Assembly: GCA_050633205.1 (NCBI GenBank)
Contig: JBOEGA010000020.1
Location: 1,387-65,386 of the forward strand
Origin: Methyloligellaceae bacterium
GTDB taxonomy: Bacteria > Pseudomonadota > Alphaproteobacteria > Rhizobiales > CBDHHC01
Reading direction: 5' to 3'
Length of the DNA stretch: 64,000 nt
Position 1 is the first letter of the stretch. Each line of letters begins with the position of its first letter. Positions 1 through 64,000 of this stretch are shown piece after piece. Made by a program: the position numbers and the translations under genes. The notes under the pieces are model-generated. The model had not been told where the DNA came from. It did not search any database and saw nothing but the letters and a program-made list of their open reading frames with translations.

Positions 1-1118
1 TGAATGGCGCGAACTGCGGTATTTGTTTTCCATGCGTTAAACGTACCCGTAGGAACCACCAGCTCCATATAGGATTCCGCACCGGAAGTGGCAACATCAA
101 CAGAACCACCGGGGCCTTCAAGAGACCATCTTGGATCTAGCGAAGCACCACTGAAGTCATCAGAAATAAAATCGCCGGCAGGGGCATCAACTGAAATAGT
201 AACTGTCACATCTGAGGATTGGCCGGTGCCATCATCGGCACGGTACACAAAACTGTCTGCGCCATAGAAGCCTGCCTCCGGAGTATAATTAAAGCTGCCG
301 TCACTGTTCAAAGCCAGAGTGCCATTGGAAACATCTGAAATAAGGACTGCCGTTAATGTATCGCCATTGGCATCAGTATCATTATCCAGCACCCCAGGTG
401 TCGTAACCTGCAAGGCAGTATCCTGCCCTGTTGAGTAACTGTCATCAACACCAACTGGTGCTTCCTGAGTGGCAGAAACCTCGGAATTTGTTGAATCTGG
501 AGGGGGGCTTTGAGAAATGGAACCATCCTCGTTCGCGATTGGCTCTGCTGTATTAACGAAGTAATCGACCTGAGCGACATATCCATCATTTTGTGCTGCC
601 GCAAAAACACCAGTGGCGGAGACATTAAGAGAGTGGTTATAGGAACCTGCTGTTGACCAGTTCACGCCATCGGCAGAATATTGGAAAACCCAGTTGCTGC
701 CTGATCTGGTGACGCGTAAATAATCTGCATCACCCTCGGAAATTGTAATATTAAACTTGGAAACAGATGTGCCATTAGTCGTCGCTGCTCCAAACAGGTG
801 CAGGGATGTTCCGTCATGATACACATCAAACCGTATGAAATTCGCATCATCCTGCTCAATCAGGATGCCATGGTTCTGATAATCATCTGTAGGAGCGCTT
901 AAAAAGCGGGCTTCAACTTCAAAATCTTCATTATCAGCGGCCTGCATACTGCGAACAGCGGTATTGGTGTGCCAGGCATTGTAGGTGCCGCTTGGCACAA
1001 CCAGCTCAAGATAGGCTTCATCGCCGGAAGTAGCCAGATTCTGTGATGCCCCTGTACCCTCCAGTTGCCATATCGGGTCAATAGTTTCGCCACTAAAATC
1101 ATCTGAAGTAATACTCAT
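1..1118 (-). CDS. Large repeat/adhesin-like protein, first 372 codons only (the gene runs off the left edge). Order is LamG/concanavalin-like module, cadherin-like module, second LamG-like module
   Basis: My own minus-strand translation from ATG 1118-1116 stays open to position 1. It reads MSITSDDFSGETIDPIWQLEGTG...LELVVPSGTYNAWHTNTAVRSMQ, then DDSYSTGQDTALQVTTPGVLDNDTDANGDTLTAV...YGADSFVYRADDG, then a second copy DDFSGASLDPRWSLEGPG...MELVVPTGTFNAWKTNTAVRAI. It is absent from the ORF track because there is no stop in the window. The three listed minus ORFs here are in other frames. Confidence 0.75.
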   Translation of the reverse strand, partial: MSITSDDFSGETIDPIWQLEGTGASQNLATSGDEAYLELVVPSGTYNAWHTNTAVRSMQAADNEDFEVEARFLSAPTDDYQNHGILIEQDDANFIRFDVYHDGTSLHLFGAATTNGTSVSKFNITISEGDADYLRVTRSGSNWVFQYSADGVNWSTAGSYNHSLNVSATGVFAAAQNDGYVAQVDYFVNTAEPIANEDGSISQSPPPDSTNSEVSATQEAPVGVDDSYSTGQDTALQVTTPGVLDNDTDANGDTLTAVLISDVSNGTLALNSDGSFNYTPEAGFYGADSFVYRADDGTGQSSDVTVTISVDAPAGDFISDDFSGASLDPRWSLEGPGGSVDVATSGAESYMELVVPTGTFNAWKTNTAVRAI

Positions 1119-1513
1119 GCAACAGCTCCAACTGCATAGGGCTTGAGCCCGTATAAATTAATTGCCTCTATATCTTAGAAAAAACCTGATCCCCACATTT
1201 CCCATAAAATCAGGCAAGTGGATTATAGTGTTTGTTCAATTCGTTTGCAAACCGCTATTGTACTATTAGTCGCCTGAAATACATGATATTTTTCCAATAG
1301 TTGGCAGTTTACATAAAAAACTGACTACAGTTGTGTTTTCAGGAACACAGTATTGAATAAAGATCGAGACACGTACCTCTTTTGCAAGTAGAGGGCCACG
1401 GAGGAAAAATAGAGTGTGAAAAGTTAAGAAATAAAGTTAATACAGCCTCGATGATGAGCTGGACAACTGGCCCGTTGTTCTTCATAACAGGGTGTATTGA
1501 ACTATATTAACAA

Positions 1514-2734
1514 TTGGTACTTGCAATTATGGTTGGGGAAAATACTTCTGCAGATACGCAATGCCCTGCGTGTTACGCAAAACATACTGAAATCATCTAT
1601 TCAATCAATAACATACCGGTGCAAAGCTGTATTTTGCTTGATACTGAGGCAGAAGCACTGGAATACCCGTCCAGAGACCTTCAGCTGGCAGCCTGCAGAA
1701 CCTGCGGCTTTGTATTCAATCCGGTCTTCGATGAAGAAATCATGGACTACACGTCCAAAACTGAAGAGTCTCAACATTTCTCGGGAACTTTCAGTCGTTT
1801 TGCAAAAAAACTTGCTGAGGAAATTGCTGAAAAATGTGATCTGGAAGGTAAGTCAGTCCTGGAAATCGGCTGTGGTAAAGGAGATTTCCTGAAAGAATTC
1901 TGCTCTCTGAAGCCTTGTAAAGGATTGGGGATTGATCCCGGTTATTATGAGAACAAGGAGCGTGTAGATGAAGACAAATCAGATATCGAATTTATAGTAG
2001 ATTATTTCGGCCCGGAATATGAGCATCTTGAAGCTGATATCATAATCTGCAGACACACGCTGGAGCATGTCGCAAAACCGGCAGAATTTGTGAAAGACAT
2101 TAGAAATTGCATTGGCAATAAAAAAGCTGTATCAATATTCTTTGAAACCCCTGATGCAGAGCGTGTGTTTTCGGAGGGAGCTTTCTGGGATATATACTAT
2201 GAACACTGTAACTATTTTACACGTGAAACTCATGCCCGGTTGTTCAGGCAGCAGGGTTTTGAAGTAACAGAACTGGGGCTGATGTATGATGATCAGTATA
2301 TTTACCAGTATGCAATTCCTTCAGAAAATAACGATAAGGGAAAAACAGCAGAAGAAGATTCTTTGGATCAGTTGCACAGGCAACTCCTTGCTTTTCCTGA
2401 AAAAATACAACAGGTAAAAGATCACTGGAGTAATATCGTTAAAGAATATCACTCCTCAGGTAAGCATATTGCTGTCTGGGGCGGTGGTTCCAAATGTGTA
2501 GCATTCCTGACGACACTCGGGTTTAAAAGTGAAATTTCCTGGATAGTCGATATCAACCCGTTTAAGCAGGGGAAATATGTTCCGGGCACAGGACACAAAA
2601 TAGTTTCTCCGGAAACTCTCAGTGAAAGCAATACTCCTCCGGATCTGGTAATAGTAATGAATCCGATTTATGTAAAAGAGATCCAGGCTCAGTTAAATTC
2701 TTTAAACATTCATCCTGAAATAATGGCTTTATAA
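1514..2734 (+). CDS. SAM-dependent C-methyltransferase with N-terminal zinc ribbon and C-terminal C-methyltransferase domain (TylCIII/NDP-hexose C-methyltransferase-type architecture)
   Basis: It has the zinc ribbon CPACY...x...CRTCGFVFNP, the SAM motif VLEIGCGKGDFL, and a Rossmann-like C-terminal segment HIAVWGGGSKCVAFL. The track start is TTG 1514. ATG 1529 (MVGENTSADTQCPAC) is more likely and matches the paralog's N-terminus. Confidence 0.8.
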   Translation: MVLAIMVGENTSADTQCPACYAKHTEIIYSINNIPVQSCILLDTEAEALEYPSRDLQLAACRTCGFVFNPVFDEEIMDYTSKTEESQHFSGTFSRFAKKLAEEIAEKCDLEGKSVLEIGCGKGDFLKEFCSLKPCKGLGIDPGYYENKERVDEDKSDIEFIVDYFGPEYEHLEADIIICRHTLEHVAKPAEFVKDIRNCIGNKKAVSIFFETPDAERVFSEGAFWDIYYEHCNYFTRETHARLFRQQGFEVTELGLMYDDQYIYQYAIPSENNDKGKTAEEDSLDQLHRQLLAFPEKIQQVKDHWSNIVKEYHSSGKHIAVWGGGSKCVAFLTTLGFKSEISWIVDINPFKQGKYVPGTGHKIVSPETLSESNTPPDLVIVMNPIYVKEIQAQLNSLNIHPEIMAL

Positions 2735-2735
2735 A

Positions 2736-3941
2736 ATGACAGCATCACCTCAAAATAATTGCAAATGCCCACAATGCCATTCCGATAATACGCAGATCAT
2801 TTTTAGTTACAAAGATGTACCTGTTTTATGTTGTCAGTTGTGGCCGGACACCACGGAAGCAAGGAAAGCTCCTCTGGGAGATATGGATCTTCTGTTGTGC
2901 AAAAATTGCGGTCTGATTATTAACAGTGCCTTCGATGAAAATCTGATGAAATATACTGCTGGCTACGACAATGCCTTGCACTTTTCTCCAAGGTTCCGTG
3001 AATATGCCGAGGAATTGGGGGCACGCCTTGTCAGGGATTATGATCTGAAAGACAAAAAGATCGCCGAGATTGGTTGTGGTGATGGTTACTTCATGGATCT
3101 GATGGTTCGTCATGGTGCAGCATCAGGCGTTGGTTTTGATCCTTCAATCAAAGGCATGGAAGACAAAACAACCGAATTCACGACATCGGGAAAAGTGCAG
3201 ATCATTACTGAATATTTCCGCACAGATCATCTACCCCATGAATTCGATGCAATAACCTGCCGTCATGTTTTAGAGCATTTGCCGGATCCCGGAGCATTCC
3301 TTAGAGATGTACGAAAAACGATCGGTGACAAGGACTGCATTTTATATTTCGAGGTGCCTAACGCCCAGTGGCTTCTGGAGTCTCACAGTATCTGGGATGT
3401 AATCTATGAGCACATCACCTACTGGACTGCTCCTGCAATAAGAACGTTATTTCTGCGTGCAGGCTTTGAGCCGGTTTCAATTACAACAGGTTACAATGAC
3501 CAGTTCCTTCGTATAGAAGCCAGACCGGGCAAGGGCGATCCTGACGCTGTACCAACATCGCAGGAAATTGAAGCACTGACAAAAACTTCAAATGAGTTTA
3601 CGGCTGCTGCCACAGGTCAGGTCGAAAAGTGGGAAACCAGGCTGAAAGACCTTGCGGCCAAAGGGCAGAAAGCAGTTGTATGGGGAGCAGGAGCAAAAGG
3701 CATCACATTTATTTCTGTGCTTGACCATATCGAAGAAAGCGTTGCAGCTCTGGTTGATATCAGTTACAGAAAACGCGGAAAATATGCGCCCAAACTTGCT
3801 GTCCCGGTGGTTCATGTTGATGATATGAAAGAGGTAAACCCGGCTCTTGTTTTAATCGCTAACGAGATATATTACGATGAAATCAAACAGACCCTGGCAG
3901 ATATCGGCCTGACACCGGAGTTTGACGTAATCACCGGATAA
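2736..3941 (+). CDS. Paralogous zinc-ribbon SAM-dependent C-methyltransferase
   Basis: It has CPQCHS...CKNCGLIINSAFD, IAEIGCGDGYF and KAVVWGAGAKGITFI, and is collinear with the upstream ORF. It starts 1 nt after the upstream stop. Confidence 0.8.
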   Translation: MTASPQNNCKCPQCHSDNTQIIFSYKDVPVLCCQLWPDTTEARKAPLGDMDLLLCKNCGLIINSAFDENLMKYTAGYDNALHFSPRFREYAEELGARLVRDYDLKDKKIAEIGCGDGYFMDLMVRHGAASGVGFDPSIKGMEDKTTEFTTSGKVQIITEYFRTDHLPHEFDAITCRHVLEHLPDPGAFLRDVRKTIGDKDCILYFEVPNAQWLLESHSIWDVIYEHITYWTAPAIRTLFLRAGFEPVSITTGYNDQFLRIEARPGKGDPDAVPTSQEIEALTKTSNEFTAAATGQVEKWETRLKDLAAKGQKAVVWGAGAKGITFISVLDHIEESVAALVDISYRKRGKYAPKLAVPVVHVDDMKEVNPALVLIANEIYYDEIKQTLADIGLTPEFDVITG

Positions 3942-3958
3942 ATAAAAACAGGAATAAC

Positions 3959-5128
3959 ATGTCCAAAGACACCGGAGCTCCCGCTGCTGTAAAGTGGAGA
4001 AGAAAGAACCCATATATGGCGACGGTTCTGACAAACCGTCTCCTGTCAGGAGACGGGTCTGCAAAGGAAATCCGTCATTTTGAATTTGATCTGGGAGACA
4101 GTGGAATTACCTACAGGCCCGGAGATGGCTTTGGCGTGATACCGCTTAACGATCCGGCACTGGTGTCAGACATTCTGCAACGCCTGAATTTACCCGCAGA
4201 AACACCGGTTCCCGGAAAAGACACAGATCTCGCAACATATCTGACAACAACCATGGAGGTCAGCAAACCTTCATCTGCTTTCCTCAAGGCAGTCGCCGAA
4301 AAAGGTAACAATGAAGAAATCAGTCGTCTTCTGGAAAATCGTGACCGCGAGGCAATAGAAGCCTACCTCTGGTCAAAAGACTGCCTCGACCTTCTGAATA
4401 TGCATCCTGAAATTTCATTCAGTGCAGAAGAGTTTGTTAAACTGCTCAGGCCGTTGATGCATCGGACCTATTCAATATCGTCCAGCCCGTCCAGAACTCC
4501 GGATCAGATACATACAACCATTGCTTGTGTCAGATATCATTCTCACAACCGTGATCGCGGCGGCGTATCATCAACATTTCTGTCAGATCGCGTGAATCCC
4601 GGTGACAAGGTGGGTGTTTTCATGGTCCCCAACAGGAACTTTCAGTTACCTGAAGGTGACTCAGACGTAACTGGCGGTGACCACAAGTCACTGATTATGA
4701 TCGGTCCCGGAACCGGAATAGCACCATTCCTTTCCTTCCTCCACGAACGCCAGATAACTGGAAATAAAGGGAAAAACTGGCTTTTCTTCGGCGACCAGCA
4801 CCGCAAAACCGACTATATCTACCAGTCAGAGATCGAACAGTTCCAAAACTCCGGAATCCTGACAAAACTAGACCTCGCCTTCTCCCGAGACCAGTCAGAA
4901 AAGCTCTATGTTCAGCATAAAATGGCGGAAAACGGCGCAGAACTCTACCGTTGGATACAAGACGGAGCCTATATCTACATATGCGGCGACGCCTCAAGAA
5001 TGGCCCCCGACGTCCACGAAGCCCTAACCGAAATCCTAATAACCCACGGCAACAAAACCGAAGACGAAGCAATAGACTATCTGGAAAAAATGCAGCTGGA
5101 AAAACGCTACCTTCGCGACGTTTACTAA
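3959..5128 (+). CDS. FAD/NADPH-binding ferredoxin-NADP reductase-type module of a CysJ-like diflavin reductase, lacking the flavodoxin domain
   Basis: Motifs are RKNPYMATVLTNRLLSGDGSAKEIRHFEFDL, RTYSISSSP, GPGTGIAPFLSF, YICGDASRMAPDV and the C-terminal RYLRDVY. It is collinear with residues ~215-589 of the ORF at 11523..13292. Confidence 0.85.
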   Translation: MSKDTGAPAAVKWRRKNPYMATVLTNRLLSGDGSAKEIRHFEFDLGDSGITYRPGDGFGVIPLNDPALVSDILQRLNLPAETPVPGKDTDLATYLTTTMEVSKPSSAFLKAVAEKGNNEEISRLLENRDREAIEAYLWSKDCLDLLNMHPEISFSAEEFVKLLRPLMHRTYSISSSPSRTPDQIHTTIACVRYHSHNRDRGGVSSTFLSDRVNPGDKVGVFMVPNRNFQLPEGDSDVTGGDHKSLIMIGPGTGIAPFLSFLHERQITGNKGKNWLFFGDQHRKTDYIYQSEIEQFQNSGILTKLDLAFSRDQSEKLYVQHKMAENGAELYRWIQDGAYIYICGDASRMAPDVHEALTEILITHGNKTEDEAIDYLEKMQLEKRYLRDVY

Positions 5129-5170
5129 CCTTATTAGTCAGAATTATTTACCCTGAAAAACGCTTGATTC

Positions 5171-5194
5171 GGGCTGTTTTGAACAAAACAGCCC
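5171..5194 (+). terminator. Stem-loop downstream of the reductase gene (GGGCTGTTTT-GAAC-AAAACAGCCC)
   Basis: A perfect 10-bp stem with a 4-nt loop lies 43 nt after the stop. There is no clear T-tract afterwards. Confidence 0.45.
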
Positions 5195-5595
5195 GGCTGC
5201 GATCATTTGCACCATATCCCAAAATAAAATACAGCGTTTTTTAAGTTATTGAAAAACAATGAATATCCTGAATTCTGTTATCCTAAAGCCTGCATTCTAT
5301 GCGCAATATGAATAGTTTATCTTGTCTATTACAAAAAAATCTGCCATTTTACGCGAGCGTTAGGTCAGCGTTGCTGTCCTTTAGTGAAGTTGGCGGGTTT
5401 ATGATAGTAATGTCATTAATGTCTGATACAATAGCATTACTACCATGAAAATTTTGACTTTATCTACAGATACCGGGAACGCCTAACGTCTCAGGATTAT
5501 TATCGAAACAGCAATAAATCTCGCAATACTGCGAAAAACAGATGTTGTACTTCTGATATTTCATATTTGACAATCTTGGTATCTCTGTAATTCTT

Positions 5596-5610
5596 ATGCA
5601 TACTATGCAT
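5596..5610. promoter_or_regulatory. Perfect 15-bp palindrome ATGCATACTATGCAT in the long gltB-like upstream region; candidate operator
   Basis: Read directly from the sequence. No regulator is assigned. Confidence 0.25.
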
Positions 5611-5925
5611 AAAATATGTGTCGGCTGGTAAATACAGGACATACACCATTTCAGCTGTGGCTTTTACCAAAAGGTATAAGACCTGTGATATGGTGTCAGA
5701 GGTTAATTAGAGTCCTGTAATCAATTGCTTTTGTGGAATGCAGATAAGGGCTCTGTATAACCGCAGAAGCTTCTTGCGTCCGGATCATACATCCTGGTGA
5801 TGAGAGCAAACAGCTGACACCCTTGGCTAAAATATAGAGGAAATCCTCAACTGGAGGAAATCCGTAGTTTTTAACATAGCTCAGTACGAAATATCTGAGA
5901 ATGGCAAATGGGTGCCGGACATAGC

Positions 5926-5970
5926 GTTAAGATCAAAGCTGTTGTGTTTTTGTGTCTATCTGATCTTAAC
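5926..5970 (+). promoter_or_regulatory. 10-bp inverted repeat GTTAAGATCA...TGATCTTAAC (25-nt spacer), 49 nt upstream of the gltB-like start; possible leader hairpin
   Basis: Read directly from the sequence. Confidence 0.3.
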
Positions 5971-6018
5971 CCGGATGTTGGGAAGCGTTCTGCCGAGCTT
6001 GTAAAGGGAGGAGACTGA

Positions 6019-9000
6019 ATGTCTGCGAATAGTAAAAATCCTTACGGCATTTACGACCATGACTTGGAAAAAAGCAGTTGTGGTGTTGGATTCATAACCC
6101 GTAAAGATAGTGTTCAAAGTCATGATGTCCTTCAAAAAGGGCATGAAGCTCTTTGCTCAGTTCCCCATCGGGGCGGTATGTCGTCCCAGGGCGTTGGCGA
6201 CGGAGCCGGGATCAGTGTAGATCTTTCTCTTAATTTCTTTAGAAAGATCACTGGCATAGAGACTTTGGAGCTTGGTAAATTTGGTGTTGGAAACTTTTTC
6301 ATGCCGGATGACCATTCGAATGATGCTCAGGCAGAAGAACTTATTGAAAATGTTCTGGGTAAATTAGGCCTGAAAACACTATTTAAACGCGATGTTCCTG
6401 TCGATAACAATGCAATTCGCCCGGCGGCTGTAAAAGACCAGTTTCCTATACGCCAATGGGTGTTTGCGGCCCCTGAAACTTTCTCAGAAGGGCAGACTTT
6501 TGATCAGTTAATCCACGAAGCTTTACTGGAAATTGAGAAAGAAGCTTATACTGACCCCGCTCTGTCAGGGTTGTATCCGGTTTCATTAAGTGCCCACACA
6601 CAGGTATATAAAGGCCGTCTGAGTTCCGATGAGGTTATGCCTTATTTCTGCGATCTGGTTGATCCGGAACATACAATCCATACCATGTTCTTTCATACCA
6701 GGTTCTCAACCAATACTGACCCCCATCCGACAATGGCACAGCCTTTCCGCCTCATGGCGCATAATGGTGAGCTGAATACCGATAAAAAGAGCCGCCTCTC
6801 TGAAGCTGCCATTGCTCGTACTAAAAATAGGAAAATAATTGCACCAAAAGGGCAGTCTGACAGTTCAAGACTGGATCAGACATTAGAGCGCCGTTTAATT
6901 GAGGATGATCTGGATATTGTTACTGCTGTGGTAGCAATGATGCCTCCTGCATGGGAAAATGATACGACAATATCCCCCGCAGTCAGAGATATGTTAGAAT
7001 ACTTCTCTCTATATGAGGAGAAAAATGACGGCCCTGCCGCTCTGATTTTTGGTAATGGTGACGTCGTTGGAGCTCGTTTGGACCGTTTGGGCTTAAGGCC
7101 TCTGAGAACTGTTGAAACAGATGACTATCTTTGTGTCATGTCGGAAGCAGGACAAATTGACTTTCCACCTGAATCTATAAAAAGCAGAGGTCGTATCGAA
7201 TCTGGTGGAATGCTTTTCTATGATCACAATGAGAAGCGGTCATATACAACAGATGAAGCTCTGGAAATGCTTGCTGCACGCAATGACTATAAAACATTGC
7301 TTGAACAGGCACGCGTCAATATCAATGATCTTGAAGAGACAATTACTGAAAAAGAATTCCAGCTTGCTCATAAGAAAGAAGACCTGAATTCTTTGCAGCG
7401 CTACGTTGCATATTCTCATAATCAGGAAAGCTTCAAATTCCTGATGGATCCGATGTTAAGCACAGGTGCTGAAAAAATCTCGGCTATGGGCTATGGCACG
7501 GCAATTAATACTCTGTCTGATCAGGAAGGCGGTATTTCAAAATACTTCTCCCAGAGATTTGCTCAGGTAACTAATCCGCCTCTCGATAGTCTTCGCGAAG
7601 CAGACGGCATGACATTACGTGTTGCATTAGGAGCAAAGCCAAAGTTTGACGAGGGCAAAACTCAGCAGATTGTCATCAACTCACCAGTCTTGCATTGGCA
7701 TGAACTTCGCAAGATCGAAGGTCAGAACAGAGTTCCATGCAAACGCTTTGAAATGCTGTTTGTTCCGGTTGCTGATGACGTGGAAGCAAATGCTGATGCA
7801 TTGGAGCGGGCTGTTGATGCCTTATGCGACCAGATTGAAATTTTTGCCCGGCATATAGGCGGTATCGCAATTATTTCTGACAGGCATATCAATAGCAAGT
7901 TTGCAGCTATCCCTCATGTCCTGGCTATTTCAGCAGTCAATCAGCGCTTGATTGAAGAAGGGTTGCGTTTCCGTATTTCGCTTATCGTCGAAAGCGGTCA
8001 GATCGCATCATCACACCATATCGCGACCACACTTGGCTTCGGTGCATCTGCTGTATATCCGTTCGCCGTACAGCTTCGGGCTGAAGAAAAATATGCAAGT
8101 GAAACAATAAAGGCATTCGCGCGTTTCGTTAAAGCTTCCGAAAAATCTTTAATGAAAACAATGGGTAAGGTGGGGCTTTGTACGGCAGAAAGTTATATCG
8201 CCGGCGAGTTCTTCGAGCCAAATTTTCTGAATACAAATGATCCGGTTCTGAAAAGATACTTCCCGAATGTTCCAACTCCTGTTGGAGGTGTTGGTTTTAA
8301 TGTTGTCGCAAAGGCTGCAAGAGACTGGCATTTTAGTGCCAGACAGGTCCAGCAGGAAAAAGATATTCCAATTCTCGGATTGTTCAAGGAGCGCAGTGAA
8401 GGTGCTGGCCATTCATTTGGTACGACAGCAGTCCGTGGCTTCGTTGACATGACGGAAGAAAAAATCTCGTACGCTGATAACGATGAAGTTAAAGGCGATG
8501 AAGATGCATTGCGTCTTATGCCCCTTGCGAACCTGGAAGATGCTTTTGGCCTGAACGATACGGCATATCGTTTCTCCGGCTTTAACAAAAGAACACCGGA
8601 AGAAATCAATAACTTTAAGGTTACCAACGGTTACCGCGATTTCTCAAGAATGATGGCAGAGGAACGCGCAAAGCGCCCATCAGCTCTACGCGATGTTTTG
8701 GATTTACCGGCAAATGTCAATTTTGCCCGCACAGCAGAAGAGTTTACCCGTTCAATGGCACGTCACTCGCTTCAGGGGAACAATGAGTTTCTTGTAAGTG
8801 GTTTGACAAATGAAGAAATTGAAAAAGGCAGGTTCCGTCTGACATTAACCGGGTCTGTAGGATCAAGCACTGAAAGACTGATTGCCCTTGGTACATCTTT
8901 TGTTGAGCGCTTCGGTACAGATATTCTGGATCGTCAGGTAACAGATGAAGATCTGACGATTGTCGTTACAGGCCGTACACTGGAATACTTCTCGCTTCTA

Positions 9001-11526
9001 AAAGCTGCTCCGGAGAGTTTGCCTTTGGAAGAAGTTCAGCGGGCAAGTGAAATTGCTAAAACTATGGCATCAGGTGCGATGAGCCATGGTGCTCTTAACG
9101 CACCGGCACACGAAGCTGTTGCTCACGGAACAAATATTGCCGGCGGTTTGTCCAACTCTGGAGAGGGTGGAGAACACATCTCTCGCTATGGCACAATTCG
9201 TTCGTCAAAAATCAAGCAGTTTGCATCAGGTCGTTTCGGTGTATGGGCCGGCTATCTTGCTGACCCGACACTGGAAGAGCTGGAAATCAAAATCGCTCAG
9301 GGTGCAAAGCCTGGTGAAGGTGGTCAGCTGCCAGCTCCAAAAGTAACTGTTGAAATTGCTGCTGCCCGTGGCGGTACTCCGGGGGTTGAGCTTATCTCAC
9401 CCCCTCCGCATCACGATACATATTCAATCGAGGATCTTGCACAGCTGATCCACGACTGTAAGGCTGCGCGTGTCAAGGTGATTGTAAAACTCGTATCTTC
9501 CGAAGGTATAGGAACGATTGCTGTTGGCGTTGCAAAAGCCGGTGCAGATGTAATCAATGTTGCCGGTAACACTGGTGGTACCGGTGCAGCTGCGGTAACC
9601 AGTCTGAAAAATACTGGCCGTGCAACAGAAATAGGTCTTGCCGAAGTGCATCAGGCATTGTGTGCGAATGGTATTCGTCAGAAAGTGGTTCTGAGAACAT
9701 CTGGTGCACACCAGACGGCCAGCGATGTTATCAAGTCAGCTCTTCTGGGAGCAGACAGCTTTGAGTTTGGTACTACTGCATTGATGATGTTGAAATGTGT
9801 TATGGCCAAGAACTGCAACATTAAATGTCCTGCTGGCCTGACAACAAATCCGGAAGTATTTGAAGGTGACCCAAGAGCTCTTGCTCAGTATCTTCTCAAT
9901 CTTTCTCATGAAACCCGGGAAATCCTTGCTGAGATCGGCATGAAGTCTCTTCGCGAAGCCAGAGGTCGCAGTGATCTGCTTCACCTTCTGGATCATCCAA
10001 AAAATATTGGTCAGCTCGACTTACGTAAAATGCTGACTGTTGTTCCTGAAAAAACAGTAGAGACGCCTGTCTATCTGGAAGCGAATTATGACATTGATGA
10101 TAGCTTCCTGCCTGAATTTAAAAAGGCAGTCATAAGCCATGGACAGGAATCTGTTGAAATTGGCAACAATGTAAAGCTGAACAACCGCAACAAGAGTGTT
10201 GGTGGTCAGTTGGCAATTGATATTGAGCGCATGTTGAACCACGAGCTTAACGAAAGTCAGCTTAAATCATCTGCAGCCATCAGTACTGATATCCGGGGAC
10301 GTAGTTTCCTGAAACCTGATAGTGTAAAAATTACGACTTCAGGGGCTGCTGGTCAGTCTTATGGTGCTTTCAGTAATGACGGAATGCACATGACACATAC
10401 CGGAACATGCAACGATGGTGTTGGTAAAGGCGCTTGTGGTGGTGTTATTGCTGTACGCTCACCTGGTGGTGGCTCGGAAGAGGCTGGTGGCAATGTGCTT
10501 ATCGGAAACTTTGCTCTATTCGGTGCATCTGGTGGGCGTCTGTTTGTAGAAGGGCAGGCTGGTGACAGATTTGCTGTTCGGAACTCTGGCGCTACAGCCG
10601 TTGTTGAAGGCGTTGGTGACTTTGCTTGTGAATATATGACAAACGGTGCCGTTATAAACCTTGGAAGTTTCGGTAAAGGCTTTGCAAATGGTATGAGCGG
10701 CGGTTTTGCTTATCAGTATGATCCATACAGGCTTCTTGAGAAGAAATACAGTGAGGACAGTGTTCGTCTGGCAAATCTTGGTGGTGATGATGAGCACGCA
10801 AAGTTTCACCAGGCTGCTGTAAAAACTATGCTTGAATGGCATGTTGAAGCTACCGGCTCCAGAAAAGCGCAATGGATACTGGATAACTGGCAGAATGAGT
10901 GTGCGAACTTCACCTATGCAATGCCAAGAGCACTTCTACTGTATCAGGATAGTGATGCCATTCTCACCGCTAGTTCTCGCAAGGGGTTGATTGACGAATT
11001 GTCCAGTGCAATCTCTGGCCATCAGGTTCGCAAGTTCAAGCTGGCATACCGCGATAATAAAGTACTGATGGGTGGCGCTGTTCCAGGTCAGGGCGAAACA
11101 AACTCCGAGACCATGTACACTCTGTTAAATAACTACACAGTGTTGCACATGGCTCAGCAGATTGCATTATCCAGAATGCCCAAAGATACAGAAATTACTG
11201 ATCCGGCAGTTCATGGAACTGTACGTAAGCTTATCCTCACAGAAGACTTTGGACTTATGAGCAGGTTATTGGGTTATTCGCGTGAAGCTCTTCAACGCTA
11301 TAGCGATGAGGAACTGGCTGTATTGGTGGGCGATAAGCGTCTGAGAGATTATAAAACCGCCTTGAGCAGAAGAAATGTTCTCTCAATGGACAGTCCGGGT
11401 ACATACGGATGGATTTTACATCAGGACCGTAAGAATGTTGCCAAACTGGGTGAACTGCCGAGCTTTGAGGAACTGTTTGCGCAACTGGCAGTAAAAGATA
11501 TGTCAATGATGGCGGTGCAAGGGTGA
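6019..11526 (+). CDS. gltB: Glutamate synthase large-subunit (GltB/Fd-GOGAT) homolog, atypically long at 1835 aa
   Basis: The RBS AGGGAGGAG precedes ATG 6019. A propeptide runs up to the Ntn Cys (EKSS/CGVGFI), followed by PHRGG. Central-domain and FMN-domain motifs are present (GAMSHGALN, SNSGEGGE, KIAQGAKPGEGGQLP, PPPHHDTYSIEDL). The cluster motif is KCVMAKNCNIKCP. The GXGXG beta-helix reads GNFALFGASGGRLFVEGQAGDRFAVRNSGATAVVEGVGDFACEYMTNG. Confidence 0.9.
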   Translation: MSANSKNPYGIYDHDLEKSSCGVGFITRKDSVQSHDVLQKGHEALCSVPHRGGMSSQGVGDGAGISVDLSLNFFRKITGIETLELGKFGVGNFFMPDDHSNDAQAEELIENVLGKLGLKTLFKRDVPVDNNAIRPAAVKDQFPIRQWVFAAPETFSEGQTFDQLIHEALLEIEKEAYTDPALSGLYPVSLSAHTQVYKGRLSSDEVMPYFCDLVDPEHTIHTMFFHTRFSTNTDPHPTMAQPFRLMAHNGELNTDKKSRLSEAAIARTKNRKIIAPKGQSDSSRLDQTLERRLIEDDLDIVTAVVAMMPPAWENDTTISPAVRDMLEYFSLYEEKNDGPAALIFGNGDVVGARLDRLGLRPLRTVETDDYLCVMSEAGQIDFPPESIKSRGRIESGGMLFYDHNEKRSYTTDEALEMLAARNDYKTLLEQARVNINDLEETITEKEFQLAHKKEDLNSLQRYVAYSHNQESFKFLMDPMLSTGAEKISAMGYGTAINTLSDQEGGISKYFSQRFAQVTNPPLDSLREADGMTLRVALGAKPKFDEGKTQQIVINSPVLHWHELRKIEGQNRVPCKRFEMLFVPVADDVEANADALERAVDALCDQIEIFARHIGGIAIISDRHINSKFAAIPHVLAISAVNQRLIEEGLRFRISLIVESGQIASSHHIATTLGFGASAVYPFAVQLRAEEKYASETIKAFARFVKASEKSLMKTMGKVGLCTAESYIAGEFFEPNFLNTNDPVLKRYFPNVPTPVGGVGFNVVAKAARDWHFSARQVQQEKDIPILGLFKERSEGAGHSFGTTAVRGFVDMTEEKISYADNDEVKGDEDALRLMPLANLEDAFGLNDTAYRFSGFNKRTPEEINNFKVTNGYRDFSRMMAEERAKRPSALRDVLDLPANVNFARTAEEFTRSMARHSLQGNNEFLVSGLTNEEIEKGRFRLTLTGSVGSSTERLIALGTSFVERFGTDILDRQVTDEDLTIVVTGRTLEYFSLLKAAPESLPLEEVQRASEIAKTMASGAMSHGALNAPAHEAVAHGTNIAGGLSNSGEGGEHISRYGTIRSSKIKQFASGRFGVWAGYLADPTLEELEIKIAQGAKPGEGGQLPAPKVTVEIAAARGGTPGVELISPPPHHDTYSIEDLAQLIHDCKAARVKVIVKLVSSEGIGTIAVGVAKAGADVINVAGNTGGTGAAAVTSLKNTGRATEIGLAEVHQALCANGIRQKVVLRTSGAHQTASDVIKSALLGADSFEFGTTALMMLKCVMAKNCNIKCPAGLTTNPEVFEGDPRALAQYLLNLSHETREILAEIGMKSLREARGRSDLLHLLDHPKNIGQLDLRKMLTVVPEKTVETPVYLEANYDIDDSFLPEFKKAVISHGQESVEIGNNVKLNNRNKSVGGQLAIDIERMLNHELNESQLKSSAAISTDIRGRSFLKPDSVKITTSGAAGQSYGAFSNDGMHMTHTGTCNDGVGKGACGGVIAVRSPGGGSEEAGGNVLIGNFALFGASGGRLFVEGQAGDRFAVRNSGATAVVEGVGDFACEYMTNGAVINLGSFGKGFANGMSGGFAYQYDPYRLLEKKYSEDSVRLANLGGDDEHAKFHQAAVKTMLEWHVEATGSRKAQWILDNWQNECANFTYAMPRALLLYQDSDAILTASSRKGLIDELSSAISGHQVRKFKLAYRDNKVLMGGAVPGQGETNSETMYTLLNNYTVLHMAQQIALSRMPKDTEITDPAVHGTVRKLILTEDFGLMSRLLGYSREALQRYSDEELAVLVGDKRLRDYKTALSRRNVLSMDSPGTYGWILHQDRKNVAKLGELPSFEELFAQLAVKDMSMMAVQG

Positions 11527-13292
11527 AGAATAAAATGAAGATACCATACATCCCCGAAGATGCTCCTTTTAATGAGGATCAGAGAGCCTGGCTGAACGGT
11601 TTTTGGGCCGGGTTTAACTCAAGCATTATTATGACTGGTCAGGTAGGAGATGCGCCCGGCCAGACAACCAAAATTGTCAATATTCTATATGGAACACAGA
11701 CAGGTAATGCGGAAATACTGGCAAATGAAGCTGCAGATGCAGCAAAAGGCGCTGGTATGACACCTGTTGTTGAATCTCTTGAAGATGTCGACCTTGAGCG
11801 TTTTGCAGCAATGGAGCGTGTTATCATCGTAACCTCCACATATGGTGAAGGTGAAATGCCTGATAATGCACAACTGTTCTGGGAAGCATTAACGGCAACT
11901 ACAGCCCCTCGCATGGAAAGCATGAATTACGCCGTTCTGGCGATAGGTGACACTGCTTATGATGAATTCTGTGAAGCCGGAAAGCTGTTCGATATTCGTC
12001 TGGAGCAATTGGGTGCGAACCGTGTAGCACCACGTATTGACTGTGATGTGGACTATGAAGACCCTGCTGCTGCCTGGATCGAAGAAAACCTTCCAAAAAT
12101 GATTGAGTTCGGTTCTGATGATGGACCAGCAGATGGAGCTCAGCTTGCTACAACTGGCGGGTCTGCCGAAAAGTCGAAATGGACGCGTAAAAATCCATAT
12201 ACTTCAGTTGTCTCAACAAACAGGCTTTTGTCTGGAGAAGGCTCTGCAAAGGAAATCAGGCATTTCGAATTTGAACTGGGTGATAGCGATATCAAATACG
12301 AAGCTGGTGACGCACTTGGTGTAATGCCGGTAAATAATCCGGAACTGGTATCAGATATTCTTGGCCGTTTGAATCTGTCCGCTGATGCGGCAGTATCAGG
12401 TCAGGATGCAGCTCTGGGAACTTTGCTCACAAACGGTTTTGAAATTTCAATGCCTTCTAAGGATCTGATAAGAGCAATTGAAGAGCGTGCCGGAAATGAT
12501 GAATTATCTCATATTGTTACTCATGGTGACAAAGAGGCAATGGACAACTTCCTGTGGTCGAAAGACAGTCTGGACCTGTTGAATTTAAATCCCGAAGTTT
12601 CATTCACGGCTGATGAATTTGTTGGCTTATTAAAACCTCTGCAACACAGAGCCTATTCAATATCATCCAGCTCTTTGCGCAACCCAGACCAGATACACCT
12701 GACCATAGCAAGTGTACGATATCATTCACATGGCCGGGACCATGGTGGTGTTTGTTCAACCTTCCTGGCTGATCTGGTCAGTGAGGGGGATACAGCAGGA
12801 ATATTTCTGTCTCCAAATAAAGCTTTCCGTGTCCCTGAAGATAATGATGTTCCAATGATTATGGTTGGCCCTGGTACCGGTATTGCTCCATTCCGGGCGT
12901 TTCTTCATGAGCGTCAGGAACGTGGCGCTAAAGGAAAGAACTGGCTCCTGTTTGGTGATCAGCACAGATCCTGCGATTACATCTATGAAGATGAAATTGA
13001 AGAGATGGCAACTGCCGGAGTCCTTCATAAGCTTGACCTTGCTTTCTCTCGTGATCAGGCCGAAAAAGTTTATGTTCAGACGCGTATGAAAGAAAGTGGT
13101 GCTGACCTTTATGCCTGGCTGGAAGAGGGCGGTTACTTTTATATATGTGGTGATGCAACCAGAATGGCAAAAGACGTCGATAAGGCGTTGCATGACATAG
13201 TTATGGAACATGGCGGCAGATCTGAAGAGCAGGCAGTCGAGTATGTGAATGCTATGAAAAAGGAAAAACGTTATCTTCGTGATGTATATTGA
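11523..13292 (+). CDS. CysJ-like NADPH diflavin reductase (flavodoxin-like FMN domain plus FAD/NADPH FNR module)
   Basis: Motifs are ILYGTQTGNAE, TSTYGEGEMPDNA, RAYSISSS, GPGTGIAPFRAF, YICGDATRMAKDV and RYLRDVY. GTG 11523 overlaps the upstream TGA (11524-11526), and the first ATG is at 11535. The N-terminal segment reads IPEDAPFNEDQRAWLNGFWAGF. Confidence 0.85.
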   Translation: MKNKMKIPYIPEDAPFNEDQRAWLNGFWAGFNSSIIMTGQVGDAPGQTTKIVNILYGTQTGNAEILANEAADAAKGAGMTPVVESLEDVDLERFAAMERVIIVTSTYGEGEMPDNAQLFWEALTATTAPRMESMNYAVLAIGDTAYDEFCEAGKLFDIRLEQLGANRVAPRIDCDVDYEDPAAAWIEENLPKMIEFGSDDGPADGAQLATTGGSAEKSKWTRKNPYTSVVSTNRLLSGEGSAKEIRHFEFELGDSDIKYEAGDALGVMPVNNPELVSDILGRLNLSADAAVSGQDAALGTLLTNGFEISMPSKDLIRAIEERAGNDELSHIVTHGDKEAMDNFLWSKDSLDLLNLNPEVSFTADEFVGLLKPLQHRAYSISSSSLRNPDQIHLTIASVRYHSHGRDHGGVCSTFLADLVSEGDTAGIFLSPNKAFRVPEDNDVPMIMVGPGTGIAPFRAFLHERQERGAKGKNWLLFGDQHRSCDYIYEDEIEEMATAGVLHKLDLAFSRDQAEKVYVQTRMKESGADLYAWLEEGGYFYICGDATRMAKDVDKALHDIVMEHGGRSEEQAVEYVNAMKKEKRYLRDVY

Positions 13293-13314
13293 TAATTAAT
13301 TAATGCAATAAGAT

Positions 13315-13350
13315 CATAAGAGAAACGCGGTATAATACGTTTTTCTTATG
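13315..13350 (+). terminator. 13-bp stem (one mismatch) hairpin after the cysJ-like gene
   Basis: The sequence is CATAAGAGAAACG-cggtataata-CGTTTTTCTTATG, 23 nt after the stop. Confidence 0.4.
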
Positions 13351-13459
13351 ACGCATTAGCCTATACAATTGTATAGAAGATATTTCCTCCTGTTGAAGTG
13401 TATAAGAAGAGCTCTGATTTGAGAGCTCTCTTTCACAAAAATAAACAGGAGGTTTTTTT

Positions 13460-13990
13460 ATGACAATTGAAGGCCAGAATATGGATCAGGCAGCTCCCGG
13501 CGAGCTGGTTAATGAGCCTACTGAGGAGCAGAAACGTGAGGTGCTTGAAAAAAGGCTTCATGCAGCTGCATTTGCAGAAATCGTTAGTGTATTAATGCGC
13601 TCACCTGCCCACAACCAGATGCCTTTAAGAAATCTGGAAGGCCATGTCGTCCCTCCGTTTCTCACCAAGCAGTTCTCAATTGCACGTGCAAAATCCAAAG
13701 AAGGGCATTTTCCAATATTTCCGGTTGGTGTTGCGCTATGGGCGAGCGTATCAGATGAAATTGACAAGCGCCTTTCGGAAAATCCTGATGCACCTGTCCA
13801 GCTCAAGCCAAATGAATGGAAGAGCGGAGATAATATATGGGTAATTGATATTGTAGCCCGCCCTGAGGTTGGTACAAAAATTCTGGATGATCTAAAGAAA
13901 AGCGCTTTCAAGGGCAAGCAGTTCAAAATGCGGGTAGCTGGCACTGATGGCACAAGAAAAATTGAAACCATGTCTGGTGAAGCGGCATAG
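13460..13990 (+). CDS. RTX-toxin-activating lysine acyltransferase family protein (HlyC/CyaC-like)
   Basis: The RBS AGGAGG precedes the ATG. The segments FAEIVSVLMRSPAHNQMPL...VALWASVSDEI...NEWKSGDNIWVIDIVARPEVG parallel the HlyC segments I recall (LGEIVWLWMNSPLHRNW...CSWANLSLENE...DWTSGDRKWFIDWIAPFG). The His and Asp positions are conserved. Confidence 0.65.
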   Translation: MTIEGQNMDQAAPGELVNEPTEEQKREVLEKRLHAAAFAEIVSVLMRSPAHNQMPLRNLEGHVVPPFLTKQFSIARAKSKEGHFPIFPVGVALWASVSDEIDKRLSENPDAPVQLKPNEWKSGDNIWVIDIVARPEVGTKILDDLKKSAFKGKQFKMRVAGTDGTRKIETMSGEAA

Positions 13991-14001
13991 TTCAACATAA
14001 T

Positions 14002-14040
14002 AGAAGGGCGCACCTCACAGGATGCGCCCCTTCTTTTGTC
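14002..14040. terminator. Hairpin between convergent genes (GGGCGCA-cctcacagga-TGCGCCC followed by CTTCTTTTG)
   Basis: A GC-rich 7-bp stem plus a T-rich tail on the + strand lies between the stops at 13990 and 14039. Confidence 0.6.
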
Positions 14041-14728
14041 ATACATTTGGCATAAGGCTGGTCAGGTGCGAGTTCCTGGCTATCAGAAAATTCCATAACC
14101 GTTCCTCATAATCATCGGTGACAGCAGCCTGAATAGAAGGTCTCTCTGCCAAAGCTTTACGCCATCCGGTAGCCTTGGGTTTGTCCTGAAATACTCCAAA
14201 ATCCTGTATCTTGTCAAAAACGTCAAAATACCTGAAAACAGGACCATATACAGCGTCTGTCAGAGAGAACTCCTTGCCCGAAAAATAAGGGCCTTCTTCA
14301 AGTTTGTTTTCCAGCAACTGTAATTTATTAGAGATAGCTGATGTTTTATCTGCAAATGTTTTACTATCTTTCGCGGAATAAAACCCTCCTATATCACTGA
14401 GAAGCGTTGAACCAAATTCCATCCAGGATCTGTGCTGGGCGCGAATTAATGGATCTGATGGATGCATGGGATTATCCTGAGTATCTTCAATATATTCAAG
14501 AATAACCGAAGATTCGAAAATCGCAGTATCACCAACTTTTAAAACAGGAACTCTGCCTAATGGAGAAATCTCTAAAAACCAGTCAGGCTTCTGCGCCAGG
14601 TCAATATAGACTTTCTCAAATGCAGCGTTCTTTTCCTCAAGGGCAATAACTGCTCGCTGAACATAAGGGCATAGATAATGGCTGATTAAGGTCAATGAGT
14701 TCGACATGACAGATCCTTTATATTGCAA
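14039..14728 (-). CDS. Glutathione S-transferase family protein
   Basis: The N-terminal thioredoxin-like fold reads LISHYLCPYVQRAVIALEEKN...ISPLGRVPVLKVGDTAIFESSVILEYI. The likely true start is ATG 14707 (MSNSLTL), preceded by AAGGA. Confidence 0.85.
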   Translation of the reverse strand: MQYKGSVMSNSLTLISHYLCPYVQRAVIALEEKNAAFEKVYIDLAQKPDWFLEISPLGRVPVLKVGDTAIFESSVILEYIEDTQDNPMHPSDPLIRAQHRSWMEFGSTLLSDIGGFYSAKDSKTFADKTSAISNKLQLLENKLEEGPYFSGKEFSLTDAVYGPVFRYFDVFDKIQDFGVFQDKPKATGWRKALAERPSIQAAVTDDYEERLWNFLIARNSHLTSLMPNV

Positions 14729-14883
14729 GTAGTATCATTTGCAATATAAAATGCTGTTTATAGTTGTGATTGTCAATCTTGAAAAATCACTAATGCAACG
14801 ATAGTTGCCTAATGCTTGAGTTAAGTCATTGAATATCAATTGTAATAATTTATGAATAACATTTTTGTGTGGCTATATAGAAA

Positions 14884-15318
14884 TTAATTTTGGATATGTT
14901 GGTTAACTATTTCCAGAACTTTACGAAATGTATAATGCCAGTCATTATCAGTGCCATCGCTGAGTTTATGCCAGAAAAAACTAAAATTATACTCATTCCC
15001 ATCCCCTTCAAGAGCAGTATGGGACCAGCTCTCCGGCAACTCACGGTTGACAGTTTCACAGATATAGATATGCCATGATTGCTGTTCATCTTCGAAAAGC
15101 ACATCACCAATAAAGTCTTTTACTCTGGCATCATCAATTCCACTCTCCTCGTGAAGTTCACGAAGTGCAGCCTCGGCATAGTCTTCTCCGGGATCTATAG
15201 TCCCCTTGACAATCTGTTTTCCAGCAAGAGGATGCTGAAAGGATAGAACCTCAATTTCATCGTTTTTTTCCCGCAGAATAATCGGGCAGGCTTTCAGGCT
15301 AATAGAATTTTTCTCCAT
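14884..15318 (-). CDS. NUDIX hydrolase
   Basis: The complete Nudix box is GTIDPGEDYAEAALRELHEESGI (G-x5-E-x7-REUxEExGU). Confidence 0.85.
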   Translation of the reverse strand: MEKNSISLKACPIILREKNDEIEVLSFQHPLAGKQIVKGTIDPGEDYAEAALRELHEESGIDDARVKDFIGDVLFEDEQQSWHIYICETVNRELPESWSHTALEGDGNEYNFSFFWHKLSDGTDNDWHYTFRKVLEIVNQHIQN

Positions 15319-15373
15319 AAACAGGCCTTCTCAAAATAATAATAGTAGTTGATTTGAAATGCAGTGTCAGGTG

Positions 15374-15649
15374 CTACTCTCTGACAATAGCACCTAGCAT
15401 CTCCCAGTTGGCATCATGCATTTCCATTTTTTCACAGGCAGAGCGTATGGCTTCAAAATCTTCAGGAGAAATCTCGACCTGATGTTCATATAGCCAGCCG
15501 GATATAAGGTTTAAAGCCGCTGCGGGCTGTTCATGATTAATAACCAGCCCCCTGACTTCCGCTATTTCGTTTGCTGTAAGTTTACCCGACACTCGGTCCA
15601 GAATAGCAAGCACCCACTTCTGATGACGGGGTTTACCAAGTCCGAACAT
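15374..15649 (-). CDS. Small hypothetical protein (91 aa)
   Basis: Its ATG (15649-15647) directly abuts the TAA of the upstream M20 peptidase gene (TAAATG), which suggests translational coupling. I see no diagnostic motif. Confidence 0.5.
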   Translation of the reverse strand: MFGLGKPRHQKWVLAILDRVSGKLTANEIAEVRGLVINHEQPAAALNLISGWLYEHQVEISPEDFEAIRSACEKMEMHDANWEMLGAIVRE

Positions 15650-17068
15650 TTACAGCCTCGCCAGCTTGTCCATAATTCGTGCCCAGGCCCTTCGCCCATG
15701 TTTAAAACTGGAGAGGTTATATTTCTCATTCGGAGCATGAATACGGTCATCCTCAAGAGCAAAACCAATAAGGAGTGTATCCATTCCCAGTTCATTCTTG
15801 AATGGCTCAACAATTGGAATGGAAGCGCCGCAACCCATCATAATGGCCTGCACACCAAATTCTTCAGTTAAGGCTTCTGCAGAGGCTTTCATTGAGGCAC
15901 TGTTTTGGTCAAACTTCACAGCAGGAGCACCATGCTCACCTTTAAATTCAGCAGTACAGTCGGAAGGGAGCCGTTCAGTGACAAACTTTTTCACACCCTC
16001 GAGAACTTTATCGGGATCCTGATTGGCAACAAGCCTGAAGGAGAGCTTTGCAAAAGCACTTTCCGGAATAACAGTTTTGCTGCCGGGCCCGGTATAGCCC
16101 CCATGAATACCATTAATTTCAAGGGCAGGGCGGGCCCATAACTGTTCCAGTGCGTTGTACTTCTTCTCTCCCGCCGCTTCACTTAGTCCGACACCGCCAA
16201 GAAAAGTTTGAGCATCAAAACCAATGTTACGCCATTGCTCCAGCTGCTCTTCAGAGGTTTGCATCACTTCATCATAAAACCCGGGTATCTGAATAGAACC
16301 CTGATCATCGTAAAGATCACCTAATATATGCGTTAAAACCCTGATCGGATTTCTGACTGGACCACCATAAAGGCCTGAATGTAAATCACGGTTAGGGCCT
16401 GAAATAACAACTTCAATTGATGCCAGCCCACGCAGCATAGTAGTAATCGCAGGTGTTTTGGCATCCCACTGGCCTGTGTCACAAACTAGTGCAAGGTCCG
16501 CTTTCAGTTTATCGGAATGTTCTTCTAAAAATGCTGGAAGGCTGGGGCTTCCACACTCTTCTTCGCCTTCAAACAGCACGGTAATTCTGAGTGGCAATGA
16601 ACCATGAACATCCATCCAGGCACGACAGGCCTCAAGAAAGGTCATGAGCTGCCCTTTATCATCAGAAGAGCCCCGCCCCATAATAACCGGGCCGTGTAGT
16701 TTATCCTCAACGATACCTGGTTCAAAAGGAGGAGCATCCCATAAATCCAGAGGGTCAACAGGCTGAACATCGTAATGTCCGTAAAACAGAACATGGGGGC
16801 CAGACTGCCCACCATCTGGCACATACTGTCCGACAACCATCGGTTCGCCGGTAGTTTCCATCACACTGGTTTCAAAACCAGTTTCCTTCAACATATCAGC
16901 GCAGTAATTTGCTGCCTTAACACAATCATCATGATGCGCAGGATTTGTTGAAATACTGGGAATACGCATTAGTTCAAACACACGTTCCAGTGCTTCATCA
17001 GTCGTATCATCCAGTTTTTGTAGGACAGGTCCCAGAATATCAGTCATGCTATAACACCTCCGCATCAA
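15650..17068 (-). CDS. M20 family metallopeptidase/dipeptidase (ArgE/DapE/ACY1/CPG2 family)
   Basis: Motifs are HVLFYGHYDVQP, GRGSSDDKGQ and LFEGEEECGS. The likely start is ATG 17047 (MTDILGP), preceded by GGAGGTG. Confidence 0.85.
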   Translation of the reverse strand: MMRRCYSMTDILGPVLQKLDDTTDEALERVFELMRIPSISTNPAHHDDCVKAANYCADMLKETGFETSVMETTGEPMVVGQYVPDGGQSGPHVLFYGHYDVQPVDPLDLWDAPPFEPGIVEDKLHGPVIMGRGSSDDKGQLMTFLEACRAWMDVHGSLPLRITVLFEGEEECGSPSLPAFLEEHSDKLKADLALVCDTGQWDAKTPAITTMLRGLASIEVVISGPNRDLHSGLYGGPVRNPIRVLTHILGDLYDDQGSIQIPGFYDEVMQTSEEQLEQWRNIGFDAQTFLGGVGLSEAAGEKKYNALEQLWARPALEINGIHGGYTGPGSKTVIPESAFAKLSFRLVANQDPDKVLEGVKKFVTERLPSDCTAEFKGEHGAPAVKFDQNSASMKASAEALTEEFGVQAIMMGCGASIPIVEPFKNELGMDTLLIGFALEDDRIHAPNEKYNLSSFKHGRRAWARIMDKLARL

Positions 17069-17319
17069 ACTTTACAGCAATCGAATTTAAACAGCTTATC
17101 ATGTTTGAAATACCGCGGCTCTTAGCTAAAAAGAGATTTTCCCCAAAATCTTTCTTGATAAACTTGGTTGAGTATAAGCATGTAATATATCGAATTTATT
17201 GCAGTACTTACTCATAAAGCCATAGCACAGAAATAGTTTAGGACATAATCAGGGAATAGTAATATTGTGATATATTCAGTTTTTATATAAATTCAGCACT
17301 AAGAACAAGGGGAGTATTA

Positions 17320-19083
17320 ATGGGCGTAGCTAGTGCTGTTGAATTGACTGTTGATCAACTTCTTACCGATTATTCCAAAAAACGTAAAATAACAGATGAG
17401 AATAAGCCCACGCTTTTCTCCCTTTATGCAGTCGATAATGTCGTTTTATCCTGCGTAAGAAATGCCTATGACGTCTGGGATGTATTTGTTGATGGTCAGA
17501 ATGATACCGGTATTGATGGTGTCGCTGTTACACTAAATGACCAGTTGATAACAAGTATAGAACAGGCTGAGAAAATAATCTCGTCAGAGCGCGAGTGCCG
17601 CACAAAATTTGTTTTCATTCAGGCAACCATGGATCGTGAGTTCAAAAAGCAGAAAATGACTGCTTTTACTTATGGTGTCTGGAGTTTCTTTAAAAATGAA
17701 GATCTGGGGCCGCAGAATGACAGATTGTTAAAAGTCGTCCAGCTCAAGGACCAGATTCTGCAGATGATTGAGGAAAAGGGCTTTGGGCGTCCCGAGATTG
17801 AATTATATTATGTCTCCAATGGCCAGTGGACCGGAGATGAGGTACTGAAAGGTGCCATACGTGGATCAACGGACCTCGTCAACGAAAATAACAGGTTTCG
17901 CCGTGTAGAGTTTATTCCCCTTGATTTTCGTAATATTCTGGATATGCGCAGGACACTGGTCCGTCGTAATGAAGGAAAGTTGCATACCTATGGCTTAAGC
18001 GAGATGCCGGGGATGCCAGGGGTAAGAAAAGCATTTCTTGGTACAGTCATGGCGGAAGACCTGATTTCTCTTATCCGCCACCCCGTACTCAATCGTGTGG
18101 ACCGCAATGTCTTTCTGGAAAATGTTCGCGGATTTCAGGGGAAAGACAATTTTGTAAATGCAGGCATCAATGAAACTCTGAAGCGCCCTGACTCCAGCCT
18201 GTTTCCTCTTTTGAATAATGGTATTACCATTGTATGTCGTGGACACGAAGAGAGCGGACCCAGACTAAGCATCTTTGACTATCAGATTGTCAACGGCTGC
18301 CAGACGTCTACAATTCTGTTTGAGAACAGTGAAGCACTTGAGGGCCAGGATATTCTGGTACCTGCAAAGATTGTTGTTACCCGAAATGAAGATATTATCA
18401 GCCGTATTATTCGGGGAAGTAACAGTCAGACAACAGTTACAGATGAGCACATATTAAGCCTTCACCCTTTCAACAGAAGACTGGCAGAATATTATCGCGC
18501 TATCACCATAGGAAATGGTCGCGAACGGATATATTATGATATCAGGCAGGGGGAATTTGGCAGTAACCCTCAGCTGGATCCAACACGTATCATTACAATC
18601 AGAGAGCAGATACAGAACTTTGCTTCGATGTTTCTGCGTCGCCCATATGATGCAGTAGATCGCCTTAAAACTTTGCGCGATAGCATTCCTGATCATATTT
18701 TCAATCCTGACCATGCGCTGGATCCCTATTATACATCCTCTCTTGCAATGCACCGCTTTCATGCATTAAGGCGCGATAAACTCATAGAGCCTGAGTTCGA
18801 AAACTTCCGTTTCCAGTTGCTCTATATTCTCCGCCATATACTACTGCCCAGAGAGCTTAACCTGAGTAGCTGGCGGGCTGCACCTATCCTTTGCAATGAA
18901 ATGAATAACAAACTGTGCGACCCTGAAGCGTCTGCCAGATATTACCTGAAGGCATGCGAAATCATTAAAAATACAGCAAAAGAAGTTTTTCACGAAGATG
19001 CTTTACCAAGAGAGTTGGCAGCAAGACATTCCTTTACAGATGCTTTGCAGCAAAGACTGAAAAGTAAAAACTACGGGAGTTAA
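17320..19083 (+). CDS. AIPR-family (abortive-infection phage-resistance-like) protein
   Basis: The central signature LLNNGITIVCRG...FDYQIVNGCQTSTILFE matches the AIPR pattern I recall (NNGITI...IVNGxQT). The gene is flanked by AT-rich non-coding DNA. Confidence 0.65.
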   Translation: MGVASAVELTVDQLLTDYSKKRKITDENKPTLFSLYAVDNVVLSCVRNAYDVWDVFVDGQNDTGIDGVAVTLNDQLITSIEQAEKIISSERECRTKFVFIQATMDREFKKQKMTAFTYGVWSFFKNEDLGPQNDRLLKVVQLKDQILQMIEEKGFGRPEIELYYVSNGQWTGDEVLKGAIRGSTDLVNENNRFRRVEFIPLDFRNILDMRRTLVRRNEGKLHTYGLSEMPGMPGVRKAFLGTVMAEDLISLIRHPVLNRVDRNVFLENVRGFQGKDNFVNAGINETLKRPDSSLFPLLNNGITIVCRGHEESGPRLSIFDYQIVNGCQTSTILFENSEALEGQDILVPAKIVVTRNEDIISRIIRGSNSQTTVTDEHILSLHPFNRRLAEYYRAITIGNGRERIYYDIRQGEFGSNPQLDPTRIITIREQIQNFASMFLRRPYDAVDRLKTLRDSIPDHIFNPDHALDPYYTSSLAMHRFHALRRDKLIEPEFENFRFQLLYILRHILLPRELNLSSWRAAPILCNEMNNKLCDPEASARYYLKACEIIKNTAKEVFHEDALPRELAARHSFTDALQQRLKSKNYGS

Positions 19084-19134
19084 ACTGCACATTAGGGTCA
19101 GAGCCCTGGAAAGAAACCAGAAACGGATAAATAC

Positions 19135-20742
19135 ATGCATCCCAGAAACAACGCGGCGAGTGCACCTGTATTAAGTAAAAAAAAGGCCTTACAAAAATTA
19201 AGAAAAGCGAGACAATTAAAAACAGACAATATTGAAGCTGTTAAAATTTTTGAAGAAGTCCTGGATATTTATCCGGAACTCCCCGAAGCGGTCTCAGGTC
19301 TTGCTTTGATTTATGTGCATCAGGGACGGTTTGAAAAAGCTTATCCTCTTGTACAAAAGGCCGTTAAGCTTGCTCCTGAAGCTGGTCTTTCTTGGTATCT
19401 TATGGGCACCTGTCTTCACAGGCAGTATAAATGCGATGCTGCAATAGCTGCATTTGAAAGTGCAGAAAAAGTCGGTCATAAAACAGCAATACTATTTTCT
19501 GAGAAAGCAATGTGTCTGACAAAGCTCAACCGTTTTGAAGAAGCACAGATAACCATAGATCATGCACTGTTAACAGAACCCGGCTCTTCAAATGTTCTGC
19601 AGGTAAAAGCAGCAATACACGAAATGAAAGGGGAAGTTGATAAGGCTAAGGATTGCTATGAGCGCGTCTTGAAACAGCATCCGGGAGAGCCGACAATTCT
19701 GTTCCGTTTAAGTGATATGAAGCGTCTCTCTCAGGAGAATTTCGAGCAATGCGATATTGCACATGACATCTTTCAGAATAGGTCCCTGACACCTGAGCAA
19801 ATATCTCTACTATTGTTTGCACGTGCTAAAGAAGAAGAGCGTCGGGGAAATTATGATACTGCATTTTCTCTTTACGTACAGGCCAACAAACTAATTCATG
19901 AGGCATACCCCCTTAATCGGGATAATATTACTGCCAGAACCAACGTACATATCAGGGCATTCACCAGAGAATTATTCGAAAACTTCGCCCCCTTCGGTTC
20001 TAAAAGTAAAAAACCGGTATTTATAGTTGGAATGCCACGATCTGGCACGACACTGGTTGAGCAGATACTCTCTTCTCATCCTGACATAATTGCTGCTGGT
20101 GAAATTGAATGCATCGGCGGAATCGAAAAAAAACTTATGAAACTCTCCGGAGAAATGGGTAGTCCCTATCCATATAGCTTTTCTAAAATAGATCCGGGAA
20201 GTTTAAAAAACTTTGCAAGGCATTACACGCAATATGTTGCCCGGTATGTTTCCGAAAGTAGCAAACATATTACTGATAAAATGCCGACCAATTTCTTAAA
20301 CCTGGGACTCATTCATCTTATTTTTCCAAATGCAAAAATCATTCATATCAAAAGAAACCCTCTTGATACCGGTCTGTCCTGTTTTTTCAAAAAATTCCAC
20401 GACTCTGTAAACCTGTCCTTCGCTTTCAATCTCGAAGATATAGGCTTCTTTTATAATGAGTATGAAAGGTTGATGGCGCATTGGCAAAGCCTGATGCCTG
20501 AAGCCATTTTTGATGTGCAGTATGAAGATCTGGTAGAGAATCAGGAGAGTGTTGTACGTAACCTGCTCAAGCATCTGGAATTGGAATGGAATGACAATTG
20601 CCTGGAGTTCTATAACAATACCCGGGGAGTTACTACGGCGAGCATGCATCAGGTACGACAACCCATATATAAAAAGGCCATAGGTAACTGGCAGCGCTAT
20701 GAGAAACATCTGGGAGCGCTAATTGAAATTCTGGAGAAATAG
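19135..20742 (+). CDS. TPR-repeat sulfotransferase family protein
   Basis: The N-terminal half has TPR-like helices. The C-terminal half has the PAPS-binding loop PVFIVGMPRSGTTLVEQILSSHP and RNPLDTGLSCF. Confidence 0.85.
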   Translation: MHPRNNAASAPVLSKKKALQKLRKARQLKTDNIEAVKIFEEVLDIYPELPEAVSGLALIYVHQGRFEKAYPLVQKAVKLAPEAGLSWYLMGTCLHRQYKCDAAIAAFESAEKVGHKTAILFSEKAMCLTKLNRFEEAQITIDHALLTEPGSSNVLQVKAAIHEMKGEVDKAKDCYERVLKQHPGEPTILFRLSDMKRLSQENFEQCDIAHDIFQNRSLTPEQISLLLFARAKEEERRGNYDTAFSLYVQANKLIHEAYPLNRDNITARTNVHIRAFTRELFENFAPFGSKSKKPVFIVGMPRSGTTLVEQILSSHPDIIAAGEIECIGGIEKKLMKLSGEMGSPYPYSFSKIDPGSLKNFARHYTQYVARYVSESSKHITDKMPTNFLNLGLIHLIFPNAKIIHIKRNPLDTGLSCFFKKFHDSVNLSFAFNLEDIGFFYNEYERLMAHWQSLMPEAIFDVQYEDLVENQESVVRNLLKHLELEWNDNCLEFYNNTRGVTTASMHQVRQPIYKKAIGNWQRYEKHLGALIEILEK

Positions 20743-20829
20743 TCTTCCATATTTTTTGAATGATAATTTAAAATTAAAAGTAATTGTCGCATTATTGAAA
20801 CAAACAGTAACTACAAGAAAAGTAGCCAC

Positions 20830-20858
20830 AAAAAAACCCGGCATGATTAGCCGGGTTT
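20830..20858. terminator. Bidirectional intrinsic terminator (A7-CCCGGC-atgatta-GCCGGG-TTT)
   Basis: The GC stem is flanked by an A-run and a T-run, between the convergent stops at 20742(+) and 20900(-). The T7 run falls on the minus strand, which favours carD. Confidence 0.7.
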
Positions 20859-20899
20859 GAAAGTCTTGGAAGAGTATTAACCTTCGAAGAAGTGCAGAA

Positions 20900-21484
20900 C
20901 TAAGCTGCTTTTTCCTGTTCGGTTTCAGTTTGCTCTGTCTGCTCAAGGTCTGCCTTACGTGTTGTACGGGCAGTTTTTGAAAGTGTATCAGTTACTTTCT
21001 GAACAGCTATACCTTCCTCAATATTCTCAATAGCAGCAATTTCTCTTGCCATGCGGTCAAGAGCAGCTTCATAAAGCTGGCGCTCTGAGTAGGATTGCTC
21101 AGGCTGAGTTTCAGAACGATAAAGGTCACGAACAACTTCAGCGATAGAAACTAGGTCGCCAGAGTTGATCTTGGCCTCATATTCCTGAGCACGACGGCTC
21201 CACATCGTGCGTTTCACACGTGCTTTACCTTTTAGTGTTGTCATAGCTTTTTTGACAATGTCTTCTTCAGACAATTTGCGCATGCCTACGCTGTCAAAGT
21301 TGGATGTTGGTACGCGCAGAGTCATTTTATCCTGTTCGAAGTGGATTACGAACAGTTCCAGCTTAAGTCCAGCAATCTCTTCTTCCTCAATAGCCAGGAT
21401 TTTGCCTACGCCATGAGAAGGATATACGATGTATTCGCTGGTGCGAAAACCATTTCTTTGTTGAGCTTTTTTCTTAGCAGCCAT
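20900..21484 (-). CDS. carD: CarD/CdnL family RNA-polymerase-binding transcription factor
   Basis: The motif is YIVYPSHGVGKILAIEEEEIAGLKLELFVIHF..KMTLRVP. The gene is adjacent to fdxA, as is common in alphaproteobacteria. Confidence 0.9.
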   Translation of the reverse strand: MAAKKKAQQRNGFRTSEYIVYPSHGVGKILAIEEEEIAGLKLELFVIHFEQDKMTLRVPTSNFDSVGMRKLSEEDIVKKAMTTLKGKARVKRTMWSRRAQEYEAKINSGDLVSIAEVVRDLYRSETQPEQSYSERQLYEAALDRMAREIAAIENIEEGIAVQKVTDTLSKTARTTRKADLEQTEQTETEQEKAA

Positions 21485-21770
21485 ACTCTTGTCCCAAATT
21501 TAGTTCATTTAAGGCGATGCAATCTGTATACTGGGACTCTTTGCCGCAGAGAGTCTCAATAGCGCGTCACTATCGCGGGTCAATGGATAGATCACCCGGA
21601 GGGCAATCATGCGGGAAGGAATATTTATTCCCCTACCGCCCCTAAAGTATCGTCTAGTTGCGTCTATACGCGATGAACTGTTATAGTTCTAACGCGGCAC
21701 GAACACGTAGCAATCGTAGCAAAAAACAGACCAGTTATTATTGGTCGCGAAAATGCGTGTCACTAAAGCG

Positions 21771-21804
21771 AAAAAAAGCCACCTTATGTAATCATAAGGA
21801 CGGC
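21771..21804 (-). terminator. Intrinsic terminator on the minus strand (GCCGTCCTTATG-ATTA-CATAAGGTGGC followed by T7)
   Basis: Read on the minus strand. It lies ~220 nt downstream of the fdxA stop. Confidence 0.65.
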
Positions 21805-22024
21805 TGTTACTTCAACATTTCGTTCATACATGTGCCACTGAAGGACAGAAGGTAACATAAAATTTGCTTTTTAGAAAGTAGATAATATGTGAATTTTGCC
21901 TATGTGTATTAAATTGTCCACGCTTTTAGGTGGTAGGGTTAACAACCCAACCACTAAAAAATGCATTATATATCAAATATATCCGACATAAGAGCGAATC
22001 GCTGGCATCTCTTCAGGAGATTAA

Positions 22025-22363
22025 TCAGTCGCCGGTGCCTGGCTTCTCAGAGAAATATTTCTCGAGTTTGCCTTCTTCTTTACCGTACTTCTCATGTTCC
22101 GGGTCTGGATCTTTCCGGACCGTAATATTAGGCCAGACTTCAGCATATTTCTTATTAAGCTCAATCCAGCTTTCAAGGCCGGGCTCTGTATCAGCTTTAA
22201 TCGCTTCAATAGGGCACTCAGGCTCACACACACCACAATCGATACATCCATCAGGGTCGATAACCAGCATATTCTCACCCTCGTAGAAGCAGTCTACAGG
22301 GCATACCTCCACACAGTCGGTATATTTACATTTGATGCAGGCATCCAAGACAACGTATGTCAT
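22025..22363 (-). CDS. fdxA: 7Fe ferredoxin (3Fe-4S plus 4Fe-4S), FdxA type
   Basis: The sequence is [29 protein letters not shown]...[12 protein letters not shown]. Confidence 0.95.
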
Positions 22364-22574
22364 ATCCCATTCTCCACGCCCGGCATTCCGGCCGCATTCT
22401 TTACTTAACGGTGTTGGTGATCTTTAGAATTTATGCAATCCGATGATTACAACATATACTCAAGGCGTATTCCCTATAATATAACGCTAAAAAGTACAAG
22501 TAGGGCGCAGCACAAAAAGAGACATGTAATATGTAGCATTTAGAGAGAAGGGCTACATAATAAAGCCGATCTAT

Positions 22575-22617
22575 GAAATATTATTCCTGAAATTGTCTTT
22601 ATCAGAAATAATATTTC
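22575..22617 (-). other. AT-rich hairpin (11-bp perfect arms GAAATATTATT/AATAATATTTC plus a 4-bp extension) downstream of the 239-aa gene
   Basis: Read directly from the sequence. It could be a terminator or an operator upstream of fdxA. Confidence 0.3.
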
Positions 22618-22690
22618 TCAATATCATGTTCGCTGTCCGAATATGGCATTTTTTAGCTTTAATGAACTTAAATGCGACAAGACGTCTTGA

Positions 22691-23410
22691 TTAGGGGCGA
22701 TCGCCAAGTTCTGTATATATTCTGGCAAATGGCTCACCCTTTTTTACTCTTTCTATCAGTTCATTAACCCCGGCCTGACCAGCCTTGTCGAACCAGTTTT
22801 TTACAACCCTGTATGAAGGAGCATAAACTTTTTTGCCTTCCGCAATAGCATTTTGCCATTGAATACGGGATTTCAGCGCCTGAACATTCAGTTCTGTCAT
22901 CTCGCCATCTTTAGGCTCTCCTGTATAACGGGCATCCTTTGAAACCAGTACAGCAAGCCCTTCATCAAACCAGGCGGGAATAGCGCTGCTGGCACGAGAT
23001 CCCCCTACCTTAAGTTTAAGCTCCAGGTGACTGAGCGAGTGTCCCATGGCGGAAACATTAAGGCTGCGCGGAGAAAAGTTGATCGCAGTCTGCGCCAGCA
23101 CCTGCCATCTTTCCTTGCCGCCTCCGAGGCTCCTGAACTTTAATTCATCATTACACGCAAATATAATAGGTTTACTCTGAATAGGCCCCAGAACGGCAGA
23201 TACTCGTATTTGCGCAATATCGTAGTTTTCAACTATTTCCTTACGTTTCTGCCTGGAAACACCTGTCTGGATGTAAAAATTGTCAGAAACTTTTTCAAAA
23301 CCAAAGCAGCCTGGGCAGATAAGAGCTGGATATATGGGGAATAAGTAACAAAAGACGCTCAATGTAAGCACAACAAGTACTGCCAGAGCGGTAAGGATAC
23401 GGTATCGCAT
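22691..23410 (-). CDS. Membrane-anchored hypothetical protein with a degenerate MA-clan metallopeptidase-like motif
   Basis: It has an N-terminal TM helix (ILTALAVLVVLTLSVFCYLF). HSLSH...WFDEGLA resembles HExxH...EGxA, but a Ser replaces the catalytic Glu. Confidence 0.55.
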   Translation of the reverse strand: MRYRILTALAVLVVLTLSVFCYLFPIYPALICPGCFGFEKVSDNFYIQTGVSRQKRKEIVENYDIAQIRVSAVLGPIQSKPIIFACNDELKFRSLGGGKERWQVLAQTAINFSPRSLNVSAMGHSLSHLELKLKVGGSRASSAIPAWFDEGLAVLVSKDARYTGEPKDGEMTELNVQALKSRIQWQNAIAEGKKVYAPSYRVVKNWFDKAGQAGVNELIERVKKGEPFARIYTELGDRP

Positions 23411-23605
23411 AGCTTCGTAACACTTTAATTTTAAATGTGAATCACCTTTTTACGATTCTTATGTGAAAATCACACTTTGGTCAGCCATTTTTGTAGCGGA
23501 AACAGGAAACTTCGTGTTTAATGGCGCCAACCGTTACATTTTAGTACCTACACAAGGACATCAATCTTCTTGACGTCCCTTTAAAGCCTGCTAAACACCC
23601 AGAAC

Positions 23606-25423
23606 ATGAGCACAGAAAAAGATACACCATTAGAGCTGATACGTAATTTCTCCATTGTCGCGCATATTGACCATGGAAAATCAACGCTGGCTGACAGACT
23701 GATACAATATTGCGGAGGCCTCACACAGCGTGAGATGACCGAGCAGGTCCTGGACTCGATGGATATCGAGCGGGAACGTGGAATCACCATTAAGGCACAG
23801 ACTGTCTGCCTGAATTACGCAGCCGATGACGGAAATACATACCAGCTTAACCTGATGGACACGCCTGGTCACGTCGATTTCGCATATGAAGTCAGTCGTT
23901 CCCTTGCAGCTTGTGAAGGGTCTATTCTCATTGTCGACGCTTCACAGGGCGTTGAGGCTCAGACTCTTGCTAACGTGTATCAGGCACTCGATAACAACCA
24001 TGAGTTGGTGCCTGTGCTCAATAAAATTGACTTGCCAGCCGCTGAGCCGGATCGTGTAAGAGCGCAAATTGAAGATGTTATTGGTCTGGATGCCTCTGAT
24101 GCTGTGGAAGCATCTGCCAAAACCGGTATTGGCATCAAGGAAGTCCTCGAAGCAATCGTAACACGTTTGCCCCACCCAAAAGGAGATCCGGACAAGCCTC
24201 TGAAGGCCATGCTGGTTGATAGCTGGTATGACCCATATCTCGGTGTTGTTGTGCTTGTCCGCATTATTGATGGTCACCTGCGTAAAGGTCAGAAAATTAA
24301 GCTCATGTCTACAGGGGCAGTATATCCCGTGGATCGTGTAGGTGTATTCCGCCCTAAACAGGACCTTACTAATATACTGGGGCCAGGTGAAGTCGGTTTC
24401 TTTACAGCCGCAATCAAGGAAGTTGCAGATACTCGTGTTGGCGATACCGTAACTGAAGATAAGCGCCCCTGTACTGAAATTCTTGAGGGCTTCAAGGAAG
24501 CTCAGCCGGTTGTATTCTGTGGCCTGTTCCCGATAGACGCATCTGATTTTGAGAACCTGCGTGATTCCATGGGAAGGCTTCGGCTGAACGATGCCAGCTT
24601 CCAGTATGAGATGGAAACATCTGCAGCACTTGGTTTTGGTTTCCGTTGTGGTTTCCTGGGACTGTTGCATCTTGAAATTATCCGCGAACGTCTGGAACGC
24701 GAATTCAAAATTGACCTGATTACAACTGCTCCAAGCGTTGTCTACCATGTTTACATGACTGACGGCACAATGATTGAATTGCACAACCCGGCAGATATGC
24801 CTGAACCAGTACGTGTTGAGCGTATCGAAGAGCCCTGGATCACTGCGACAATTCTTGTTCCGGATGAATATCTGGGCGCTGTATTGAAGCTTTGCGAAGA
24901 TCGTCGCGGCCGTCAGAAAGAACTGACCTACGCTGGCAGCCGTGCAATGGTAATCTATGAATTGCCGCTCAACGAGGTCGTCTTCGATTTCTATGACCGT
25001 CTTAAGTCTGTTACCAGAGGTTACGCTTCATTCGATTATCAGATGATTGGATATGAAACAAACAATCTGGTGAAGATGTCTGTGCTTGTGAACGCAGAAC
25101 CTGTTGATGCATTATCAATGATGGTGCACCGGGATCGTGCTGAAGCACGGGGCAGGGCAATGTGCGAAAAGCTGAAAGAGCTTATTCCTCGTCACCTCTT
25201 TAAGATACCGATTCAGGCAGCTATTGGTGGTAAGGTAATCGCAAGGGAAACGCTTTCCGCAATGCGCAAGGATGTGACCGCAAAATGTTATGGTGGTGAC
25301 ATTACCCGTAAGCGTAAGCTTCTCGAGAAGCAGAAAGAGGGTAAAAAGAAAATGCGCCAGTTCGGTCGCGTGGAAATCCCTCAGGAAGCATTTATTGCTG
25401 CACTTAAAATGGATGATAACTAG
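23606..25423 (+). CDS. lepA: Translation elongation factor 4 (LepA)
   Basis: Motifs are [33 protein letters not shown] and the C-terminal LepA region. Confidence 0.97.
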
Positions 25424-25658
25424 AGTCAGGCCAGTTAATCTCCTGACCAGGTTCACTGAACTCTGTTCTGCCCGATAGAATAAGATTGCAATACAATCTT
25501 TATGCATATGCTGCTTCATTGGGCAGAGCTTGGTTACCTGCATGACTAGGTAGGGGAGCCGGTTTCTATTTCAAAAAAACAGATAATCAAGTAAAAACAA
25601 AGCAATACTATTGCAAAGTGATAGCTGGCATAGAACTTGAAATATAGTTAACGCAATG

Positions 25659-25745
25659 CCCTGACTGACCTGTTCTGAATGTCTGCCGGACTCATTCCTC
25701 TGTCTGCTATGCGTGACCAGAGTTACAGAACAGATCAGGTCAGGG
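25659..25745. repeat. Long imperfect inverted repeat (19-20-nt arms, 48-nt spacer) upstream of the globin gene
   Basis: CCCTGACTGACCTGTTCTG (25659-25677) pairs with CAGAACAGATCAGGTCAGGG (25726-25745). Confidence 0.4.
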
Positions 25746-25942
25746 CGCCCAGAATTAAGCACTCCCGATCAGGAGTTGTCCCTTCTCTGTTTCTCCGCTT
25801 TTGCAGCAACACCACAGTGTTTATTAATTCTTCTCTGCTATCAATCTACAAAAATAACATCGGTTACGATGAGACCTGTACAGGTTTGCACAGCAAGGGG
25901 CTTCAATAACTGGCGGATTAAGTTTGAGTTAAGGAATTACAT

Positions 25943-26356
25943 ATGACCCCTGAGCAGATACAGCTTGTACAAGATAGTTTTAAGAAGGTAGAGCCCATTG
26001 CAATGAAGGCCGCAGATCTGTTCTACGGCAGGCTTTTCGAAATTGCCCCCGAGGTTCGTTCTCTCTTTCCGGAAGAGCTGAGTGAGCAGAAAGGTAAGCT
26101 TATGAGTATGCTTGCTACTGCAGTCAGAAACCTTCATCAGGTGGAACAGATTGTTCCGGCAGTACAGGAACTGGGAAGGCGCCACGTTGGTTATAATGTC
26201 ACAAGCGAACATTATAAATCTGTTGGTGCTGCATTAATCTGGACATTGGAGCAGGGGCTTGGAGACAGTTTTACTCCGGATGTGCGGGATGCATGGCTGG
26301 AAACCTATGGAACTCTGGCAGGGGTAATGACTCAGGCAGCAGCAGAGGCAGCCTGA
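25943..26356 (+). CDS. Single-domain globin (sensor-globin/protoglobin-like)
   Basis: The 137-aa protein has the pattern QIQLVQDSFKKVEP...ADLFYGRLFEIAPEVRSLF...LGRRHVGYNV..EHY. Confidence 0.8.
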   Translation: MTPEQIQLVQDSFKKVEPIAMKAADLFYGRLFEIAPEVRSLFPEELSEQKGKLMSMLATAVRNLHQVEQIVPAVQELGRRHVGYNVTSEHYKSVGAALIWTLEQGLGDSFTPDVRDAWLETYGTLAGVMTQAAAEAA

Positions 26357-26367
26357 GTATAAAAGAA

Positions 26368-27525
26368 TTACTTCCGCTTTCTCCTCTTTTTAGGAGGAGC
26401 TTTTGAAGGAGGCGGGGCTACAGGAGTTGTAGCTATCGTCTTCTTTATAAGATCATAGAGATCCTGTCCGGGAATCCCTTTAGCCTGCATGCTCTTAATC
26501 CATTCATCTCTGGTTGGATTTGCTGCTTTTCTCACAAAGTCGGCAAGATCTTCTTCAGGAAAGACAACTTTTTCAATCTTGTTCTTTTTCAGAACTGCTT
26601 CAAATTTTTTGTTTTGAATGAACTTGTATTTTTTTAGATAATGGGTCAGTGCCGGAGTAACTGAGTCCAGAAGAATTTTTTTATGTTCTTCAGACAGTTT
26701 CCCAAAAGCATCTTTATTGATTACAACCGGACAGTTGATTGTTCCTGGGTTCAGGTTGCTGGTCCACCATTTGGCTTCTTTCAGGGTGCCATAAAACAAA
26801 TGAGCATGTTCAGCAAATGCTGCAGATGTTACAACTCCTGTTTTAATTGAATTTGTAACCTGTGTTGGTTCCAGGGGTTTTGCAGTTGCTCCAAGTGCTT
26901 TAAATGCTTTGGCAATTCCCCCGGTAGCACGTATATCAGCATTTCTGAAGTCAAGAATACGCTTTATCGGTTTGCCAACGCCTGCAATATTATATTGAGG
27001 TAATGGGCTGGGCATCAGGAGCAGTGCATTCCAGCGGGCAAGATCTCTTTTGACTGACGGGTGATCATAGACAGCCTGTGATACTCTGATTTCCTGTTCA
27101 AGAGTGCTGACACCCAGAAATGGAAGCTCAAGAACATTCAGGGTCGGAATTTTATCGCGGTGATATCCCACGCAGAATTGCGCCATCTCAAAAGCACCGA
27201 TAGAAATACCATCCAGATTCTCTTTGCTTTTGGAAAGTTTTTCATCGTAATGCAGCTTAATTTTAAAGGTGCCTTTGGTTTTCTTGCTGACCAGCTTTGA
27301 GAGCATTTCAATATGCTCTGTAAAAACGCGTGGCTTTCCCCAAAGTGATACGTTCCATTCAACTGCCGCCATTGACTCAACAGATGTCAAAGTTAAAGCC
27401 GTTAAAGCAAGTGCGATAGTTTTGAATTTTAGGCGCATATGTTCCTCCCATATCACCCGGATTTTTACATACAACAAATCTCTATACTGAATAATGTGCT
27501 TAATGTGGCAGTATCCTGCATTCAT
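26368..27525 (-). CDS. dctP: TRAP-transporter solute-binding protein (DctP family) with a Pro/Lys/Arg-rich C-terminal tail
   Basis: The likely start is ATG 27438 (MRLKFKTIALALTALTL, a signal peptide), preceded by GGAGGAA. The body is DctP-like. The tail reads TPVAPPPSKAPPKKRRKRK. Confidence 0.75.
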   Translation of the reverse strand: MNAGYCHIKHIIQYRDLLYVKIRVIWEEHMRLKFKTIALALTALTLTSVESMAAVEWNVSLWGKPRVFTEHIEMLSKLVSKKTKGTFKIKLHYDEKLSKSKENLDGISIGAFEMAQFCVGYHRDKIPTLNVLELPFLGVSTLEQEIRVSQAVYDHPSVKRDLARWNALLLMPSPLPQYNIAGVGKPIKRILDFRNADIRATGGIAKAFKALGATAKPLEPTQVTNSIKTGVVTSAAFAEHAHLFYGTLKEAKWWTSNLNPGTINCPVVINKDAFGKLSEEHKKILLDSVTPALTHYLKKYKFIQNKKFEAVLKKNKIEKVVFPEEDLADFVRKAANPTRDEWIKSMQAKGIPGQDLYDLIKKTIATTPVAPPPSKAPPKKRRKRK

Positions 27526-27639
27526 TCAGGTTATTTATCAAGAGTATGAAGTTGAGCATGGGGTATGAATATGAATGTTAAGTGTAAAATATAACCTAAT
27601 TACAATAAGTTAATAACATTTTCACGACATTTCATTTTA

Positions 27640-29013
27640 TCATGAAGGGCTGTCATCCTGTCTCATAATTCCAAGTCTGGCCATTTTACTGTTCAATGTG
27701 CGGCGTGGAACGTCAAGCTCCTCAATAACAAGAGATATCTTTCCACCATGCCTGCGGATTGAATTTTGTATGATCTGACGCTCAAAATGATGAAGCTGTT
27801 CTTCGAGACTGGCACTCTCTGACAGGGTTTGATTGGATTGGTCTATAGTGGTCATGGCAGCTGTTAGCCTGTCATTTTCAGGAAGGTCATTAAGAACCAT
27901 TCGCTCTGCCACATTTCTTAGCTCACGAACATTTCCAGGCCAGTTATGCGCCATAAGTCCGGCAAGCTCTGTACTGGTTAAAAATTGTGTGGGACGATCA
28001 TAGGTATCAGAGGCTATATCTGCAAAGCAGCGAAACAGTACCGGAATATCTTCTCTGCGTTCTCTAAGGGGAGGCAATCTCAATTCCACGGTATTAATGC
28101 GGTAGTAGAGATCCGCCCGGAGTCTGGACTGCTCAATAGCAATTTTAGGCTCTTCATTCGCAGCACTGATCAATCTGAAATTAGTTTTAACAGTTTTGCT
28201 GGCACCCAGCGGAAGGACTTCACTTTCCTGAAGTGCACGAAGCAGCTTGGCCTGCAGGCCGATAGGCATACTGACAATTTCATCCAGGAACAGTGTGCCG
28301 GATTCAGCCCGTACCATACTGCCCACATGATTTTGGTAAGCACCGGTAAAAGAACCGCGCTCATGTCCGAATAATTCACTTTCGGCGGTTGTTTCAGGTA
28401 TAGCAGCCCCATTAATAGCAACAAAAGGACCATTGGAAGACTGGCTGAGGTCATGCAGACATTTGGCTGCTACTTCTTTACCTGTCCCTGTCTCTCCCAG
28501 AAGCAATACATTTGCATTTGTTGGCGCAATGCTGGCTATCTGGTCTCTCAGCCTTTTAATCGGATCACTGACACCTATAAGTCTGCCGGCCAGCTTGTCA
28601 TAGGCGTCAATCTGGTGACGAAGAGACCTGTTCTCCAGAATAAGACGACGTTTCTCAATTCCACGCTTTACAGCTTCAATAAGTCTTTCCGGTTCAAAAG
28701 GCTTTTCAATAAAGTCATAAGCACCCAGTTGCATGGCTTTCACAGCCATATCAATATCCCCATGGCCGGTTATCAGGATAACAGGCAGGTCCGGATCAAT
28801 CTGCTTCACTCTGGAAAGTAGTTCTACTCCACTGATGCCTGGCATTTTGACATCCGTTACGATCATCCCGTCATGATCCTTTGGCAGAACATTCAGCATA
28901 TCCATGGCGTTAGAGAAGTCCTCAACAGCCATTCCCTCCAGTTCCAGTCCCTGGCGCATGGAAGCTCGTACCAGACCTTCATCATCGATTAGAAATATTT
29001 TCGGAGTTGTCAT
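27640..29013 (-). CDS. dctD: Sigma-54-dependent response regulator (DctD/NtrC family)
   Basis: It has a receiver domain (MIVTDVKMPG), an AAA+ domain (GETGTGKE, ESELFGHERGSFTGA) and a C-terminal HTH. Confidence 0.88.
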   Translation of the reverse strand: MTTPKIFLIDDEGLVRASMRQGLELEGMAVEDFSNAMDMLNVLPKDHDGMIVTDVKMPGISGVELLSRVKQIDPDLPVILITGHGDIDMAVKAMQLGAYDFIEKPFEPERLIEAVKRGIEKRRLILENRSLRHQIDAYDKLAGRLIGVSDPIKRLRDQIASIAPTNANVLLLGETGTGKEVAAKCLHDLSQSSNGPFVAINGAAIPETTAESELFGHERGSFTGAYQNHVGSMVRAESGTLFLDEIVSMPIGLQAKLLRALQESEVLPLGASKTVKTNFRLISAANEEPKIAIEQSRLRADLYYRINTVELRLPPLRERREDIPVLFRCFADIASDTYDRPTQFLTSTELAGLMAHNWPGNVRELRNVAERMVLNDLPENDRLTAAMTTIDQSNQTLSESASLEEQLHHFERQIIQNSIRRHGGKISLVIEELDVPRRTLNSKMARLGIMRQDDSPS

Positions 29014-29020
29014 GTCATAC

Positions 29021-30787
29021 CTATATCGCTACGGCTTGTTCGGCTTCCACTGATTTGGGAATAGGAAGTCTGATCTCAAAACAGGCTCCTCCCCCAACTA
29101 TATTCATTATACTAAGCTGACCATCAAAATGTTCTATAATTCTTTTGGAAATAGCCAGCCCCAGACCGATCCCCTTGCCCGCAGACTTTGTTGTGTAAAA
29201 GGGTTCAAATATATGAGAAATCTGAGCCTCTGGAATACCACTGCCAGTATCCGTCACAGAAATATAAATACAATCAGGTTCTGTCGAAGTGCTGATGGTC
29301 AGTAGTTTCGTGTCACTGTTTTGCATCGCATCGATTGCATTCTGCGACAGATTCACGATAACCTGCTCAAGACGGCCGGAATCTGCCTCTACAATTTGAG
29401 GTTCAGGACCTAATTCCAGAACCAGCTCACAGCCGCTTGCGTCCAGTTGGCGCTGGAACAGCTTGAGCCCTTCCTGAATTACCTTGCGAACATCAAACTG
29501 CTGAAGCTTGATCGGTTCTTTTCGGGCAAATGCTTTCAACTGCTCAGTAATACGCCTCATTCGGTCGGCAAGAGATTCCATTTCTCTTAAAATAGGCAAT
29601 ATTTCATCAACAGACTTCTGTCCCATCAACAACTTGCGAGCATTAAACATGGACATCTTCATGCCTGTAATGGGCTGGTTAATCTCGTGAGCCATTGCCG
29701 CCGCCATATGTCCAAGAGCAGAGACTTTTCCGGATTCAATCAGCTGTTCCTGAATGGCCTGCACTTCTTTTTCCGCCCTTTTTCTCTCGACAATTTCCAG
29801 CTCAAGCTTTCTGTTGGCAGCTTTTAACTCCTCAGCAGCTTTAATAATAGCGCTGTGTTTCTGGCGCTGTCGTCTCTGCCACCGCAGCAAAACCAGAAGT
29901 AAAACCAGAACTCCGCATATGGTTGCTATCAGAGTTGATACCCATATACGCTCGGTTACCATATCTTCAGGTGATAGATAATAGATCTTCCACCCAAAGT
30001 TATTAAGTGCCTTAAAGTGAAAATAGTATTTTTTTTCTCCGATAATCAGGGCATTGGTACCATTTTCGTTTAATTCCGTAGAAGTCAGCGGTAATAGCTT
30101 CTGGCCCTTGTAGCGCCTGCGTTTATGCGCTTCTTCCAGTGAATCTTTTGGTAGCTGGGTAAGAGTTCGGTATATCCAGTTTTTATTACTGGCCATAACC
30201 GCAACGCCATATTCGTCAGCAACGATTACAGATTCAGTCCCCTTAAGCCATTGATCCTGCAAAGGTGTCAGGTCTGCTTTCGTCGCCGCCACACCAATAA
30301 TCTTGTCATTCATGTAAATTGGAGCAGACAGAAAATATTCCGGTTTTCCGGCAGTATATTCAATAGAGAAATATCGCCCCTTAAAACCAAATATAGCATC
30401 AAGGAAGTAAGGCCGTGTACTGAATTTCTTTCCGATTATCGTATTAGGTTTATTCCAGTCATCTGCTGCAATCGTTTCTCCATCTTTATCGAGAATATAA
30501 ATTGATGCTGTCAGGGATTCTTCCTGCAGTTCTTTCAGAAACGAATTTGCCAGAAATCTCTGAATAGTGACTTCCTGCAGACTTTTCTTTTTATTTTTAT
30601 AGTCAGCCCAGGTAGAGAGCAGTTTTATAATACGCCCCTCATGAGCGACCACATAGGGAATAACACGGTGATTGGCCAGAGCACCTGAGAAGATGCCACC
30701 ATAAAGCTCAACACGCTGCTGCGCAGTCTGCTGCATCGTATTATAGCTCCATAGCCATGCCCAGTAGGCCATGGCTATCGACAGCAA
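29021..30787 (-). CDS. dctB: Sensor histidine kinase, DctB-like (periplasmic Cache/PAS-like sensor, HisKA, HATPase_c)
   Basis: The H-box is HMAAAMAHEINQP and the ATPase motifs are NLSQNAIDA and DTGSGI..GLGLAIS. The first TM helix extends upstream of the TTG 30787 chosen by the track (see findings). Confidence 0.82.
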   Translation of the reverse strand: MLSIAMAYWAWLWSYNTMQQTAQQRVELYGGIFSGALANHRVIPYVVAHEGRIIKLLSTWADYKNKKKSLQEVTIQRFLANSFLKELQEESLTASIYILDKDGETIAADDWNKPNTIIGKKFSTRPYFLDAIFGFKGRYFSIEYTAGKPEYFLSAPIYMNDKIIGVAATKADLTPLQDQWLKGTESVIVADEYGVAVMASNKNWIYRTLTQLPKDSLEEAHKRRRYKGQKLLPLTSTELNENGTNALIIGEKKYYFHFKALNNFGWKIYYLSPEDMVTERIWVSTLIATICGVLVLLLVLLRWQRRQRQKHSAIIKAAEELKAANRKLELEIVERKRAEKEVQAIQEQLIESGKVSALGHMAAAMAHEINQPITGMKMSMFNARKLLMGQKSVDEILPILREMESLADRMRRITEQLKAFARKEPIKLQQFDVRKVIQEGLKLFQRQLDASGCELVLELGPEPQIVEADSGRLEQVIVNLSQNAIDAMQNSDTKLLTISTSTEPDCIYISVTDTGSGIPEAQISHIFEPFYTTKSAGKGIGLGLAISKRIIEHFDGQLSIMNIVGGGACFEIRLPIPKSVEAEQAVAI

Positions 30788-31265
30788 AACTGTAAAGGCA
30801 AGGCATGTTAAAATCAGTTTGCGGGTGCCAAATTTTGAGTCGTCGGTGCTGATAGTCTTAACCCTGTTTTGTTTACGCGTTAAATTATTAGCTTCAGTAT
30901 CTGCATTCGCCGGGATATTAAAATAAAGAAGATCAGTGATCGCGGATCAGGAGAAATTGTTTCCCGGTCGCAAAAAAGACTTGCAGGAGAAAACTGCTTC
31001 TTAAACCTGAGGATAATCCGCAGGATATGCCATAATTCCGATACTACTTTAATAACCCGGCCAAATTCGTTTTTTGATATTTCATTATTGCTCTAAGTTT
31101 ATAACAAAAAAAGACTTTTCGTCTACAATTACCGAACTTCAAATCTTGGAAGGATGTACTGGAAAGAATATATCTGGAATAGATAACACCCGATAATGAA
31201 GAACAATGAATAACGGGTTATGGTAACTTCAGGATAGCCTTGAAAACTACATGGTTGATATTATT

Positions 31266-31307
31266 GTCAGAAATTTATTCATTGGGGGGCTGAACTGAAT
31301 TTCTGAC
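31266..31307 (-). other. Hairpin (10-bp arms GTCAGAAATT/AATTTCTGAC, 22-nt loop) downstream of msrB
   Basis: Read directly from the sequence. It is a possible terminator, but no T-tract follows. Confidence 0.3.
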
Positions 31308-31352
31308 AAATATCACTATCTTCTGGCAACTTTATTTGGCTTGTAAAAAAAA

Positions 31353-31892
31353 TTATGCTTTTGGTTCAAAAACCATAGCAAGGCCATTGATACAATGCCT
31401 TTTGCCCAGAGGTTTAGGCCCATCTTCGAAAATATGACCAAGGTGGCCACCACAGCGACGACAATGTGCTTCAGTGCGTGTTATAAACAGAGTATTGTCT
31501 TCTTTGGTGCCAAGGGCATTTTCAATTGCCTGGGTAAAGCTCGGCCATCCTGTTTTGCTATCATATTTATGCTCGGATTTGTAAAGTGGCAGCTTGCAAC
31601 CCGCACAGGCATAAATTCCTTCACGTTTTTCTTTCAGAAGAGGGCTTGTTCCGGCGCGTTCCGTTGCATGTTTGCGTAACACTGCGAACTGGTCAGGGGA
31701 CAGAATAGATTTCCATTCATCTTCAGTCTTGGTGATCTCAAAGACTTTGCCTGATTTGCTGCCCAGTGCAGCCCCGGAAAAAGAAAGTGTTCCGGATACA
31801 GCAGATGCTCCAAGTACCGCAGAGGTAGCAAAAATCAGATTTCTCCGGTTTATCATAATATGTCCTTTGAATATAAGTGTTTGTAAACTCAC
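31353..31892 (-). CDS. msrB: Exported peptide-methionine (R)-S-oxide reductase MsrB
   Basis: Motifs are CAGCKLPLYKSEHKYDSKTGWPSF...EAHCRRCGGHLGHIFEDGP. The likely start is ATG 31856 (MINRRNLIFATSAVLGASA), which gives a twin-arginine-like signal. Confidence 0.9.
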   Translation of the reverse strand: MSLQTLIFKGHIMINRRNLIFATSAVLGASAVSGTLSFSGAALGSKSGKVFEITKTEDEWKSILSPDQFAVLRKHATERAGTSPLLKEKREGIYACAGCKLPLYKSEHKYDSKTGWPSFTQAIENALGTKEDNTLFITRTEAHCRRCGGHLGHIFEDGPKPLGKRHCINGLAMVFEPKA

Positions 31893-31941
31893 CTCACGAT
31901 ATGAGGATCGTGAGGTGATAAGGGAGAAATATCAACAGAGC

Positions 31942-32535
31942 TTATTTAGGCAATAGCACTGTATCAACTACGTGGATCACACCGTTAGACTGTTTAACGT
32001 CAGCGATCGTAACTTTGGAAATGCCACCTTGCTCATCTGTAAGAAAGATGCTGTCGCCTCTCAGAGATACAGTAAGAGTATCACCGGAAACTGTTTTTAC
32101 CGGGTGTCTTCCGCCATCATCAGCAACCATTTGCTTGATTGCATCACTCAATGCATTAGCGCCTACAACATGGTATGTAAGGATTTTTACAAGCTTGGCT
32201 TTGTTTTCAGGCTTCAAAAGAGCTTCAACTGTACCTTTTGGAAGTTTGGCAAAAGCATCGTTAGTTGGAGCGAAAACCATGAAAGGACCTTTACCCTGCA
32301 AAGTCTTTACAAGGCCGGCTGCTTTAACAGCTGCAACCAAAGTAGTATGGTCTTTTGAGTTCACAGCGTTTTCAATGATGTTTTTTGATGGGAACATCGG
32401 TGCTCCACCAACTGTTACTGTTTTCTCAGCTGCGCTTGCAGTTGTAGCAGCTGTGAAGCTAAGTGAAGTACCTGCAAGACCAATTGCCAGTGCAGCGATT
32501 GCTAGTGTGCGAATTTTCATTAGTGAAATCTCCAT
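31942..32535 (-). CDS. Secreted fasciclin (FAS1) domain protein
   Basis: Motifs are TLVAAVKAAGLVKTLQGKGPFMVFAPTNDAFAKLP...ILTYHVV...NGVIHVVDTVLLP. The likely start is ATG 32520 (MKIRTLAIAALA), preceded by GGAG. Confidence 0.9.
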   Translation of the reverse strand: MEISLMKIRTLAIAALAIGLAGTSLSFTAATTASAAEKTVTVGGAPMFPSKNIIENAVNSKDHTTLVAAVKAAGLVKTLQGKGPFMVFAPTNDAFAKLPKGTVEALLKPENKAKLVKILTYHVVGANALSDAIKQMVADDGGRHPVKTVSGDTLTVSLRGDSIFLTDEQGGISKVTIADVKQSNGVIHVVDTVLLPK

Positions 32536-32729
32536 CGTTGTGTTTTTTTACCCGGGGTAGTTGCCGGGCTTGATGGGAGTTACGCAGCGTTCGCAAAAAG
32601 GTTTCAAAAAAATCTGTTATTAAGCATATGTATTTGTTACTAGTGCATATTGCTCTGGTAGAAAGGGCTGGGGTTTTACCCCTGATCTTATTATAGTTGT
32701 CCTACATTTAGGTGGTAGAGAATTAATAA

Positions 32730-33290
32730 ATGGAAAATGTTCCGGCCAATGTGGATCTGAGTTTTCTCGTTATACGTGTAGGGAAAGGGGACAGATCCGC
32801 CTTTGCAAATCTGTATGACCGCACAAGCGCGAAACTTTTCGGCGTAATCTGTCGTATCTTGAAAAAGCGTGAACTGGCGGAGGAAGCTTTGCAGGATACT
32901 TATGTCAAAATATGGGAGCAGGCGGGTCGTTTTGATCCCTCTTTGGCATCACCAATAACCTGGATGGCTACCATAGCCCGCAACCGCGCTATAGATATAG
33001 GACGCCAAAGGCAGGAAAAAATATCAGCAACTGCCGAGGAAATAGATGAAGATCTGCCTTCTGGAGTTGCCGATCCTTTGTCGTCCGCCCTGCAGAATGA
33101 TGAAATGCGTAGATTAACAGGTTGTTTAGGAGAATTAACCGAAGATAAACGCGATATGATTGTACTGGCCTATTATGAAGGCTGGAGCAGGGAGGAATTG
33201 GGTAGCAAATTCGAGAAGCCGGTGAATACAATAAAAACAATACTTAGACGGAGCCTGGCGTTGTTAAAGGAGTGTCTCAATGGCCGTTGA
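32730..33290 (+). CDS. sigK: ECF-type RNA polymerase sigma factor (SigK-like, paired with RskA)
   Basis: Sigma-2 region: AEEALQDTYVKIWE. Sigma-4 region: LAYYEGWSREELGSKFEKPVNTIKTILRR. It overlaps the downstream rskA-like gene by 11 nt. Confidence 0.8.
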   Translation: MENVPANVDLSFLVIRVGKGDRSAFANLYDRTSAKLFGVICRILKKRELAEEALQDTYVKIWEQAGRFDPSLASPITWMATIARNRAIDIGRQRQEKISATAEEIDEDLPSGVADPLSSALQNDEMRRLTGCLGELTEDKRDMIVLAYYEGWSREELGSKFEKPVNTIKTILRRSLALLKECLNGR

Positions 33291-34014
33291 CACAGAAAAT
33301 GATCGCGAAGGTCTCGCCGCTGAGTATGCGTTGGGGACGCTGAACCCCGCTGAAAAAAGAGAAGCAGAGCGTCTGATAGAAGCGGATACTTCTTTTGCAC
33401 AGTTGGCATGGCGCTGGCAGCACCAGTTATCACCGATGCTGGATGCAATTCCTCCAATAGCACCGCCTCCAGGGGCATTTGAAGAAATTATGCGGGAAAT
33501 CGGAGACAGGCCGCAACCGCAGACTTATGATTTCAGTAATGTTGATACATTGTCACGGACTGTTCGCTTCTGGAAACGCACAGCAATTGCTGCAAGTTTC
33601 ATAGTTGTTGCCCTTGCATCCACTATTGTTGGGCGCGAGTTAACAAGACCGGCAGAAACTGGCGGCAGCTTCGTTGCTGTCCTTGAAGGTGGTAACAGAA
33701 CCCCTGCATTCGTTGCTTCAGTTGATCTTAAGAAGAAAGTTGTGCACGTCGTACAGCTTGCAAACGCACCTGAGCAAAACCACAGTTACGAACTTTGGGC
33801 TGTAGGCGGAAACCGTGCAGCACCGGAATCTCTGGGTGTTGTTGATGATGGGCAGAATATTGCAGCAACGCGACTGGGAGATTTACAACCCGCAGTGCTG
33901 ACCAATACAACATTCGCTATCAGCCTGGAGCCTAAAGGTGGCTCGCCAAACGGCAAGCCAACTACGGTATTGTTTACAGGAAAGCTTGTTCCTCTTAGAA
34001 AAGACGACAAGTAG
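33280..34014 (+). CDS. rskA: Anti-sigma-K factor RskA family protein
   Basis: The N-terminal anti-sigma segment is LAAEYALGTL, followed by a single TM helix. The C-terminal RskA domain has YELWAVGG...PESLGVV and FAISLEPKGGSPNGKPTTVLFTGKL. Confidence 0.85.
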   Translation: MAVDTENDREGLAAEYALGTLNPAEKREAERLIEADTSFAQLAWRWQHQLSPMLDAIPPIAPPPGAFEEIMREIGDRPQPQTYDFSNVDTLSRTVRFWKRTAIAASFIVVALASTIVGRELTRPAETGGSFVAVLEGGNRTPAFVASVDLKKKVVHVVQLANAPEQNHSYELWAVGGNRAAPESLGVVDDGQNIAATRLGDLQPAVLTNTTFAISLEPKGGSPNGKPTTVLFTGKLVPLRKDDK

Positions 34015-34053
34015 AAAAAAAACAGAGGAAGGTTAAAAACTTTAATCTTCCTC
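34012..34053 (-). terminator. 13-bp hairpin (34025-34053) with a T-run on the minus strand, between convergent genes
   Basis: GAGGAAGGTTAAA-AAC-TTTAATCTTCCTC is preceded by A8 on the + strand, which is a T-run after the hairpin on the minus strand. It overlaps the last codons of the 34042..34770 gene. Confidence 0.55.
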
Positions 34054-34770
34054 AAGCAGCCTGGCAGCAACCGGGTGCACATCATTGGTTCCGAGAATCC
34101 AGACATAAAGTTTGCCAGCAGCAAACATCGGATCAAACTCTCTTCCCAGTATATTATTACCAGCTCCGCAATCTGCCAGTGTCGGCATAATCAGACGGGC
34201 ATTACTGGATATAAAGCATCTCTGTCCCATCATCCTGTCACCATTCTTCTGCCTCGCAATCGGGTTCATAAAACCCGCAATTTCGTTAGCAATAGGTGCT
34301 CTGGTGGGTTTATGTCTGAAGGTAATACCGTTCAGGGAGAAATGATCAGCCACTGTTGAACCAAGCTCACCAAAAAAGTCTGGTGCTTTTTCTGACATCA
34401 CCCAGTAGCAGCAATAATATTTTTGCAGCTCGGAGATGCGTTGCAGGTTTTCATCATCCAGCTTCTGATCTGCCTTAAACCCTTTTGCAGCCCCGCCAAG
34501 AATAATAATGCGTTTGGCGTCATAATGTTGTGCCAGATCATGAATACGAATGAGTGTGGCACGTGTTTCGTGGGTATAAATAGAAATAGATGGATAGGAA
34601 ATTTGCTCATCACTTTTAAGATGAGGGTCTGAAACTATTAATGTCTGTTCGGCAGGCCAGTATAGAGCGCCTGCAGTATCAGCAATAAAGGACTTTCCAC
34701 ACAGCAATATACGCGTGTTTGAGTTCTGCCATGAATTTGTTTTATCGAATTGCAAACCGTTTAAACTCAT
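34042..34770 (-). CDS. PdeM-like (ligase-associated DNA-damage-response metallophosphoesterase family) protein with degenerate active-site motifs
   Basis: ALYWPAEQTLIVSDPHLK, ITFRHKP, QRCFISSNARLIMPTLADCGAG and VWILGTNDVHPV are collinear with the PdeM pattern I recall. The GD, GNHD and GHxHP positions read GG, SEKA and GFMNP. Confidence 0.5.
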   Translation of the reverse strand: MSLNGLQFDKTNSWQNSNTRILLCGKSFIADTAGALYWPAEQTLIVSDPHLKSDEQISYPSISIYTHETRATLIRIHDLAQHYDAKRIIILGGAAKGFKADQKLDDENLQRISELQKYYCCYWVMSEKAPDFFGELGSTVADHFSLNGITFRHKPTRAPIANEIAGFMNPIARQKNGDRMMGQRCFISSNARLIMPTLADCGAGNNILGREFDPMFAAGKLYVWILGTNDVHPVAARLLEED

Positions 34771-34987
34771 ATTCCCACCTCCATCGAAGATGATCTTGAG
34801 CCTTCATTTGTTAAAATGTGGTAAATATCAAGTTATGAAAAAAAGTAAAGATTTATCTGTAAATCACTGATCTATTACAGTGTTTATGGTTAAGTACAAC
34901 TAATTGCTATAGCCTTGCTGAGTGATATTGATACATTTTGATTTGTTTATTTCTGGTATCGCACATGAATAATGAGGTTTACTGACA

Positions 34988-35872
34988 ATGAAAAACGATA
35001 AAAATCTGAATATTCTTCTCTACGCAGCAGTTGGAGATGCATGGGGAGCGTGCTTTGAATATGCACCGAAAACAATAATTGAACAGAAAAACGGAACATG
35101 GGAATATTTCTCCCACCATAAGCACGATATTGGCAATGGCAGATATACAGATGACCTGCAAATGCACCTGGCTGTTGCAGAAGCACTGGTCTCAGATAAA
35201 AGCCTGACCGCCGACAGATTTACTGAACTGTTCGTACATGCGTTTAAAAGAGACCCCAGAGAAGGGTATGCAGGCAGGTTTTACGAGTTTCTCCAGGCGG
35301 TAGAAAATGCAGAGGACTTTACCAGCAGGATCATCAATAACAGTGAGAAAAGTGGAGGTGCCATGCGTGCCCCATGTATCGGCATTTTGTCAGATCATGA
35401 AGACGTCATGAGAATATCAGGAACTCAGGCAGGTGTAACCCATAACACGGTCGCGGGAATAGCAGCAGCACAGGCTGCATCACTGATGTTACATTTCCTG
35501 CTGTATGATAAAGCAGACAGATCTCAACTCCCGGAAATGCTGAACTCCCATATACCGGTAGTGAACTGGTCAGATTATCCGGAAAAGAAAATTGGGCATC
35601 TGGGCATTGATAGTGTGAAGGCAGCTTTGAGAGCCATCGTTACCGAAAACTCTCTGACTGATATATTAACTGCTATAATACGGTGCGGAGGTGATACTGA
35701 TACCGCTGCAACCATAGCAATGGCCGTTGGAAGCTGCGCCAAAGATATTGACCAGACCATACCGGATACATTACTGGATGATATGGAAGATGGAGCATAC
35801 GGGAGAACATATATCATGGAAATGGATAGGAAACTGACAGAATTTGCTCGTAAACAGGGTGCTCCTGTTTGA
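34988..35872 (+). CDS. ADP-ribosylglycohydrolase family protein
   Basis: Motifs are LLYAAVGDAWGACFEY, GRYTDDLQM and GGDTDTAATIAMAVGS. Confidence 0.85.
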   Translation: MKNDKNLNILLYAAVGDAWGACFEYAPKTIIEQKNGTWEYFSHHKHDIGNGRYTDDLQMHLAVAEALVSDKSLTADRFTELFVHAFKRDPREGYAGRFYEFLQAVENAEDFTSRIINNSEKSGGAMRAPCIGILSDHEDVMRISGTQAGVTHNTVAGIAAAQAASLMLHFLLYDKADRSQLPEMLNSHIPVVNWSDYPEKKIGHLGIDSVKAALRAIVTENSLTDILTAIIRCGGDTDTAATIAMAVGSCAKDIDQTIPDTLLDDMEDGAYGRTYIMEMDRKLTEFARKQGAPV

Positions 35873-37197
35873 CGATATCATCCATAACAAACAAAAATAT
35901 TCTTTTTGTTGCAGTCCCCATCATGTTCTCCAATATCACAACACCATTGATTGGTGTTGTTGATATGGCCGTCGTGGGCCAGTCTGCCGACCCTCATTTA
36001 ATTGGTGCCGTCGCAATCGGCGCCCAGATCTTTACAATGATATTCTGGGCATTTGGTTTCCTTCGCATGGGAACAACAGGCTTTACAGCCCAGGCCGATG
36101 GTAAAGGGGATAAGATTGAAGTTTTCGCAATATTAATGCGGGCCCTGATCATTGCGGCAAGTGCCGGACTTCTCATATGGGTATTACAATGGCCGCTGTC
36201 GCAAATATCTTTCTATCTGATACCCGGTTCTGATCTGGTCGAAAATGCTGCAAAGACCTATTTCGATATCCGCGTCTGGAGTGCACCTGCAACCCTTGCA
36301 AATTATGCCATACTGGGTTGGTTTATCGGTCTGGGCAGAGCAGATATCGCTCTGGCTCTGCAACTGTTATTAAATGGTCTGAATATCGCCTTTGATGCCT
36401 GGTTTGTGCTGGGCTTTGACTGGGGGGTAACCGGTGTAGCCTACGGCACATTGCTTTCAGAAGTAATTGCAGTTGCCGCCGGACTGCTGGTTAGCTATCT
36501 GATAATAAGTCAGAAAAACCTGTCCGGCCTATGGGAGAGAGTCGTCAGCATAAAAGAAATGACACGAATGCTTGTTCTCAATAGCGACATCATGATCCGC
36601 ACACTTTGTCTGCTGCTGGCCTTTGTCTTTTTAACCGCACAAAGTGCAGGCGTTGATGATAATACACTGGCTGCCAATTCCGTTTTATTAGGTCTGTTGA
36701 GTATTTCAGCATATTTTCTTGATGGCTTTGCCTATGCTGCTGAGCGCTTTGTTGGCCATTCAATAGGGGCGGGAAATAGAAAACAGTTTCGTCAGGCCAT
36801 CATACTGTCAAGCCAGTGGGCTGTATTTATTTCTGTTCTGGTCTCTTTAACATTTGCTATCTTTGGCAAGCAGATAATAGCTGCAATTACCCCTGCCCAG
36901 AATGTCAGGGACATAGCAGAAACCTATCTGATATGGGCTGCAATGGCTCCGGTAGTCGGAGTCGCCTGCTTTCAACTGGATGGTATATTTATCGGTGCAA
37001 CCCGGACCAAAGATATGCGGAATATGATGCTCCTCAGCCTGGGCATCTATTTTATAAGCTGGTATTTACTGGAACCAGTCTATGGCAATCATGGTCTCTG
37101 GGCAGCATTTATGCTTTTCTTTGTGGCAAGAGCCGTAACTTTGGCCTGGCGCTTGCCAGCGTTAGAGACAAGTTTAAGGTTTCGAACTGATAGCTAG
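35869..37197 (+). CDS. MATE family efflux transporter (DinF-like)
   Basis: It is a 12-TM profile protein with AVPIMFSNITTPLIGVVDMAVVGQ. TTG 35869 overlaps the upstream TGA. Confidence 0.85.
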   Translation: MTISSITNKNILFVAVPIMFSNITTPLIGVVDMAVVGQSADPHLIGAVAIGAQIFTMIFWAFGFLRMGTTGFTAQADGKGDKIEVFAILMRALIIAASAGLLIWVLQWPLSQISFYLIPGSDLVENAAKTYFDIRVWSAPATLANYAILGWFIGLGRADIALALQLLLNGLNIAFDAWFVLGFDWGVTGVAYGTLLSEVIAVAAGLLVSYLIISQKNLSGLWERVVSIKEMTRMLVLNSDIMIRTLCLLLAFVFLTAQSAGVDDNTLAANSVLLGLLSISAYFLDGFAYAAERFVGHSIGAGNRKQFRQAIILSSQWAVFISVLVSLTFAIFGKQIIAAITPAQNVRDIAETYLIWAAMAPVVGVACFQLDGIFIGATRTKDMRNMMLLSLGIYFISWYLLEPVYGNHGLWAAFMLFFVARAVTLAWRLPALETSLRFRTDS

Positions 37198-37204
37198 TCA
37201 GGTT

Positions 37205-37585
37205 CTAGAGAATATCCAGGACTTTCTCAGGGGGGCGGCCAATAGCTGCTTTTTCACCATTAACAACGATAGGGCGTTCCATCAGGTTAGGATGGTGAAC
37301 GATTGCATTAAGTAGCGCAGTGTCGTCAAGGCTTTCATCGCCCAGCTCAAGTTCTTTATAAATAGCCTCGTTCTTACGCATGATATCTCTGGCTGAAACA
37401 TCAAGCATAAGTAGAATATCGGTCAATTCATCCACACTTGGCGGATTTTCAAGATATTCAATGACTTCAGGCTCAATGTCCTTGCTCTGCAGCAGTTTCA
37501 AAGTCGCCTTCGACTTTGTACATCTTGGATTATGGTAAATAGTAACCATTTTGGCACCTGTTATTATTCTGAGACCAATCCTCAC
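37205..37585 (-). CDS. ArsC/Spx family protein (glutaredoxin-type arsenate reductase-like)
   Basis: MVTIYHNPRCTKSKATLKLL...ERPIVV. The likely start is ATG 37549, preceded by AGGTG. Confidence 0.85.
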   Translation of the reverse strand: MRIGLRIITGAKMVTIYHNPRCTKSKATLKLLQSKDIEPEVIEYLENPPSVDELTDILLMLDVSARDIMRKNEAIYKELELGDESLDDTALLNAIVHHPNLMERPIVVNGEKAAIGRPPEKVLDIL

Positions 37586-37709
37586 GGGAACCCATCCCGC
37601 ACAACCAGCCCCCCTGAAAACGGAGGTTATAAGGCTGTTCGCTATGAAAATTGGGCAAATTCTAGTTAATTCGGCTGTGTAAATAAGGGATCATCTGGGC
37701 AATATCAAG

Positions 37710-38813
37710 TTATTGCTCCATGGCTTCCTGCGGGTCTTTGACCCATAGCTCCGCATTTGACCCTGTAATCTCTGATATAGTGTTTAAACCATTTTCTTCC
37801 ATATAGTCGATAAGATAACGTTTTATCTTTCGAACTAGACCCGGGCCTTTATAGACCAAACCGGTATAAATTTGAAGCAGAGACGCTCCTGCCTCAAGTT
37901 TGGCAACTGCTGCCTCCCCTGAATCTATACCACCCACACCAATTAAAGGTATTCTTCCCTTGGTCAGGCAATATACTTTAGCCAGCATATGTGTGGCAAT
38001 CTCAAACAGTGGAGCTCCTGAGATACCGCCAGCCTGTCCGGCAAGCCCGCCTTCCTGAACTCCGTCTCTGGAAATCGTCGTATTCGATATAATTATGCCA
38101 TCAACCGCGTTCTCAACCAGGCAGTCCACAATAACAGGTAACTCATGATCGAGAAGGTCTGGTGCCAGTTTCACAAAAATTGGCCTCCAGGGGTGCCCTC
38201 CTGACATCATGGCACTGCGGGTCTGCATAAACCATGATAACAGCTCATGTAAACGTTCAGGAGTCTGCAGATCTCTTAGCCCTGGCGTATTCGGAGAGGA
38301 AATATTGATTGTGAAATAATCAGCCAGATTACTGAAAAACTGCAACCCTTCAATATAGTCCTCATTCGGGTTCTGACTGTTTTTGTTTGCACCGATATTT
38401 ATCCCGACTACACCTTTTCTTTCCAGATTATCAAGGCGGTCTTTCAGTGCAGTAAATCCGGCATTATTAAAGCCCATACGGTTCAATATAGCCTCATCCT
38501 GTGTCAGGCGAAACAGTCGTGGTTTCGGATTGCCATCCTGAGGGTGGGGGGTAACTGTGCCAACTTCAGTAAAACCAAAGCCCAGATCAAGAACCTGATT
38601 GGGAACCCGTCCGTCTTTATCGAAGCCTGCGGCCATGCCAAGAGGGTTAGGAAAGCGCATGCCAAAAATTGTTTGCGCAAGTTTAGGGTCTTCGGGTTGT
38701 TTCTGTGAAAGGTAAATACCTTTCTCCAGTAACTGTAAGGTAAGCTCATGAGCTGCTTCAGGAGGTAACAGGCGCAGCATTCGTGGCGCTATATCAAAGA
38801 GTGTTAGGTACAT
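37710..38813 (-). CDS. pyrD: Dihydroorotate dehydrogenase (quinone), class 2
   Basis: Motifs are FPNPLGMAAGFDKDG, GFTEVGTVTP, NRMGFNN, NISSPNTPGLR and GVGGIDSGE. Confidence 0.95.
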   Translation of the reverse strand: MYLTLFDIAPRMLRLLPPEAAHELTLQLLEKGIYLSQKQPEDPKLAQTIFGMRFPNPLGMAAGFDKDGRVPNQVLDLGFGFTEVGTVTPHPQDGNPKPRLFRLTQDEAILNRMGFNNAGFTALKDRLDNLERKGVVGINIGANKNSQNPNEDYIEGLQFFSNLADYFTINISSPNTPGLRDLQTPERLHELLSWFMQTRSAMMSGGHPWRPIFVKLAPDLLDHELPVIVDCLVENAVDGIIISNTTISRDGVQEGGLAGQAGGISGAPLFEIATHMLAKVYCLTKGRIPLIGVGGIDSGEAAVAKLEAGASLLQIYTGLVYKGPGLVRKIKRYLIDYMEENGLNTISEITGSNAELWVKDPQEAMEQ

Positions 38814-38839
38814 TTAGGTAATCTCGGGAAGATTGGAGA

Positions 38840-39208
38840 TCAGGGTTTCTCACCCTCCAAAGCCCTGTCTACTGGCTTCACCCAAATAACCGCATCAAGC
38901 TGCAATTGTCCATACAGATGTGGAAACAAATCCCCATCTCTTGATGCTTCATACTTAAGATGTTCTTTTATTTTAGCTTCATCAACAGCAATGAGCAGAA
39001 GGTCCTGCTGTCCTTTAAAATGTTTTTCCAGTGTTCCCGGAACCTGCTCCCAGGTGGATAAATGAATAAATCCATCCCGCTCGTCATCAGAAGAGCCTGT
39101 ATAAACTTCTCTTTCTGCAGCTTTATCCCATTCACTTTGCGAACAGATTTTATAAATTATCTCGGTCATTGAAATCCTCATATAAAATAACACCGTTATT
39201 CCTGACAT
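38840..39208 (-). CDS. DUF952 domain protein
   Basis: IYKICSQSEWDKA...DGFIHLST..Q...LFPHLYG. The likely start is ATG 39169 (MTEIIYKI), preceded by GAGGA. The hairpin at 39190-39221 argues against the longer track start. Confidence 0.8.
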   Translation of the reverse strand: MSGITVLFYMRISMTEIIYKICSQSEWDKAAEREVYTGSSDDERDGFIHLSTWEQVPGTLEKHFKGQQDLLLIAVDEAKIKEHLKYEASRDGDLFPHLYGQLQLDAVIWVKPVDRALEGEKP

Positions 39209-39221
39209 AGAATAACGGTGT
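39190..39221 (-). terminator. 11-bp perfect hairpin (ACACCGTTATT-cctgacatag-AATAACGGTGT) flanked by T/A runs, downstream of the VWA gene
   Basis: It lies between the VWA stop (39265) and the DUF952 start (39169). Confidence 0.6.
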
Positions 39222-39264
39222 TTTTGTTTTTAAACTGAGATTTCTGCCAAAAACAATTTTATTT

Positions 39265-40593
39265 TTAGTATTTCTGCTGAGTTTTTCCCTGATGCTGTCT
39301 GGATCTCATAAGTTTTCTGGTAGCAGCCCAGTTATTACCATCCAGATTATCAGCCTCTTTTTCATTATCAGCAGACATTTTTTTCAGCTTTTGAGAACCA
39401 TATTTATCTGCCGCAGATTTCAAATAAGCTGCATTGGAACTGAGAAGCCCACGTGCCTCTTCTACCTTACCTTCATCCCTGAGCTTAACAGCACGCTCAT
39501 TTTCAATGACCGCTATTTGTGTCGCAACAGAAGTCATCACTGACTTGTTAGCACTGGCTTCCCAGTCCTTTTTGTCCTCAACAAGCTTAACCTGAACCGT
39601 AGAATGGTCAGATTTCTGCTCTTTACTCTTCATATCAAGGTAACGGATCCTGACCTCGGCAAGCTCAAGCTCCTCCTCAGAGAAATCCTCAGGTGCCTCA
39701 ACTTCAAGAATAACTTCCTTCTGCTGTGAGCCATAGATCTGGTTCAGCCGGATACGAACACGGTTTTCATCAATTGTAACCTCTCTTCCCAGAGAGCGGA
39801 GTGGAATAACTCTGTTATGCAGGATCACTTCAATTTCCACATCCTGCGCAACAACTGATAATACATCTCCAAATTCATTATTAAATACAGCAACCAGATC
39901 ATCCGCATTTTTAACAAATGCATGATTTCCGTCACTGTTAAATGCCAGCTTGGCCATCAGGTCTTCATTATACCCGAGCCCAAGGCCGATAGTCGTAATA
40001 GCAATACCGTCCTTAGCTGCTTTTCTTCCCAGCTCGGCAACCACATCAGGCTTGCTCGGGCCAACATTAGCCAGCCCGTCAGAAATCAGAATAACCCGGT
40101 TGACCTTGTTTTTATCCAGAAACTTACTAACTTCACGAATGCCGGTCTGCGTTCCTGCATATAGTGCAGTTGAACCACCCGGACGTATTTTCTCTATTCT
40201 CTCACTGATATAATCGCTGTCACCAACCTTGGTAGCCGGCACAATAACTTTAACCTGAGTGTCATAGGTAACGACAGATACGATATCTTCCGGCGAAAGC
40301 CGCCCGACTGCCATAATCGCGGCATCTTTGGCCCGTTCCATCTTGGCCCCTCCCATAGAGCCGGATTTATCAATAACTATGGTAATATTAACCGGAGGAC
40401 GGTCTTCTGTCGTCGCAGGTTTCTCCCCCTCAAGGTGAATACGGATATAGGCTTTCTGCTTTTGATTTTTGAGAAGAACAGAATGTCCAGGCTCAGCTTT
40501 TACTTTAACTGTAGCCTGAGCTGAAATAGAAAAAAGTGGTGTCGCCAGTGCAAGCACACCCCAATAGGCAAAAAGAAATTTTGTAAACTGCAT
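39265..40593 (-). CDS. Secreted von Willebrand factor type A (VWA) domain protein
   Basis: It has a signal peptide (FAYWGVLALATPLFSISAQA) and the MIDAS motif VIDKSGSMGG. The C-terminal part is a helical Lys/Glu-rich region. Confidence 0.85.
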   Translation of the reverse strand: MQFTKFLFAYWGVLALATPLFSISAQATVKVKAEPGHSVLLKNQKQKAYIRIHLEGEKPATTEDRPPVNITIVIDKSGSMGGAKMERAKDAAIMAVGRLSPEDIVSVVTYDTQVKVIVPATKVGDSDYISERIEKIRPGGSTALYAGTQTGIREVSKFLDKNKVNRVILISDGLANVGPSKPDVVAELGRKAAKDGIAITTIGLGLGYNEDLMAKLAFNSDGNHAFVKNADDLVAVFNNEFGDVLSVVAQDVEIEVILHNRVIPLRSLGREVTIDENRVRIRLNQIYGSQQKEVILEVEAPEDFSEEELELAEVRIRYLDMKSKEQKSDHSTVQVKLVEDKKDWEASANKSVMTSVATQIAVIENERAVKLRDEGKVEEARGLLSSNAAYLKSAADKYGSQKLKKMSADNEKEADNLDGNNWAATRKLMRSRQHQGKTQQKY

Positions 40594-40922
40594 GCGTAAC
40601 GCTCCCTTATGTCAGGCATGACCAACAAGAAAATCAAAATACGTCATTGATTGATCCCTATAGATAGTAACAATTTAAGGCAAAAACAGTTCTTTCCCTT
40701 GAGAACCTGTAAGCCAGTTCATCATGTATTAGTCGGTGTGACAGGAAATATTTGAAAATATTGGAAAAAATTAACCATATTGCTTCTTACTAAAAGAAGA
40801 CAGAAAACATTGTCTTGTTTATAGAATTTTAAAGTAACAGTCCGATAAAGCTCTGGTGGAATAGTTGTATGTAGGTTGTGAATACTCTCAACCTTGAGTT
40901 TTAAGAGTGGTAGGTTATGTAA

Positions 40923-41789
40923 ATGACAGTAAAACGCGATAAAAAACCTTTGCGCCGCAAGCGTAGACTTAAAGGAGCAGTTTCCGAACAGCAGCCTGCT
41001 GACGAAAATAAGCATGCTCATCAGGTTCAGGAAAACTCATTCTGTCATCAGTCCGCCAATTCCTGCGGGAATACCGACCGAACCTACGCAACTTCATCAG
41101 GTCAGGACATTAAGTCCGGAGGAGATACAATCCGGGATAGAGATTACGCATATACAGATGGATATGAAGATCGTATCAGAACTATTGCTGATGCAATTTC
41201 AGATGAGCTGACAGATATATACGGCGGCCCAGGATATCCCAATGCCGGAGACACAGTGCAGCAGGAAAAAGCTCTGCCGCCTGAAGTGCAGAATGAAATC
41301 CAGTCACTCTTGAACGCTGCAGCCAAGGTCGGTGACGTAATCCGTCATTTCCATGACGTAGCAAACAGAACCAACCTTTTTGCATTAAAAGTTACTGCTG
41401 ATGCCATGAAGGCAGAAAAAGGCGGTGCAGATCTTGCTGTTCAGGTAAAAGATCTTGCCGACGAAACATATATTTCTGCGGAAAAAATCTATGCCTGCAT
41501 GCATTCAATCCAGCAGAGTATAGTATCAATCGCAGACAACCGTTTTGATGATTACAAACACTTTCCCGTAAATGAAAGTGACTTTTTCCCGCTGGCCAGT
41601 CAGAGAGAAGAAGAAAACTACGAAGCCCTGGACGCAATCAGCCCACGCACTCTGAAGTCTCTGGTAAATGAACTGGATAAACTGAAGGCAGCAAATAATT
41701 CCGACCAGCATTACGAAGAGCTGGGAAATTTTGCTGACCAGTTAAGCGCAGAAATCAGAAATCTTAAGCATCAGCTTCAGACCGGATAA
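40923..41789 (+). CDS. Hypothetical soluble protein with a degenerate MCP-signalling-domain-like segment
   Basis: VANRTNLFALKVTADAMKAEKGGADLAVQVKDLADET resembles the methyl-accepting chemotaxis hairpin tip ([32 protein letters not shown].LA). No TM helix or sensor domain is visible. Confidence 0.45.
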   Translation: MTVKRDKKPLRRKRRLKGAVSEQQPADENKHAHQVQENSFCHQSANSCGNTDRTYATSSGQDIKSGGDTIRDRDYAYTDGYEDRIRTIADAISDELTDIYGGPGYPNAGDTVQQEKALPPEVQNEIQSLLNAAAKVGDVIRHFHDVANRTNLFALKVTADAMKAEKGGADLAVQVKDLADETYISAEKIYACMHSIQQSIVSIADNRFDDYKHFPVNESDFFPLASQREEENYEALDAISPRTLKSLVNELDKLKAANNSDQHYEELGNFADQLSAEIRNLKHQLQTG

Positions 41790-41825
41790 GAAAAAGGTCA
41801 CCATAATCAATATGGTGACCCTTAA
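41790..41825. terminator. 10-bp perfect hairpin GGTCACCATA-atcaa-TATGGTGACC between convergent genes
   Basis: It is preceded by A5 on the + strand, which is a T-run after the hairpin on the minus strand. Confidence 0.6.
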
Positions 41826-41849
41826 TCATTTATATTGCAGGAGGCAGTA

Positions 41850-42623
41850 TCAGATGCTGATAAAATGCTCCTGAACCTGCTCACTGACCAGCTTCAATTT
41901 AGTATCTTCAATATCACTCGTGACTGAAAAACTAAGCTTGCCATCAAACCAGAAGAAGCAGTTAAGCTTGTTTTTTGTCCAGAGCTTCATGGCTTTTCGT
42001 TTTGGTGTATCATTCTGTCCAACAAGTAAGGTGATACGTTTGCCATTCACATTTTCATACATAAACAAAACCGCCGGCTTGTCTTCATGAGGAACAATCC
42101 GTCCTCCCAAAAACTTGAACCCTGCAAATGTCAGCGCAGGAGGTGTTAGCGACCTGGCCATTCTTTCCTTAACAAGAGCCAGGAAATAACTTTGTTGCGG
42201 AGCTGCAAATTCAACCGGTTTACTCACATCACTGGCAAAAACCAGATGCGAGCTGATTGCATTCTGTGCAAATAATGGCCAGCTTTTCTCGGCTTTGGGG
42301 CCGCTCATATACAAACCGGTTCCGATTCCGGTGACCAGCAGAAGTATTGAGGCCGCCATATTTCTCCACGGTATCGTAAAGGATTTTTTCGGACGTGCCG
42401 ATTTATTCAGAGTTTCCTGGATAGCATAGGGAATTGTCTCATCAAGAACCGGATCAAAAGCAGCTTTCAACTTTGCTTTCTGTTCTTTCCAGAGTTCTGT
42501 TTCCTGCTTCTGATCAGGATGTTGCCGCAACCATGTCTCGACTTCCCGGCCAGCTTCAACGTCAAGCTCGTTATCAACAAAAGCGTGAAGTGCTGTCTCT
42601 CTGATTGTATGCTCATCACTCAT
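41850..42623 (-). CDS. Membrane anti-sigma factor
   Basis: The N-terminal segment is LHAFVDNELD..EAGREVETWLRQHP, followed by one TM helix. There is a 4-nt ATGA overlap with the upstream ECF sigma gene. Confidence 0.7.
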   Translation of the reverse strand: MSDEHTIRETALHAFVDNELDVEAGREVETWLRQHPDQKQETELWKEQKAKLKAAFDPVLDETIPYAIQETLNKSARPKKSFTIPWRNMAASILLLVTGIGTGLYMSGPKAEKSWPLFAQNAISSHLVFASDVSKPVEFAAPQQSYFLALVKERMARSLTPPALTFAGFKFLGGRIVPHEDKPAVLFMYENVNGKRITLLVGQNDTPKRKAMKLWTKNKLNCFFWFDGKLSFSVTSDIEDTKLKLVSEQVQEHFISI

Positions 42624-43147
42624 TTGCTTTGCCTCGCTGGTATATCCGAAGTTTCGCTCATAATAATCTTCAATCGGCTGCGAGCCCTGCTTAAACGGGA
42701 CATAACAGTACCAATTGGAGTACCTATGATATTTGCGGCTTCTTCATAGCTAAGCTCTTCTATCGCAATTAAAACCAGAACCTCTCTTTGATCATCCGGT
42801 AATTGAGCAAGAGCTTTTGATATATCATGAACAATCACTGCCTGTTCCGCCTGAACCGGTTGTTGGGCAAAATTCTGCTCTGATACATCATCAATATTCA
42901 TGTGCGGTCCGCGTCGTATATCCTGTCTCAATCCGTTAATGTACAAATTGCGCAAAATCGTATAGAGCCAGGTACGAATATTCCTTGTTTCATCATACAG
43001 GTGTAATCGCGTTAAAGCGCGTTCAATACAGTCCTGTACCAAATCATCTGATAACGTTGGGTTGCCCGTAAGTGCTCGCGCAAACCTACGCAAGTAAGGT
43101 ACTTCCATAGCAACTCTAGATCGTAAATCCTGTTTATCCGAGCCCAC
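42620..43147 (-). CDS. ECF-type RNA polymerase sigma factor
   Basis: Motifs are YLRRFARALTGNPTLSDDLVQDCIERA and EELSYEEAANIIGTPIGTVMSRLSRAR. Confidence 0.85.
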   Translation of the reverse strand: MGSDKQDLRSRVAMEVPYLRRFARALTGNPTLSDDLVQDCIERALTRLHLYDETRNIRTWLYTILRNLYINGLRQDIRRGPHMNIDDVSEQNFAQQPVQAEQAVIVHDISKALAQLPDDQREVLVLIAIEELSYEEAANIIGTPIGTVMSRLSRARSRLKIIMSETSDIPARQSK

Positions 43148-43566
43148 TTATGTAACCTTTCCTACAAGTATACACATTACAGGTCGATTTTATTCCATGT
43201 TTCGGCATAATCCACCCATTAGAAATGCAAATTATTAATGTTTCAGCTCTTTTTTTTGCATAAATCCGAAAAAACAGGCCTATGTTCAGGAATGATTAAT
43301 GTTACAGTCCAGAAGCAACAAATCTCATTCTGCTCTGATTCACGAGTATAATAACCGTTAGCCTGCCCCATGATTCTTAAGCGCTATGTTACCATTGAGA
43401 TATGACAGCGCTAGCATTAATTTGGAAAATATAGTGCATGTTTATGGCATGTTGTATTAATTGGACATAATTTTTTTGGATTGCCGTAATTTTAAACATT
43501 CAGGCAACAAAATGCACCATTAAAGGCAGGAAAGTTTCTTAAATACAGATCCTGTGACTGGCGCAA

Positions 43567-44421
43567 TCATATGACCAGTCTGTTTTGCCCCACAGTGATA
43601 GCTTCCTTGAGAAAGGTAACCAGAACTCTTTCACGAAAATCATGCTCGATAATGCGTGTCCCAAGTGCAATAGCCCCAACAAACCCCTCGACATGCCAGT
43701 GCCCGACAAAGGGAAGCTCAGGCAGGGAAACAGGTTTGAGATAGGGCCAGGGTGTTACATAGAAATAGGGCTCGCTGTAGAAATTATCTCCCGGAGACAT
43801 GCCAACACCGATTATCGGAGTGAAATCCGGACTTGGGCTGCGAAGATGAATAAGAAATGCCATATCGAAATGATGTGGCCAGCACCTCACCATAGAGACA
43901 TTAAGGGATTTTGCTGATAATTCCCGACCTACATTAAACAGTATCTTCTGAGCATCGCTATACCATAAACCAAGCTCCTGAAGTGCAATAGCAGAGTCTA
44001 TAGTATCGTAAGGAGAGCCTGACTGAACCGGATGGTGCGGAATTTTATAAGGCAGCTCACGTTCCAGCTCTTCCGGATCAAGGTCAGTCTGGGCCAGTTG
44101 ATCCTCGACCCATTCTCCGATTTCCTCATCAGTCTTGTCATCCAGATGAATTTCATGGCTGTATCCATCTGGATGAACGCAGAACAATACCAGCTCCGAC
44201 ATAACCAGCCCGAATGCTGTATTATTAGGCAGATAATGCGTCAGCATCGCCTGATCATTCTGGGACCAGGTCAGGCTGGTATGGCTGTCGTCAGGTTTTG
44301 CAGGAATATAGGATCGTGTAATACGCGCAAGCCATTGGGTTGCGCTATGGGCCTGTAGGCGGGCCTCAGTCAGAAGCCGGGGATCTGTTGACCCCGCCTG
44401 CATCATCATATTCCTGTTCAT
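43567..44421 (-). CDS. Hypothetical protein (284 aa), probably co-transcribed with egtB-egtD
   Basis: Its start lies 14 nt after the egtD stop. I recognise no motif. His-rich patches are present (WPHHFDMAF, VGHWHVEGF). Confidence 0.6.
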   Translation of the reverse strand: MNRNMMMQAGSTDPRLLTEARLQAHSATQWLARITRSYIPAKPDDSHTSLTWSQNDQAMLTHYLPNNTAFGLVMSELVLFCVHPDGYSHEIHLDDKTDEEIGEWVEDQLAQTDLDPEELERELPYKIPHHPVQSGSPYDTIDSAIALQELGLWYSDAQKILFNVGRELSAKSLNVSMVRCWPHHFDMAFLIHLRSPSPDFTPIIGVGMSPGDNFYSEPYFYVTPWPYLKPVSLPELPFVGHWHVEGFVGAIALGTRIIEHDFRERVLVTFLKEAITVGQNRLVI

Positions 44422-44435
44422 ACGGCGATAGTTTC

Positions 44436-45410
44436 TTAATTAGTGTTATTGGGTACGAGATAGTGGATGCTAAAAAGATTTGCCTGATCTGTCCAATATT
44501 TTAATCGTTTCCAGCCTGCTGCCTCTGCAAGTGCACAGAAACTGTCAGTTGTATATTTATGTGAATTCTCTGTATGAATGGATTCTCCTTTTGTAAAGGA
44601 GAAATCCTGCCCGAGAATACTGGCATTCTGGTCAACGAGGCTTTCCAGGTGCATTTCTATGCGCTGGGCCTGTGAGTTATATATCGCTTTATGGCGAAAA
44701 GCCGAAACATCAATATCCCCTCCAAGCTCCCTGTTGATCCTGGCAAGGAGATTCAGGTTAAAGGCTGCTGTAACACCCTCGGCATCATCATAGGCAGGTA
44801 TCAGGATATCGGGAGACTTCAGCAGGTCGACGCCAATAACTAGACCACTCTTGCTGCCCAGAATTTCTTTGGCGCTTTTTAAAAACTCTATCGCATCCTC
44901 AGGCACAAAGTTGCCAATAGTAGAACCCGGGAAAAAGCCCAGATGGTAATTTTCTTTTAAAAGCTCGGGTAAATCAAAAGGCTGCGTAAAGTCAGCATGA
45001 ATTGGATTGATATCTATATCAGGAAAGCAGTCCTGCAGGTCATCTTTCGCGTCATCAAGTGCTGACGAGGAAATATCAATAGGGACATAGGAATGAACCT
45101 GATCAAGGGAATTTATAACATATTTGGTTTTTTTACTGGAGCCGGAACCAAATTCAATAAGCGCAACATTGCCTCCGGCAATAGTCGCAATTTCATCTGA
45201 GTATGTTTTTAATAAACTGATTTCAGTGCGTGTGGGGTAATATTCTTTCAGGTCAGTAATCTCTTCAAACAAAACCGAGCCTTTGTAGTCATATAGAAAA
45301 CGGCTGGGGATAGCTTTATTTTTCTGCTGAAGGCCATTAATGACCTCCAGCGCAAACTCATCATCATGAGAGTTTATAGGTATAGTTATAGGGTCAGTTG
45401 AAATCTGCAT
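44436..45410 (-). CDS. egtD: L-histidine N-alpha-methyltransferase (ergothioneine biosynthesis EgtD)
   Basis: Motifs are PSRFLYDYKGSVLFEEITDLKEYYPTRTEISLL, LIEFGSGSSKKT and FFPGSTIGNF. Confidence 0.9.
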   Translation of the reverse strand: MQISTDPITIPINSHDDEFALEVINGLQQKNKAIPSRFLYDYKGSVLFEEITDLKEYYPTRTEISLLKTYSDEIATIAGGNVALIEFGSGSSKKTKYVINSLDQVHSYVPIDISSSALDDAKDDLQDCFPDIDINPIHADFTQPFDLPELLKENYHLGFFPGSTIGNFVPEDAIEFLKSAKEILGSKSGLVIGVDLLKSPDILIPAYDDAEGVTAAFNLNLLARINRELGGDIDVSAFRHKAIYNSQAQRIEMHLESLVDQNASILGQDFSFTKGESIHTENSHKYTTDSFCALAEAAGWKRLKYWTDQANLFSIHYLVPNNTN

Positions 45411-45499
45411 ATTGGGAAGCCTTTATTTTGATGGGGGGAGGGGGGTGAGCCTGACCCGGAGGAAATAATATCCGGATCAGGTAGGTTAGACACCTTTTG

Positions 45500-46804
45500 T
45501 CAGGAGCTTTCCGCCAGCCGGAGCCCTTTGAACTGCCAGCGTTCTTCAGGGCAGAAGAAATTGCGGTAGGTAGAGCGGATATGTCCGTCTGGCGTTGCAC
45601 AGGAGCCGCCGCGCAGCACATATTTATTGCTCATAAACTTACCATTATATTCACCAACAGCGTCCGCTGTAGGTTGAAAGCCGGGGTAGGGTGTATATGG
45701 GCTTTGTGTCCATTCCCATACATCACCAAAAACTTGCAGCAGATCCTGATCCGCACCCGGAACTGCAGGTAAGGGGCGGATAGCCCCGGAACCAAGTGTA
45801 TTGCCAGTAACCGGCACATTTCTGGCGGCAAGTTCCCATTCAAATTCTGTAGGAAGTCTCTTGCCAGCCCATTTGGAAAACGCATCGGCTTCATAGTAGC
45901 TTACATGCGCAACTGGTGCATTAGGATCAACAGGCTGCAGCCCGCGAAGAGACATCTTGAACCAGCTATCGTCTTTACGTTCCCAGTATAACGGTGTCTT
46001 CCAGCCTTCTGACTGCACAATAGACCAGCCGTCATCAAGCCAGAGCGAAACTGTATCGTAACCGCCATCTTCGATAAACTCCAGCCATTCGCCATTTGTT
46101 ACCAGACGGTTAGCCAGTTTGTAGGGGGGCATATAGTGTTTGTGAACAGGTCCTTCCATATCATATGAGAAGCCTGTCCCGTCATAACCGATATCAACAA
46201 GTCCACCATCAAAACTTTTCCAGGATAGTTCAACAAATGACATGTCAACTTCACGTGGTGCGGGGTTTTTATAGGCAGGGCGCAGCGGATTGACTGCAAA
46301 AACTGTCAGTATATCCGTCAGTAAAAGCTCCTGGTGCTGTTGTTCATGGTTGATCCCGAGTGCAATTAACTCGGCAAGTTCAGCAGGAACATAATCTTCA
46401 TACTGGTTGAGTAACTGATGTAGATGCTCATCAACATACAATCTGTAGTTGCGAACTTCCTGAGCTCCGGGACGTGTCAACAACCCTCTGATAGGACGGG
46501 GATGTCGCTCGCCAACAGAGTTATAGTATGAATTAAAACAATACTCAAAGTCCTCATTAAAACGGACATAACCCTTTAAATACCGGGATAGAATAAAAGC
46601 TTCAAAAAACCAGCTGGTATGAGCCAGGTGCCATTTTGTTGGACTTGCATATATAGCTGACTGAACTACCTGATCTTCATCACTTAAGGGAGCTGCAAGA
46701 GAAGAGGAGAGTTCTCTTGTTTGAAATAATTGTTTGCGGAAGGATTGGGCAGAATACTGAACTTTTTCAGCAGTCTTCTGTTCGGTTGGCATGTAAAACT
46801 CCAT
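45500..46804 (-). CDS. egtB: Ergothioneine biosynthesis sulfoxide synthase EgtB (DinB-like plus FGE-sulfatase domains)
   Basis: Motifs are SPTKWHLAHTSWFFE, INHEQQHQELLLTD, VSYYEADAFSKWAGKRLPTEFEWE and VWEWTQSPY.PYPGF...RGGS. Confidence 0.9.
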   Translation of the reverse strand: MEFYMPTEQKTAEKVQYSAQSFRKQLFQTRELSSSLAAPLSDEDQVVQSAIYASPTKWHLAHTSWFFEAFILSRYLKGYVRFNEDFEYCFNSYYNSVGERHPRPIRGLLTRPGAQEVRNYRLYVDEHLHQLLNQYEDYVPAELAELIALGINHEQQHQELLLTDILTVFAVNPLRPAYKNPAPREVDMSFVELSWKSFDGGLVDIGYDGTGFSYDMEGPVHKHYMPPYKLANRLVTNGEWLEFIEDGGYDTVSLWLDDGWSIVQSEGWKTPLYWERKDDSWFKMSLRGLQPVDPNAPVAHVSYYEADAFSKWAGKRLPTEFEWELAARNVPVTGNTLGSGAIRPLPAVPGADQDLLQVFGDVWEWTQSPYTPYPGFQPTADAVGEYNGKFMSNKYVLRGGSCATPDGHIRSTYRNFFCPEERWQFKGLRLAESS

Positions 46805-46991
46805 TTTAACAGCCGTTTCGATGAGGCACTATAACATTGGATGGACGTTAAATATATGATCCATCCGTAGCTAGTGCATATCAGGGTCTGACCTGATCAA
46901 CTCATGAATATATTGACTGGTGAAGTTTTTACTACACTGCCTCACAGATTTGTTATCCGTTGACGTTGGAAATATTCGGGAGGGGGAATCC

Positions 46992-47016
46992 GAGAGCTTC
47001 AGCATCTGAAGCTCTC
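46992..47016 (-). terminator. 11-bp perfect GC-rich hairpin GAGAGCTTCAG-CAT-CTGAAGCTCTC, 18 nt downstream of the regA stop
   Basis: Read directly from the sequence. There is no T-tract. Confidence 0.5.
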
Positions 47017-47034
47017 CAATAGACGATATAGAAT

Positions 47035-47592
47035 TTATTTAGGTGCACGTTTGGCTAGAATACGCTGCAGTGTTCTGCGGTGCATGTTGAGGCGTCTCGC
47101 AGTTTCGGAAACATTTCTGTTGCATAGTTCGTAAACCCGCTGAATATGTTCCCACCGAACACGGTCTGCAGACATGGGATTTTCAGGAGGAGCAGCTTTC
47201 TCATTAGGATCAGCCATCAGAGCAGCATAAACATCATCCGCATCAGCAGGTTTTGCAAGATAGTCAATTGCACCCAACTTGATTGCAGTAACCGCAGTCG
47301 CGATATTTCCATAACCGGTCAGTACTACAACACGTGCATCCGGCTTGTGTTCATTAAGGGCTGCTACAAAGTCCAGACCATTACCATCTTCAAGTCTCAT
47401 ATCGACAACTGCATATGCAGGAAGAGTATGGCGGAGTGCATCCATAGCCTCTGAAATAGACTGTGCCATAGTCACGTTAAAACCACGTGTTTCCATCGCA
47501 CGACCAAGACGATGTAAAAACGGCTTGTCGTCGTCTACAATAATAAGGTTTTTATCCCCCGTTAGCGTTGGTTCCTCGCCTGGGTTGTTCAT
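47035..47592 (-). CDS. regA: Redox response regulator, RegA/PrrA/ActR family
   Basis: It has a receiver domain (LIIVDDDKPF...AVVDMRLEDGNG) and the family-typical C-terminal HTH NVSETARRLNMHRRTLQRILAKRAPK. Confidence 0.9.
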   Translation of the reverse strand: MNNPGEEPTLTGDKNLIIVDDDKPFLHRLGRAMETRGFNVTMAQSISEAMDALRHTLPAYAVVDMRLEDGNGLDFVAALNEHKPDARVVVLTGYGNIATAVTAIKLGAIDYLAKPADADDVYAALMADPNEKAAPPENPMSADRVRWEHIQRVYELCNRNVSETARRLNMHRRTLQRILAKRAPK

Positions 47593-47690
47593 ATTATTCT
47601 CCAGATAATTATTGTACTAGGGGCTAAGCCCCTAAATGGCCTGCTGGCATTCTCAGCCTTAGGGCCCGAGCACATACTGATGTGCAATAA

Positions 47691-47709
47691 AGCGAAAATT
47701 CGCTTTTTT
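47691..47709. terminator. Short hairpin AGCGAA-AA-TTCGCT followed by a T-run (+ strand) in the regA-regB intergenic region
   Basis: Read directly from the sequence. A-run and T-run flanks make it usable in either orientation. Confidence 0.45.
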
Positions 47710-47874
47710 GTCGCTGATTAATGCTCATTACGGTTAAATCGCATTCAGGAATGCAGACCGTGAGTGCCTTGAATCAGTTTCTACCCCAAATTTCAGGCTT
47801 ATTTTATTCTGATATTCAGAATTTATCAAATTACAGCTACAGGTTTGATTAACCGCCGCAATCTAATGCTGGTT

Positions 47875-49206
47875 TCAGGAACGTTTATTCCATTCCATAT
47901 CAATTTCAGACCGCCGCCAGGTAACCTCTACTTTAGCGCCCGTATATGGCGCTTTTCTGTTAGAGAGCAAAATTTTCGCTCCGGAACGCTCTAAAAGCGT
48001 TTTAGCAATAAAATATCCTAAACCCAAGCCCTCTCGGTAGGAAATTTGCTCCCCGGCACGAAGTTTATGGGGTCTGGTTGTAACAAATGGCTCTCCCATT
48101 CGGTCCAGAACGTGAGTTGGAATACCCTCACCATCATCATAAATCTTGATAGTGATATATTCCTCATTCCATTGGGCAATGATAATTACCTCGGATTGGG
48201 CAAAATCAACGGCATTCTCAACAATATTACCCAGTCCATAGATAATGCCTGGATTTCTGGCGAGGACAGGCTCCTCCCGTGAGGCCTTGTCTGCATTTGT
48301 GGACGGGTTGGCGGATACCTTGACGCTTTTCTCAAAGACACGGTGTATCTCGACAACTTCCTCTATCAGGTGTGAAACCGGAAGATTGGCAAACATTTCA
48401 TCTTCTTCGCCACCATTATGAGTAAGCGTCTGCAATATCTCCTTACAGCGGTCCGCCTGGGACTTAATCAGCTTGACGTCTTCATAATGGGGGCTTCCTT
48501 CCGGAAACTCCCGCTGCAGTTCCTTGGCAACCACGGTAATCGTACCAAGAGGTGTACCAAGCTCATGGGCTGCTGCTGCTGCCAGTCCGTCAAGTGCAGT
48601 AAGTCTCTGCTCTCTTGCCAGAACCATCTCGGTTGCGGTTAACGCATCTGACATCTGGCGGGTCTCATTGGCAATGCGCCACGAGTAAAAACTGGAAAAT
48701 ACAATGCCGCAAACCACAGATACCCATAAACCAACCTTATAAAGATCCGGCAGTTCCAGAGGACCTTCAGCCCCCCAGGGTAAAGGATACCCGGAAAAAG
48801 CAAGTATAACTGTGCTCACAACCGCAATAGCCCCAAGTGCCAGGGTATTATTAAGTGACTGGGTCGAAGCGGAAATTGTAACTGGCACAGCCATCAGGAA
48901 AATAAACGGATTCTGCAACCCGCCAGTCAGGTAAAGCAATGCTGCAAGCTGAATAATATCGTAACTCAAAACCGCAAAGGCATAATGGTTCCTGAGCCGG
49001 TGTGTTGACGATGGGTACTGAAAGCGAAGAACCACATTTAATGCAGCCGAAAATCCGACGATGGTCAGGCATACGGTAAGCGGCAATTCAAATTTCAGAA
49101 CAAAATACACAAACAGTATCGAAAATAACTGTCCAAAAACTGCCAGCCAGCGAAGGCGGACAATTGTTCTTAATCTTAATCGTGAGGGTGACTGGGTGGC
49201 TGACAT
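47875..49206 (-). CDS. regB: Redox sensor histidine kinase, RegB/PrrB/ActS family
   Basis: It has multiple N-terminal TM helices, the H-box LAAAAAHELGTPL, and the ATPase region GNIVENAVDF...DDGEGI..GLGLGYFI. It is paired with regA and divergent from the SCO/senC gene. Confidence 0.85.
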   Translation of the reverse strand: MSATQSPSRLRLRTIVRLRWLAVFGQLFSILFVYFVLKFELPLTVCLTIVGFSAALNVVLRFQYPSSTHRLRNHYAFAVLSYDIIQLAALLYLTGGLQNPFIFLMAVPVTISASTQSLNNTLALGAIAVVSTVILAFSGYPLPWGAEGPLELPDLYKVGLWVSVVCGIVFSSFYSWRIANETRQMSDALTATEMVLAREQRLTALDGLAAAAAHELGTPLGTITVVAKELQREFPEGSPHYEDVKLIKSQADRCKEILQTLTHNGGEEDEMFANLPVSHLIEEVVEIHRVFEKSVKVSANPSTNADKASREEPVLARNPGIIYGLGNIVENAVDFAQSEVIIIAQWNEEYITIKIYDDGEGIPTHVLDRMGEPFVTTRPHKLRAGEQISYREGLGLGYFIAKTLLERSGAKILLSNRKAPYTGAKVEVTWRRSEIDMEWNKRS

Positions 49207-49274
49207 TGCTATTTATATGTTGTTTCAGATTTTTATATTGATATACAACAGCTTTAGGCGGGTGGCTATTCCTG

Positions 49275-49919
49275 TTGCGGCTCAATATTAATTTAATTTC
49301 CTATATCGGGGTGAAGATGAAAAGATTTGCATTGCTGGCAGTTATAAGTATTTGCTTTCTTCTTGGAGCAGCTATCGCCTGGTTAATTCACGCCCCACAT
49401 ATATCCAGGCCCTTGATACAGCAGAATGCAGAAGTAAAGATTGGAGGCTCTTTCAGTCTTGTTAACCATAAAGGCGAAAAGGTCACCGATAAAAACTATC
49501 AGGGCAAACTCAAACTGGTTTATTTTTGTTATACGAGAAGCACGGATATCTGCCCTGCCGGAATGCAGACCATATCTGCCGTTCTTGAGAGAATTCAGAA
49601 AACTGACCGGAAAATAGCTGCACTCCTTATCACATATGAGCCGGAATATGATACACCCGAAAGGCTCGCATCCTACCTTTCAGCCTACCATCCTCAAATC
49701 ACCGGCCTGACCGGCACCGGAGACCGGATAACAGACGCCATCAAACGCTTTAAAGTGCATTATTCCAGAAAGCCTGCACCTCCCGGCAGCAAGTCTTCAT
49801 ATATCGTAAGCCATTCAACTTACATGTATTTAATGGATGCCAATGGGAAATATTTAGAACATTTTTACCATGGAACGCCGGTCGAAAGAATAGAAGAAAC
49901 TATTCTTAAGTACTTATAG
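49275..49919 (+). CDS. senC: SCO1/SenC/PrrC family protein with a non-canonical metal motif
   Basis: The likely start is ATG 49317 (MKRFALLAVISICFLL). It has a thioredoxin-like fold with KLVYFCYTRSTDICP and a later SHST. Confidence 0.75.
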   Translation: MRLNINLISYIGVKMKRFALLAVISICFLLGAAIAWLIHAPHISRPLIQQNAEVKIGGSFSLVNHKGEKVTDKNYQGKLKLVYFCYTRSTDICPAGMQTISAVLERIQKTDRKIAALLITYEPEYDTPERLASYLSAYHPQITGLTGTGDRITDAIKRFKVHYSRKPAPPGSKSSYIVSHSTYMYLMDANGKYLEHFYHGTPVERIEETILKYL

Positions 49920-49999
49920 TTTATTGTTATAAAGTAAGCGGAGAAAATCAGGTAAAACCTGAGGTCGGCATACAATAAAATAATAACTACCGGGCGTCA

Positions 50000-51367
50000 T
50001 TGGCCTTTATAACAATAAATATAGCTAAAGGCCTCAAACAGAACTGCATTTATCATGCAGAGATACAGGGGGCAGTAATGCTTTACCTTTGGTACGAAAT
50101 GAGCCGCGCAGCATTAAAACCTGCAAGAATGGCAGCAGATTCCTATAAGCATATTCTGAACAATCCATTTAATCCTCTCTTCCACACACCGATTGGCAAA
50201 AGCACAGCAGCAGCTTTTGAAGTATTTGAGCGGACAACCAGAAGATATGCAAAACCTGAATTTGGTATCGAGAGCGTAAAAGTCGATGGCCGAAAGGTAA
50301 ATATTACCGAAGAAATCATCTGGAAAAAATCTTTCTGCCAGCTTCTGCACTTTAAAAAGGAAGTCGGGAAGAAAAAGGTAAAAGATAAATCCCGCCTTCT
50401 GATTGTTGCTCCGATGTCTGGCCATTATGCGACACTGCTTCGTGGCACCGTGGAAGATCTGCTTCCCTACCATGATGTATATATCACTGACTGGCAGGAT
50501 GCCCGGAATGTTCCACTTTATAAGGGCGGCTTTGACCTGAACAGCTACATCGCTTACGTAATAGAGATGCTGGAACTGTTCGATGGCGATGTTCATGTTC
50601 TTGCAGTATGCCAGCCTGCAGTTCCGGTTCTCGCGGCCGTCTCCTTAATGGAAGCAGTAAAAAATCCCTGTGTTCCCTACTCTATGACAATGATGGGTGG
50701 TCCCATTGATACGCGGATCAATCAGACAGCAGTAAACCTTCTGGCAGAAGAGAAGGGAATAGCATGGTTTGAAAAAAACGTTATAACCCATGTTCCCTGG
50801 CCAAATACCGGAGTAGGTCGAAATGTTTATCCGGGGTTTCTGCAGTTATCCGGCTTTATGACCATGAACCTGGACAGGCATGTCACAGCACATAAAGATC
50901 TGTTCTGGCACCTTGTAGAAGGTGATGGGGACTCTGCTGACAAACACAGAACCTTCTATGATGAATATCTCGCAGTAATGGATCTCACAGCAGAATTCTA
51001 CCTGCAGACAGTAGATAATGTCTTCGTCCGGCATAGTCTGCCAAATGGGCGCATGAGATGTGGAACTTCGCCAATAGAACCACAGGCAATCGAACGTGTA
51101 GCACTTCTCACGATTGAAGGTGAAAAAGACGATATCAGTGGTCTGGGCCAGACAGAAGCAGCACACAAATTATGTAAAAACCTGCCGCAAAATCTGAAGA
51201 AACATTATGTTCAGCCCGGTGTCGGTCATTACGGTATTTTTAACGGCTCAAGGTATCGCGAGGAAATCGTCCCTATGATGACAAAATTCATCTATGAAAA
51301 TCAGGGCGATAAAAAAGCCTCAACATATAAATGGCGCCCCATTGAGCCAATCAAACTGCCAAAATAG
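50000..51367 (+). CDS. phaZ: Intracellular polyhydroxyalkanoate depolymerase (PhaZ)
   Basis: The likely start is ATG 50078 (MLYLWYEMSRAALKPARMAAD), preceded by AGGGGG. This is the family-typical N-terminus. Confidence 0.85.
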   Translation: MAFITINIAKGLKQNCIYHAEIQGAVMLYLWYEMSRAALKPARMAADSYKHILNNPFNPLFHTPIGKSTAAAFEVFERTTRRYAKPEFGIESVKVDGRKVNITEEIIWKKSFCQLLHFKKEVGKKKVKDKSRLLIVAPMSGHYATLLRGTVEDLLPYHDVYITDWQDARNVPLYKGGFDLNSYIAYVIEMLELFDGDVHVLAVCQPAVPVLAAVSLMEAVKNPCVPYSMTMMGGPIDTRINQTAVNLLAEEKGIAWFEKNVITHVPWPNTGVGRNVYPGFLQLSGFMTMNLDRHVTAHKDLFWHLVEGDGDSADKHRTFYDEYLAVMDLTAEFYLQTVDNVFVRHSLPNGRMRCGTSPIEPQAIERVALLTIEGEKDDISGLGQTEAAHKLCKNLPQNLKKHYVQPGVGHYGIFNGSRYREEIVPMMTKFIYENQGDKKASTYKWRPIEPIKLPK

Positions 51368-51462
51368 AAATGACTGTTTTTTGTTGCCGTGACCATGTAA
51401 AATAGATGCGATTCTTCAGAGAATGAAGCACAGCATCGTAAATATGGTCACGGTAGAATAAA

Positions 51463-52218
51463 TTGGCGCGATCCCGGCAAAATACGGTTCCCCTTGATGA
51501 GAACTTCTTTGTAGACGGCATTGAAGCACCTGTTCGTATGAAAAGGAATAGCCGTGCCAGGCGCTTTATATTGCGCATCAATGAAAGCCGCAGAGAAGTA
51601 AATCTGACCATCCCCGAACAATCCAGTGAAAAAGCAGCTCTTGATTTCCTGAACCGCAATCACGAATGGGTCAAAAGCCGCCTTGAAAAGCTCCCGGCCT
51701 GTACTCCTTTTCAGGAAGGGGCAGTCATTCCATTGCGCGGCATATCTTACCAGATCCATTTCGTAGAAAAAAACAGCGATAACAGGATAGTCAGAGTATA
51801 CCGGAGCTTTGTTGCAGATGAGATGCCAAAGCTCTTCGTTGCAGGTCTGAAAGACCATGCCCCCAGACGTCTGAAGGACTGGTTAAAAAAACAGGCACGC
51901 ATTGACCTGAAAAAGCAGGTGGATTACCACGCAGCACGGCTGGCCCTTACACCAAAACGCTTGACTGTACGGGATCAGAAAAGCCGCTGGGGTTCCTGCT
52001 CCAGTACTGGTGCGCTGGCCTTTTCATGGCGGCTGATCCTTGCACCTGAAAAAGTTCTCGACTATGTGGCTGCTCATGAAGTCGCTCACCTGCAGGAAAT
52101 GAATCATGGTCCTGACTTCTGGAAGCTCGTAAAACGGACCATGCCTGACTATGAACGGGCTCAGGAATGGCTTAGAGAACATGGCGCTGGGTTACATCGC
52201 TATGGAACAGATCTGTAA
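51463..52218 (+). CDS. YgjP-like M48-family metallohydrolase (DUF45)
   Basis: The motif is SRWGSCSSTGALAFSWRLILAPEKVLDYVAAHEVAHLQEMNHGPDFW. The start is TTG. Confidence 0.85.
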   Translation: MARSRQNTVPLDENFFVDGIEAPVRMKRNSRARRFILRINESRREVNLTIPEQSSEKAALDFLNRNHEWVKSRLEKLPACTPFQEGAVIPLRGISYQIHFVEKNSDNRIVRVYRSFVADEMPKLFVAGLKDHAPRRLKDWLKKQARIDLKKQVDYHAARLALTPKRLTVRDQKSRWGSCSSTGALAFSWRLILAPEKVLDYVAAHEVAHLQEMNHGPDFWKLVKRTMPDYERAQEWLREHGAGLHRYGTDL

Positions 52219-52221
52219 CAA

Positions 52222-53064
52222 TTATGAGCTGATTATCTCTGGCTCATCAAGAACCTGCCTTAACCAGTCAGTAAAATTCTCCATCGGCGCCGGTTGGGAT
52301 TGTGCCCTGTAAATTGCTGTCACTCTCGCCTGTGCCTCAAGTCTGCGAATTGTCTCCAGCACTTCAGGAAATTCCTTTGCTTTTGTAAGTGAAATCGAAA
52401 ATGCAGGTTGCCTGGGATTCGCCCGGCCAGTTTCTATAGCTTTATTGACACGCTTACTGCATCGGCAATTATTATCAGAATTGGCAATCCCGCAATTTGC
52501 AATCATAAAATCTGTGATCTTTTCTCTGGCCCTGGAAAGCCTCTTGCGGAAAGTACTGTTGCTGCATTCCATAACAGCCGCCGCTTCATTATGGTCAAGC
52601 TCAAATATTTCGCCAAGTGTATAGGCCATACGGGCATCATCATCGAGACATTGAAGCATCGCTAGAGTACATCCGATGCGAACCTCTTCCTCCATCAGAA
52701 TTTTGTCAGGCCCCTCATATTCCTCTTCCGCAAGCCCGTCAGCGAGGTCCAGTGAAAATTCATCAAACGTCATATGGTCTGGTTTTTGGCGTCTTTTGAT
52801 ATCTCTCAGGTAATTGCTGGCTATGGAGTATACCCACGTCAAAAAACGGCTGTTCCCCTCAAAACTGCTCAGGTGCGTAATAACTTTCATCAGAATTTCC
52901 TGTGTGGCATCCTCCGCATCTGTAGGGCACAGGAGAAAACGCTGGGAGATTTTGAATATAGCCGGGTGAATATGTTTGATCAGGTTTTCCAGTGCGGCAC
53001 GGTCCCCCGAAAGGGCAAGTGCCGCCAGTTCCGCTTCATAATCCTGAGTACTGGTGGCAGCCAT
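52222..53064 (-). CDS. Sigma-70 family (ECF-like) sigma factor with a ~100-aa C-terminal extension
   Basis: Sigma-2 region: DAEDATQEILMKVITHL...TWVYSIASNYLRDIKR. Sigma-4 region: AAAVMECSNSTFRKRLSRAREK. It is followed by CGIANSDNNCRCSKRV and ~85 more residues. Confidence 0.8.
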   Translation of the reverse strand: MAATSTQDYEAELAALALSGDRAALENLIKHIHPAIFKISQRFLLCPTDAEDATQEILMKVITHLSSFEGNSRFLTWVYSIASNYLRDIKRRQKPDHMTFDEFSLDLADGLAEEEYEGPDKILMEEEVRIGCTLAMLQCLDDDARMAYTLGEIFELDHNEAAAVMECSNSTFRKRLSRAREKITDFMIANCGIANSDNNCRCSKRVNKAIETGRANPRQPAFSISLTKAKEFPEVLETIRRLEAQARVTAIYRAQSQPAPMENFTDWLRQVLDEPEIISS

Positions 53065-53067
53065 ATT

Positions 53068-53469
53068 TTATCCCTCCAGTATTGTTTTTAGTTTCACCAG
53101 TTCTTTCTCCAGAATACCGGACTGCTCAGCCAGAGCTCCTTCCAGCTCTTCAAGAGCAACAGGTGGTGGTGTCAGGATAAAACTGTATGCGCAACTCTGA
53201 TCATCCAGAGGGATCAGTCTGGAATGAGCTTTGCCAACGTCGCCGTTTGGAAAAGTCATAATAGTATCAATAATACCTGTCCTGGGGTCCAGAATATTTT
53301 CCAGCTTTACAGGAACTTCTCCTGCTCCGGTCCTCATCAGGGCTTCGCCATTATCTTTAACTTCCGCAAAGGCGTTCGTCCATTCAGGTAGTTTGCTATT
53401 GTCACTCAGATAATCAAAAGCTTTCTTATAGGGAACAGCCAATGCAATATTTTTAACCTCAAACAACAT
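53068..53469 (-). CDS. Hypothetical protein, possibly an SRPBCC-like fold
   Basis: The 133-aa ORF ends 3 nt before the sigma gene start. The N-terminal pattern AFDYLSDNSKLPEWTNAF is SRPBCC-like. Support is weak. Confidence 0.45.
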   Translation of the reverse strand: MLFEVKNIALAVPYKKAFDYLSDNSKLPEWTNAFAEVKDNGEALMRTGAGEVPVKLENILDPRTGIIDTIMTFPNGDVGKAHSRLIPLDDQSCAYSFILTPPPVALEELEGALAEQSGILEKELVKLKTILEG

Positions 53470-53537
53470 GTTTACTCCAATCTTTTCCAGGTTACATGTT
53501 GTTAGACGTATCTATGATGTCAGGTGTGACCGATAAT

Positions 53538-53924
53538 TTAATTAAACTTTAAGGCCATCTGCATATGCCCTGCCGTGTCATAAAGATTTTTACACGGAGC
53601 AGCCCAGGCAGTGCAGTTCACCATGCGTGTACCTCTGATTTTTCTACAACGCATGATTTTCCTGGAAGCATTGCTCCAGAAATTATAATCATCACCATAT
53701 TTGGAAACTTTTTTCGTCCACACAGAAACAGCACTCATTTCTGCCAGCGTTAATGTATCTCTGACAAAGCCACCAGCTCTCAATGTTGGCTTGCACTGCT
53801 TGTTAAATCCTGACATTTGAAAATAATGCGCAGGAAGATTCTTGGTAAAAGCCACGACTGCCAATAGTGCAAAGGCAGGCAGCAATACCAGGCTGAGAGA
53901 ACTCAGGGAATTATTTTTGCTCAT
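53538..53924 (-). CDS. Small exported 4-Cys protein, paralog A (unknown family)
   Basis: It has an N-terminal hydrophobic signal/anchor. The conserved blocks AEMSAV, KVS..G.DYNFW.NAS, RCRKIRGT.M.NCTA and PCK are shared with 54074..54475. Confidence 0.65.
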   Translation of the reverse strand: MSKNNSLSSLSLVLLPAFALLAVVAFTKNLPAHYFQMSGFNKQCKPTLRAGGFVRDTLTLAEMSAVSVWTKKVSKYGDDYNFWSNASRKIMRCRKIRGTRMVNCTAWAAPCKNLYDTAGHMQMALKFN

Positions 53925-54073
53925 GTTTCACTCGTAAATGCTCTTAGGCGATCTTCCATTATGCATAAAATAGGAAGCGGGTGTAAAAATCCCCGGGGCG
54001 CAGTTTATACTTTATGAAGGGCCAGCATCGCATTGGCTGTAAAATTGAGATAAATTCATGCTTAAAAAGTCCT

Positions 54074-54475
54074 TTATTTTAATCCGGCCATCTGCATTGC
54101 AGGTGCCTTTCCATGAAGGATCTTGCATGGTTTCCCAATAGCTGTGCAATTATACATTACAGTGCCGCGTATTTTCCGGCAGCGAATGCTTTTAAAACTG
54201 GCATTTGTCCAGAAATTATAATCCTGACCATGAGCAGACACCTTGCGGGCCCATGAAACGACAGCGCTCATTTCTGCCATGCTGCGGGAACTTTTGGCAA
54301 AGCCACCGGCATGAGTTAGCTTTTTGCAAAGTTTGGGTGTATTAGCTCGCTCTACAGCAGCTGCATGAGCTTCCCAGAACTTGGAACCGGCAACAAAAAC
54401 AAGTAAGGAAACCGGGGCAAACATGCACAAAGCCATGAACCATACGGTTTTATTTTTGCGAAATGACTGTCTCAT
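54074..54475 (-). CDS. Small exported 4-Cys protein, paralog B (unknown family)
   Basis: It is collinear with 53538..53924 and has the same four Cys positions. Confidence 0.65.
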   Translation of the reverse strand: MRQSFRKNKTVWFMALCMFAPVSLLVFVAGSKFWEAHAAAVERANTPKLCKKLTHAGGFAKSSRSMAEMSAVVSWARKVSAHGQDYNFWTNASFKSIRCRKIRGTVMYNCTAIGKPCKILHGKAPAMQMAGLK

Positions 54476-54671
54476 GCTCTTACCCTACAACATGATGACT
54501 TTCCTTGCTTGGATTCCGGCTTTTAGATTTATTAGATTAAAAATGTAGAAAATAAAATTTGTTGCAAATTTTACTAAAATTTTCGAAAAATCTCCTGCTT
54601 TCCTTGCTGCGCCTCATTCTCTGCGACAATGGCTCATAACAGGGTGTTTGATTTTGAAACACCTCCCCCGG

Positions 54672-54712
54672 AAAAAATGAAAAATCCCGGCGCAAACACT
54701 GTATACGCCGGG
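54672..54712 (-). terminator. Intrinsic terminator of the curlin-repeat gene (CCCGGCG-13 nt-CGCCGGG followed by ATTTTTCATTTTTT on the minus strand)
   Basis: Read on the minus strand, 10 nt after the stop. Confidence 0.65.
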
Positions 54713-54721
54713 ACCTGTTTT

Positions 54722-56254
54722 TTAGTTCTGGGTCAAAGTAACAACGCTGCCGCCAGTCTGATTAATGACGGAATTATTCAGATTTCCTGTTCCACCCTGC
54801 GTAATAACAGCAACATTGTTATCATTATCCTGGGTAATTACGGAGTTATTGAAATTGTTGTCACCTGATTGCAGAACATTCGCTACATTCAAGGAGCCAA
54901 ACTGTGTAATATCGCTGGATTGAGTATTACTAAAGCCAGTTTGTTCAACATTAGCCTGATTATTCGCCCCATCTTGTTGTATGACGGAAATATTGATCCC
55001 ATTTTCACTATCCTGCACTACGATACTCTCGTTATCGAGACCAGTTTGCCCAATATAGGAATCATTTGTGTTGGCAAGACCATTTTGGGTAATATTGGCA
55101 ATATTAACATCTCCATCCTGCGAAAGACTGGAAGTATTTATGCCAGCATCAGCTGATTGCTGGATAGCTGCCTGATTATCAAATCCGTTAATAAAGGCAG
55201 ATGAGGTATTGAAGGCCCCTGTCCCTGTTTGAGCAACTGCTGTTGTATTACCTGTTCCAAGCTGTATGGATAGAGAAGTGTTGGAAGTTGAATCTCCATC
55301 CTGAACAATAATGGCGGCATTTGCGCTACCAGCCTGACTGATTTCAGAATCGTTTGTGCTGCCAATACCAGACTGAACCGTGTCTGCGATGTGACCATCT
55401 CCTGTTTGTGTAGTGCGGGAGATATTATTGTTACCAGTACCGTCCTGTGTCACCGTAGCGCTTTGCGCGATACCATCCTGCGTAACCTCAGCATCAGAAG
55501 AAGTGTTGTCACCTGTTTGCAGAATAGTTGCTACACTGGCCTCTCCTGTTTGATCAACAGTTATAGCATTCAGATTATTAAGCCCTTCCTGAGCAACAAT
55601 TGCAGTCTGCGCATTACCATCCTGAGAAATAGCCGCTACATTATTGTTAAACGTTCCATTTTGTGAAACATCAACCGTATTATCATCTCCATTTTGATCC
55701 ACTGTTGCATCATTGGTATTTGCTTCCCCATTCTGATTTATAATTGCAACATTTTGTGCACCGAACTGAGAAACAGCTGAAGTGTTTGTATTACCAGTTA
55801 CACCCAGGCTATCCTGCAAAACAACAGCACTGTTATTATCGCCATCCTGTATGATAGATGATGTGTTAACAGCATTGTCTGTAGCATTCTGCAATACAGT
55901 GGCATCATTATTTCCACCCAGAGTTGCCTGGGTAATACTTGAAGTGTTACTGGATGTATCTGAGGAACCAATCTGATCTACAGTAGCGCTGTTAAAACCG
56001 CCATCAGTACTTTGGGTAACAGTAGAATCATTCAGCCCCCCATTAGCCTGTTGATTGATAATGGCATCACCTGTACCCGCACCAATCTGGTCAATTGTAG
56101 AATTATTTACTGAAGTAATATTGCCGCCAAGGTCCTGGTTGATCGTGGCGGTATTTACTCCGGCACTGTTAACAACTGAATTATTATCTGCAAATGCAGG
56201 AGTGGAGAATGCAATAAGAGCGATTGCTGTAGTAGCAAGCAAGTGACGTTTCAT
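54722..56254 (-). CDS. Secreted curlin-repeat (CsgA-like) protein with ~37 Q-x-G-x-x-N units
   Basis: The signal peptide is MKRHLLATTAIALIAFSTPAFA. The rest of the protein is made of 11-16-aa units such as AIINQNGEANTND, ATVDQNGDDNTVD, VSQNGTFNNNVA and AISQDGNAQTAIV, matching the curlin S-x5-Q-x-G-x2-N-x-A-x3-Q pattern. Confidence 0.75.
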   Translation of the reverse strand: MKRHLLATTAIALIAFSTPAFADNNSVVNSAGVNTATINQDLGGNITSVNNSTIDQIGAGTGDAIINQQANGGLNDSTVTQSTDGGFNSATVDQIGSSDTSSNTSSITQATLGGNNDATVLQNATDNAVNTSSIIQDGDNNSAVVLQDSLGVTGNTNTSAVSQFGAQNVAIINQNGEANTNDATVDQNGDDNTVDVSQNGTFNNNVAAISQDGNAQTAIVAQEGLNNLNAITVDQTGEASVATILQTGDNTSSDAEVTQDGIAQSATVTQDGTGNNNISRTTQTGDGHIADTVQSGIGSTNDSEISQAGSANAAIIVQDGDSTSNTSLSIQLGTGNTTAVAQTGTGAFNTSSAFINGFDNQAAIQQSADAGINTSSLSQDGDVNIANITQNGLANTNDSYIGQTGLDNESIVVQDSENGINISVIQQDGANNQANVEQTGFSNTQSSDITQFGSLNVANVLQSGDNNFNNSVITQDNDNNVAVITQGGTGNLNNSVINQTGGSVVTLTQN

Positions 56255-56354
56255 ATTTTTAATAACCTATACTATTATTGGATCATCATGATCCATACTC
56301 ACGGTTTGAAAATGTTCCACAGGAACAACTGAATGCAGGCCAAGCGGTATCGTT

Positions 56355-56546
56355 ATGCAATTTTATTAAATTGCACATGTATCAATATCATCCCACTCCG
56401 GAATTGGAATAAAACTGGTGAAATGCCCGACAGCGAGTGCAACCTAGCCGCAAATATTTAAGCCGTATTTAATGGGGAGAGAAAATAGGAAAGAAAAATT
56501 GCATTTTAAAATTTGAATGAGATTCAAAATAAATGCGTATGCAATT
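56355..56546. promoter_or_regulatory. Recurrent ATGCAATT(T) motif, four copies in both orientations, upstream of the curlin-repeat gene
   Basis: Copies lie at 56355-56363 (+), 56368-56376 (inverted, forming an 8-bp IR with the first), 56496-56504 (inverted) and 56539-56546 (+). Confidence 0.3.
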
Positions 56547-56555
56547 AGCACATAT

Positions 56556-56580
56556 CGAAACAGGTTGTAAACCTGTTTCG
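56556..56580 (-). terminator. 11-bp perfect hairpin CGAAACAGGTT-GTA-AACCTGTTTCG, 15 nt downstream of the serA stop
   Basis: Read directly from the sequence. There is no T-tract. Confidence 0.5.
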
Positions 56581-56594
56581 ACAAAACCTTAAGA

Positions 56595-57845
56595 TTATGA
56601 ACTTGGTCCATTTACTATGCGGGACCTGATCGTACCATCTGCTGCTCTCAACTCGGACAGAATATCCTTATCATCCGCAACACTGCCCTGTGCATCAATA
56701 ACCACATAGCCCACATCACCCTGTGTCTGTAGATACTGGCCGGAGATATTAATCTCATGTCCGCCAAAGATATCGTTGACGCGCTTGATGACGCCGGGGA
56801 TATTCCGGTGAATATGAATAAAGCGTGTTGCATTGGGAGCAAGTGGCAACTGAACCTGCGGGAAGTTCACAGCACCCGTTGTTGAACCTACGTCAGAATA
56901 TTCAACAAACTTACGGGCAACCTCGGAACCGATATGCTCCTGAGCTTCCTGCGTTGACCCGCCAATATGTGGCGTCAGAATAACATTATCCAGCCCGCAC
57001 AACACATTCTCAAACGGATCATCATTGGAACCAGGCTCAACCGGGAATACATCAATCGCTGCACCAGCCAGATGCTTGTCCTTTAAAGCACCTGCAAGGG
57101 CGTCAAGGTCAATCACATTACCTCTGGCATTATTGATAAGATAAGAGCCGGGCTTCATCGCACGGATCTCTTTTTCCGTGATCATGTTCTTGGTCTGAGG
57201 TGTCTGCGGAACATGAAGACTGACCACGTCAGATTGCCCTAGCAGGTCATAAAGGTCATTGGCAGGCAACACATTACCGTGCTTTAGCTTATCCATCAGA
57301 TCATGATAAATAACCCGCATCCCCATCGCTTCAGCCAGAACAGCAAGCTGGGAGCCAATATTACCATAACCAACAATACCCAGAGTTTTGCCGCGAACCT
57401 CATTACTGCCAACAGCACTTTTTTCCCATTTACCAGCATGAGCTGCATTGGAACGTGGGAAGATACGGCGGAACAGCATAACAATCTCGGCAATCGTAAG
57501 CTCTGCAACACTTCTTGTATTGGAAAACGGAGCATTAAAAACAGGCACGCCCAGAGTTTGTGCAGCCTGAAGATCAACCTGATTGGTGCCCACTGAGAAA
57601 CAGCCAACAGCGATAAGGCGGTCTGCGCTTTGCAGGACCTCTGCCGTTAATTTGGTGCGCGAACGAATACCCACCATACGAATGCCTTTAAGTGCATCTT
57701 TCAGTTCATCTGCATCAAGTGCCGTTTTCAAATGGGTAATATTCGAGTAACCGGCACCTTTAAGCGTATCAACCGCAGTTTGGGAAATACCTTCCAAAAG
57801 CAGGATAGGAATCTGTTCTTTAGGGAGTGAAAGCGTATTTATCAT
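56595..57845 (-). CDS. serA: D-3-phosphoglycerate dehydrogenase with C-terminal ACT domain
   Basis: It has the NAD-binding motif GIVGYGNIGSQLA, the catalytic region NNARGNVID...TPHIGGST, and a C-terminal ACT-like region. Confidence 0.93.
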   Translation of the reverse strand: MINTLSLPKEQIPILLLEGISQTAVDTLKGAGYSNITHLKTALDADELKDALKGIRMVGIRSRTKLTAEVLQSADRLIAVGCFSVGTNQVDLQAAQTLGVPVFNAPFSNTRSVAELTIAEIVMLFRRIFPRSNAAHAGKWEKSAVGSNEVRGKTLGIVGYGNIGSQLAVLAEAMGMRVIYHDLMDKLKHGNVLPANDLYDLLGQSDVVSLHVPQTPQTKNMITEKEIRAMKPGSYLINNARGNVIDLDALAGALKDKHLAGAAIDVFPVEPGSNDDPFENVLCGLDNVILTPHIGGSTQEAQEHIGSEVARKFVEYSDVGSTTGAVNFPQVQLPLAPNATRFIHIHRNIPGVIKRVNDIFGGHEINISGQYLQTQGDVGYVVIDAQGSVADDKDILSELRAADGTIRSRIVNGPSS

Positions 57846-57963
57846 TGTTTCTCTTCCGGTTCTCTGAAATCTGAAGCTGTTATGGGCACGTTTGAACCCT
57901 CAAACGCTTAAGGTCAAGCCCTTTCACCTGAGTTATTTTGTACATTACCAGTGCCTTACAATT

Positions 57964-57997
57964 AAAAAACGGGAGAAATCAGCCAGATCTCCCCCGT
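57964..57997 (-). terminator. Intrinsic terminator after creD (ACGGGGGAGA-loop-TCTCCCGT followed by T6 on the minus strand)
   Basis: Read on the minus strand, ~35 nt after the stop. Confidence 0.6.
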
Positions 57998-58029
57998 TTC
58001 AGTAAATACAAATCAGTGATTGCTATTAA

Positions 58030-59451
58030 CTATACAATTTCTTCTTTCACATCTTTTTTCACGCGTTTAGACCCTGTCCAGTCCACATTCCTGGTCGCAA
58101 ACATAACGATCGCAAGAAGGGTAAAGGCAGAAATAGAGCCGATAAGCATTGCATAATCTTCCATGCGCAGCAGCAGATAAAGCAGCCCGTAAATAAATGT
58201 CAGTACCAGCAGAATACCAAAACCTCGTTTGGCAGACTTCATTGCACCCCCGACATATGTCGCGATCAATATACTGGTGGAAACTGAGGAGACCCCATAC
58301 GCCAGCTCAAAACCCGTATGCTCGGAAATACCAAGCAGAACCAGATAGAAAATAATGGAAGCCAGCCCCACAAAAATATACTGTATCCAGTGAACCCGCA
58401 CACCGCTTTGTATTTCCAGAATGAACACAGCAAAAAATGCAATGGCGATAAAGCCCATGGCATATTTAAGAGACTTGTCAATGAGCTTGTAATATCCGGA
58501 CGTCTGGAAAAACTCCAGACCAAAAGTCCTGTTGCCCATAAATGCAGATACCTGGTTTGTCAGGAATGATTTGGATTGTCCAGTTGCCAGCAGAGGTACA
58601 TTCCAGTTGGCGTCAAACCCTTTTGCGGAAATATTACTTCCATCTGGAAGAAATGCTCCCTGGAAACTCGGGTGCGGCCAGTCGGACTTTATTTCACCGG
58701 TTGTTTTTGTTGCAACAGGCGTAAAGTACAGGTTGCTGGACCCGTTCAAATGCAATGTAAGAGAAAAGTTAAACTGGTTATTTGCAAGCGCCGCGCTGAT
58801 TGGAGCATGGAATCCGTAAGTGCCATTGTTGGCACTATGACCGATACTGGATTTAAATGGAATTTTCACTGCACCATCATTAACCTGAAGAACGATATTC
58901 TGTTTGATGGCAGTAACATCACTGATCATAAACACCATAACAGCATCATCCCAGACCAGCTCGTCAACCTCACGCATCATCTTGGTGGTATCAGGTTTAT
59001 TAAATCTGCCTGACACTGCACTGGTGCTTTTATAAACAGGGACAGAGAAAATACCTCTCTTGCGTATCTCGGTCCTGACATCCGACTTGATCGAAAGCTC
59101 TTCCGGTAAAAATACTGCAAGCCGCTTGGTTACTTTAATTTTGGTTGTGACTTTCTTTTCCTGCCCCTCATATGTATTGACCTTTATTTCTTCCCTTTTA
59201 ATTGTCGGAACAATCAGATACGGCCCCCGTACTGTCTGGCCTCGCCCCCACTTGCCGCTAATATCTGATAAAGCGCTATATGCGCTGCTCTTCCGTTCGC
59301 TATTCGTAAGACTGACAAAAAATAAGGGGATAGTCAGTATGATCAAAAGAAATCCGATCAGAATAAACTTGGCCGCAGGAGAAGACATTATTCTCCCTAT
59401 CGTACTAAACATATTCTGCAGTAAATCTACAAACCCGTTAGACATTTTCAT
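58030..59451 (-). CDS. creD: Cell-envelope integrity inner-membrane protein CreD
   Basis: It has an N-terminal TM helix, a large periplasmic region (GRGQTVRGPYLIVP...) and a C-terminal cluster of ~5 TM helices. Length and layout match CreD. Confidence 0.75.
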   Translation of the reverse strand: MKMSNGFVDLLQNMFSTIGRIMSSPAAKFILIGFLLIILTIPLFFVSLTNSERKSSAYSALSDISGKWGRGQTVRGPYLIVPTIKREEIKVNTYEGQEKKVTTKIKVTKRLAVFLPEELSIKSDVRTEIRKRGIFSVPVYKSTSAVSGRFNKPDTTKMMREVDELVWDDAVMVFMISDVTAIKQNIVLQVNDGAVKIPFKSSIGHSANNGTYGFHAPISAALANNQFNFSLTLHLNGSSNLYFTPVATKTTGEIKSDWPHPSFQGAFLPDGSNISAKGFDANWNVPLLATGQSKSFLTNQVSAFMGNRTFGLEFFQTSGYYKLIDKSLKYAMGFIAIAFFAVFILEIQSGVRVHWIQYIFVGLASIIFYLVLLGISEHTGFELAYGVSSVSTSILIATYVGGAMKSAKRGFGILLVLTFIYGLLYLLLRMEDYAMLIGSISAFTLLAIVMFATRNVDWTGSKRVKKDVKEEIV

Positions 59452-59558
59452 CTCCTGTTTTTATTTTTCAAATTAGAGATAGCAGTGCTATTTGCAGGAT
59501 AGGAGGCCGGTTTCCTGATATATGTGTGAAATTATGTGCAGCTTTTGTGCAGAGTCTC

Positions 59559-60590
59559 TTAGGCCGTGCCCGTCGCTTTTCCAGGCTCGACCCATCCGCG
59601 TAACTTCATATAACCACAGCCTGCCAGCAGCAATCCGCCGCCCGCCAGAAGATGCATGGATTTTTCAAACAATGTAATATTCAGGCTGTAATAATAGAAA
59701 ACAATCACAACTGGCAGCAATATCATGCCAATAATACTGATACGCCCTTCCTGCCTTTTATAACCAAGGATCAGCAGGCTTATTGCCAGCACAATCCCCG
59801 GATCGAGACGGGTCGTGAGGACCATAACCCCGGCAATCGCAATAATCATCGGTTCTGCATATTTCTTATGAAAGCCTCCAAATGCCCAGATAATAAGAGC
59901 AATCAATCCGGCAGACATCGCAATAGACACAACATTTACGGCATAGACTGCAGGCTTTGAATATGTAAAAGCGCTGAATGTCACCGCATAAACCAGATAG
60001 AACGAACCAACACAAAGGGAGGCTATCAGGCCATAAAAGATCGGTTCATATTCTTTTTCAATCTTTGGAAAGCAAAGAAATACGCCAACTCCCAGTATCT
60101 GCAGGATAAACATGATCTGCAGCCCCATACCTCCAATATCGTTGTCATGTCTGTCAAAATAGCAACTGATATTGAGCAGAACAAACAATGCTAGAATTGT
60201 TAGGAAACCCAGCAGCTTTTGTTGTGTAATCAGATATATGGGAAGAGAGATCAGAGTAAAGTAAAGGGCAACTCTGAATACAGAGTTCGGCTCCAGCCCT
60301 ATAAGATAAAACGTAATGCCCGCAACCCAGAGCGACAGGGCACAGATAATAAAAAAAGCATTATGTGCCAGAGGGCCTTTTTTACCTGTATAAAGCATTG
60401 CTACGGATCCAATAATCAGAATTCCGCCCAGGATTAAATGCTGATGATTATTTGAAGATGAAAAAATCTTCAGGCTGTATATCAGCCCTATAAAAAAGCT
60501 GGAAGCAACAACCATTCCGAAAGCAATAAGAAGATGCATATAAATCGGAGTTTCGTGCTCGGCAGCAGGAAGGGAATTTTGATCTGTCAT
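59559..60590 (-). CDS. Polytopic membrane protein (about 10 TM; DUF4401/DUF2157-like)
   Basis: The hydrophobicity pattern is polytopic. The gene neighbours the GDYXXLXY gene. The exact family is not verifiable by eye. Confidence 0.6.
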   Translation of the reverse strand: MTDQNSLPAAEHETPIYMHLLIAFGMVVASSFFIGLIYSLKIFSSSNNHQHLILGGILIIGSVAMLYTGKKGPLAHNAFFIICALSLWVAGITFYLIGLEPNSVFRVALYFTLISLPIYLITQQKLLGFLTILALFVLLNISCYFDRHDNDIGGMGLQIMFILQILGVGVFLCFPKIEKEYEPIFYGLIASLCVGSFYLVYAVTFSAFTYSKPAVYAVNVVSIAMSAGLIALIIWAFGGFHKKYAEPMIIAIAGVMVLTTRLDPGIVLAISLLILGYKRQEGRISIIGMILLPVVIVFYYYSLNITLFEKSMHLLAGGGLLLAGCGYMKLRGWVEPGKATGTA

Positions 60591-60612
60591 AAGTTAATTA
60601 CTCCTGCTGCAT

Positions 60613-61095
60613 TCATTTTGGAGAAATGGATTGCTTTGTTTCGTCAGCCAGGCCAACAAGAAGATAGTTCTGATCTTTATCAAATTTGAAAATGCCATAT
60701 TTGGCTTTATCATAATGTTTCCGGTGGCCTTCCTGAAACAGGAATGAATTGGGACGAATAGTAAATCTCGACCACTTCTTGACAAAACGGATTTTATATT
60801 CATTGGGGGTAAGCGCTTCACCTGCTTCATAAAAACGCTTGAACTGGGCTATACCCTCCGCATTTTCCTCAAGAACCATATAGCCGTTATGTTTTTTGTA
60901 ATCAGGTTTTTTGACTCGCTCTACCGCAAATCCCAAAACCATATAATCCCCCTGCAATAAGGAGCGCGGGTCTATAGGGGCAAGCTCCAGAAGAACTGTT
61001 TTTCCATTATTCTTGAGGGTTTCACTTTCATAAACTGTATATCCGAACACTCCGAGAATAATAACAGCAAGGAAAATCATGGCACCTGTTCTCAT
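60613..61095 (-). CDS. GDYXXLXY-domain protein
   Basis: It has an N-terminal TM helix, and the motif is visible as LLQGDYMVLGF. There is a 4-nt ATGA overlap with the upstream gene. Confidence 0.8.
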   Translation of the reverse strand: MRTGAMIFLAVIILGVFGYTVYESETLKNNGKTVLLELAPIDPRSLLQGDYMVLGFAVERVKKPDYKKHNGYMVLEENAEGIAQFKRFYEAGEALTPNEYKIRFVKKWSRFTIRPNSFLFQEGHRKHYDKAKYGIFKFDKDQNYLLVGLADETKQSISPK

Positions 61096-62063
61096 GAGGC
61101 TTCTCCCTTCAGCATATTACTCTTGAGGTTACGCAGATAGTGTGCGAGGCCGCTGACCAGACCAATGGTCATTAAAAGTGCAAGGAAAAGGAAACCCGGA
61201 CTTTCAACCTTGCCGGCATTGAGCCACAGATAGAGGAAACGCGCCCCGGCCACCTCCAGCACCACCCATAGGGCAATAACCGAAATCGCATGCGCCCATA
61301 GGTCTTTAATCTGGAACCGGTATACATAAAGGCTGGCTGCAAGCGCCAGAGCCCCCGCTAAAGCCGACAAGCCAAGAAACCGGGGTGCTTTGCTGTGGTG
61401 TGAGAATTCTCCATAGGAAAAAATATACCAGATCAATGGAATAAGTGAAATTCCCAGAATAACGAGAACTCCGATAATGCGTGTCCAGCGTTCATTCAGC
61501 CATGCAAAATCCAGTTTGAGAAACACTTCTCTCAGAATAAGTGCAACGCCGTTCAGGCCAAGCAGGATCATATAAAGCAGCGGTTTTGTCCCGAAACTGC
61601 TGCCAATTTCCTGATACCAGTACGTTAATACAAATGTATTTGTAACAACTAACCAGAAAACCCATTGAGTGGGAAATTTCGATATCAACGTCCACCCGAT
61701 AGTTAAAATAGCCCACATCATAAATAGCTGATAGGCATCAGCCCCGGTCTGGTACACCTGTCCAAATACGGCCATAAACACCCCGACCAGCACACTTGCC
61801 GAAAGCAGCAGAAGCTTGCCCGGAAGACTGTCGATTTTCATGACAATTACCCCGGCCAGACACAATATCATTGCACCCAGAACAATACCGAATTTGGAAA
61901 AGGGATGTATCGCATTCCAGTTATAGGCAAAAAAGAAAACAATCCCTGCAAGTACAAGAGAAGTTCCAAGCCCGAGCATTATTCTATAGGTCCATAATGC
62001 CCAGTCATGTTCGGGGATGCAGTCTGTATCAGATTGGGTTAGCTCAGCCGTCTCCGCAGTCAT
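61092..62063 (-). CDS. Polytopic membrane protein (DUF2157/DUF4401-like)
   Basis: It has ~9 TM helices and the motif VFFFAYNWNAIHPFSKF. It is operonic with the GDYXXLXY gene. Confidence 0.6.
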   Translation of the reverse strand: MTAETAELTQSDTDCIPEHDWALWTYRIMLGLGTSLVLAGIVFFFAYNWNAIHPFSKFGIVLGAMILCLAGVIVMKIDSLPGKLLLLSASVLVGVFMAVFGQVYQTGADAYQLFMMWAILTIGWTLISKFPTQWVFWLVVTNTFVLTYWYQEIGSSFGTKPLLYMILLGLNGVALILREVFLKLDFAWLNERWTRIIGVLVILGISLIPLIWYIFSYGEFSHHSKAPRFLGLSALAGALALAASLYVYRFQIKDLWAHAISVIALWVVLEVAGARFLYLWLNAGKVESPGFLFLALLMTIGLVSGLAHYLRNLKSNMLKGEAS

Positions 62064-62149
62064 TATCCTGCTCCCCCCATATGTAACATTGTTGTGATAT
62101 TACTATGTGGTCAGATGTGCCCGAAGTTCAACCCGATTCAGATTTTATT

Positions 62150-64000
62150 TTAGTATAATCTGTGAACACCATGCAGGCCACGTGGCCGCAGTCCTTTATG
62201 AGCTCTGGTCATAACATGCCGCCAGATCATCGCAGGGAGTTTGCCGCCCGTAACAGCCCGCATCGGAGTATTGTCATCATTACCGACCCAGACCCCCATA
62301 ACATAATAAGGGCTGTATCCAACAAACCAGGCATCCTTATAATCCTGAGTTGTCCCGGTTTTACCCGCCAGTGCCTGTCCTGAAAAATAGGCTCTTCTCC
62401 CTGTCCCCCGAAGAATTACAGAATTCATCATGCGGTTCATGGCTTTTACATAGACCAGCTCGATAATCTGCCCCGGTCCCTGTCCCTGACGTTCATAAAG
62501 AATCTTGCCACTGATGTTCCTGACCCGCTTGATAACATGAGGAAGTATCCCTTTTCCTCCATTAGCAAAAGGCACATAAGCCCCTGTTAGCTCAAGAAGG
62601 TTCACTTCCGCAGTGCCTAGCGCCAGAGAAGGCTCATGGTGGATTTCAGTTGATATTCCCAATCGTCTGGCTGTCCTCACCACTCGCTCTCTTCCCGCAT
62701 GTAGAAACAGCCTGACAGCAGCCGTATTAACGGATTTTCTCAGTGCCTGCCTGATCGTGATCCGCCCTCGGTAAAAACCTGCATAGTTACGTGGTCTCCA
62801 CCCGTCTACATCAATCGGTGTATCCAGAACATAAGAACCCGGAGTAAGTCCGCTTTCTAGCGCAGCAAGAAAAACAAACGGTTTAAACGCAGATCCGGGC
62901 TGTCTTTTTGCTTTGGTAGCCCTGTTATAGGGGCTCTTTTTATGGGACAGCCCACCTGAAAGAGCTTTGATACCACCTGAGGCATCATAGATTACAGCAG
63001 CCGCCTCGCTGGCACGACTGCGTCTTCCTTCTCTGGTTATAATATTACGAAGGCTGTGCTGCACCATAGCCTGAAGTTTTTTATCTATAGTTGTTTCGAC
63101 AACCAGATCTTTTTCATTATATCCTAAAAAGCCGGGTAGCCTGTGAGCAATAATCCAGTCAGCGACATAGCTGAAATCATTATCAATCGCTGTACGCCGA
63201 AGCTTGACCGGGTTGACAATTATTTTGCGGGCAAGACGTTTGTCAACAAGGTCCAGATCCATCATGCGCTTTAAAACAAGTTGGGTTCGCCTTCTTGATG
63301 TTTTGGGATTCTGTGTTGGACTATACCTCGAAGGAGCTTTTAGCAGTCCGGCAAGAAGGGCTGACTCTCCCAGGGTCAGATCCCCGGTCGTTTTTCCAAA
63401 ATATTGATAGGCGGCTGCTTCAATGCCATGTGCGCCTGCACCAAAATAAACCCGGTTAAGGTACAGTTCTATAATTTCCTCTTTGGATAGACGTATCTCC
63501 ATCCATATTGCAGCCATGGCTTCCTTTAATTTACGGCTTACAGACTGTTTTGAGGAAAAGTACAGGTTCTTTGCAAGCTGCTGGGTAATGGTCGATCCGC
63601 CCTGAACGACCTGACCGGTCCGGTAGTTTGTCCAGCCAGCCCGTATAAGCCCATAAGGATCAATACCAAAATGATCATAAAAACGGCTGTCCTCAATGGC
63701 CAGCACTGCATTGACCAGATGCCTGGGCATATGTTCAATGCGGATATGCTCTCTTCTCATCCCACGGCTGGCTATAATCGAACCATCAGTTGATAGTATC
63801 GTAACATTGGGAGGCCTTTTATTTTTTCCTGCAAGTACAGGATCAGGAAGCGTCAGTGCAAAATAGCTGAGCGTACCAAGAAATGTGACAACACCCCATA
63901 TGGTCAGAACAGTCAGCCAATAGGTCATTATTCGCAAGAAGCGGCGTTTTCTTTTCGGGGGAGCGGAAGGCTTGGGTTCTTCAGTGGGACTTTCAGAGAC
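62150..64000 (-). CDS. Class A penicillin-binding protein (PBP1A family; GT51 transglycosylase plus transpeptidase); the N-terminus runs off the right edge
   Basis: Motifs are EDSRFYDHFGIDP, GGSTITQQLAKN, SAFKPF (SxxK), SVN and KTGTT. The frame stays open upstream of the track start (…PKRKRRFLRIMTYWLTVL…) to position 64000. Confidence 0.9.
   Translation of the reverse strand, partial: VSESPTEEPKPSAPPKRKRRFLRIMTYWLTVLTIWGVVTFLGTLSYFALTLPDPVLAGKNKRPPNVTILSTDGSIIASRGMRREHIRIEHMPRHLVNAVLAIEDSRFYDHFGIDPYGLIRAGWTNYRTGQVVQGGSTITQQLAKNLYFSSKQSVSRKLKEAMAAIWMEIRLSKEEIIELYLNRVYFGAGAHGIEAAAYQYFGKTTGDLTLGESALLAGLLKAPSRYSPTQNPKTSRRRTQLVLKRMMDLDLVDKRLARKIIVNPVKLRRTAIDNDFSYVADWIIAHRLPGFLGYNEKDLVVETTIDKKLQAMVQHSLRNIITREGRRSRASEAAAVIYDASGGIKALSGGLSHKKSPYNRATKAKRQPGSAFKPFVFLAALESGLTPGSYVLDTPIDVDGWRPRNYAGFYRGRITIRQALRKSVNTAAVRLFLHAGRERVVRTARRLGISTEIHHEPSLALGTAEVNLLELTGAYVPFANGGKGILPHVIKRVRNISGKILYERQGQGPGQIIELVYVKAMNRMMNSVILRGTGRRAYFSGQALAGKTGTTQDYKDAWFVGYSPYYVMGVWVGNDDNTPMRAVTGGKLPAMIWRHVMTRAHKGLRPRGLHGVHRLY

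Follow-up and report, generated by a model that had tools for sequence, protein, structure and literature searches.

The locus analysed here raises the question of how a glutamate synthase large subunit is supplied with electrons when the gene that follows it encodes a CysJ-type diflavin reductase and not GltD. The window, which is the whole 64-kb stretch of DNA that was analysed, comes from a Methyloligellaceae MAG and contains a long GltB-type glutamate synthase (GOGAT) large subunit gene (6019..11526, + strand; 1835 aa, four GOGAT domains) followed by a gene for a CysJ-type NADPH diflavin reductase (11535..13292, + strand; 585 aa from the ATG at 11535; Pfam and NCBIfam assignments). The gltB stop codon TGA occupies positions 11524-11526 and the reductase ATG comes 8 nt later, while the alternative GTG start at 11523 (589 aa) gives a 4-nt overlap with the gltB stop, in agreement with the initial annotation. 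A terminator-like 10-bp inverted repeat (CGGGCTGTTTTGAACAAAACAGCCCG; 5170..5195, + strand) lies between upstream methyltransferase/FNR genes and the gltB-long operon, and a close FNR-only paralog of the reductase is encoded upstream in the window in another gene context. All 64 kb were searched by tblastn with E. coli GltD, which returned noise only (E ≤ 10) and thus agreed with the earlier statement that the window holds no GltD gene. CysI-like coding was found neither in the 64-kb window nor in 86 loci.

A four-domain large subunit with family-specific elements

All four GOGAT domains that had been read from the sequence were identified by Pfam in the large subunit: a class II glutamine amidotransferase domain (GATase_2; 6079..7296, + strand; aa 21-426, E = 1e-90), a glutamate synthase central domain (Glu_syn_central; 7399..8217, + strand; aa 461-733, E = 1.7e-73), an FMN/2-oxoglutarate (synthase) domain (Glu_synthase; 9007..9942, + strand; aa 997-1308, E = 8.9e-109) and a GXGXG beta-helix domain (GXGXG; 10294..10788, + strand; aa 1426-1590, E = 2.9e-49). 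The catalytic Cys is aa 21 (CGVGF), after a 20-aa propeptide whose processing is predicted, and aligns with the first Cys of the amidotransferase domain in Pfam and in solved structures. The synthase domain has the canonical motifs SNSGEGGE, QGAKPGEGGQLP and SPPPHHDxYSIEDLAQLI, and the motifs around the FMN/2-oxoglutarate site agreed with those of solved enzymes in alignments to 7mfm and 2vdc. Scored against NCBIfam NF008730, the large subunit reached 1063 bits (cutoff 1047). As judged by these domain and motif assignments, it is a full GOGAT alpha-type protein.

A ferredoxin-type large subunit, as had been suggested initially, was rejected. The best solved relative was B. subtilis GltA (845 bits), and the NADPH-type alpha subunits scored 845 and 749 bits versus 698 bits for the ferredoxin-dependent enzyme (Fd-GOGAT). 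The alignment to the Fd-GOGAT structure 1llw split into two stretches and restarted at chain residue 934, and in the same stretch the large subunit lacked 5 residues relative to the NADPH-type enzymes. The break at 934 is consistent with a missing Fd-GOGAT-specific insertion loop of the FMN domain, which we take to occupy residues ~907-933 in Synechocystis.

The HMMER match to solved GOGATs was interrupted at aa ~805 to ~998, as was the alignment to E. coli GltB. This family-specific insertion (8431..9012, + strand), situated between the central and FMN domains, amounts to ~150 residues beyond canonical GltB and comprises the ~100 aa from LRDVL (aa 890) to PLEEVQ (aa 1002) that had been pointed out earlier, together with a further ~55 aa just upstream of LRDVL (aa ~817-870); a separate ~20-aa insert was located at aa 1413-1432. 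No Pfam or PDB match was obtained for aa ~805-998. A compact alpha/beta subdomain was predicted by AF2 for the second half of the insertion (pLDDT 85-93, aa ~900-1010), the AF2 model of aa 800-1835 being poor over the FMN barrel.

The cluster-binding motif CVMAKNCNIKCP (9796..9831, + strand) reads C-x5-C-x3-C-P. In the canonical 3Fe-4S motif, C-x5-C-x4-C-P in five out of five solved GOGATs, the second and third Cys are one residue further apart. The short spacing first seen in the window was unvarying in 120/120 family members (I or V at one position); all three cluster Cys are kept despite it, and a 4-5-residue deletion directly after the motif was invariant. The shortened motif might hold another cluster type, or no cluster.

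The family-specific C-terminal tail (10966..11523, + strand; aa 1650-1835, ~185 aa) runs past the end of E. coli GltB and corresponds to the ~190-aa extension after the GXGXG domain in the initial annotation. It was modelled as all-helical (AF2 pLDDT 85, pTM 0.80). No PDB fold matched the model at E < 0.6, the sequence had no PDB or Pfam match, and no relatives outside the long-GltB family were detected among 1.84 billion representatives, while conservation of the tail within the family equals that of the catalytic core. The cluster-loop changes and the tail are predicted to lie at the docking position of a redox partner.

The diflavin reductase and its pairing with long GltB

The reductase has a complete CysJ/CPR architecture with FMN- and NADPH-binding motifs, made up of a flavodoxin-like FMN domain (Flavodoxin_1; 11682..12065, + strand; aa 50-177) and FAD- and NADPH-binding (FNR-like) domains (12183..13181, + strand; FAD_binding_1, aa 217-410, and NAD_binding_1, aa 443-549). 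It shares this architecture, 36% identity across the full length and the C-terminus RYxRDVY with E. coli CysJ. Scores were below cutoff for TIGR01931 (619 vs 668 bits) and NF008197 (483 vs 838 bits) and above it for NF004859, 'sulfite reductase subunit alpha' (468 vs 432 bits). The N-terminal peptide IPYIPEDAPFNEDQRAWLNGFWAGFN (11541..11618, + strand), nearly invariant in the family, had been regarded as unusual; alignment matched it to the N-terminal region of E. coli CysJ, and it was rejected as a novelty, being the family version of the CysJ N-terminal motif (DQRAWLNGFWAGF vs TQLAWVSGYFWGV) with a nearly invariant family-specific extension, [IV]PYIPxDAPF. By analogy with CysJ, the protein may be a diflavin reductase feeding an Fe-S-containing partner from the adjoining gene, but here the partner would be a GltB-type protein and not the hemoprotein CysI.

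The tail was found in genomes of no fewer than 564 species, which belong to the Alphaproteobacteria, Betaproteobacteria and Actinobacteria. In three bacterial classes the reductase gene came immediately after long gltB (87/87 loci; 86/86 among the fetched loci), so that the adjacency seen in the window is kept in relatives. Stop and start codons in these 87 loci were mostly overlapping or nearly abutting, and the conserved N-terminal motif of the reductase lay a median 5 nt beyond the gltB stop. Pairwise identities of the two proteins were correlated with r = 0.92 (2701 pairs). No further conserved neighbours besides the reductase were found, and GltD-like coding was absent within 10 kb of long gltB in 86 loci. 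Because of the direct adjacency, the short spacing, the lack of another conserved neighbour and the co-divergence, long GltB and the reductase are, by these genomic measures, an obligate unit. A literature search found no publication on an architecture of GltB plus diflavin reductase, and searches for expression of the operon under iron limitation were likewise negative.

Predicted iron and nitrogen control

IdeR boxes were searched up to 250 nt upstream, allowing up to 4 mismatches to the consensus of PMC9505556. Of 31 actinobacterial loci, 19 had predicted boxes, versus one site in the other 621 kb; the carriers were mycobacteria and Nocardia, and Rhodococcus loci had weak IdeR-like matches only (6 mismatches). 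For RirA the pattern TTGA-N9-TCAW was used, which contains the published RirA-box consensus TGA-N9-TCA (PMC1698941). Predicted RirA-type boxes were present in 32/39 Rhizobiales upstream regions versus 15 in 790 kb elsewhere, with arms at least 96% conserved and a variable spacer; the left arm, TTGAC, is also similar to a -35 promoter hexamer. In 14 loci of mycobacteria and Nocardia the reductase gene is overlapped at its end by a HemS/ChuX-like gene, a neighbour restricted to one lineage. In Caulobacter, iron limitation represses canonical gltBD (PMC3751524). Going by the predicted sites, mycobacteria, Nocardia and Rhizobiales appear to use the pair as an isozyme for iron starvation, the isozyme role being assumed.

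In Methylobacillus a sigma-54 promoter and two NtrC-like palindromes were predicted upstream in 6/6 loci, the sigma-54 pattern being found in 0/77 other upstream regions. No iron-regulator site was recognised just upstream of the Methylobacillus gene, and the operon appears to be under nitrogen control there. The predicted sites would link the operon to iron and nitrogen.

Searches for Fur, RirA, Irr, IdeR and sigma-54 sites were negative both in the window and in its relative of 92% identity. A perfect 19-bp palindrome (TTATGCATAcTATGCATAA; 5594..5612), ~410 nt upstream of the gltB start, was the only match in the window (0.05 expected by chance), was kept in relative L006 with one change at its centre and is a candidate operator.

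A proposed low-iron glutamate synthase

In NADPH-GOGAT, the small subunit GltD contains FAD and two [4Fe-4S] clusters, and its gene normally adjoins gltB. We propose, with a probability of about 60%, that long GltB and its neighbour are the two subunits of an NADPH-dependent glutamate synthase, with the CysJ-type diflavin reductase in place of GltD. The pair is probably an undescribed low-iron route to glutamate, because predicted iron-repressor sites lie at it in mycobacteria and rhizobia. NADPH would reduce the FAD of the reductase, which would pass single electrons to the flavodoxin-like FMN domain; this domain would dock on the large subunit and reduce its three-cysteine Fe-S cluster, from which the electrons would reach the FMN of the synthase site. 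In parallel, the amidotransferase Cys21 would free ammonia from glutamine for channelling to 2-oxoglutarate, and the resulting 2-iminoglutarate would be reduced to glutamate. The partner interface would likely be formed by the insert (aa ~805-998), the tail (aa 1650-1835), the shortened cluster loops and the reductase N-terminal peptide. Complex formation by the two proteins, the route of the electrons, the substrate and real low-iron induction are all inferred. The two GltD [4Fe-4S] clusters would be absent, and each protomer would therefore contain 3 Fe and not 11, a figure derived from known cofactor content. The initial annotation had proposed a dedicated NADPH to FAD to FMN donor that spares iron. 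The dedicated donor was strengthened by the adjacency in 87/87 loci, the co-divergence (r = 0.92) and the lack of GltD within 10 kb; iron sparing gained from the predicted IdeR (19/31) and RirA-type (32/39) boxes, but drew nothing from the window, where no iron-regulator site was found.

The pair resembles GltB/GltD (EC 1.4.1.13; solved NADPH-GOGATs, Azospirillum brasilense 1ea0/2vdc/6s6s and Bacillus subtilis 7mfm) in that its large subunit has the four domains in unchanged order, a propeptide precedes the catalytic Cys, the FMN-site motifs match, three cluster Cys are present, the best solved matches (845 and 749 bits) are of this type and NADPH is the presumed donor. It differs in that a flavodoxin + FNR diflavin reductase is encoded where GltD would be, and long GltB differs by the ~150-residue insert, the ~185-aa helical tail, the Cys motif shortened by one residue and the next loop shortened by 4-5 residues. 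With Fd-GOGAT (EC 1.4.7.1; Synechocystis 1llw/1ofd) it shares a large subunit without GltD and, as proposed for the flavodoxin-like domain, an input of single electrons to the 3Fe-4S cluster by a small redox protein or domain. However, the donor would be a tethered, NADPH-recharged FMN domain and not free ferredoxin, and the long GltB sequence is nearer to the NADPH-type alpha subunits (698 vs 845 bits).

Three other explanations were weighed, all of them unlikely. The one that survives best retains a GOGAT with a diflavin reductase and places its benefit outside iron, in oxygen or oxidant tolerance or in another pyridine-nucleotide or kinetic regime, the iron sites being lineage add-ons. Predicted control does vary by lineage (IdeR, RirA, sigma-54/NtrC and the window palindrome), and no iron site was found in the window or in Rhodococcus. 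Nevertheless, two unrelated iron repressors in two phyla are predicted to act on the same operon, a convergence that is hard to explain without an iron-related benefit, and from established knowledge of GltD the sole cofactor change relative to the canonical enzyme would be the loss of two 4Fe-4S clusters.

Slightly less probable is that long GltB uses a GltD from elsewhere and that the reductase is merely co-regulated and has another iron-starvation task, for example to reduce ferric siderophores or degrade haem. CysJ-like reductases donate electrons promiscuously, and the HemS/ChuX-like gene after the reductase in mycobacteria, the predicted iron-regulator sites upstream and the FNR-only paralog in a different gene context would all fit such a role. 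The adjacency across phyla, with stop and start codons that overlap or nearly abut, the tight co-divergence, the confinement of the HemS-like gene to one lineage and the remodelled Fe-S loop in every large subunit argue instead for a dedicated partner.

The weakest alternative is that the pair aminates another 2-oxo acid or carries out another glutamine-dependent reduction, the insert and tail being adaptations to another substrate or pathway, as might be suggested by the PGAP name of most members (only 'glutamate synthase-related protein'), the NF008730 score hardly above cutoff, the identity of only ~30% to E. coli GltB in the amidotransferase and central domains and the methylotrophy of several hosts, since GOGAT-like N-methylglutamate synthases exist in methylotrophs; against it stand the canonical FMN-domain motifs around the 2-oxoglutarate site, the 93-98% conservation of this synthase-domain region within the family, the lack of any lineage-independent neighbour pointing to another pathway and the predicted sigma-54/NtrC-type control in Methylobacillus, which fits central nitrogen assimilation.

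For the NADPH-dependent glutamate synthase with a diflavin reductase, we give an even chance to the wider proposal that it constitutes a fourth glutamate synthase class, in which an alpha-type subunit with docking modules of its own (insert, helical tail and remodelled cluster loop) would be permanently paired with a CysJ-like diflavin reductase and IdeR or RirA would derepress a 3-Fe enzyme when the Fe-S-rich gltBD enzyme is shut down. If true, the pair would join the NADPH-GltBD, ferredoxin-dependent and fused NADH types as a separate class and would be the missing counterpart of the iron-sparing response, with ammonium assimilation continuing under iron starvation. Iron-sparing isozyme pairs exchange flavodoxin for ferredoxin or fumarase C for fumarase A. 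By analogy, an Fe-S-rich part would be swapped for a flavin-based or iron-free one under an iron repressor, low-iron induction of the long-GltB pair being predicted from operator sites alone; unlike in those pairs, only the reductase subunit would be swapped, and the catalytic subunit would retain one cluster.

An enlarged glutamate synthase large subunit

The long GltB ORF (nucleotides 6019–11526 of the window, + strand; stop TGA 11524–11526) encodes 1835 aa, in which all four glutamate synthase domains were placed in canonical order by Pfam: GATase_2 (aa 21–426), Glu_syn_central (aa 461–733), Glu_synthase (aa 997–1308) and GXGXG (aa 1426–1590). The GltB equivalog model NF008730 (NCBIfam) was passed narrowly, at 1063 bits with a cutoff of 1047. 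Residue 21 is the nucleophile Cys, and the FMN-domain motifs SNSGEGGE, QGAKPGEGGQLP and SPPPHHDxYSIEDLAQLI agreed with the solved enzymes on alignment; the stretches with these motifs presumably hold the 2-oxoglutarate-binding and catalytic residues E903, K972, Q978 and R992 (Synechocystis numbering). By its sequence, the protein looks catalytically intact.

The initial annotation had proposed a ferredoxin-type large subunit. This was not borne out by HMMER, in which NADPH-type alpha subunits scored 845, 749 and 743 bits against long GltB and Fd-GOGAT scored 698. Fd-GOGAT was aligned in two stretches, with a restart at chain residue 934, a break consistent with long GltB lacking the Fd-GOGAT-specific loop (approximately 907–933). 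The subunit is of the NADPH type and not the Fd type.

Solved GOGATs were aligned by HMMER to aa 8–804 and 999–1648, with a gap between. Alignment to E. coli GltB located approximately 55 extra residues at aa 817–870, approximately 100 at aa 895–998, a 20-aa insert at aa 1413–1432 and a C-terminal tail at aa 1650–1835. In the cluster motif CVMAKNCNIKCP (nucleotides 9796–9831, + strand; Cys1260, Cys1266 and Cys1270), the second and third Cys are separated by one residue fewer than in solved GOGATs (5/5 distinct sequences), which also have 4–5 more residues right after the motif. The approximately 100 extra residues, the tail and the shorter Cys spacing, all noted at first reading, were thereby recovered. 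The motif was invariant, apart from one I/V position, in 120/120 relatives (1718–1849 aa, 64–92% identical to the window's long GltB), and was also found in three divergent family members; the tail is conserved to the same degree as the rest of the protein. Judged by these alignments, the departures from canonical GltB are genuine and mark out a family.

Neither the insert between the central and FMN domains nor the tail matched a PDB sequence or a Pfam model, probabilities stayed under 1% when both were compared as profiles with E. coli GltD, GltB, CysI and CysJ, and the tail had no PDB fold match (best E 0.6, TM < 0.25); homology to known proteins was ruled out on these grounds. In AF2 predictions the tail formed an all-helical domain (pLDDT 85), and a small alpha/beta subdomain was modelled confidently for the second half of the insert. 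In an exhaustive search of 1.84 billion representatives, the tail profile matched only 111 proteins, which were full-length family members, always with the match as C-terminal tail, or short fragments. An AF2 model of aa 800–1835 (window 8416–11523; alignment of 32 family sequences) gave high confidence for the insert subdomain and the tail and pLDDT below 50 for most of the FMN TIM-barrel. Placing insert and tail relative to the cluster was dropped, because the barrel was poorly modelled and pLDDT averaged only 65.

The diflavin reductase and inheritance of the pair

The reductase ORF ends at 13292 (+ strand) and contains Flavodoxin_1, FAD_binding_1 and NAD_binding_1 domains (Pfam); its candidate starts are GTG 11523, with a 4-nt overlap with the gltB stop, and ATG 11535. 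Its full-length identity to E. coli CysJ is 36%; it missed the CysJ equivalog cutoff (619 versus 668 bits, NCBIfam) and passed NF004859 ('sulfite reductase subunit alpha'). An N-terminal peptide, beginning at residue 2–4, was nearly invariant ([IV]PYIPxDAPFNxDQRAWLxGFLAGLHSR) across 81 partner reductases, proteobacterial and actinobacterial, far above the 56–66% identity of the rest of the reductase. The peptide had been regarded as unusual, and a precedent was found: it aligns with the N-terminal motif TQLAWVSGYFWGV of E. coli CysJ and is included in the TIGR01931 alignment. The corresponding region of CysJ mediates oligomerisation, and the peptide could have an oligomerisation or docking role.

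The neighbourhood survey found the reductase gene directly after long gltB in 86/86 loci, in agreement with the adjacency predicted for related genomes. Counted from the gltB stop, the conserved reductase motif begins after a median of 5 nt (range 2–76, 87 loci), and most reductase starts therefore overlap or abut the gltB stop. Pairwise identities of long GltB and reductase were correlated (r = 0.92; 2701 pairs). The two genes are inherited together, as an obligate unit. No third gene was conserved around them in the loci compared; neighbours differed by lineage, and a conserved third operon gene was rejected. The absence of a GltD gene from the window was upheld by tblastn with E. coli GltD (nothing at E ≤ 10), and tblastn with E. 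coli CysI also found nothing in the 64 kb; across the 86 loci, neither gene occurred within 10 kb of the copies.

A tail-profile scan with one genome per species gave at least 564 tail-bearing species as a lower bound, with hosts in Rhizobiaceae, Brucellaceae, Hyphomicrobium, Methylopila, Methylobacillus, Mycobacteriaceae, Nocardia and Rhodococcus; protein searches added Stappiaceae, Rhodobacteraceae and Xanthobacteraceae. The best tail identity to the window's in the genome collection was 65%. Actinobacterial and proteobacterial long GltB were at least 66% identical, which suggests horizontal spread of the two-gene module as a whole. Between phyla so far apart, such identity seems high.

Proposed enzyme and predicted regulation

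The pair is most simply explained as a two-subunit NADPH-GOGAT with the diflavin reductase in the place of GltD. The direct basis of this account is sequence, synteny and predicted operators, and all further steps are inferred. Electrons would pass from NADPH to the reductase FAD, on to the flavodoxin-like FMN, then to the three-Cys cluster of the large subunit and the synthase FMN, and finally to 2-iminoglutarate; alternatively, the pair may use a different 2-oxo-acid substrate. Natural candidates for the new interface are the insert, the tail, the shortened cluster loops and the invariant reductase N-terminal peptide. When ammonium is scarce, nitrogen enters biomass mainly through glutamate synthase, and the canonical bacterial enzyme requires 11 iron atoms per protomer. 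Because GltD holds two 4Fe-4S clusters, the iron requirement of the proposed enzyme would fall from 11 Fe per protomer to 3. Staphylococcal iron-sparing papers reportedly mention glutamate synthase.

IdeR-like sites, scored with at most 4 mismatches to the consensus TWAGGTWAGSCTWACCTWA (PMC9505556), were located 73–146 nt upstream of long gltB in 19/31 actinobacterial loci, with only one in the remaining 621 kb. The RirA-box consensus TGA-N9-TCA (PMC1698941) is enclosed by a Rhizobiales palindrome, CTTGACT-N6-ATCA[TA]GA, with arms at least 96% conserved and a variable spacer; TTGA-N9-TCAW was present upstream in 32/39 Rhizobiales loci and matched 15 times in 790 kb elsewhere. Because of these predicted IdeR and RirA sites, an iron-starvation role is likely in the lineages carrying them. 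In Caulobacter, the genes whose expression falls when iron is limiting include canonical gltBD (PMC3751524). Of two further rival explanations, one is that the reductase may have a separate iron-starvation job, and the other that the pair may bring a benefit other than iron economy. In the Agrobacterium locus (L001 9787–9885), the RirA-like box is approximately 300 nt upstream of gltB, with a called 32-aa leader ORF between.

In 14 mycobacterial and Nocardia loci, the 3' end of the reductase gene is overlapped by a HemS/ChuX-like gene, which looks like a third operon member in this lineage; the copy at 15158–15994 of one of these loci (L004) belongs to a haem-degrading family (Pfam E = 2.6e-16). 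In Methylobacillus, the pair lies downstream of fecI-fecR-TonB receptor genes, and in each locus the best Fur-like site stands at the head of those genes. A predicted sigma-54-type promoter of the pair was found in 6/6 Methylobacillus loci (L003 approximately 7690–7880; also L007, L008, L016, L061 and L074) versus 0/77 others, with two NtrC-like palindromes (GCAC-N7-GTGC) 30 bp apart upstream of it, an arrangement that is a nitrogen-control signature. Just downstream of this promoter is a leader stem-loop in which the differences between species are compensatory, as in GCCCGGCgaaagTTGGGG, GCCCGACaaaaaaTCGGGTGC and GCCCCACTaaaatcAGTGGGTG.

If the account is true, the pair would be a concrete, directly testable answer to nitrogen assimilation under iron limitation, widespread, co-inherited and with predicted iron-repressor operators in two phyla, in hosts including Agrobacterium, Brucella/Ochrobactrum relatives, Mycobacteroides abscessus, Nocardia and Rhodococcus. 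It would be a new redox-partner solution for a textbook enzyme, in which insert, tail and N-terminal peptide would be three unexplored protein modules and likely a docking system. No description of a GltB/diflavin-reductase enzyme was found in a full-text search of openly accessible literature, and curated model libraries contained no model for the architecture. Most long GltB members are named 'glutamate synthase-related protein' by PGAP; the annotation of thousands of genes under this name or 'sulfite reductase subunit alpha' would be fixed.

Upstream region and surroundings in the window

The 890-nt region upstream of the window's long gltB contained no Fur box (none with ≤ 3 mismatches in the whole window, whose best matches were elsewhere), no RirA or Irr box, no sigma-54 promoter and no NtrC-like palindrome; the window and L006, the closest relative locus (92% identical), had none of the iron or nitrogen sites seen in other lineages. 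Phylogenetic footprinting against L006 was uninformative because the intergenic regions are approximately 90% identical, and no credible Rfam match (E ≤ 1) turned up in the window leader or the Agrobacterium leader. This conserved region contains a perfect 19-bp palindrome, TTATGCATAcTATGCATAA (5594–5612), unique in the window (0.05 expected by chance), conserved in L006 and unlike any consensus tried for Fur, RirA, Irr, IdeR or NtrC.

A LepA identical to the window's is listed at NCBI under a Methyloligellaceae (Hyphomicrobiales) MAG. At 1514–5128 lies a trio of genes: two paralogs for methyltransferases (Methyltransf_23 plus C-methyltransferase C-terminal domain) and, after them, one for a 389-aa FAD/NADPH-only protein, which shares 60% identity with the FNR half of the reductase and has neither flavodoxin domain nor N-terminal peptide. 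The trio also precedes the pair in L006, and in the window a terminator-like hairpin (5170–5195) lies between it and the gltB operon. Directly past the reductase gene (13460–13990), and also in L006, is an HlyC-type RTX-toxin acyltransferase homolog, with no adjacent RTX toxin gene identified. Further along are a 587-aa AIPR (abortive infection phage resistance) family protein (17320–19083), with a counterpart in L006, an EgtB (ergothioneine biosynthesis) equivalog (45500–46804, 565 bits) and a 510-aa protein with curli CsgA/CsgB-like repeats (54722–56254).

Follow-up and report, generated by a model that had tools for sequence, protein, structure and literature searches.

A stand-alone gene for a long, acidic curlin-repeat protein in a Methyloligellaceae genome

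The window, which is the whole stretch of 64,000 nucleotides (64 kb) analysed here, comes from a low-GC Methyloligellaceae (Hyphomicrobiales) MAG. Its reverse strand carries an intact open reading frame (ORF) of 510 codons plus stop, with exactly the limits given initially (Table 1). The initial annotation had described this frame as a Sec signal followed by curlin repeats, a description that our results support. The signal was read by eye: the N-terminus, MKRHLLATTAIALIAFSTPAFA followed by DNN, forms a putative Sec signal with an AxA cleavage site. The AF2 model had low confidence in this region, where it showed no more than a short helix (residues 9-12), and the homologue P0009 has a signal peptide similar to the predicted one. 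The mature protein is rich in N, T, S, G, Q, A and D (15% N, 10% Q), lacks Cys, and contains 49 D+E against 1 K+R. With no Lys, its net charge is about -48, and most of the homologues are less extreme. The GC content of the gene (0.39-0.45) is in line with that of its neighbours. An independent assembly (Logan contig from SRR26541433) reproduced the same gene with one amino-acid difference, indicating that the gene is not an assembly artefact of its repeats. The exact protein was absent from the contig collection, and its own cluster was also missing from the homology search matches. We consider this a real and fairly ordinary gene, predicted to encode a secreted fibre subunit of the curli amyloid type, with 20 repeats, in a marine alphaproteobacterium.

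Table 1. Features of the curlin locus (window coordinates)
Feature	Position	Strand	Basis
Curlin-repeat protein gene	54722..56254	-	ORF list, Pfam, PDB 8c50 match, 24-aa period, AF2 model
Predicted Sec signal peptide, residues 1-22 (MKRHLLATTAIALIAFSTPAFA), cleavage after AFA	56189..56254	-	Read from sequence
Curlin intrinsic terminator, 13-bp GC-rich stem then UUUUUCAUUUUUU	54672..54716	-	RNA fold
Private upstream region of the curlin gene, 300 bp	56255..56554	-	Sequence
serA terminator hairpin, 12-bp perfect inverted repeat (I18); upstream edge of variable cassette	56555..56581	-	Inverted repeat and end of L006 synteny
Lineage-specific cassette (upstream region, curlin gene, terminator)	54607..56554		blastn of L006 against the window

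The gene has serA (2-Hacid_dh plus ACT by Pfam) on one side and two small Cys proteins (Cys1 and Cys2) on the other, the same neighbours as annotated at the outset. The gene is transcriptionally autonomous, with its own terminator, an upstream region of 300 bp and, directly before that, the terminator of serA, and the earlier reading of it as monocistronic with a private terminator is thus borne out. The terminator consists of a hairpin (54716-54682) and a U-tract that runs to 54672; RNA folding gave a centroid of -21.4 kcal/mol (z = -2.9), a stability that none of 200 shuffles reached. The loop of the hairpin is longer than 8 nt, which is why a consensus terminator scanner overlooked it. The upstream region contains two perfect palindromes, each unique in the window, at 56356-56375 (TGCAATTTTATTAAATTGCA) and 56280-56294 (GGATCATCATGATCC). 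A consensus promoter scan of 56255-56554 revealed no convincing sigma-70 site pointing into the gene, a search of 54400-56700 against Rfam detected neither a riboswitch nor any other RNA family, and the fold of the 316-nt leader was not significant (z = -0.7).

We compared the locus with that of a syntenic relative (contig L006) by blastn. Positions 5-5399 of L006 correspond to window positions 61937-56555, and 9870-12222 to 54606-52252, at about 73% identity; between these two blocks, nothing could be aligned to the window. In L006, serA and Cys1 are separated by three genes, whose products match the ABC_tran, FtsX and membrane-fusion protein families. The presence of an ABC exporter at this place in the relative shows that the cassette is specific to its lineage and that there is no tie between curlin and the two small Cys proteins. 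We had considered the latter as curlin accessory factors or CsgH, and rejected this assignment, since a relative without the curlin gene has conserved them along with an ECF sigma block. Cys1 and Cys2 had no Pfam, NCBIfam or PDB match, and the CsgH model NF041112 recognised neither of them nor a 133-aa ORF, while the 121-aa proteins of contigs L004 and L008 scored 44 and 70 bits.

The protein belongs to the Curlin_rpt family. The Pfam profile PF07012 matched four stretches with 91.3 bits against a gathering score of 20.7 (E = 3.3e-26), in agreement with the curlin signature noted initially, and the solved curlin PDB 8c50 matched the protein by sequence in three stretches (E = 5.8e-24). No domain other than the curlin repeats was found in it. 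The published curlin motif is N/S-x-Psi-x-Psi-x-Q, with two strands per repeat and 23 +/- 5 aa per repeat (Sleutel 2023; PMC10192328). The protein contained 38 N-x-Psi-x-Psi-x-Q strand motifs, compared with 7.5 +/- 2.4 in shuffles, and 17 strict Q-x-G-x-x-N motifs, compared with 0.8 +/- 0.9. Its self-identity peaked at 26-29% at lags of 24, 48 and 72 residues (shuffle maximum 16%), and the spacing of the units alternated between 13 and 11 aa, giving a true period of 24 aa and about 20 canonical repeats. The initial annotation had parsed about 37 Q-units by hand and set them against five repeats in CsgA. The periodicity stands, with 38 motifs, but the count does not: these units are half-repeats, that is, single beta-strands. 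A canonical curlin repeat comprises strand, arc and strand, in this protein 24 aa, so about 20 repeats should be compared with the 5 of E. coli CsgA. The initial description of the protein as giant was likewise overstated. The repeat number of CsgA-like proteins lies between 4 and 62, and its distribution has secondary maxima at 15 and 22 (PMC10192328), so that 20 repeats fall on a known secondary maximum; among the 43 homologues (median 550 aa, maximum 847), 22 equal or exceed the protein in length.

The AF2 model consists of 40 regular strands in 20 rungs (pLDDT 77, pTM 0.67), which would fit a two-sheet beta-solenoid such as the initial annotation had expected, and a single low-confidence break at residues 320-336 divides it into two blocks. 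A Foldseek search of the model against the PDB returned no structural match of significance. Both in the sequence and in the model, the repeats reach the last residue and no capping domain was seen, so the ends of the solenoid are predicted to be open; such ends drive end-to-end polymerisation in curlins (PMC10192328). The strand motif is retained in 38 of about 40 strands, while the repeats are only 60-80% identical in DNA and Tandem Repeats Finder detected no DNA tandem repeat in the gene. These results indicate that the repeats are old and maintained, and exclude a recent expansion.

Among 15 billion proteins, no homologue exceeded about 40% identity. The 43 sequence matches, many of them unnamed, included no named Methyloligellaceae curlin paralogue, and the alignment of 44 curlin sequences lacked any conserved stretch of 7-10 columns. 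The best NCBIfam matches were CsgB with 129 bits, below the 165-bit cut-off of the equivalog NF007506, and CsgA with 64.4 bits, below the 160-bit cut-off of NF007470. Outside Gammaproteobacteria, the A and B types of curlin are indistinguishable (PMC3521004).

We then searched the window for curli machinery. Pfam detected no CsgG, CsgF, CsgE or CsgH gene among about 50 ORFs (PF03783, PF10614, PF10627, PF21112), and none was found with alphaproteobacterial CsgF, CsgG and CsgH queries, run by tblastn and phmmer (two CsgF and two CsgH sequences for phmmer) against all 714 ORF segments of at least 40 aa. Curlin queries matched only 54725-56266, leaving no second curlin in the window that could serve as nucleator or minor subunit. 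The initial annotation had reported that csgB, csgE, csgF and csgG are missing within 8 kb, and this absence extends over the full 64 kb. The context of the Caulobacter holdfast anchor HfaA/HfaB/HfaD is also absent, as no ORF of the window belongs to the CsgG/HfaB family, and no candidate for an alternative channel adjoins the curlin gene.

The loci of nine homologues were examined. Five lie inside csgFG clusters, and four are orphan like the window gene and have no neighbouring gene in common. A 98-aa ORF after the orphan Algimonas curlin had resembled the C-terminus of CsgF by eye; this candidate was dropped (BLASTP E = 0.15). The orphan position is common among relatives and has already been described for alphaproteobacteria. 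Listed genomes of Agrobacterium, Bradyrhizobium and Chelativorans contain curlin genes and lack CsgF and CsgG altogether, with csgH at the Agrobacterium and Chelativorans curlin loci and curlins only in the Bradyrhizobium rows (Dueholm 2012 Table S1, PMC3521004). It has also been documented that additional curlin genes are frequently found at a distance from the main operon (Dueholm 2012, PMC3521004), and that CsgG is missing from a sizeable share of the CsgA-positive genomes outside enterobacteria, 1033 genomes altogether (PMC10192328). In view of the curlin-only genomes, the earlier statement that csg genes are normally clustered in alphaproteobacteria was too strong.

In related lineages, csgFG operons are present. 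Contig L013 carries a csgF-csgG-curlin (three copies)-x225-csgH operon containing P0009, whose C-terminus, ...TQN, is the same as that of the window curlin. L013 has a GC content of 0.44 and a tetranucleotide correlation of r = 0.948 to the window, compared with r < 0.2 for the other homologue loci except L014, and it belongs to the assembly series that also yielded the syntenic relative. Among named genomes, 'MAG: Methyloligellaceae bacterium' (L014) is the closest match to the CsgG of L013 (77% identity), and it carries csgF, curlins and csgH too. Both are low-GC Methyloligellaceae-type contigs with canonical csgF-csgG-curlin-csgH operons, where the tie of L013 to the window lineage consists of its composition, its origin and the labelling of L014 as Methyloligellaceae, and not of shared markers. 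In a CsgG profile search of a protein database, the best 120 of 6041 matches were all Erythrobacter-like.

The initial annotation had offered two possibilities, namely that the export machinery is encoded elsewhere or that the protein uses a different route. The logic of this choice is sound, and the csgFG operons of L013 and L014, together with the four orphan homologues, lean the evidence towards machinery encoded elsewhere. The gene is a stand-alone, lineage-specific cassette, and the place that it occupies, with serA on one side and a block of conserved genes on the other, is variable. Its product is of the curlin (CsgA/CsgB-like) family and probably serves as a structural subunit exported by Sec. 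We infer an export route, amyloid formation and a surface function for the protein, and csgFG in the window's own genome, as follows. The roughly 20 strand-arc-strand repeats of 24 aa would stack in tandem and form a single long beta-solenoid, very acidic and of the type that polymerises end-to-end into curli-type amyloid fibres. Most likely, the unfolded subunit would cross the inner membrane via Sec and the outer membrane via a CsgG/CsgF channel supplied from elsewhere in the genome by a canonical csgF-csgG-curlin-csgH operon, like those of the related Methyloligellaceae-type contigs. It would then fold and polymerise at the surface of the cell and provide an additional or alternative fibre subunit for a biofilm or adhesion matrix. 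The net charge of about -48 without Lys could hinder self-assembly when counter-ions are absent.

A genome without CsgG and CsgF, in which the subunit takes another outer-membrane route after Sec or nucleates itself, is an unlikely alternative, though one with precedents. It would account for the lack of any csg accessory gene over 64 kb and for orphan homologues that share no neighbour. It also agrees with the alphaproteobacteria that have CsgA/B only (some with CsgH), for which Dueholm 2012 already proposed 'different pathways to amyloid biogenesis' (PMC3521004), with the many CsgA-positive genomes without CsgG, and with the suggestion that a nucleator is possibly dispensable for long repeat arrays (discussion, PMC3521004). 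However, related Methyloligellaceae-type contigs have csgF, csgG and csgH beside their curlins, neither CsgH nor a second curlin lies near the window gene, no candidate channel adjoins it, and extra subunit copies are expected to be orphan anyway. It is unlikely that this Methyloligellaceae genome truly lacks CsgG and CsgF and that its lone 20-repeat, lysine-free, highly acidic curlin is exported and assembled independently of CsgG, or nucleates itself without CsgB.

It is improbable that the protein has the curlin fold and a role outside fibres, as a monomeric acidic beta-solenoid of the periplasm or outer membrane with a cation-binding, surface-coating or adhesin function. Its extreme acidity and lack of Cys, the break that separates two solenoid blocks, the scores below both equivalog cut-offs and the absence of a nucleator or channel gene nearby would fit such a role, but homologues in bona fide csgFG-csgH operons are equally long and similarly acidic, albeit less extreme, the uncapped ends are of the kind that drives polymerisation, and the protein has no other domain. 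A silent or decaying gene, acquired horizontally and functionless with its partners left behind, is very improbable. While the syntenic relative lacks the cassette, close homologues are missing even among 15 billion proteins and no consensus sigma-70 promoter was found upstream, the 510-codon frame is intact with a putative signal peptide and a terminator, the motif has been kept although the DNA repeats diverged, the GC content is in line with that of the neighbours, and two assemblies differ by only one amino acid.

The gene adds one divergent long subunit, whose best match in a search of 15 billion proteins is less than 40% identical, to a family of 4-62 repeats, and its locus documents the movement of such genes as self-contained cassettes. 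How export and nucleation proceed in curlin-only alphaproteobacteria has been a question since Dueholm et al. 2012 (PMC3521004). If the genome lacks CsgG and CsgF, this single gene, with a terminator and a putative promoter to itself, would be a clean handle on that question, and a minimal one-gene test case for an alternative curli-type amyloid pathway, suspected since 2012 and never demonstrated.

Compared with known systems, the window curlin shares with E. coli and Salmonella CsgA and CsgB (type VIII secretion) the Curlin_rpt family and the predicted strand-arc-strand solenoid; it differs in having about 20 repeats instead of 5, and in lacking the glycine-rich N22 targeting segment and the csgBAC/csgDEFG context. 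Like the curlin-only loci of Agrobacterium (atu4766-4768), Bradyrhizobium and Chelativorans (Dueholm 2012 Table S1), it has no CsgF or CsgG nearby, whereas those loci hold at least two curlin genes and the window holds a single curlin and no CsgH. The subunits of alphaproteobacterial csgF-csgG-curlin(s)-csgH operons (Erythrobacter sp. NAP1, Roseovarius, Sulfitobacter noctilucicola, Marivita), an operon type also exemplified by Hyphomicrobium sp. MC1 (Dueholm 2012, PMC3521004), are 27-37% identical to the window curlin. Unlike them, the window curlin is without csgF, csgG, csgH or a sibling curlin in 64 kb. They have in common with it a Sec signal, the N-x-Psi-x-Psi-x-Q double-strand repeat, a length within 320-850 aa, an acidic composition and the lack of an N22-like leader. 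The curlin of PDB 8C50, an R15.5-type long CsgA homologue (Sleutel et al. 2023), is multi-repeat and long, as is the window curlin.

The curlin-repeat ORF lies exactly where the initial annotation had placed it (see table), and the curlin signature claimed for its product was borne out by a Pfam Curlin_rpt match of 91 bits (E=3.3e-26; gathering score 20.7). As read from the sequence, the N-terminus is a typical Sec signal, with MKRHLLATTAIALIAFSTPAFA before and DNN after the AxA cleavage site. In the mature part (~488 residues), nearly every position is N, T, S, G, Q, A, D, V or I; acidic residues number 49, a single residue is basic, and cysteine is absent. Among solved structures, sequence similarity was seen only to curlin 8C50 (E=5.8e-24). 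The top NCBIfam models, CsgB (129 bits) and CsgA (64 bits), did not reach the equivalog thresholds (165 and 160, respectively), so the product belongs to the curlin family and is not orthologous to the enterobacterial subunits.

We then dissected the repeats. The Q-initiated units alternate between 13 and 11 residues, each closed by an N-x-Psi-x-Psi-x-Q strand, and one canonical repeat thus comprises two strands and 24 aa, consistent with the published strand motif and repeat length of 23 +/- 5 aa (PMC10192328). We counted 38 canonical strands and one degenerate strand (~residues 343-359), compared with 7.5 +/- 2.4 motifs in composition-preserving shuffles; strict Q-x-G-x-x-N occurred 17 times versus 0.8. 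Self-identity was highest at lags of 24, 48 and 72 (26-29%; shuffle maximum 16%). An AlphaFold2 model built with a 44-sequence alignment (mean pLDDT 77, pTM 0.67) showed 40 evenly spaced strands, or 20 rungs, with a single low-confidence break at residues 320-336. The 37 units described initially are thus half-repeats, giving about 20 curlin repeats. DNA-level identity between repeats was just 60-80%, and Tandem Repeats Finder reported no tandem repeat in the gene, so the array is old and has been maintained, with no recent expansion.

The terminator assigned to the gene was recovered as a hairpin with a centroid energy of -21.4 kcal/mol (z = -2.9); a consensus terminator scanner did not pick it up, because its loop exceeds 8 nt. 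Upstream, 300 bp of private non-coding DNA begin directly after the serA terminator and contain two palindromes that are candidate operator sites. An Rfam search of the locus returned no family match. Together, the terminator and the private upstream DNA lend good support, at the level of DNA structure, to the proposal that the gene is monocistronic.

Features of the curlin locus and other genes in the window
Feature	Position	Strand	Remarks
Curlin-repeat ORF	54722-56254	minus	510 codons
Curlin terminator hairpin	54716-54682		13-bp, GC-rich; downstream of stop codon, followed by UUUUUCAUUUUUU
Palindrome GGATCATCATGATCC	56280-56294		perfect; 33 bp upstream of curlin ATG; unique in window
Palindrome TGCAATTTTATTAAATTGCA	56356-56375		perfect; 111 bp upstream of curlin ATG; unique in window
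serA terminator	56555-56581		perfect 12-bp inverted repeat
Variable slot	54607-56554		between serA and Cys1; holds the curlin cassette
Cys1 + Cys2	53538-54475	minus	
133-aa ORF	53068-53469		beside Cys1/Cys2
ECF sigma factor	52222-53064		280 aa, Cys-rich C-terminal extension
Glutamate-synthase-like ORF with flanking methyltransferase and reductase genes	1514-13292	plus	ORF of 1835 aa; Pfam GATase_2, Glu_syn_central, Glu_synthase, GXGXG
HlyC-family RTX-toxin acyltransferase gene	13460-13990	plus	
AIPR gene, then TPR-sulfotransferase gene	17320-20742	plus	AIPR, abortive-infection phage-resistance
Ergothioneine-type pair	44436-46804	minus	EgtD-like histidine methyltransferase (Methyltransf_33); EgtB-like (DinB_2 + FGE-sulfatase)
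regA/regB/senC redox regulon genes	47035-49919		after the ergothioneine-type pair

An independent Logan assembly (SRR26541433) recovered window positions 51319-57071 at 99.9% identity, with one amino acid difference in the curlin protein; the agreement of the two assemblies shows that the repeat gene is not mis-assembled. Cys1 matches 'MAG: hypothetical protein ACRBBN_04030 [Methyloligellaceae bacterium]' at 100% identity. The relative contig L006 (GCA_041156685.1, ~73% nucleotide identity) shares the order DUF2157, GDYXXLXY, DUF4401, CreD, serA, slot, Cys1, Cys2, 133-aa ORF and ECF sigma, and its slot (5400-9869) lacks a curlin gene and holds three genes with products matching ABC_tran, FtsX and a membrane-fusion protein family. 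The alignment breaks at window positions 56554/56555 and 54606/54607, the upstream break coinciding exactly with the serA terminator hairpin. The curlin gene, its upstream region and its terminator thus form a lineage-specific cassette within a variable slot.

Cys1 and Cys2 are kept in L006 and were thus ruled out as curlin partners. They are 53% identical paralogues (133 and 128 aa), small exported proteins with four conserved Cys, without a Pfam, NCBIfam or PDB match and represented by just three of 5.8 billion clusters. The pair is conserved jointly with the 133-aa ORF and the ECF sigma factor, and the four may form a lineage-restricted ECF-sigma module. Elsewhere in the window, the glutamate-synthase-like ORF is preceded by two tandem C-methyltransferases and an FAD/NAD reductase and directly followed by a CysJ-like flavodoxin/FAD/NAD reductase, an unusual arrangement. 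No RTX toxin gene was found among the window ORFs scanned.

The reported lack of csg machinery near the gene held across the 64-kb window. Pfam searches of ~50 ORFs found no CsgG, CsgF, CsgE, CsgC, CsgH or second curlin, and CsgF, CsgG and CsgH from alphaproteobacterial operons, used as tblastn and phmmer queries (the 121-aa CsgH proteins checked by NCBIfam NF041112), matched only the curlin gene itself among all 714 ORF segments of at least 40 aa. We compared the neighbourhoods (+/- 10 kb) of nine curlin homologues. Five lie in csgF-csgG-curlin(s) operons (Erythrobacter NAP1, Roseovarius, Sulfitobacter noctilucicola, Marivita and contig L013), and csgH was also found in the operons of loci L004, L008, L010 and L013. 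The other four (P0002, P0005, Algimonas P0019 and P0037) are orphans with no common neighbour. One orphan locus, L002, has three curlin-like genes (308, 498 and 712 aa; 5796-12139) and an OmpA-family gene (7116-8060), with csgF/csgG not found within 10 kb.

Either the export machinery is encoded elsewhere or the protein takes another route, as the initial annotation had reasoned. This alternative is sound but not new: curlin genes, some with CsgH, occur without CsgF/CsgG in Agrobacterium, Bradyrhizobium and Chelativorans genomes, additional copies frequently lie outside the main operon, and alternative biogenesis pathways have been proposed (Dueholm et al. 2012, PMC3521004); 1033 CsgA-positive genomes lack CsgG (Sleutel et al. 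2023, PMC10192328). The evidence for machinery elsewhere, which we favour, is indirect. Homologue P0009 on L013 has a similar signal peptide and an identical ...TQN C-terminus, and its operon reads csgF-csgG-curlin320-curlin239-curlin150-x225-csgH. L013 (GC 0.44) belongs to the same assembly series as L006, and its tetranucleotide correlation with the window (0.948) is level with that of L006 (0.945); of the other homologue loci checked, all but L014 fell below 0.2. Among named genomes, the one nearest to the L013 CsgG (77% identity) is L014, labelled 'MAG: Methyloligellaceae bacterium' (GC 0.39, r = 0.85), which likewise has csgF, curlins and csgH, so canonical alphaproteobacterial curli operons do occur in the family. 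In the Methyloligellaceae-type operon of L013, CsgG (8528-9808; 426 aa) has a ~130-residue K/R/Q-rich C-terminal tail, whereas Erythrobacter and Roseovarius CsgG are ~320 aa without it. Overall, we consider that the gene probably encodes an additional subunit that relies on CsgFG encoded at a distance. A truly CsgG-independent route, for which the CsgG-less genomes offer precedent, seems unlikely beside the L013 and L014 operons, and the remaining probability is shared by two further readings, a role outside fibres and a gene that is silent.

As an extra subunit, the protein would be exported by Sec, as its signal peptide suggests, cross the periplasm as an unfolded chain, as is known for the family, and pass the outer membrane via CsgG/CsgF, encoded outside the window. 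It is predicted to fold into a 20-rung beta-solenoid. The repeats reach the last residue and a capping domain is absent, so the ends may be uncapped and could polymerise end to end. Its net charge of about -48, with lysine absent, exceeds what most homologues show; speculatively, assembly may depend on divalent cations.

The description of the protein as giant was not upheld. Surveys report up to 22 curlin repeats (PMC3521004) and, later, 4-62, the distribution having secondary peaks near 15 and 22 (PMC10192328). The 43 homologues in 5.8 billion clusters have a median of 550 aa (longest 847 aa), with 22 at least 510 aa long. An exhaustive phmmer search of 1.84 billion representatives gave 636 relatives at E <= 1e-3, some reaching 1436 and 1632 aa; identity over matched stretches was at most ~50% among the relatives listed and 35-39% for the top-scoring ones. 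The sequence is divergent and the architecture ordinary. The gene is a real and intact curlin-subunit gene that stands alone, and it gains interest only if the genome lacks CsgG/CsgF. With about 20 repeats it has four times, not seven times, those of E. coli CsgA, and we regard it as a new, divergent member of a well-described family, its size and separation from csg genes falling within the documented range.
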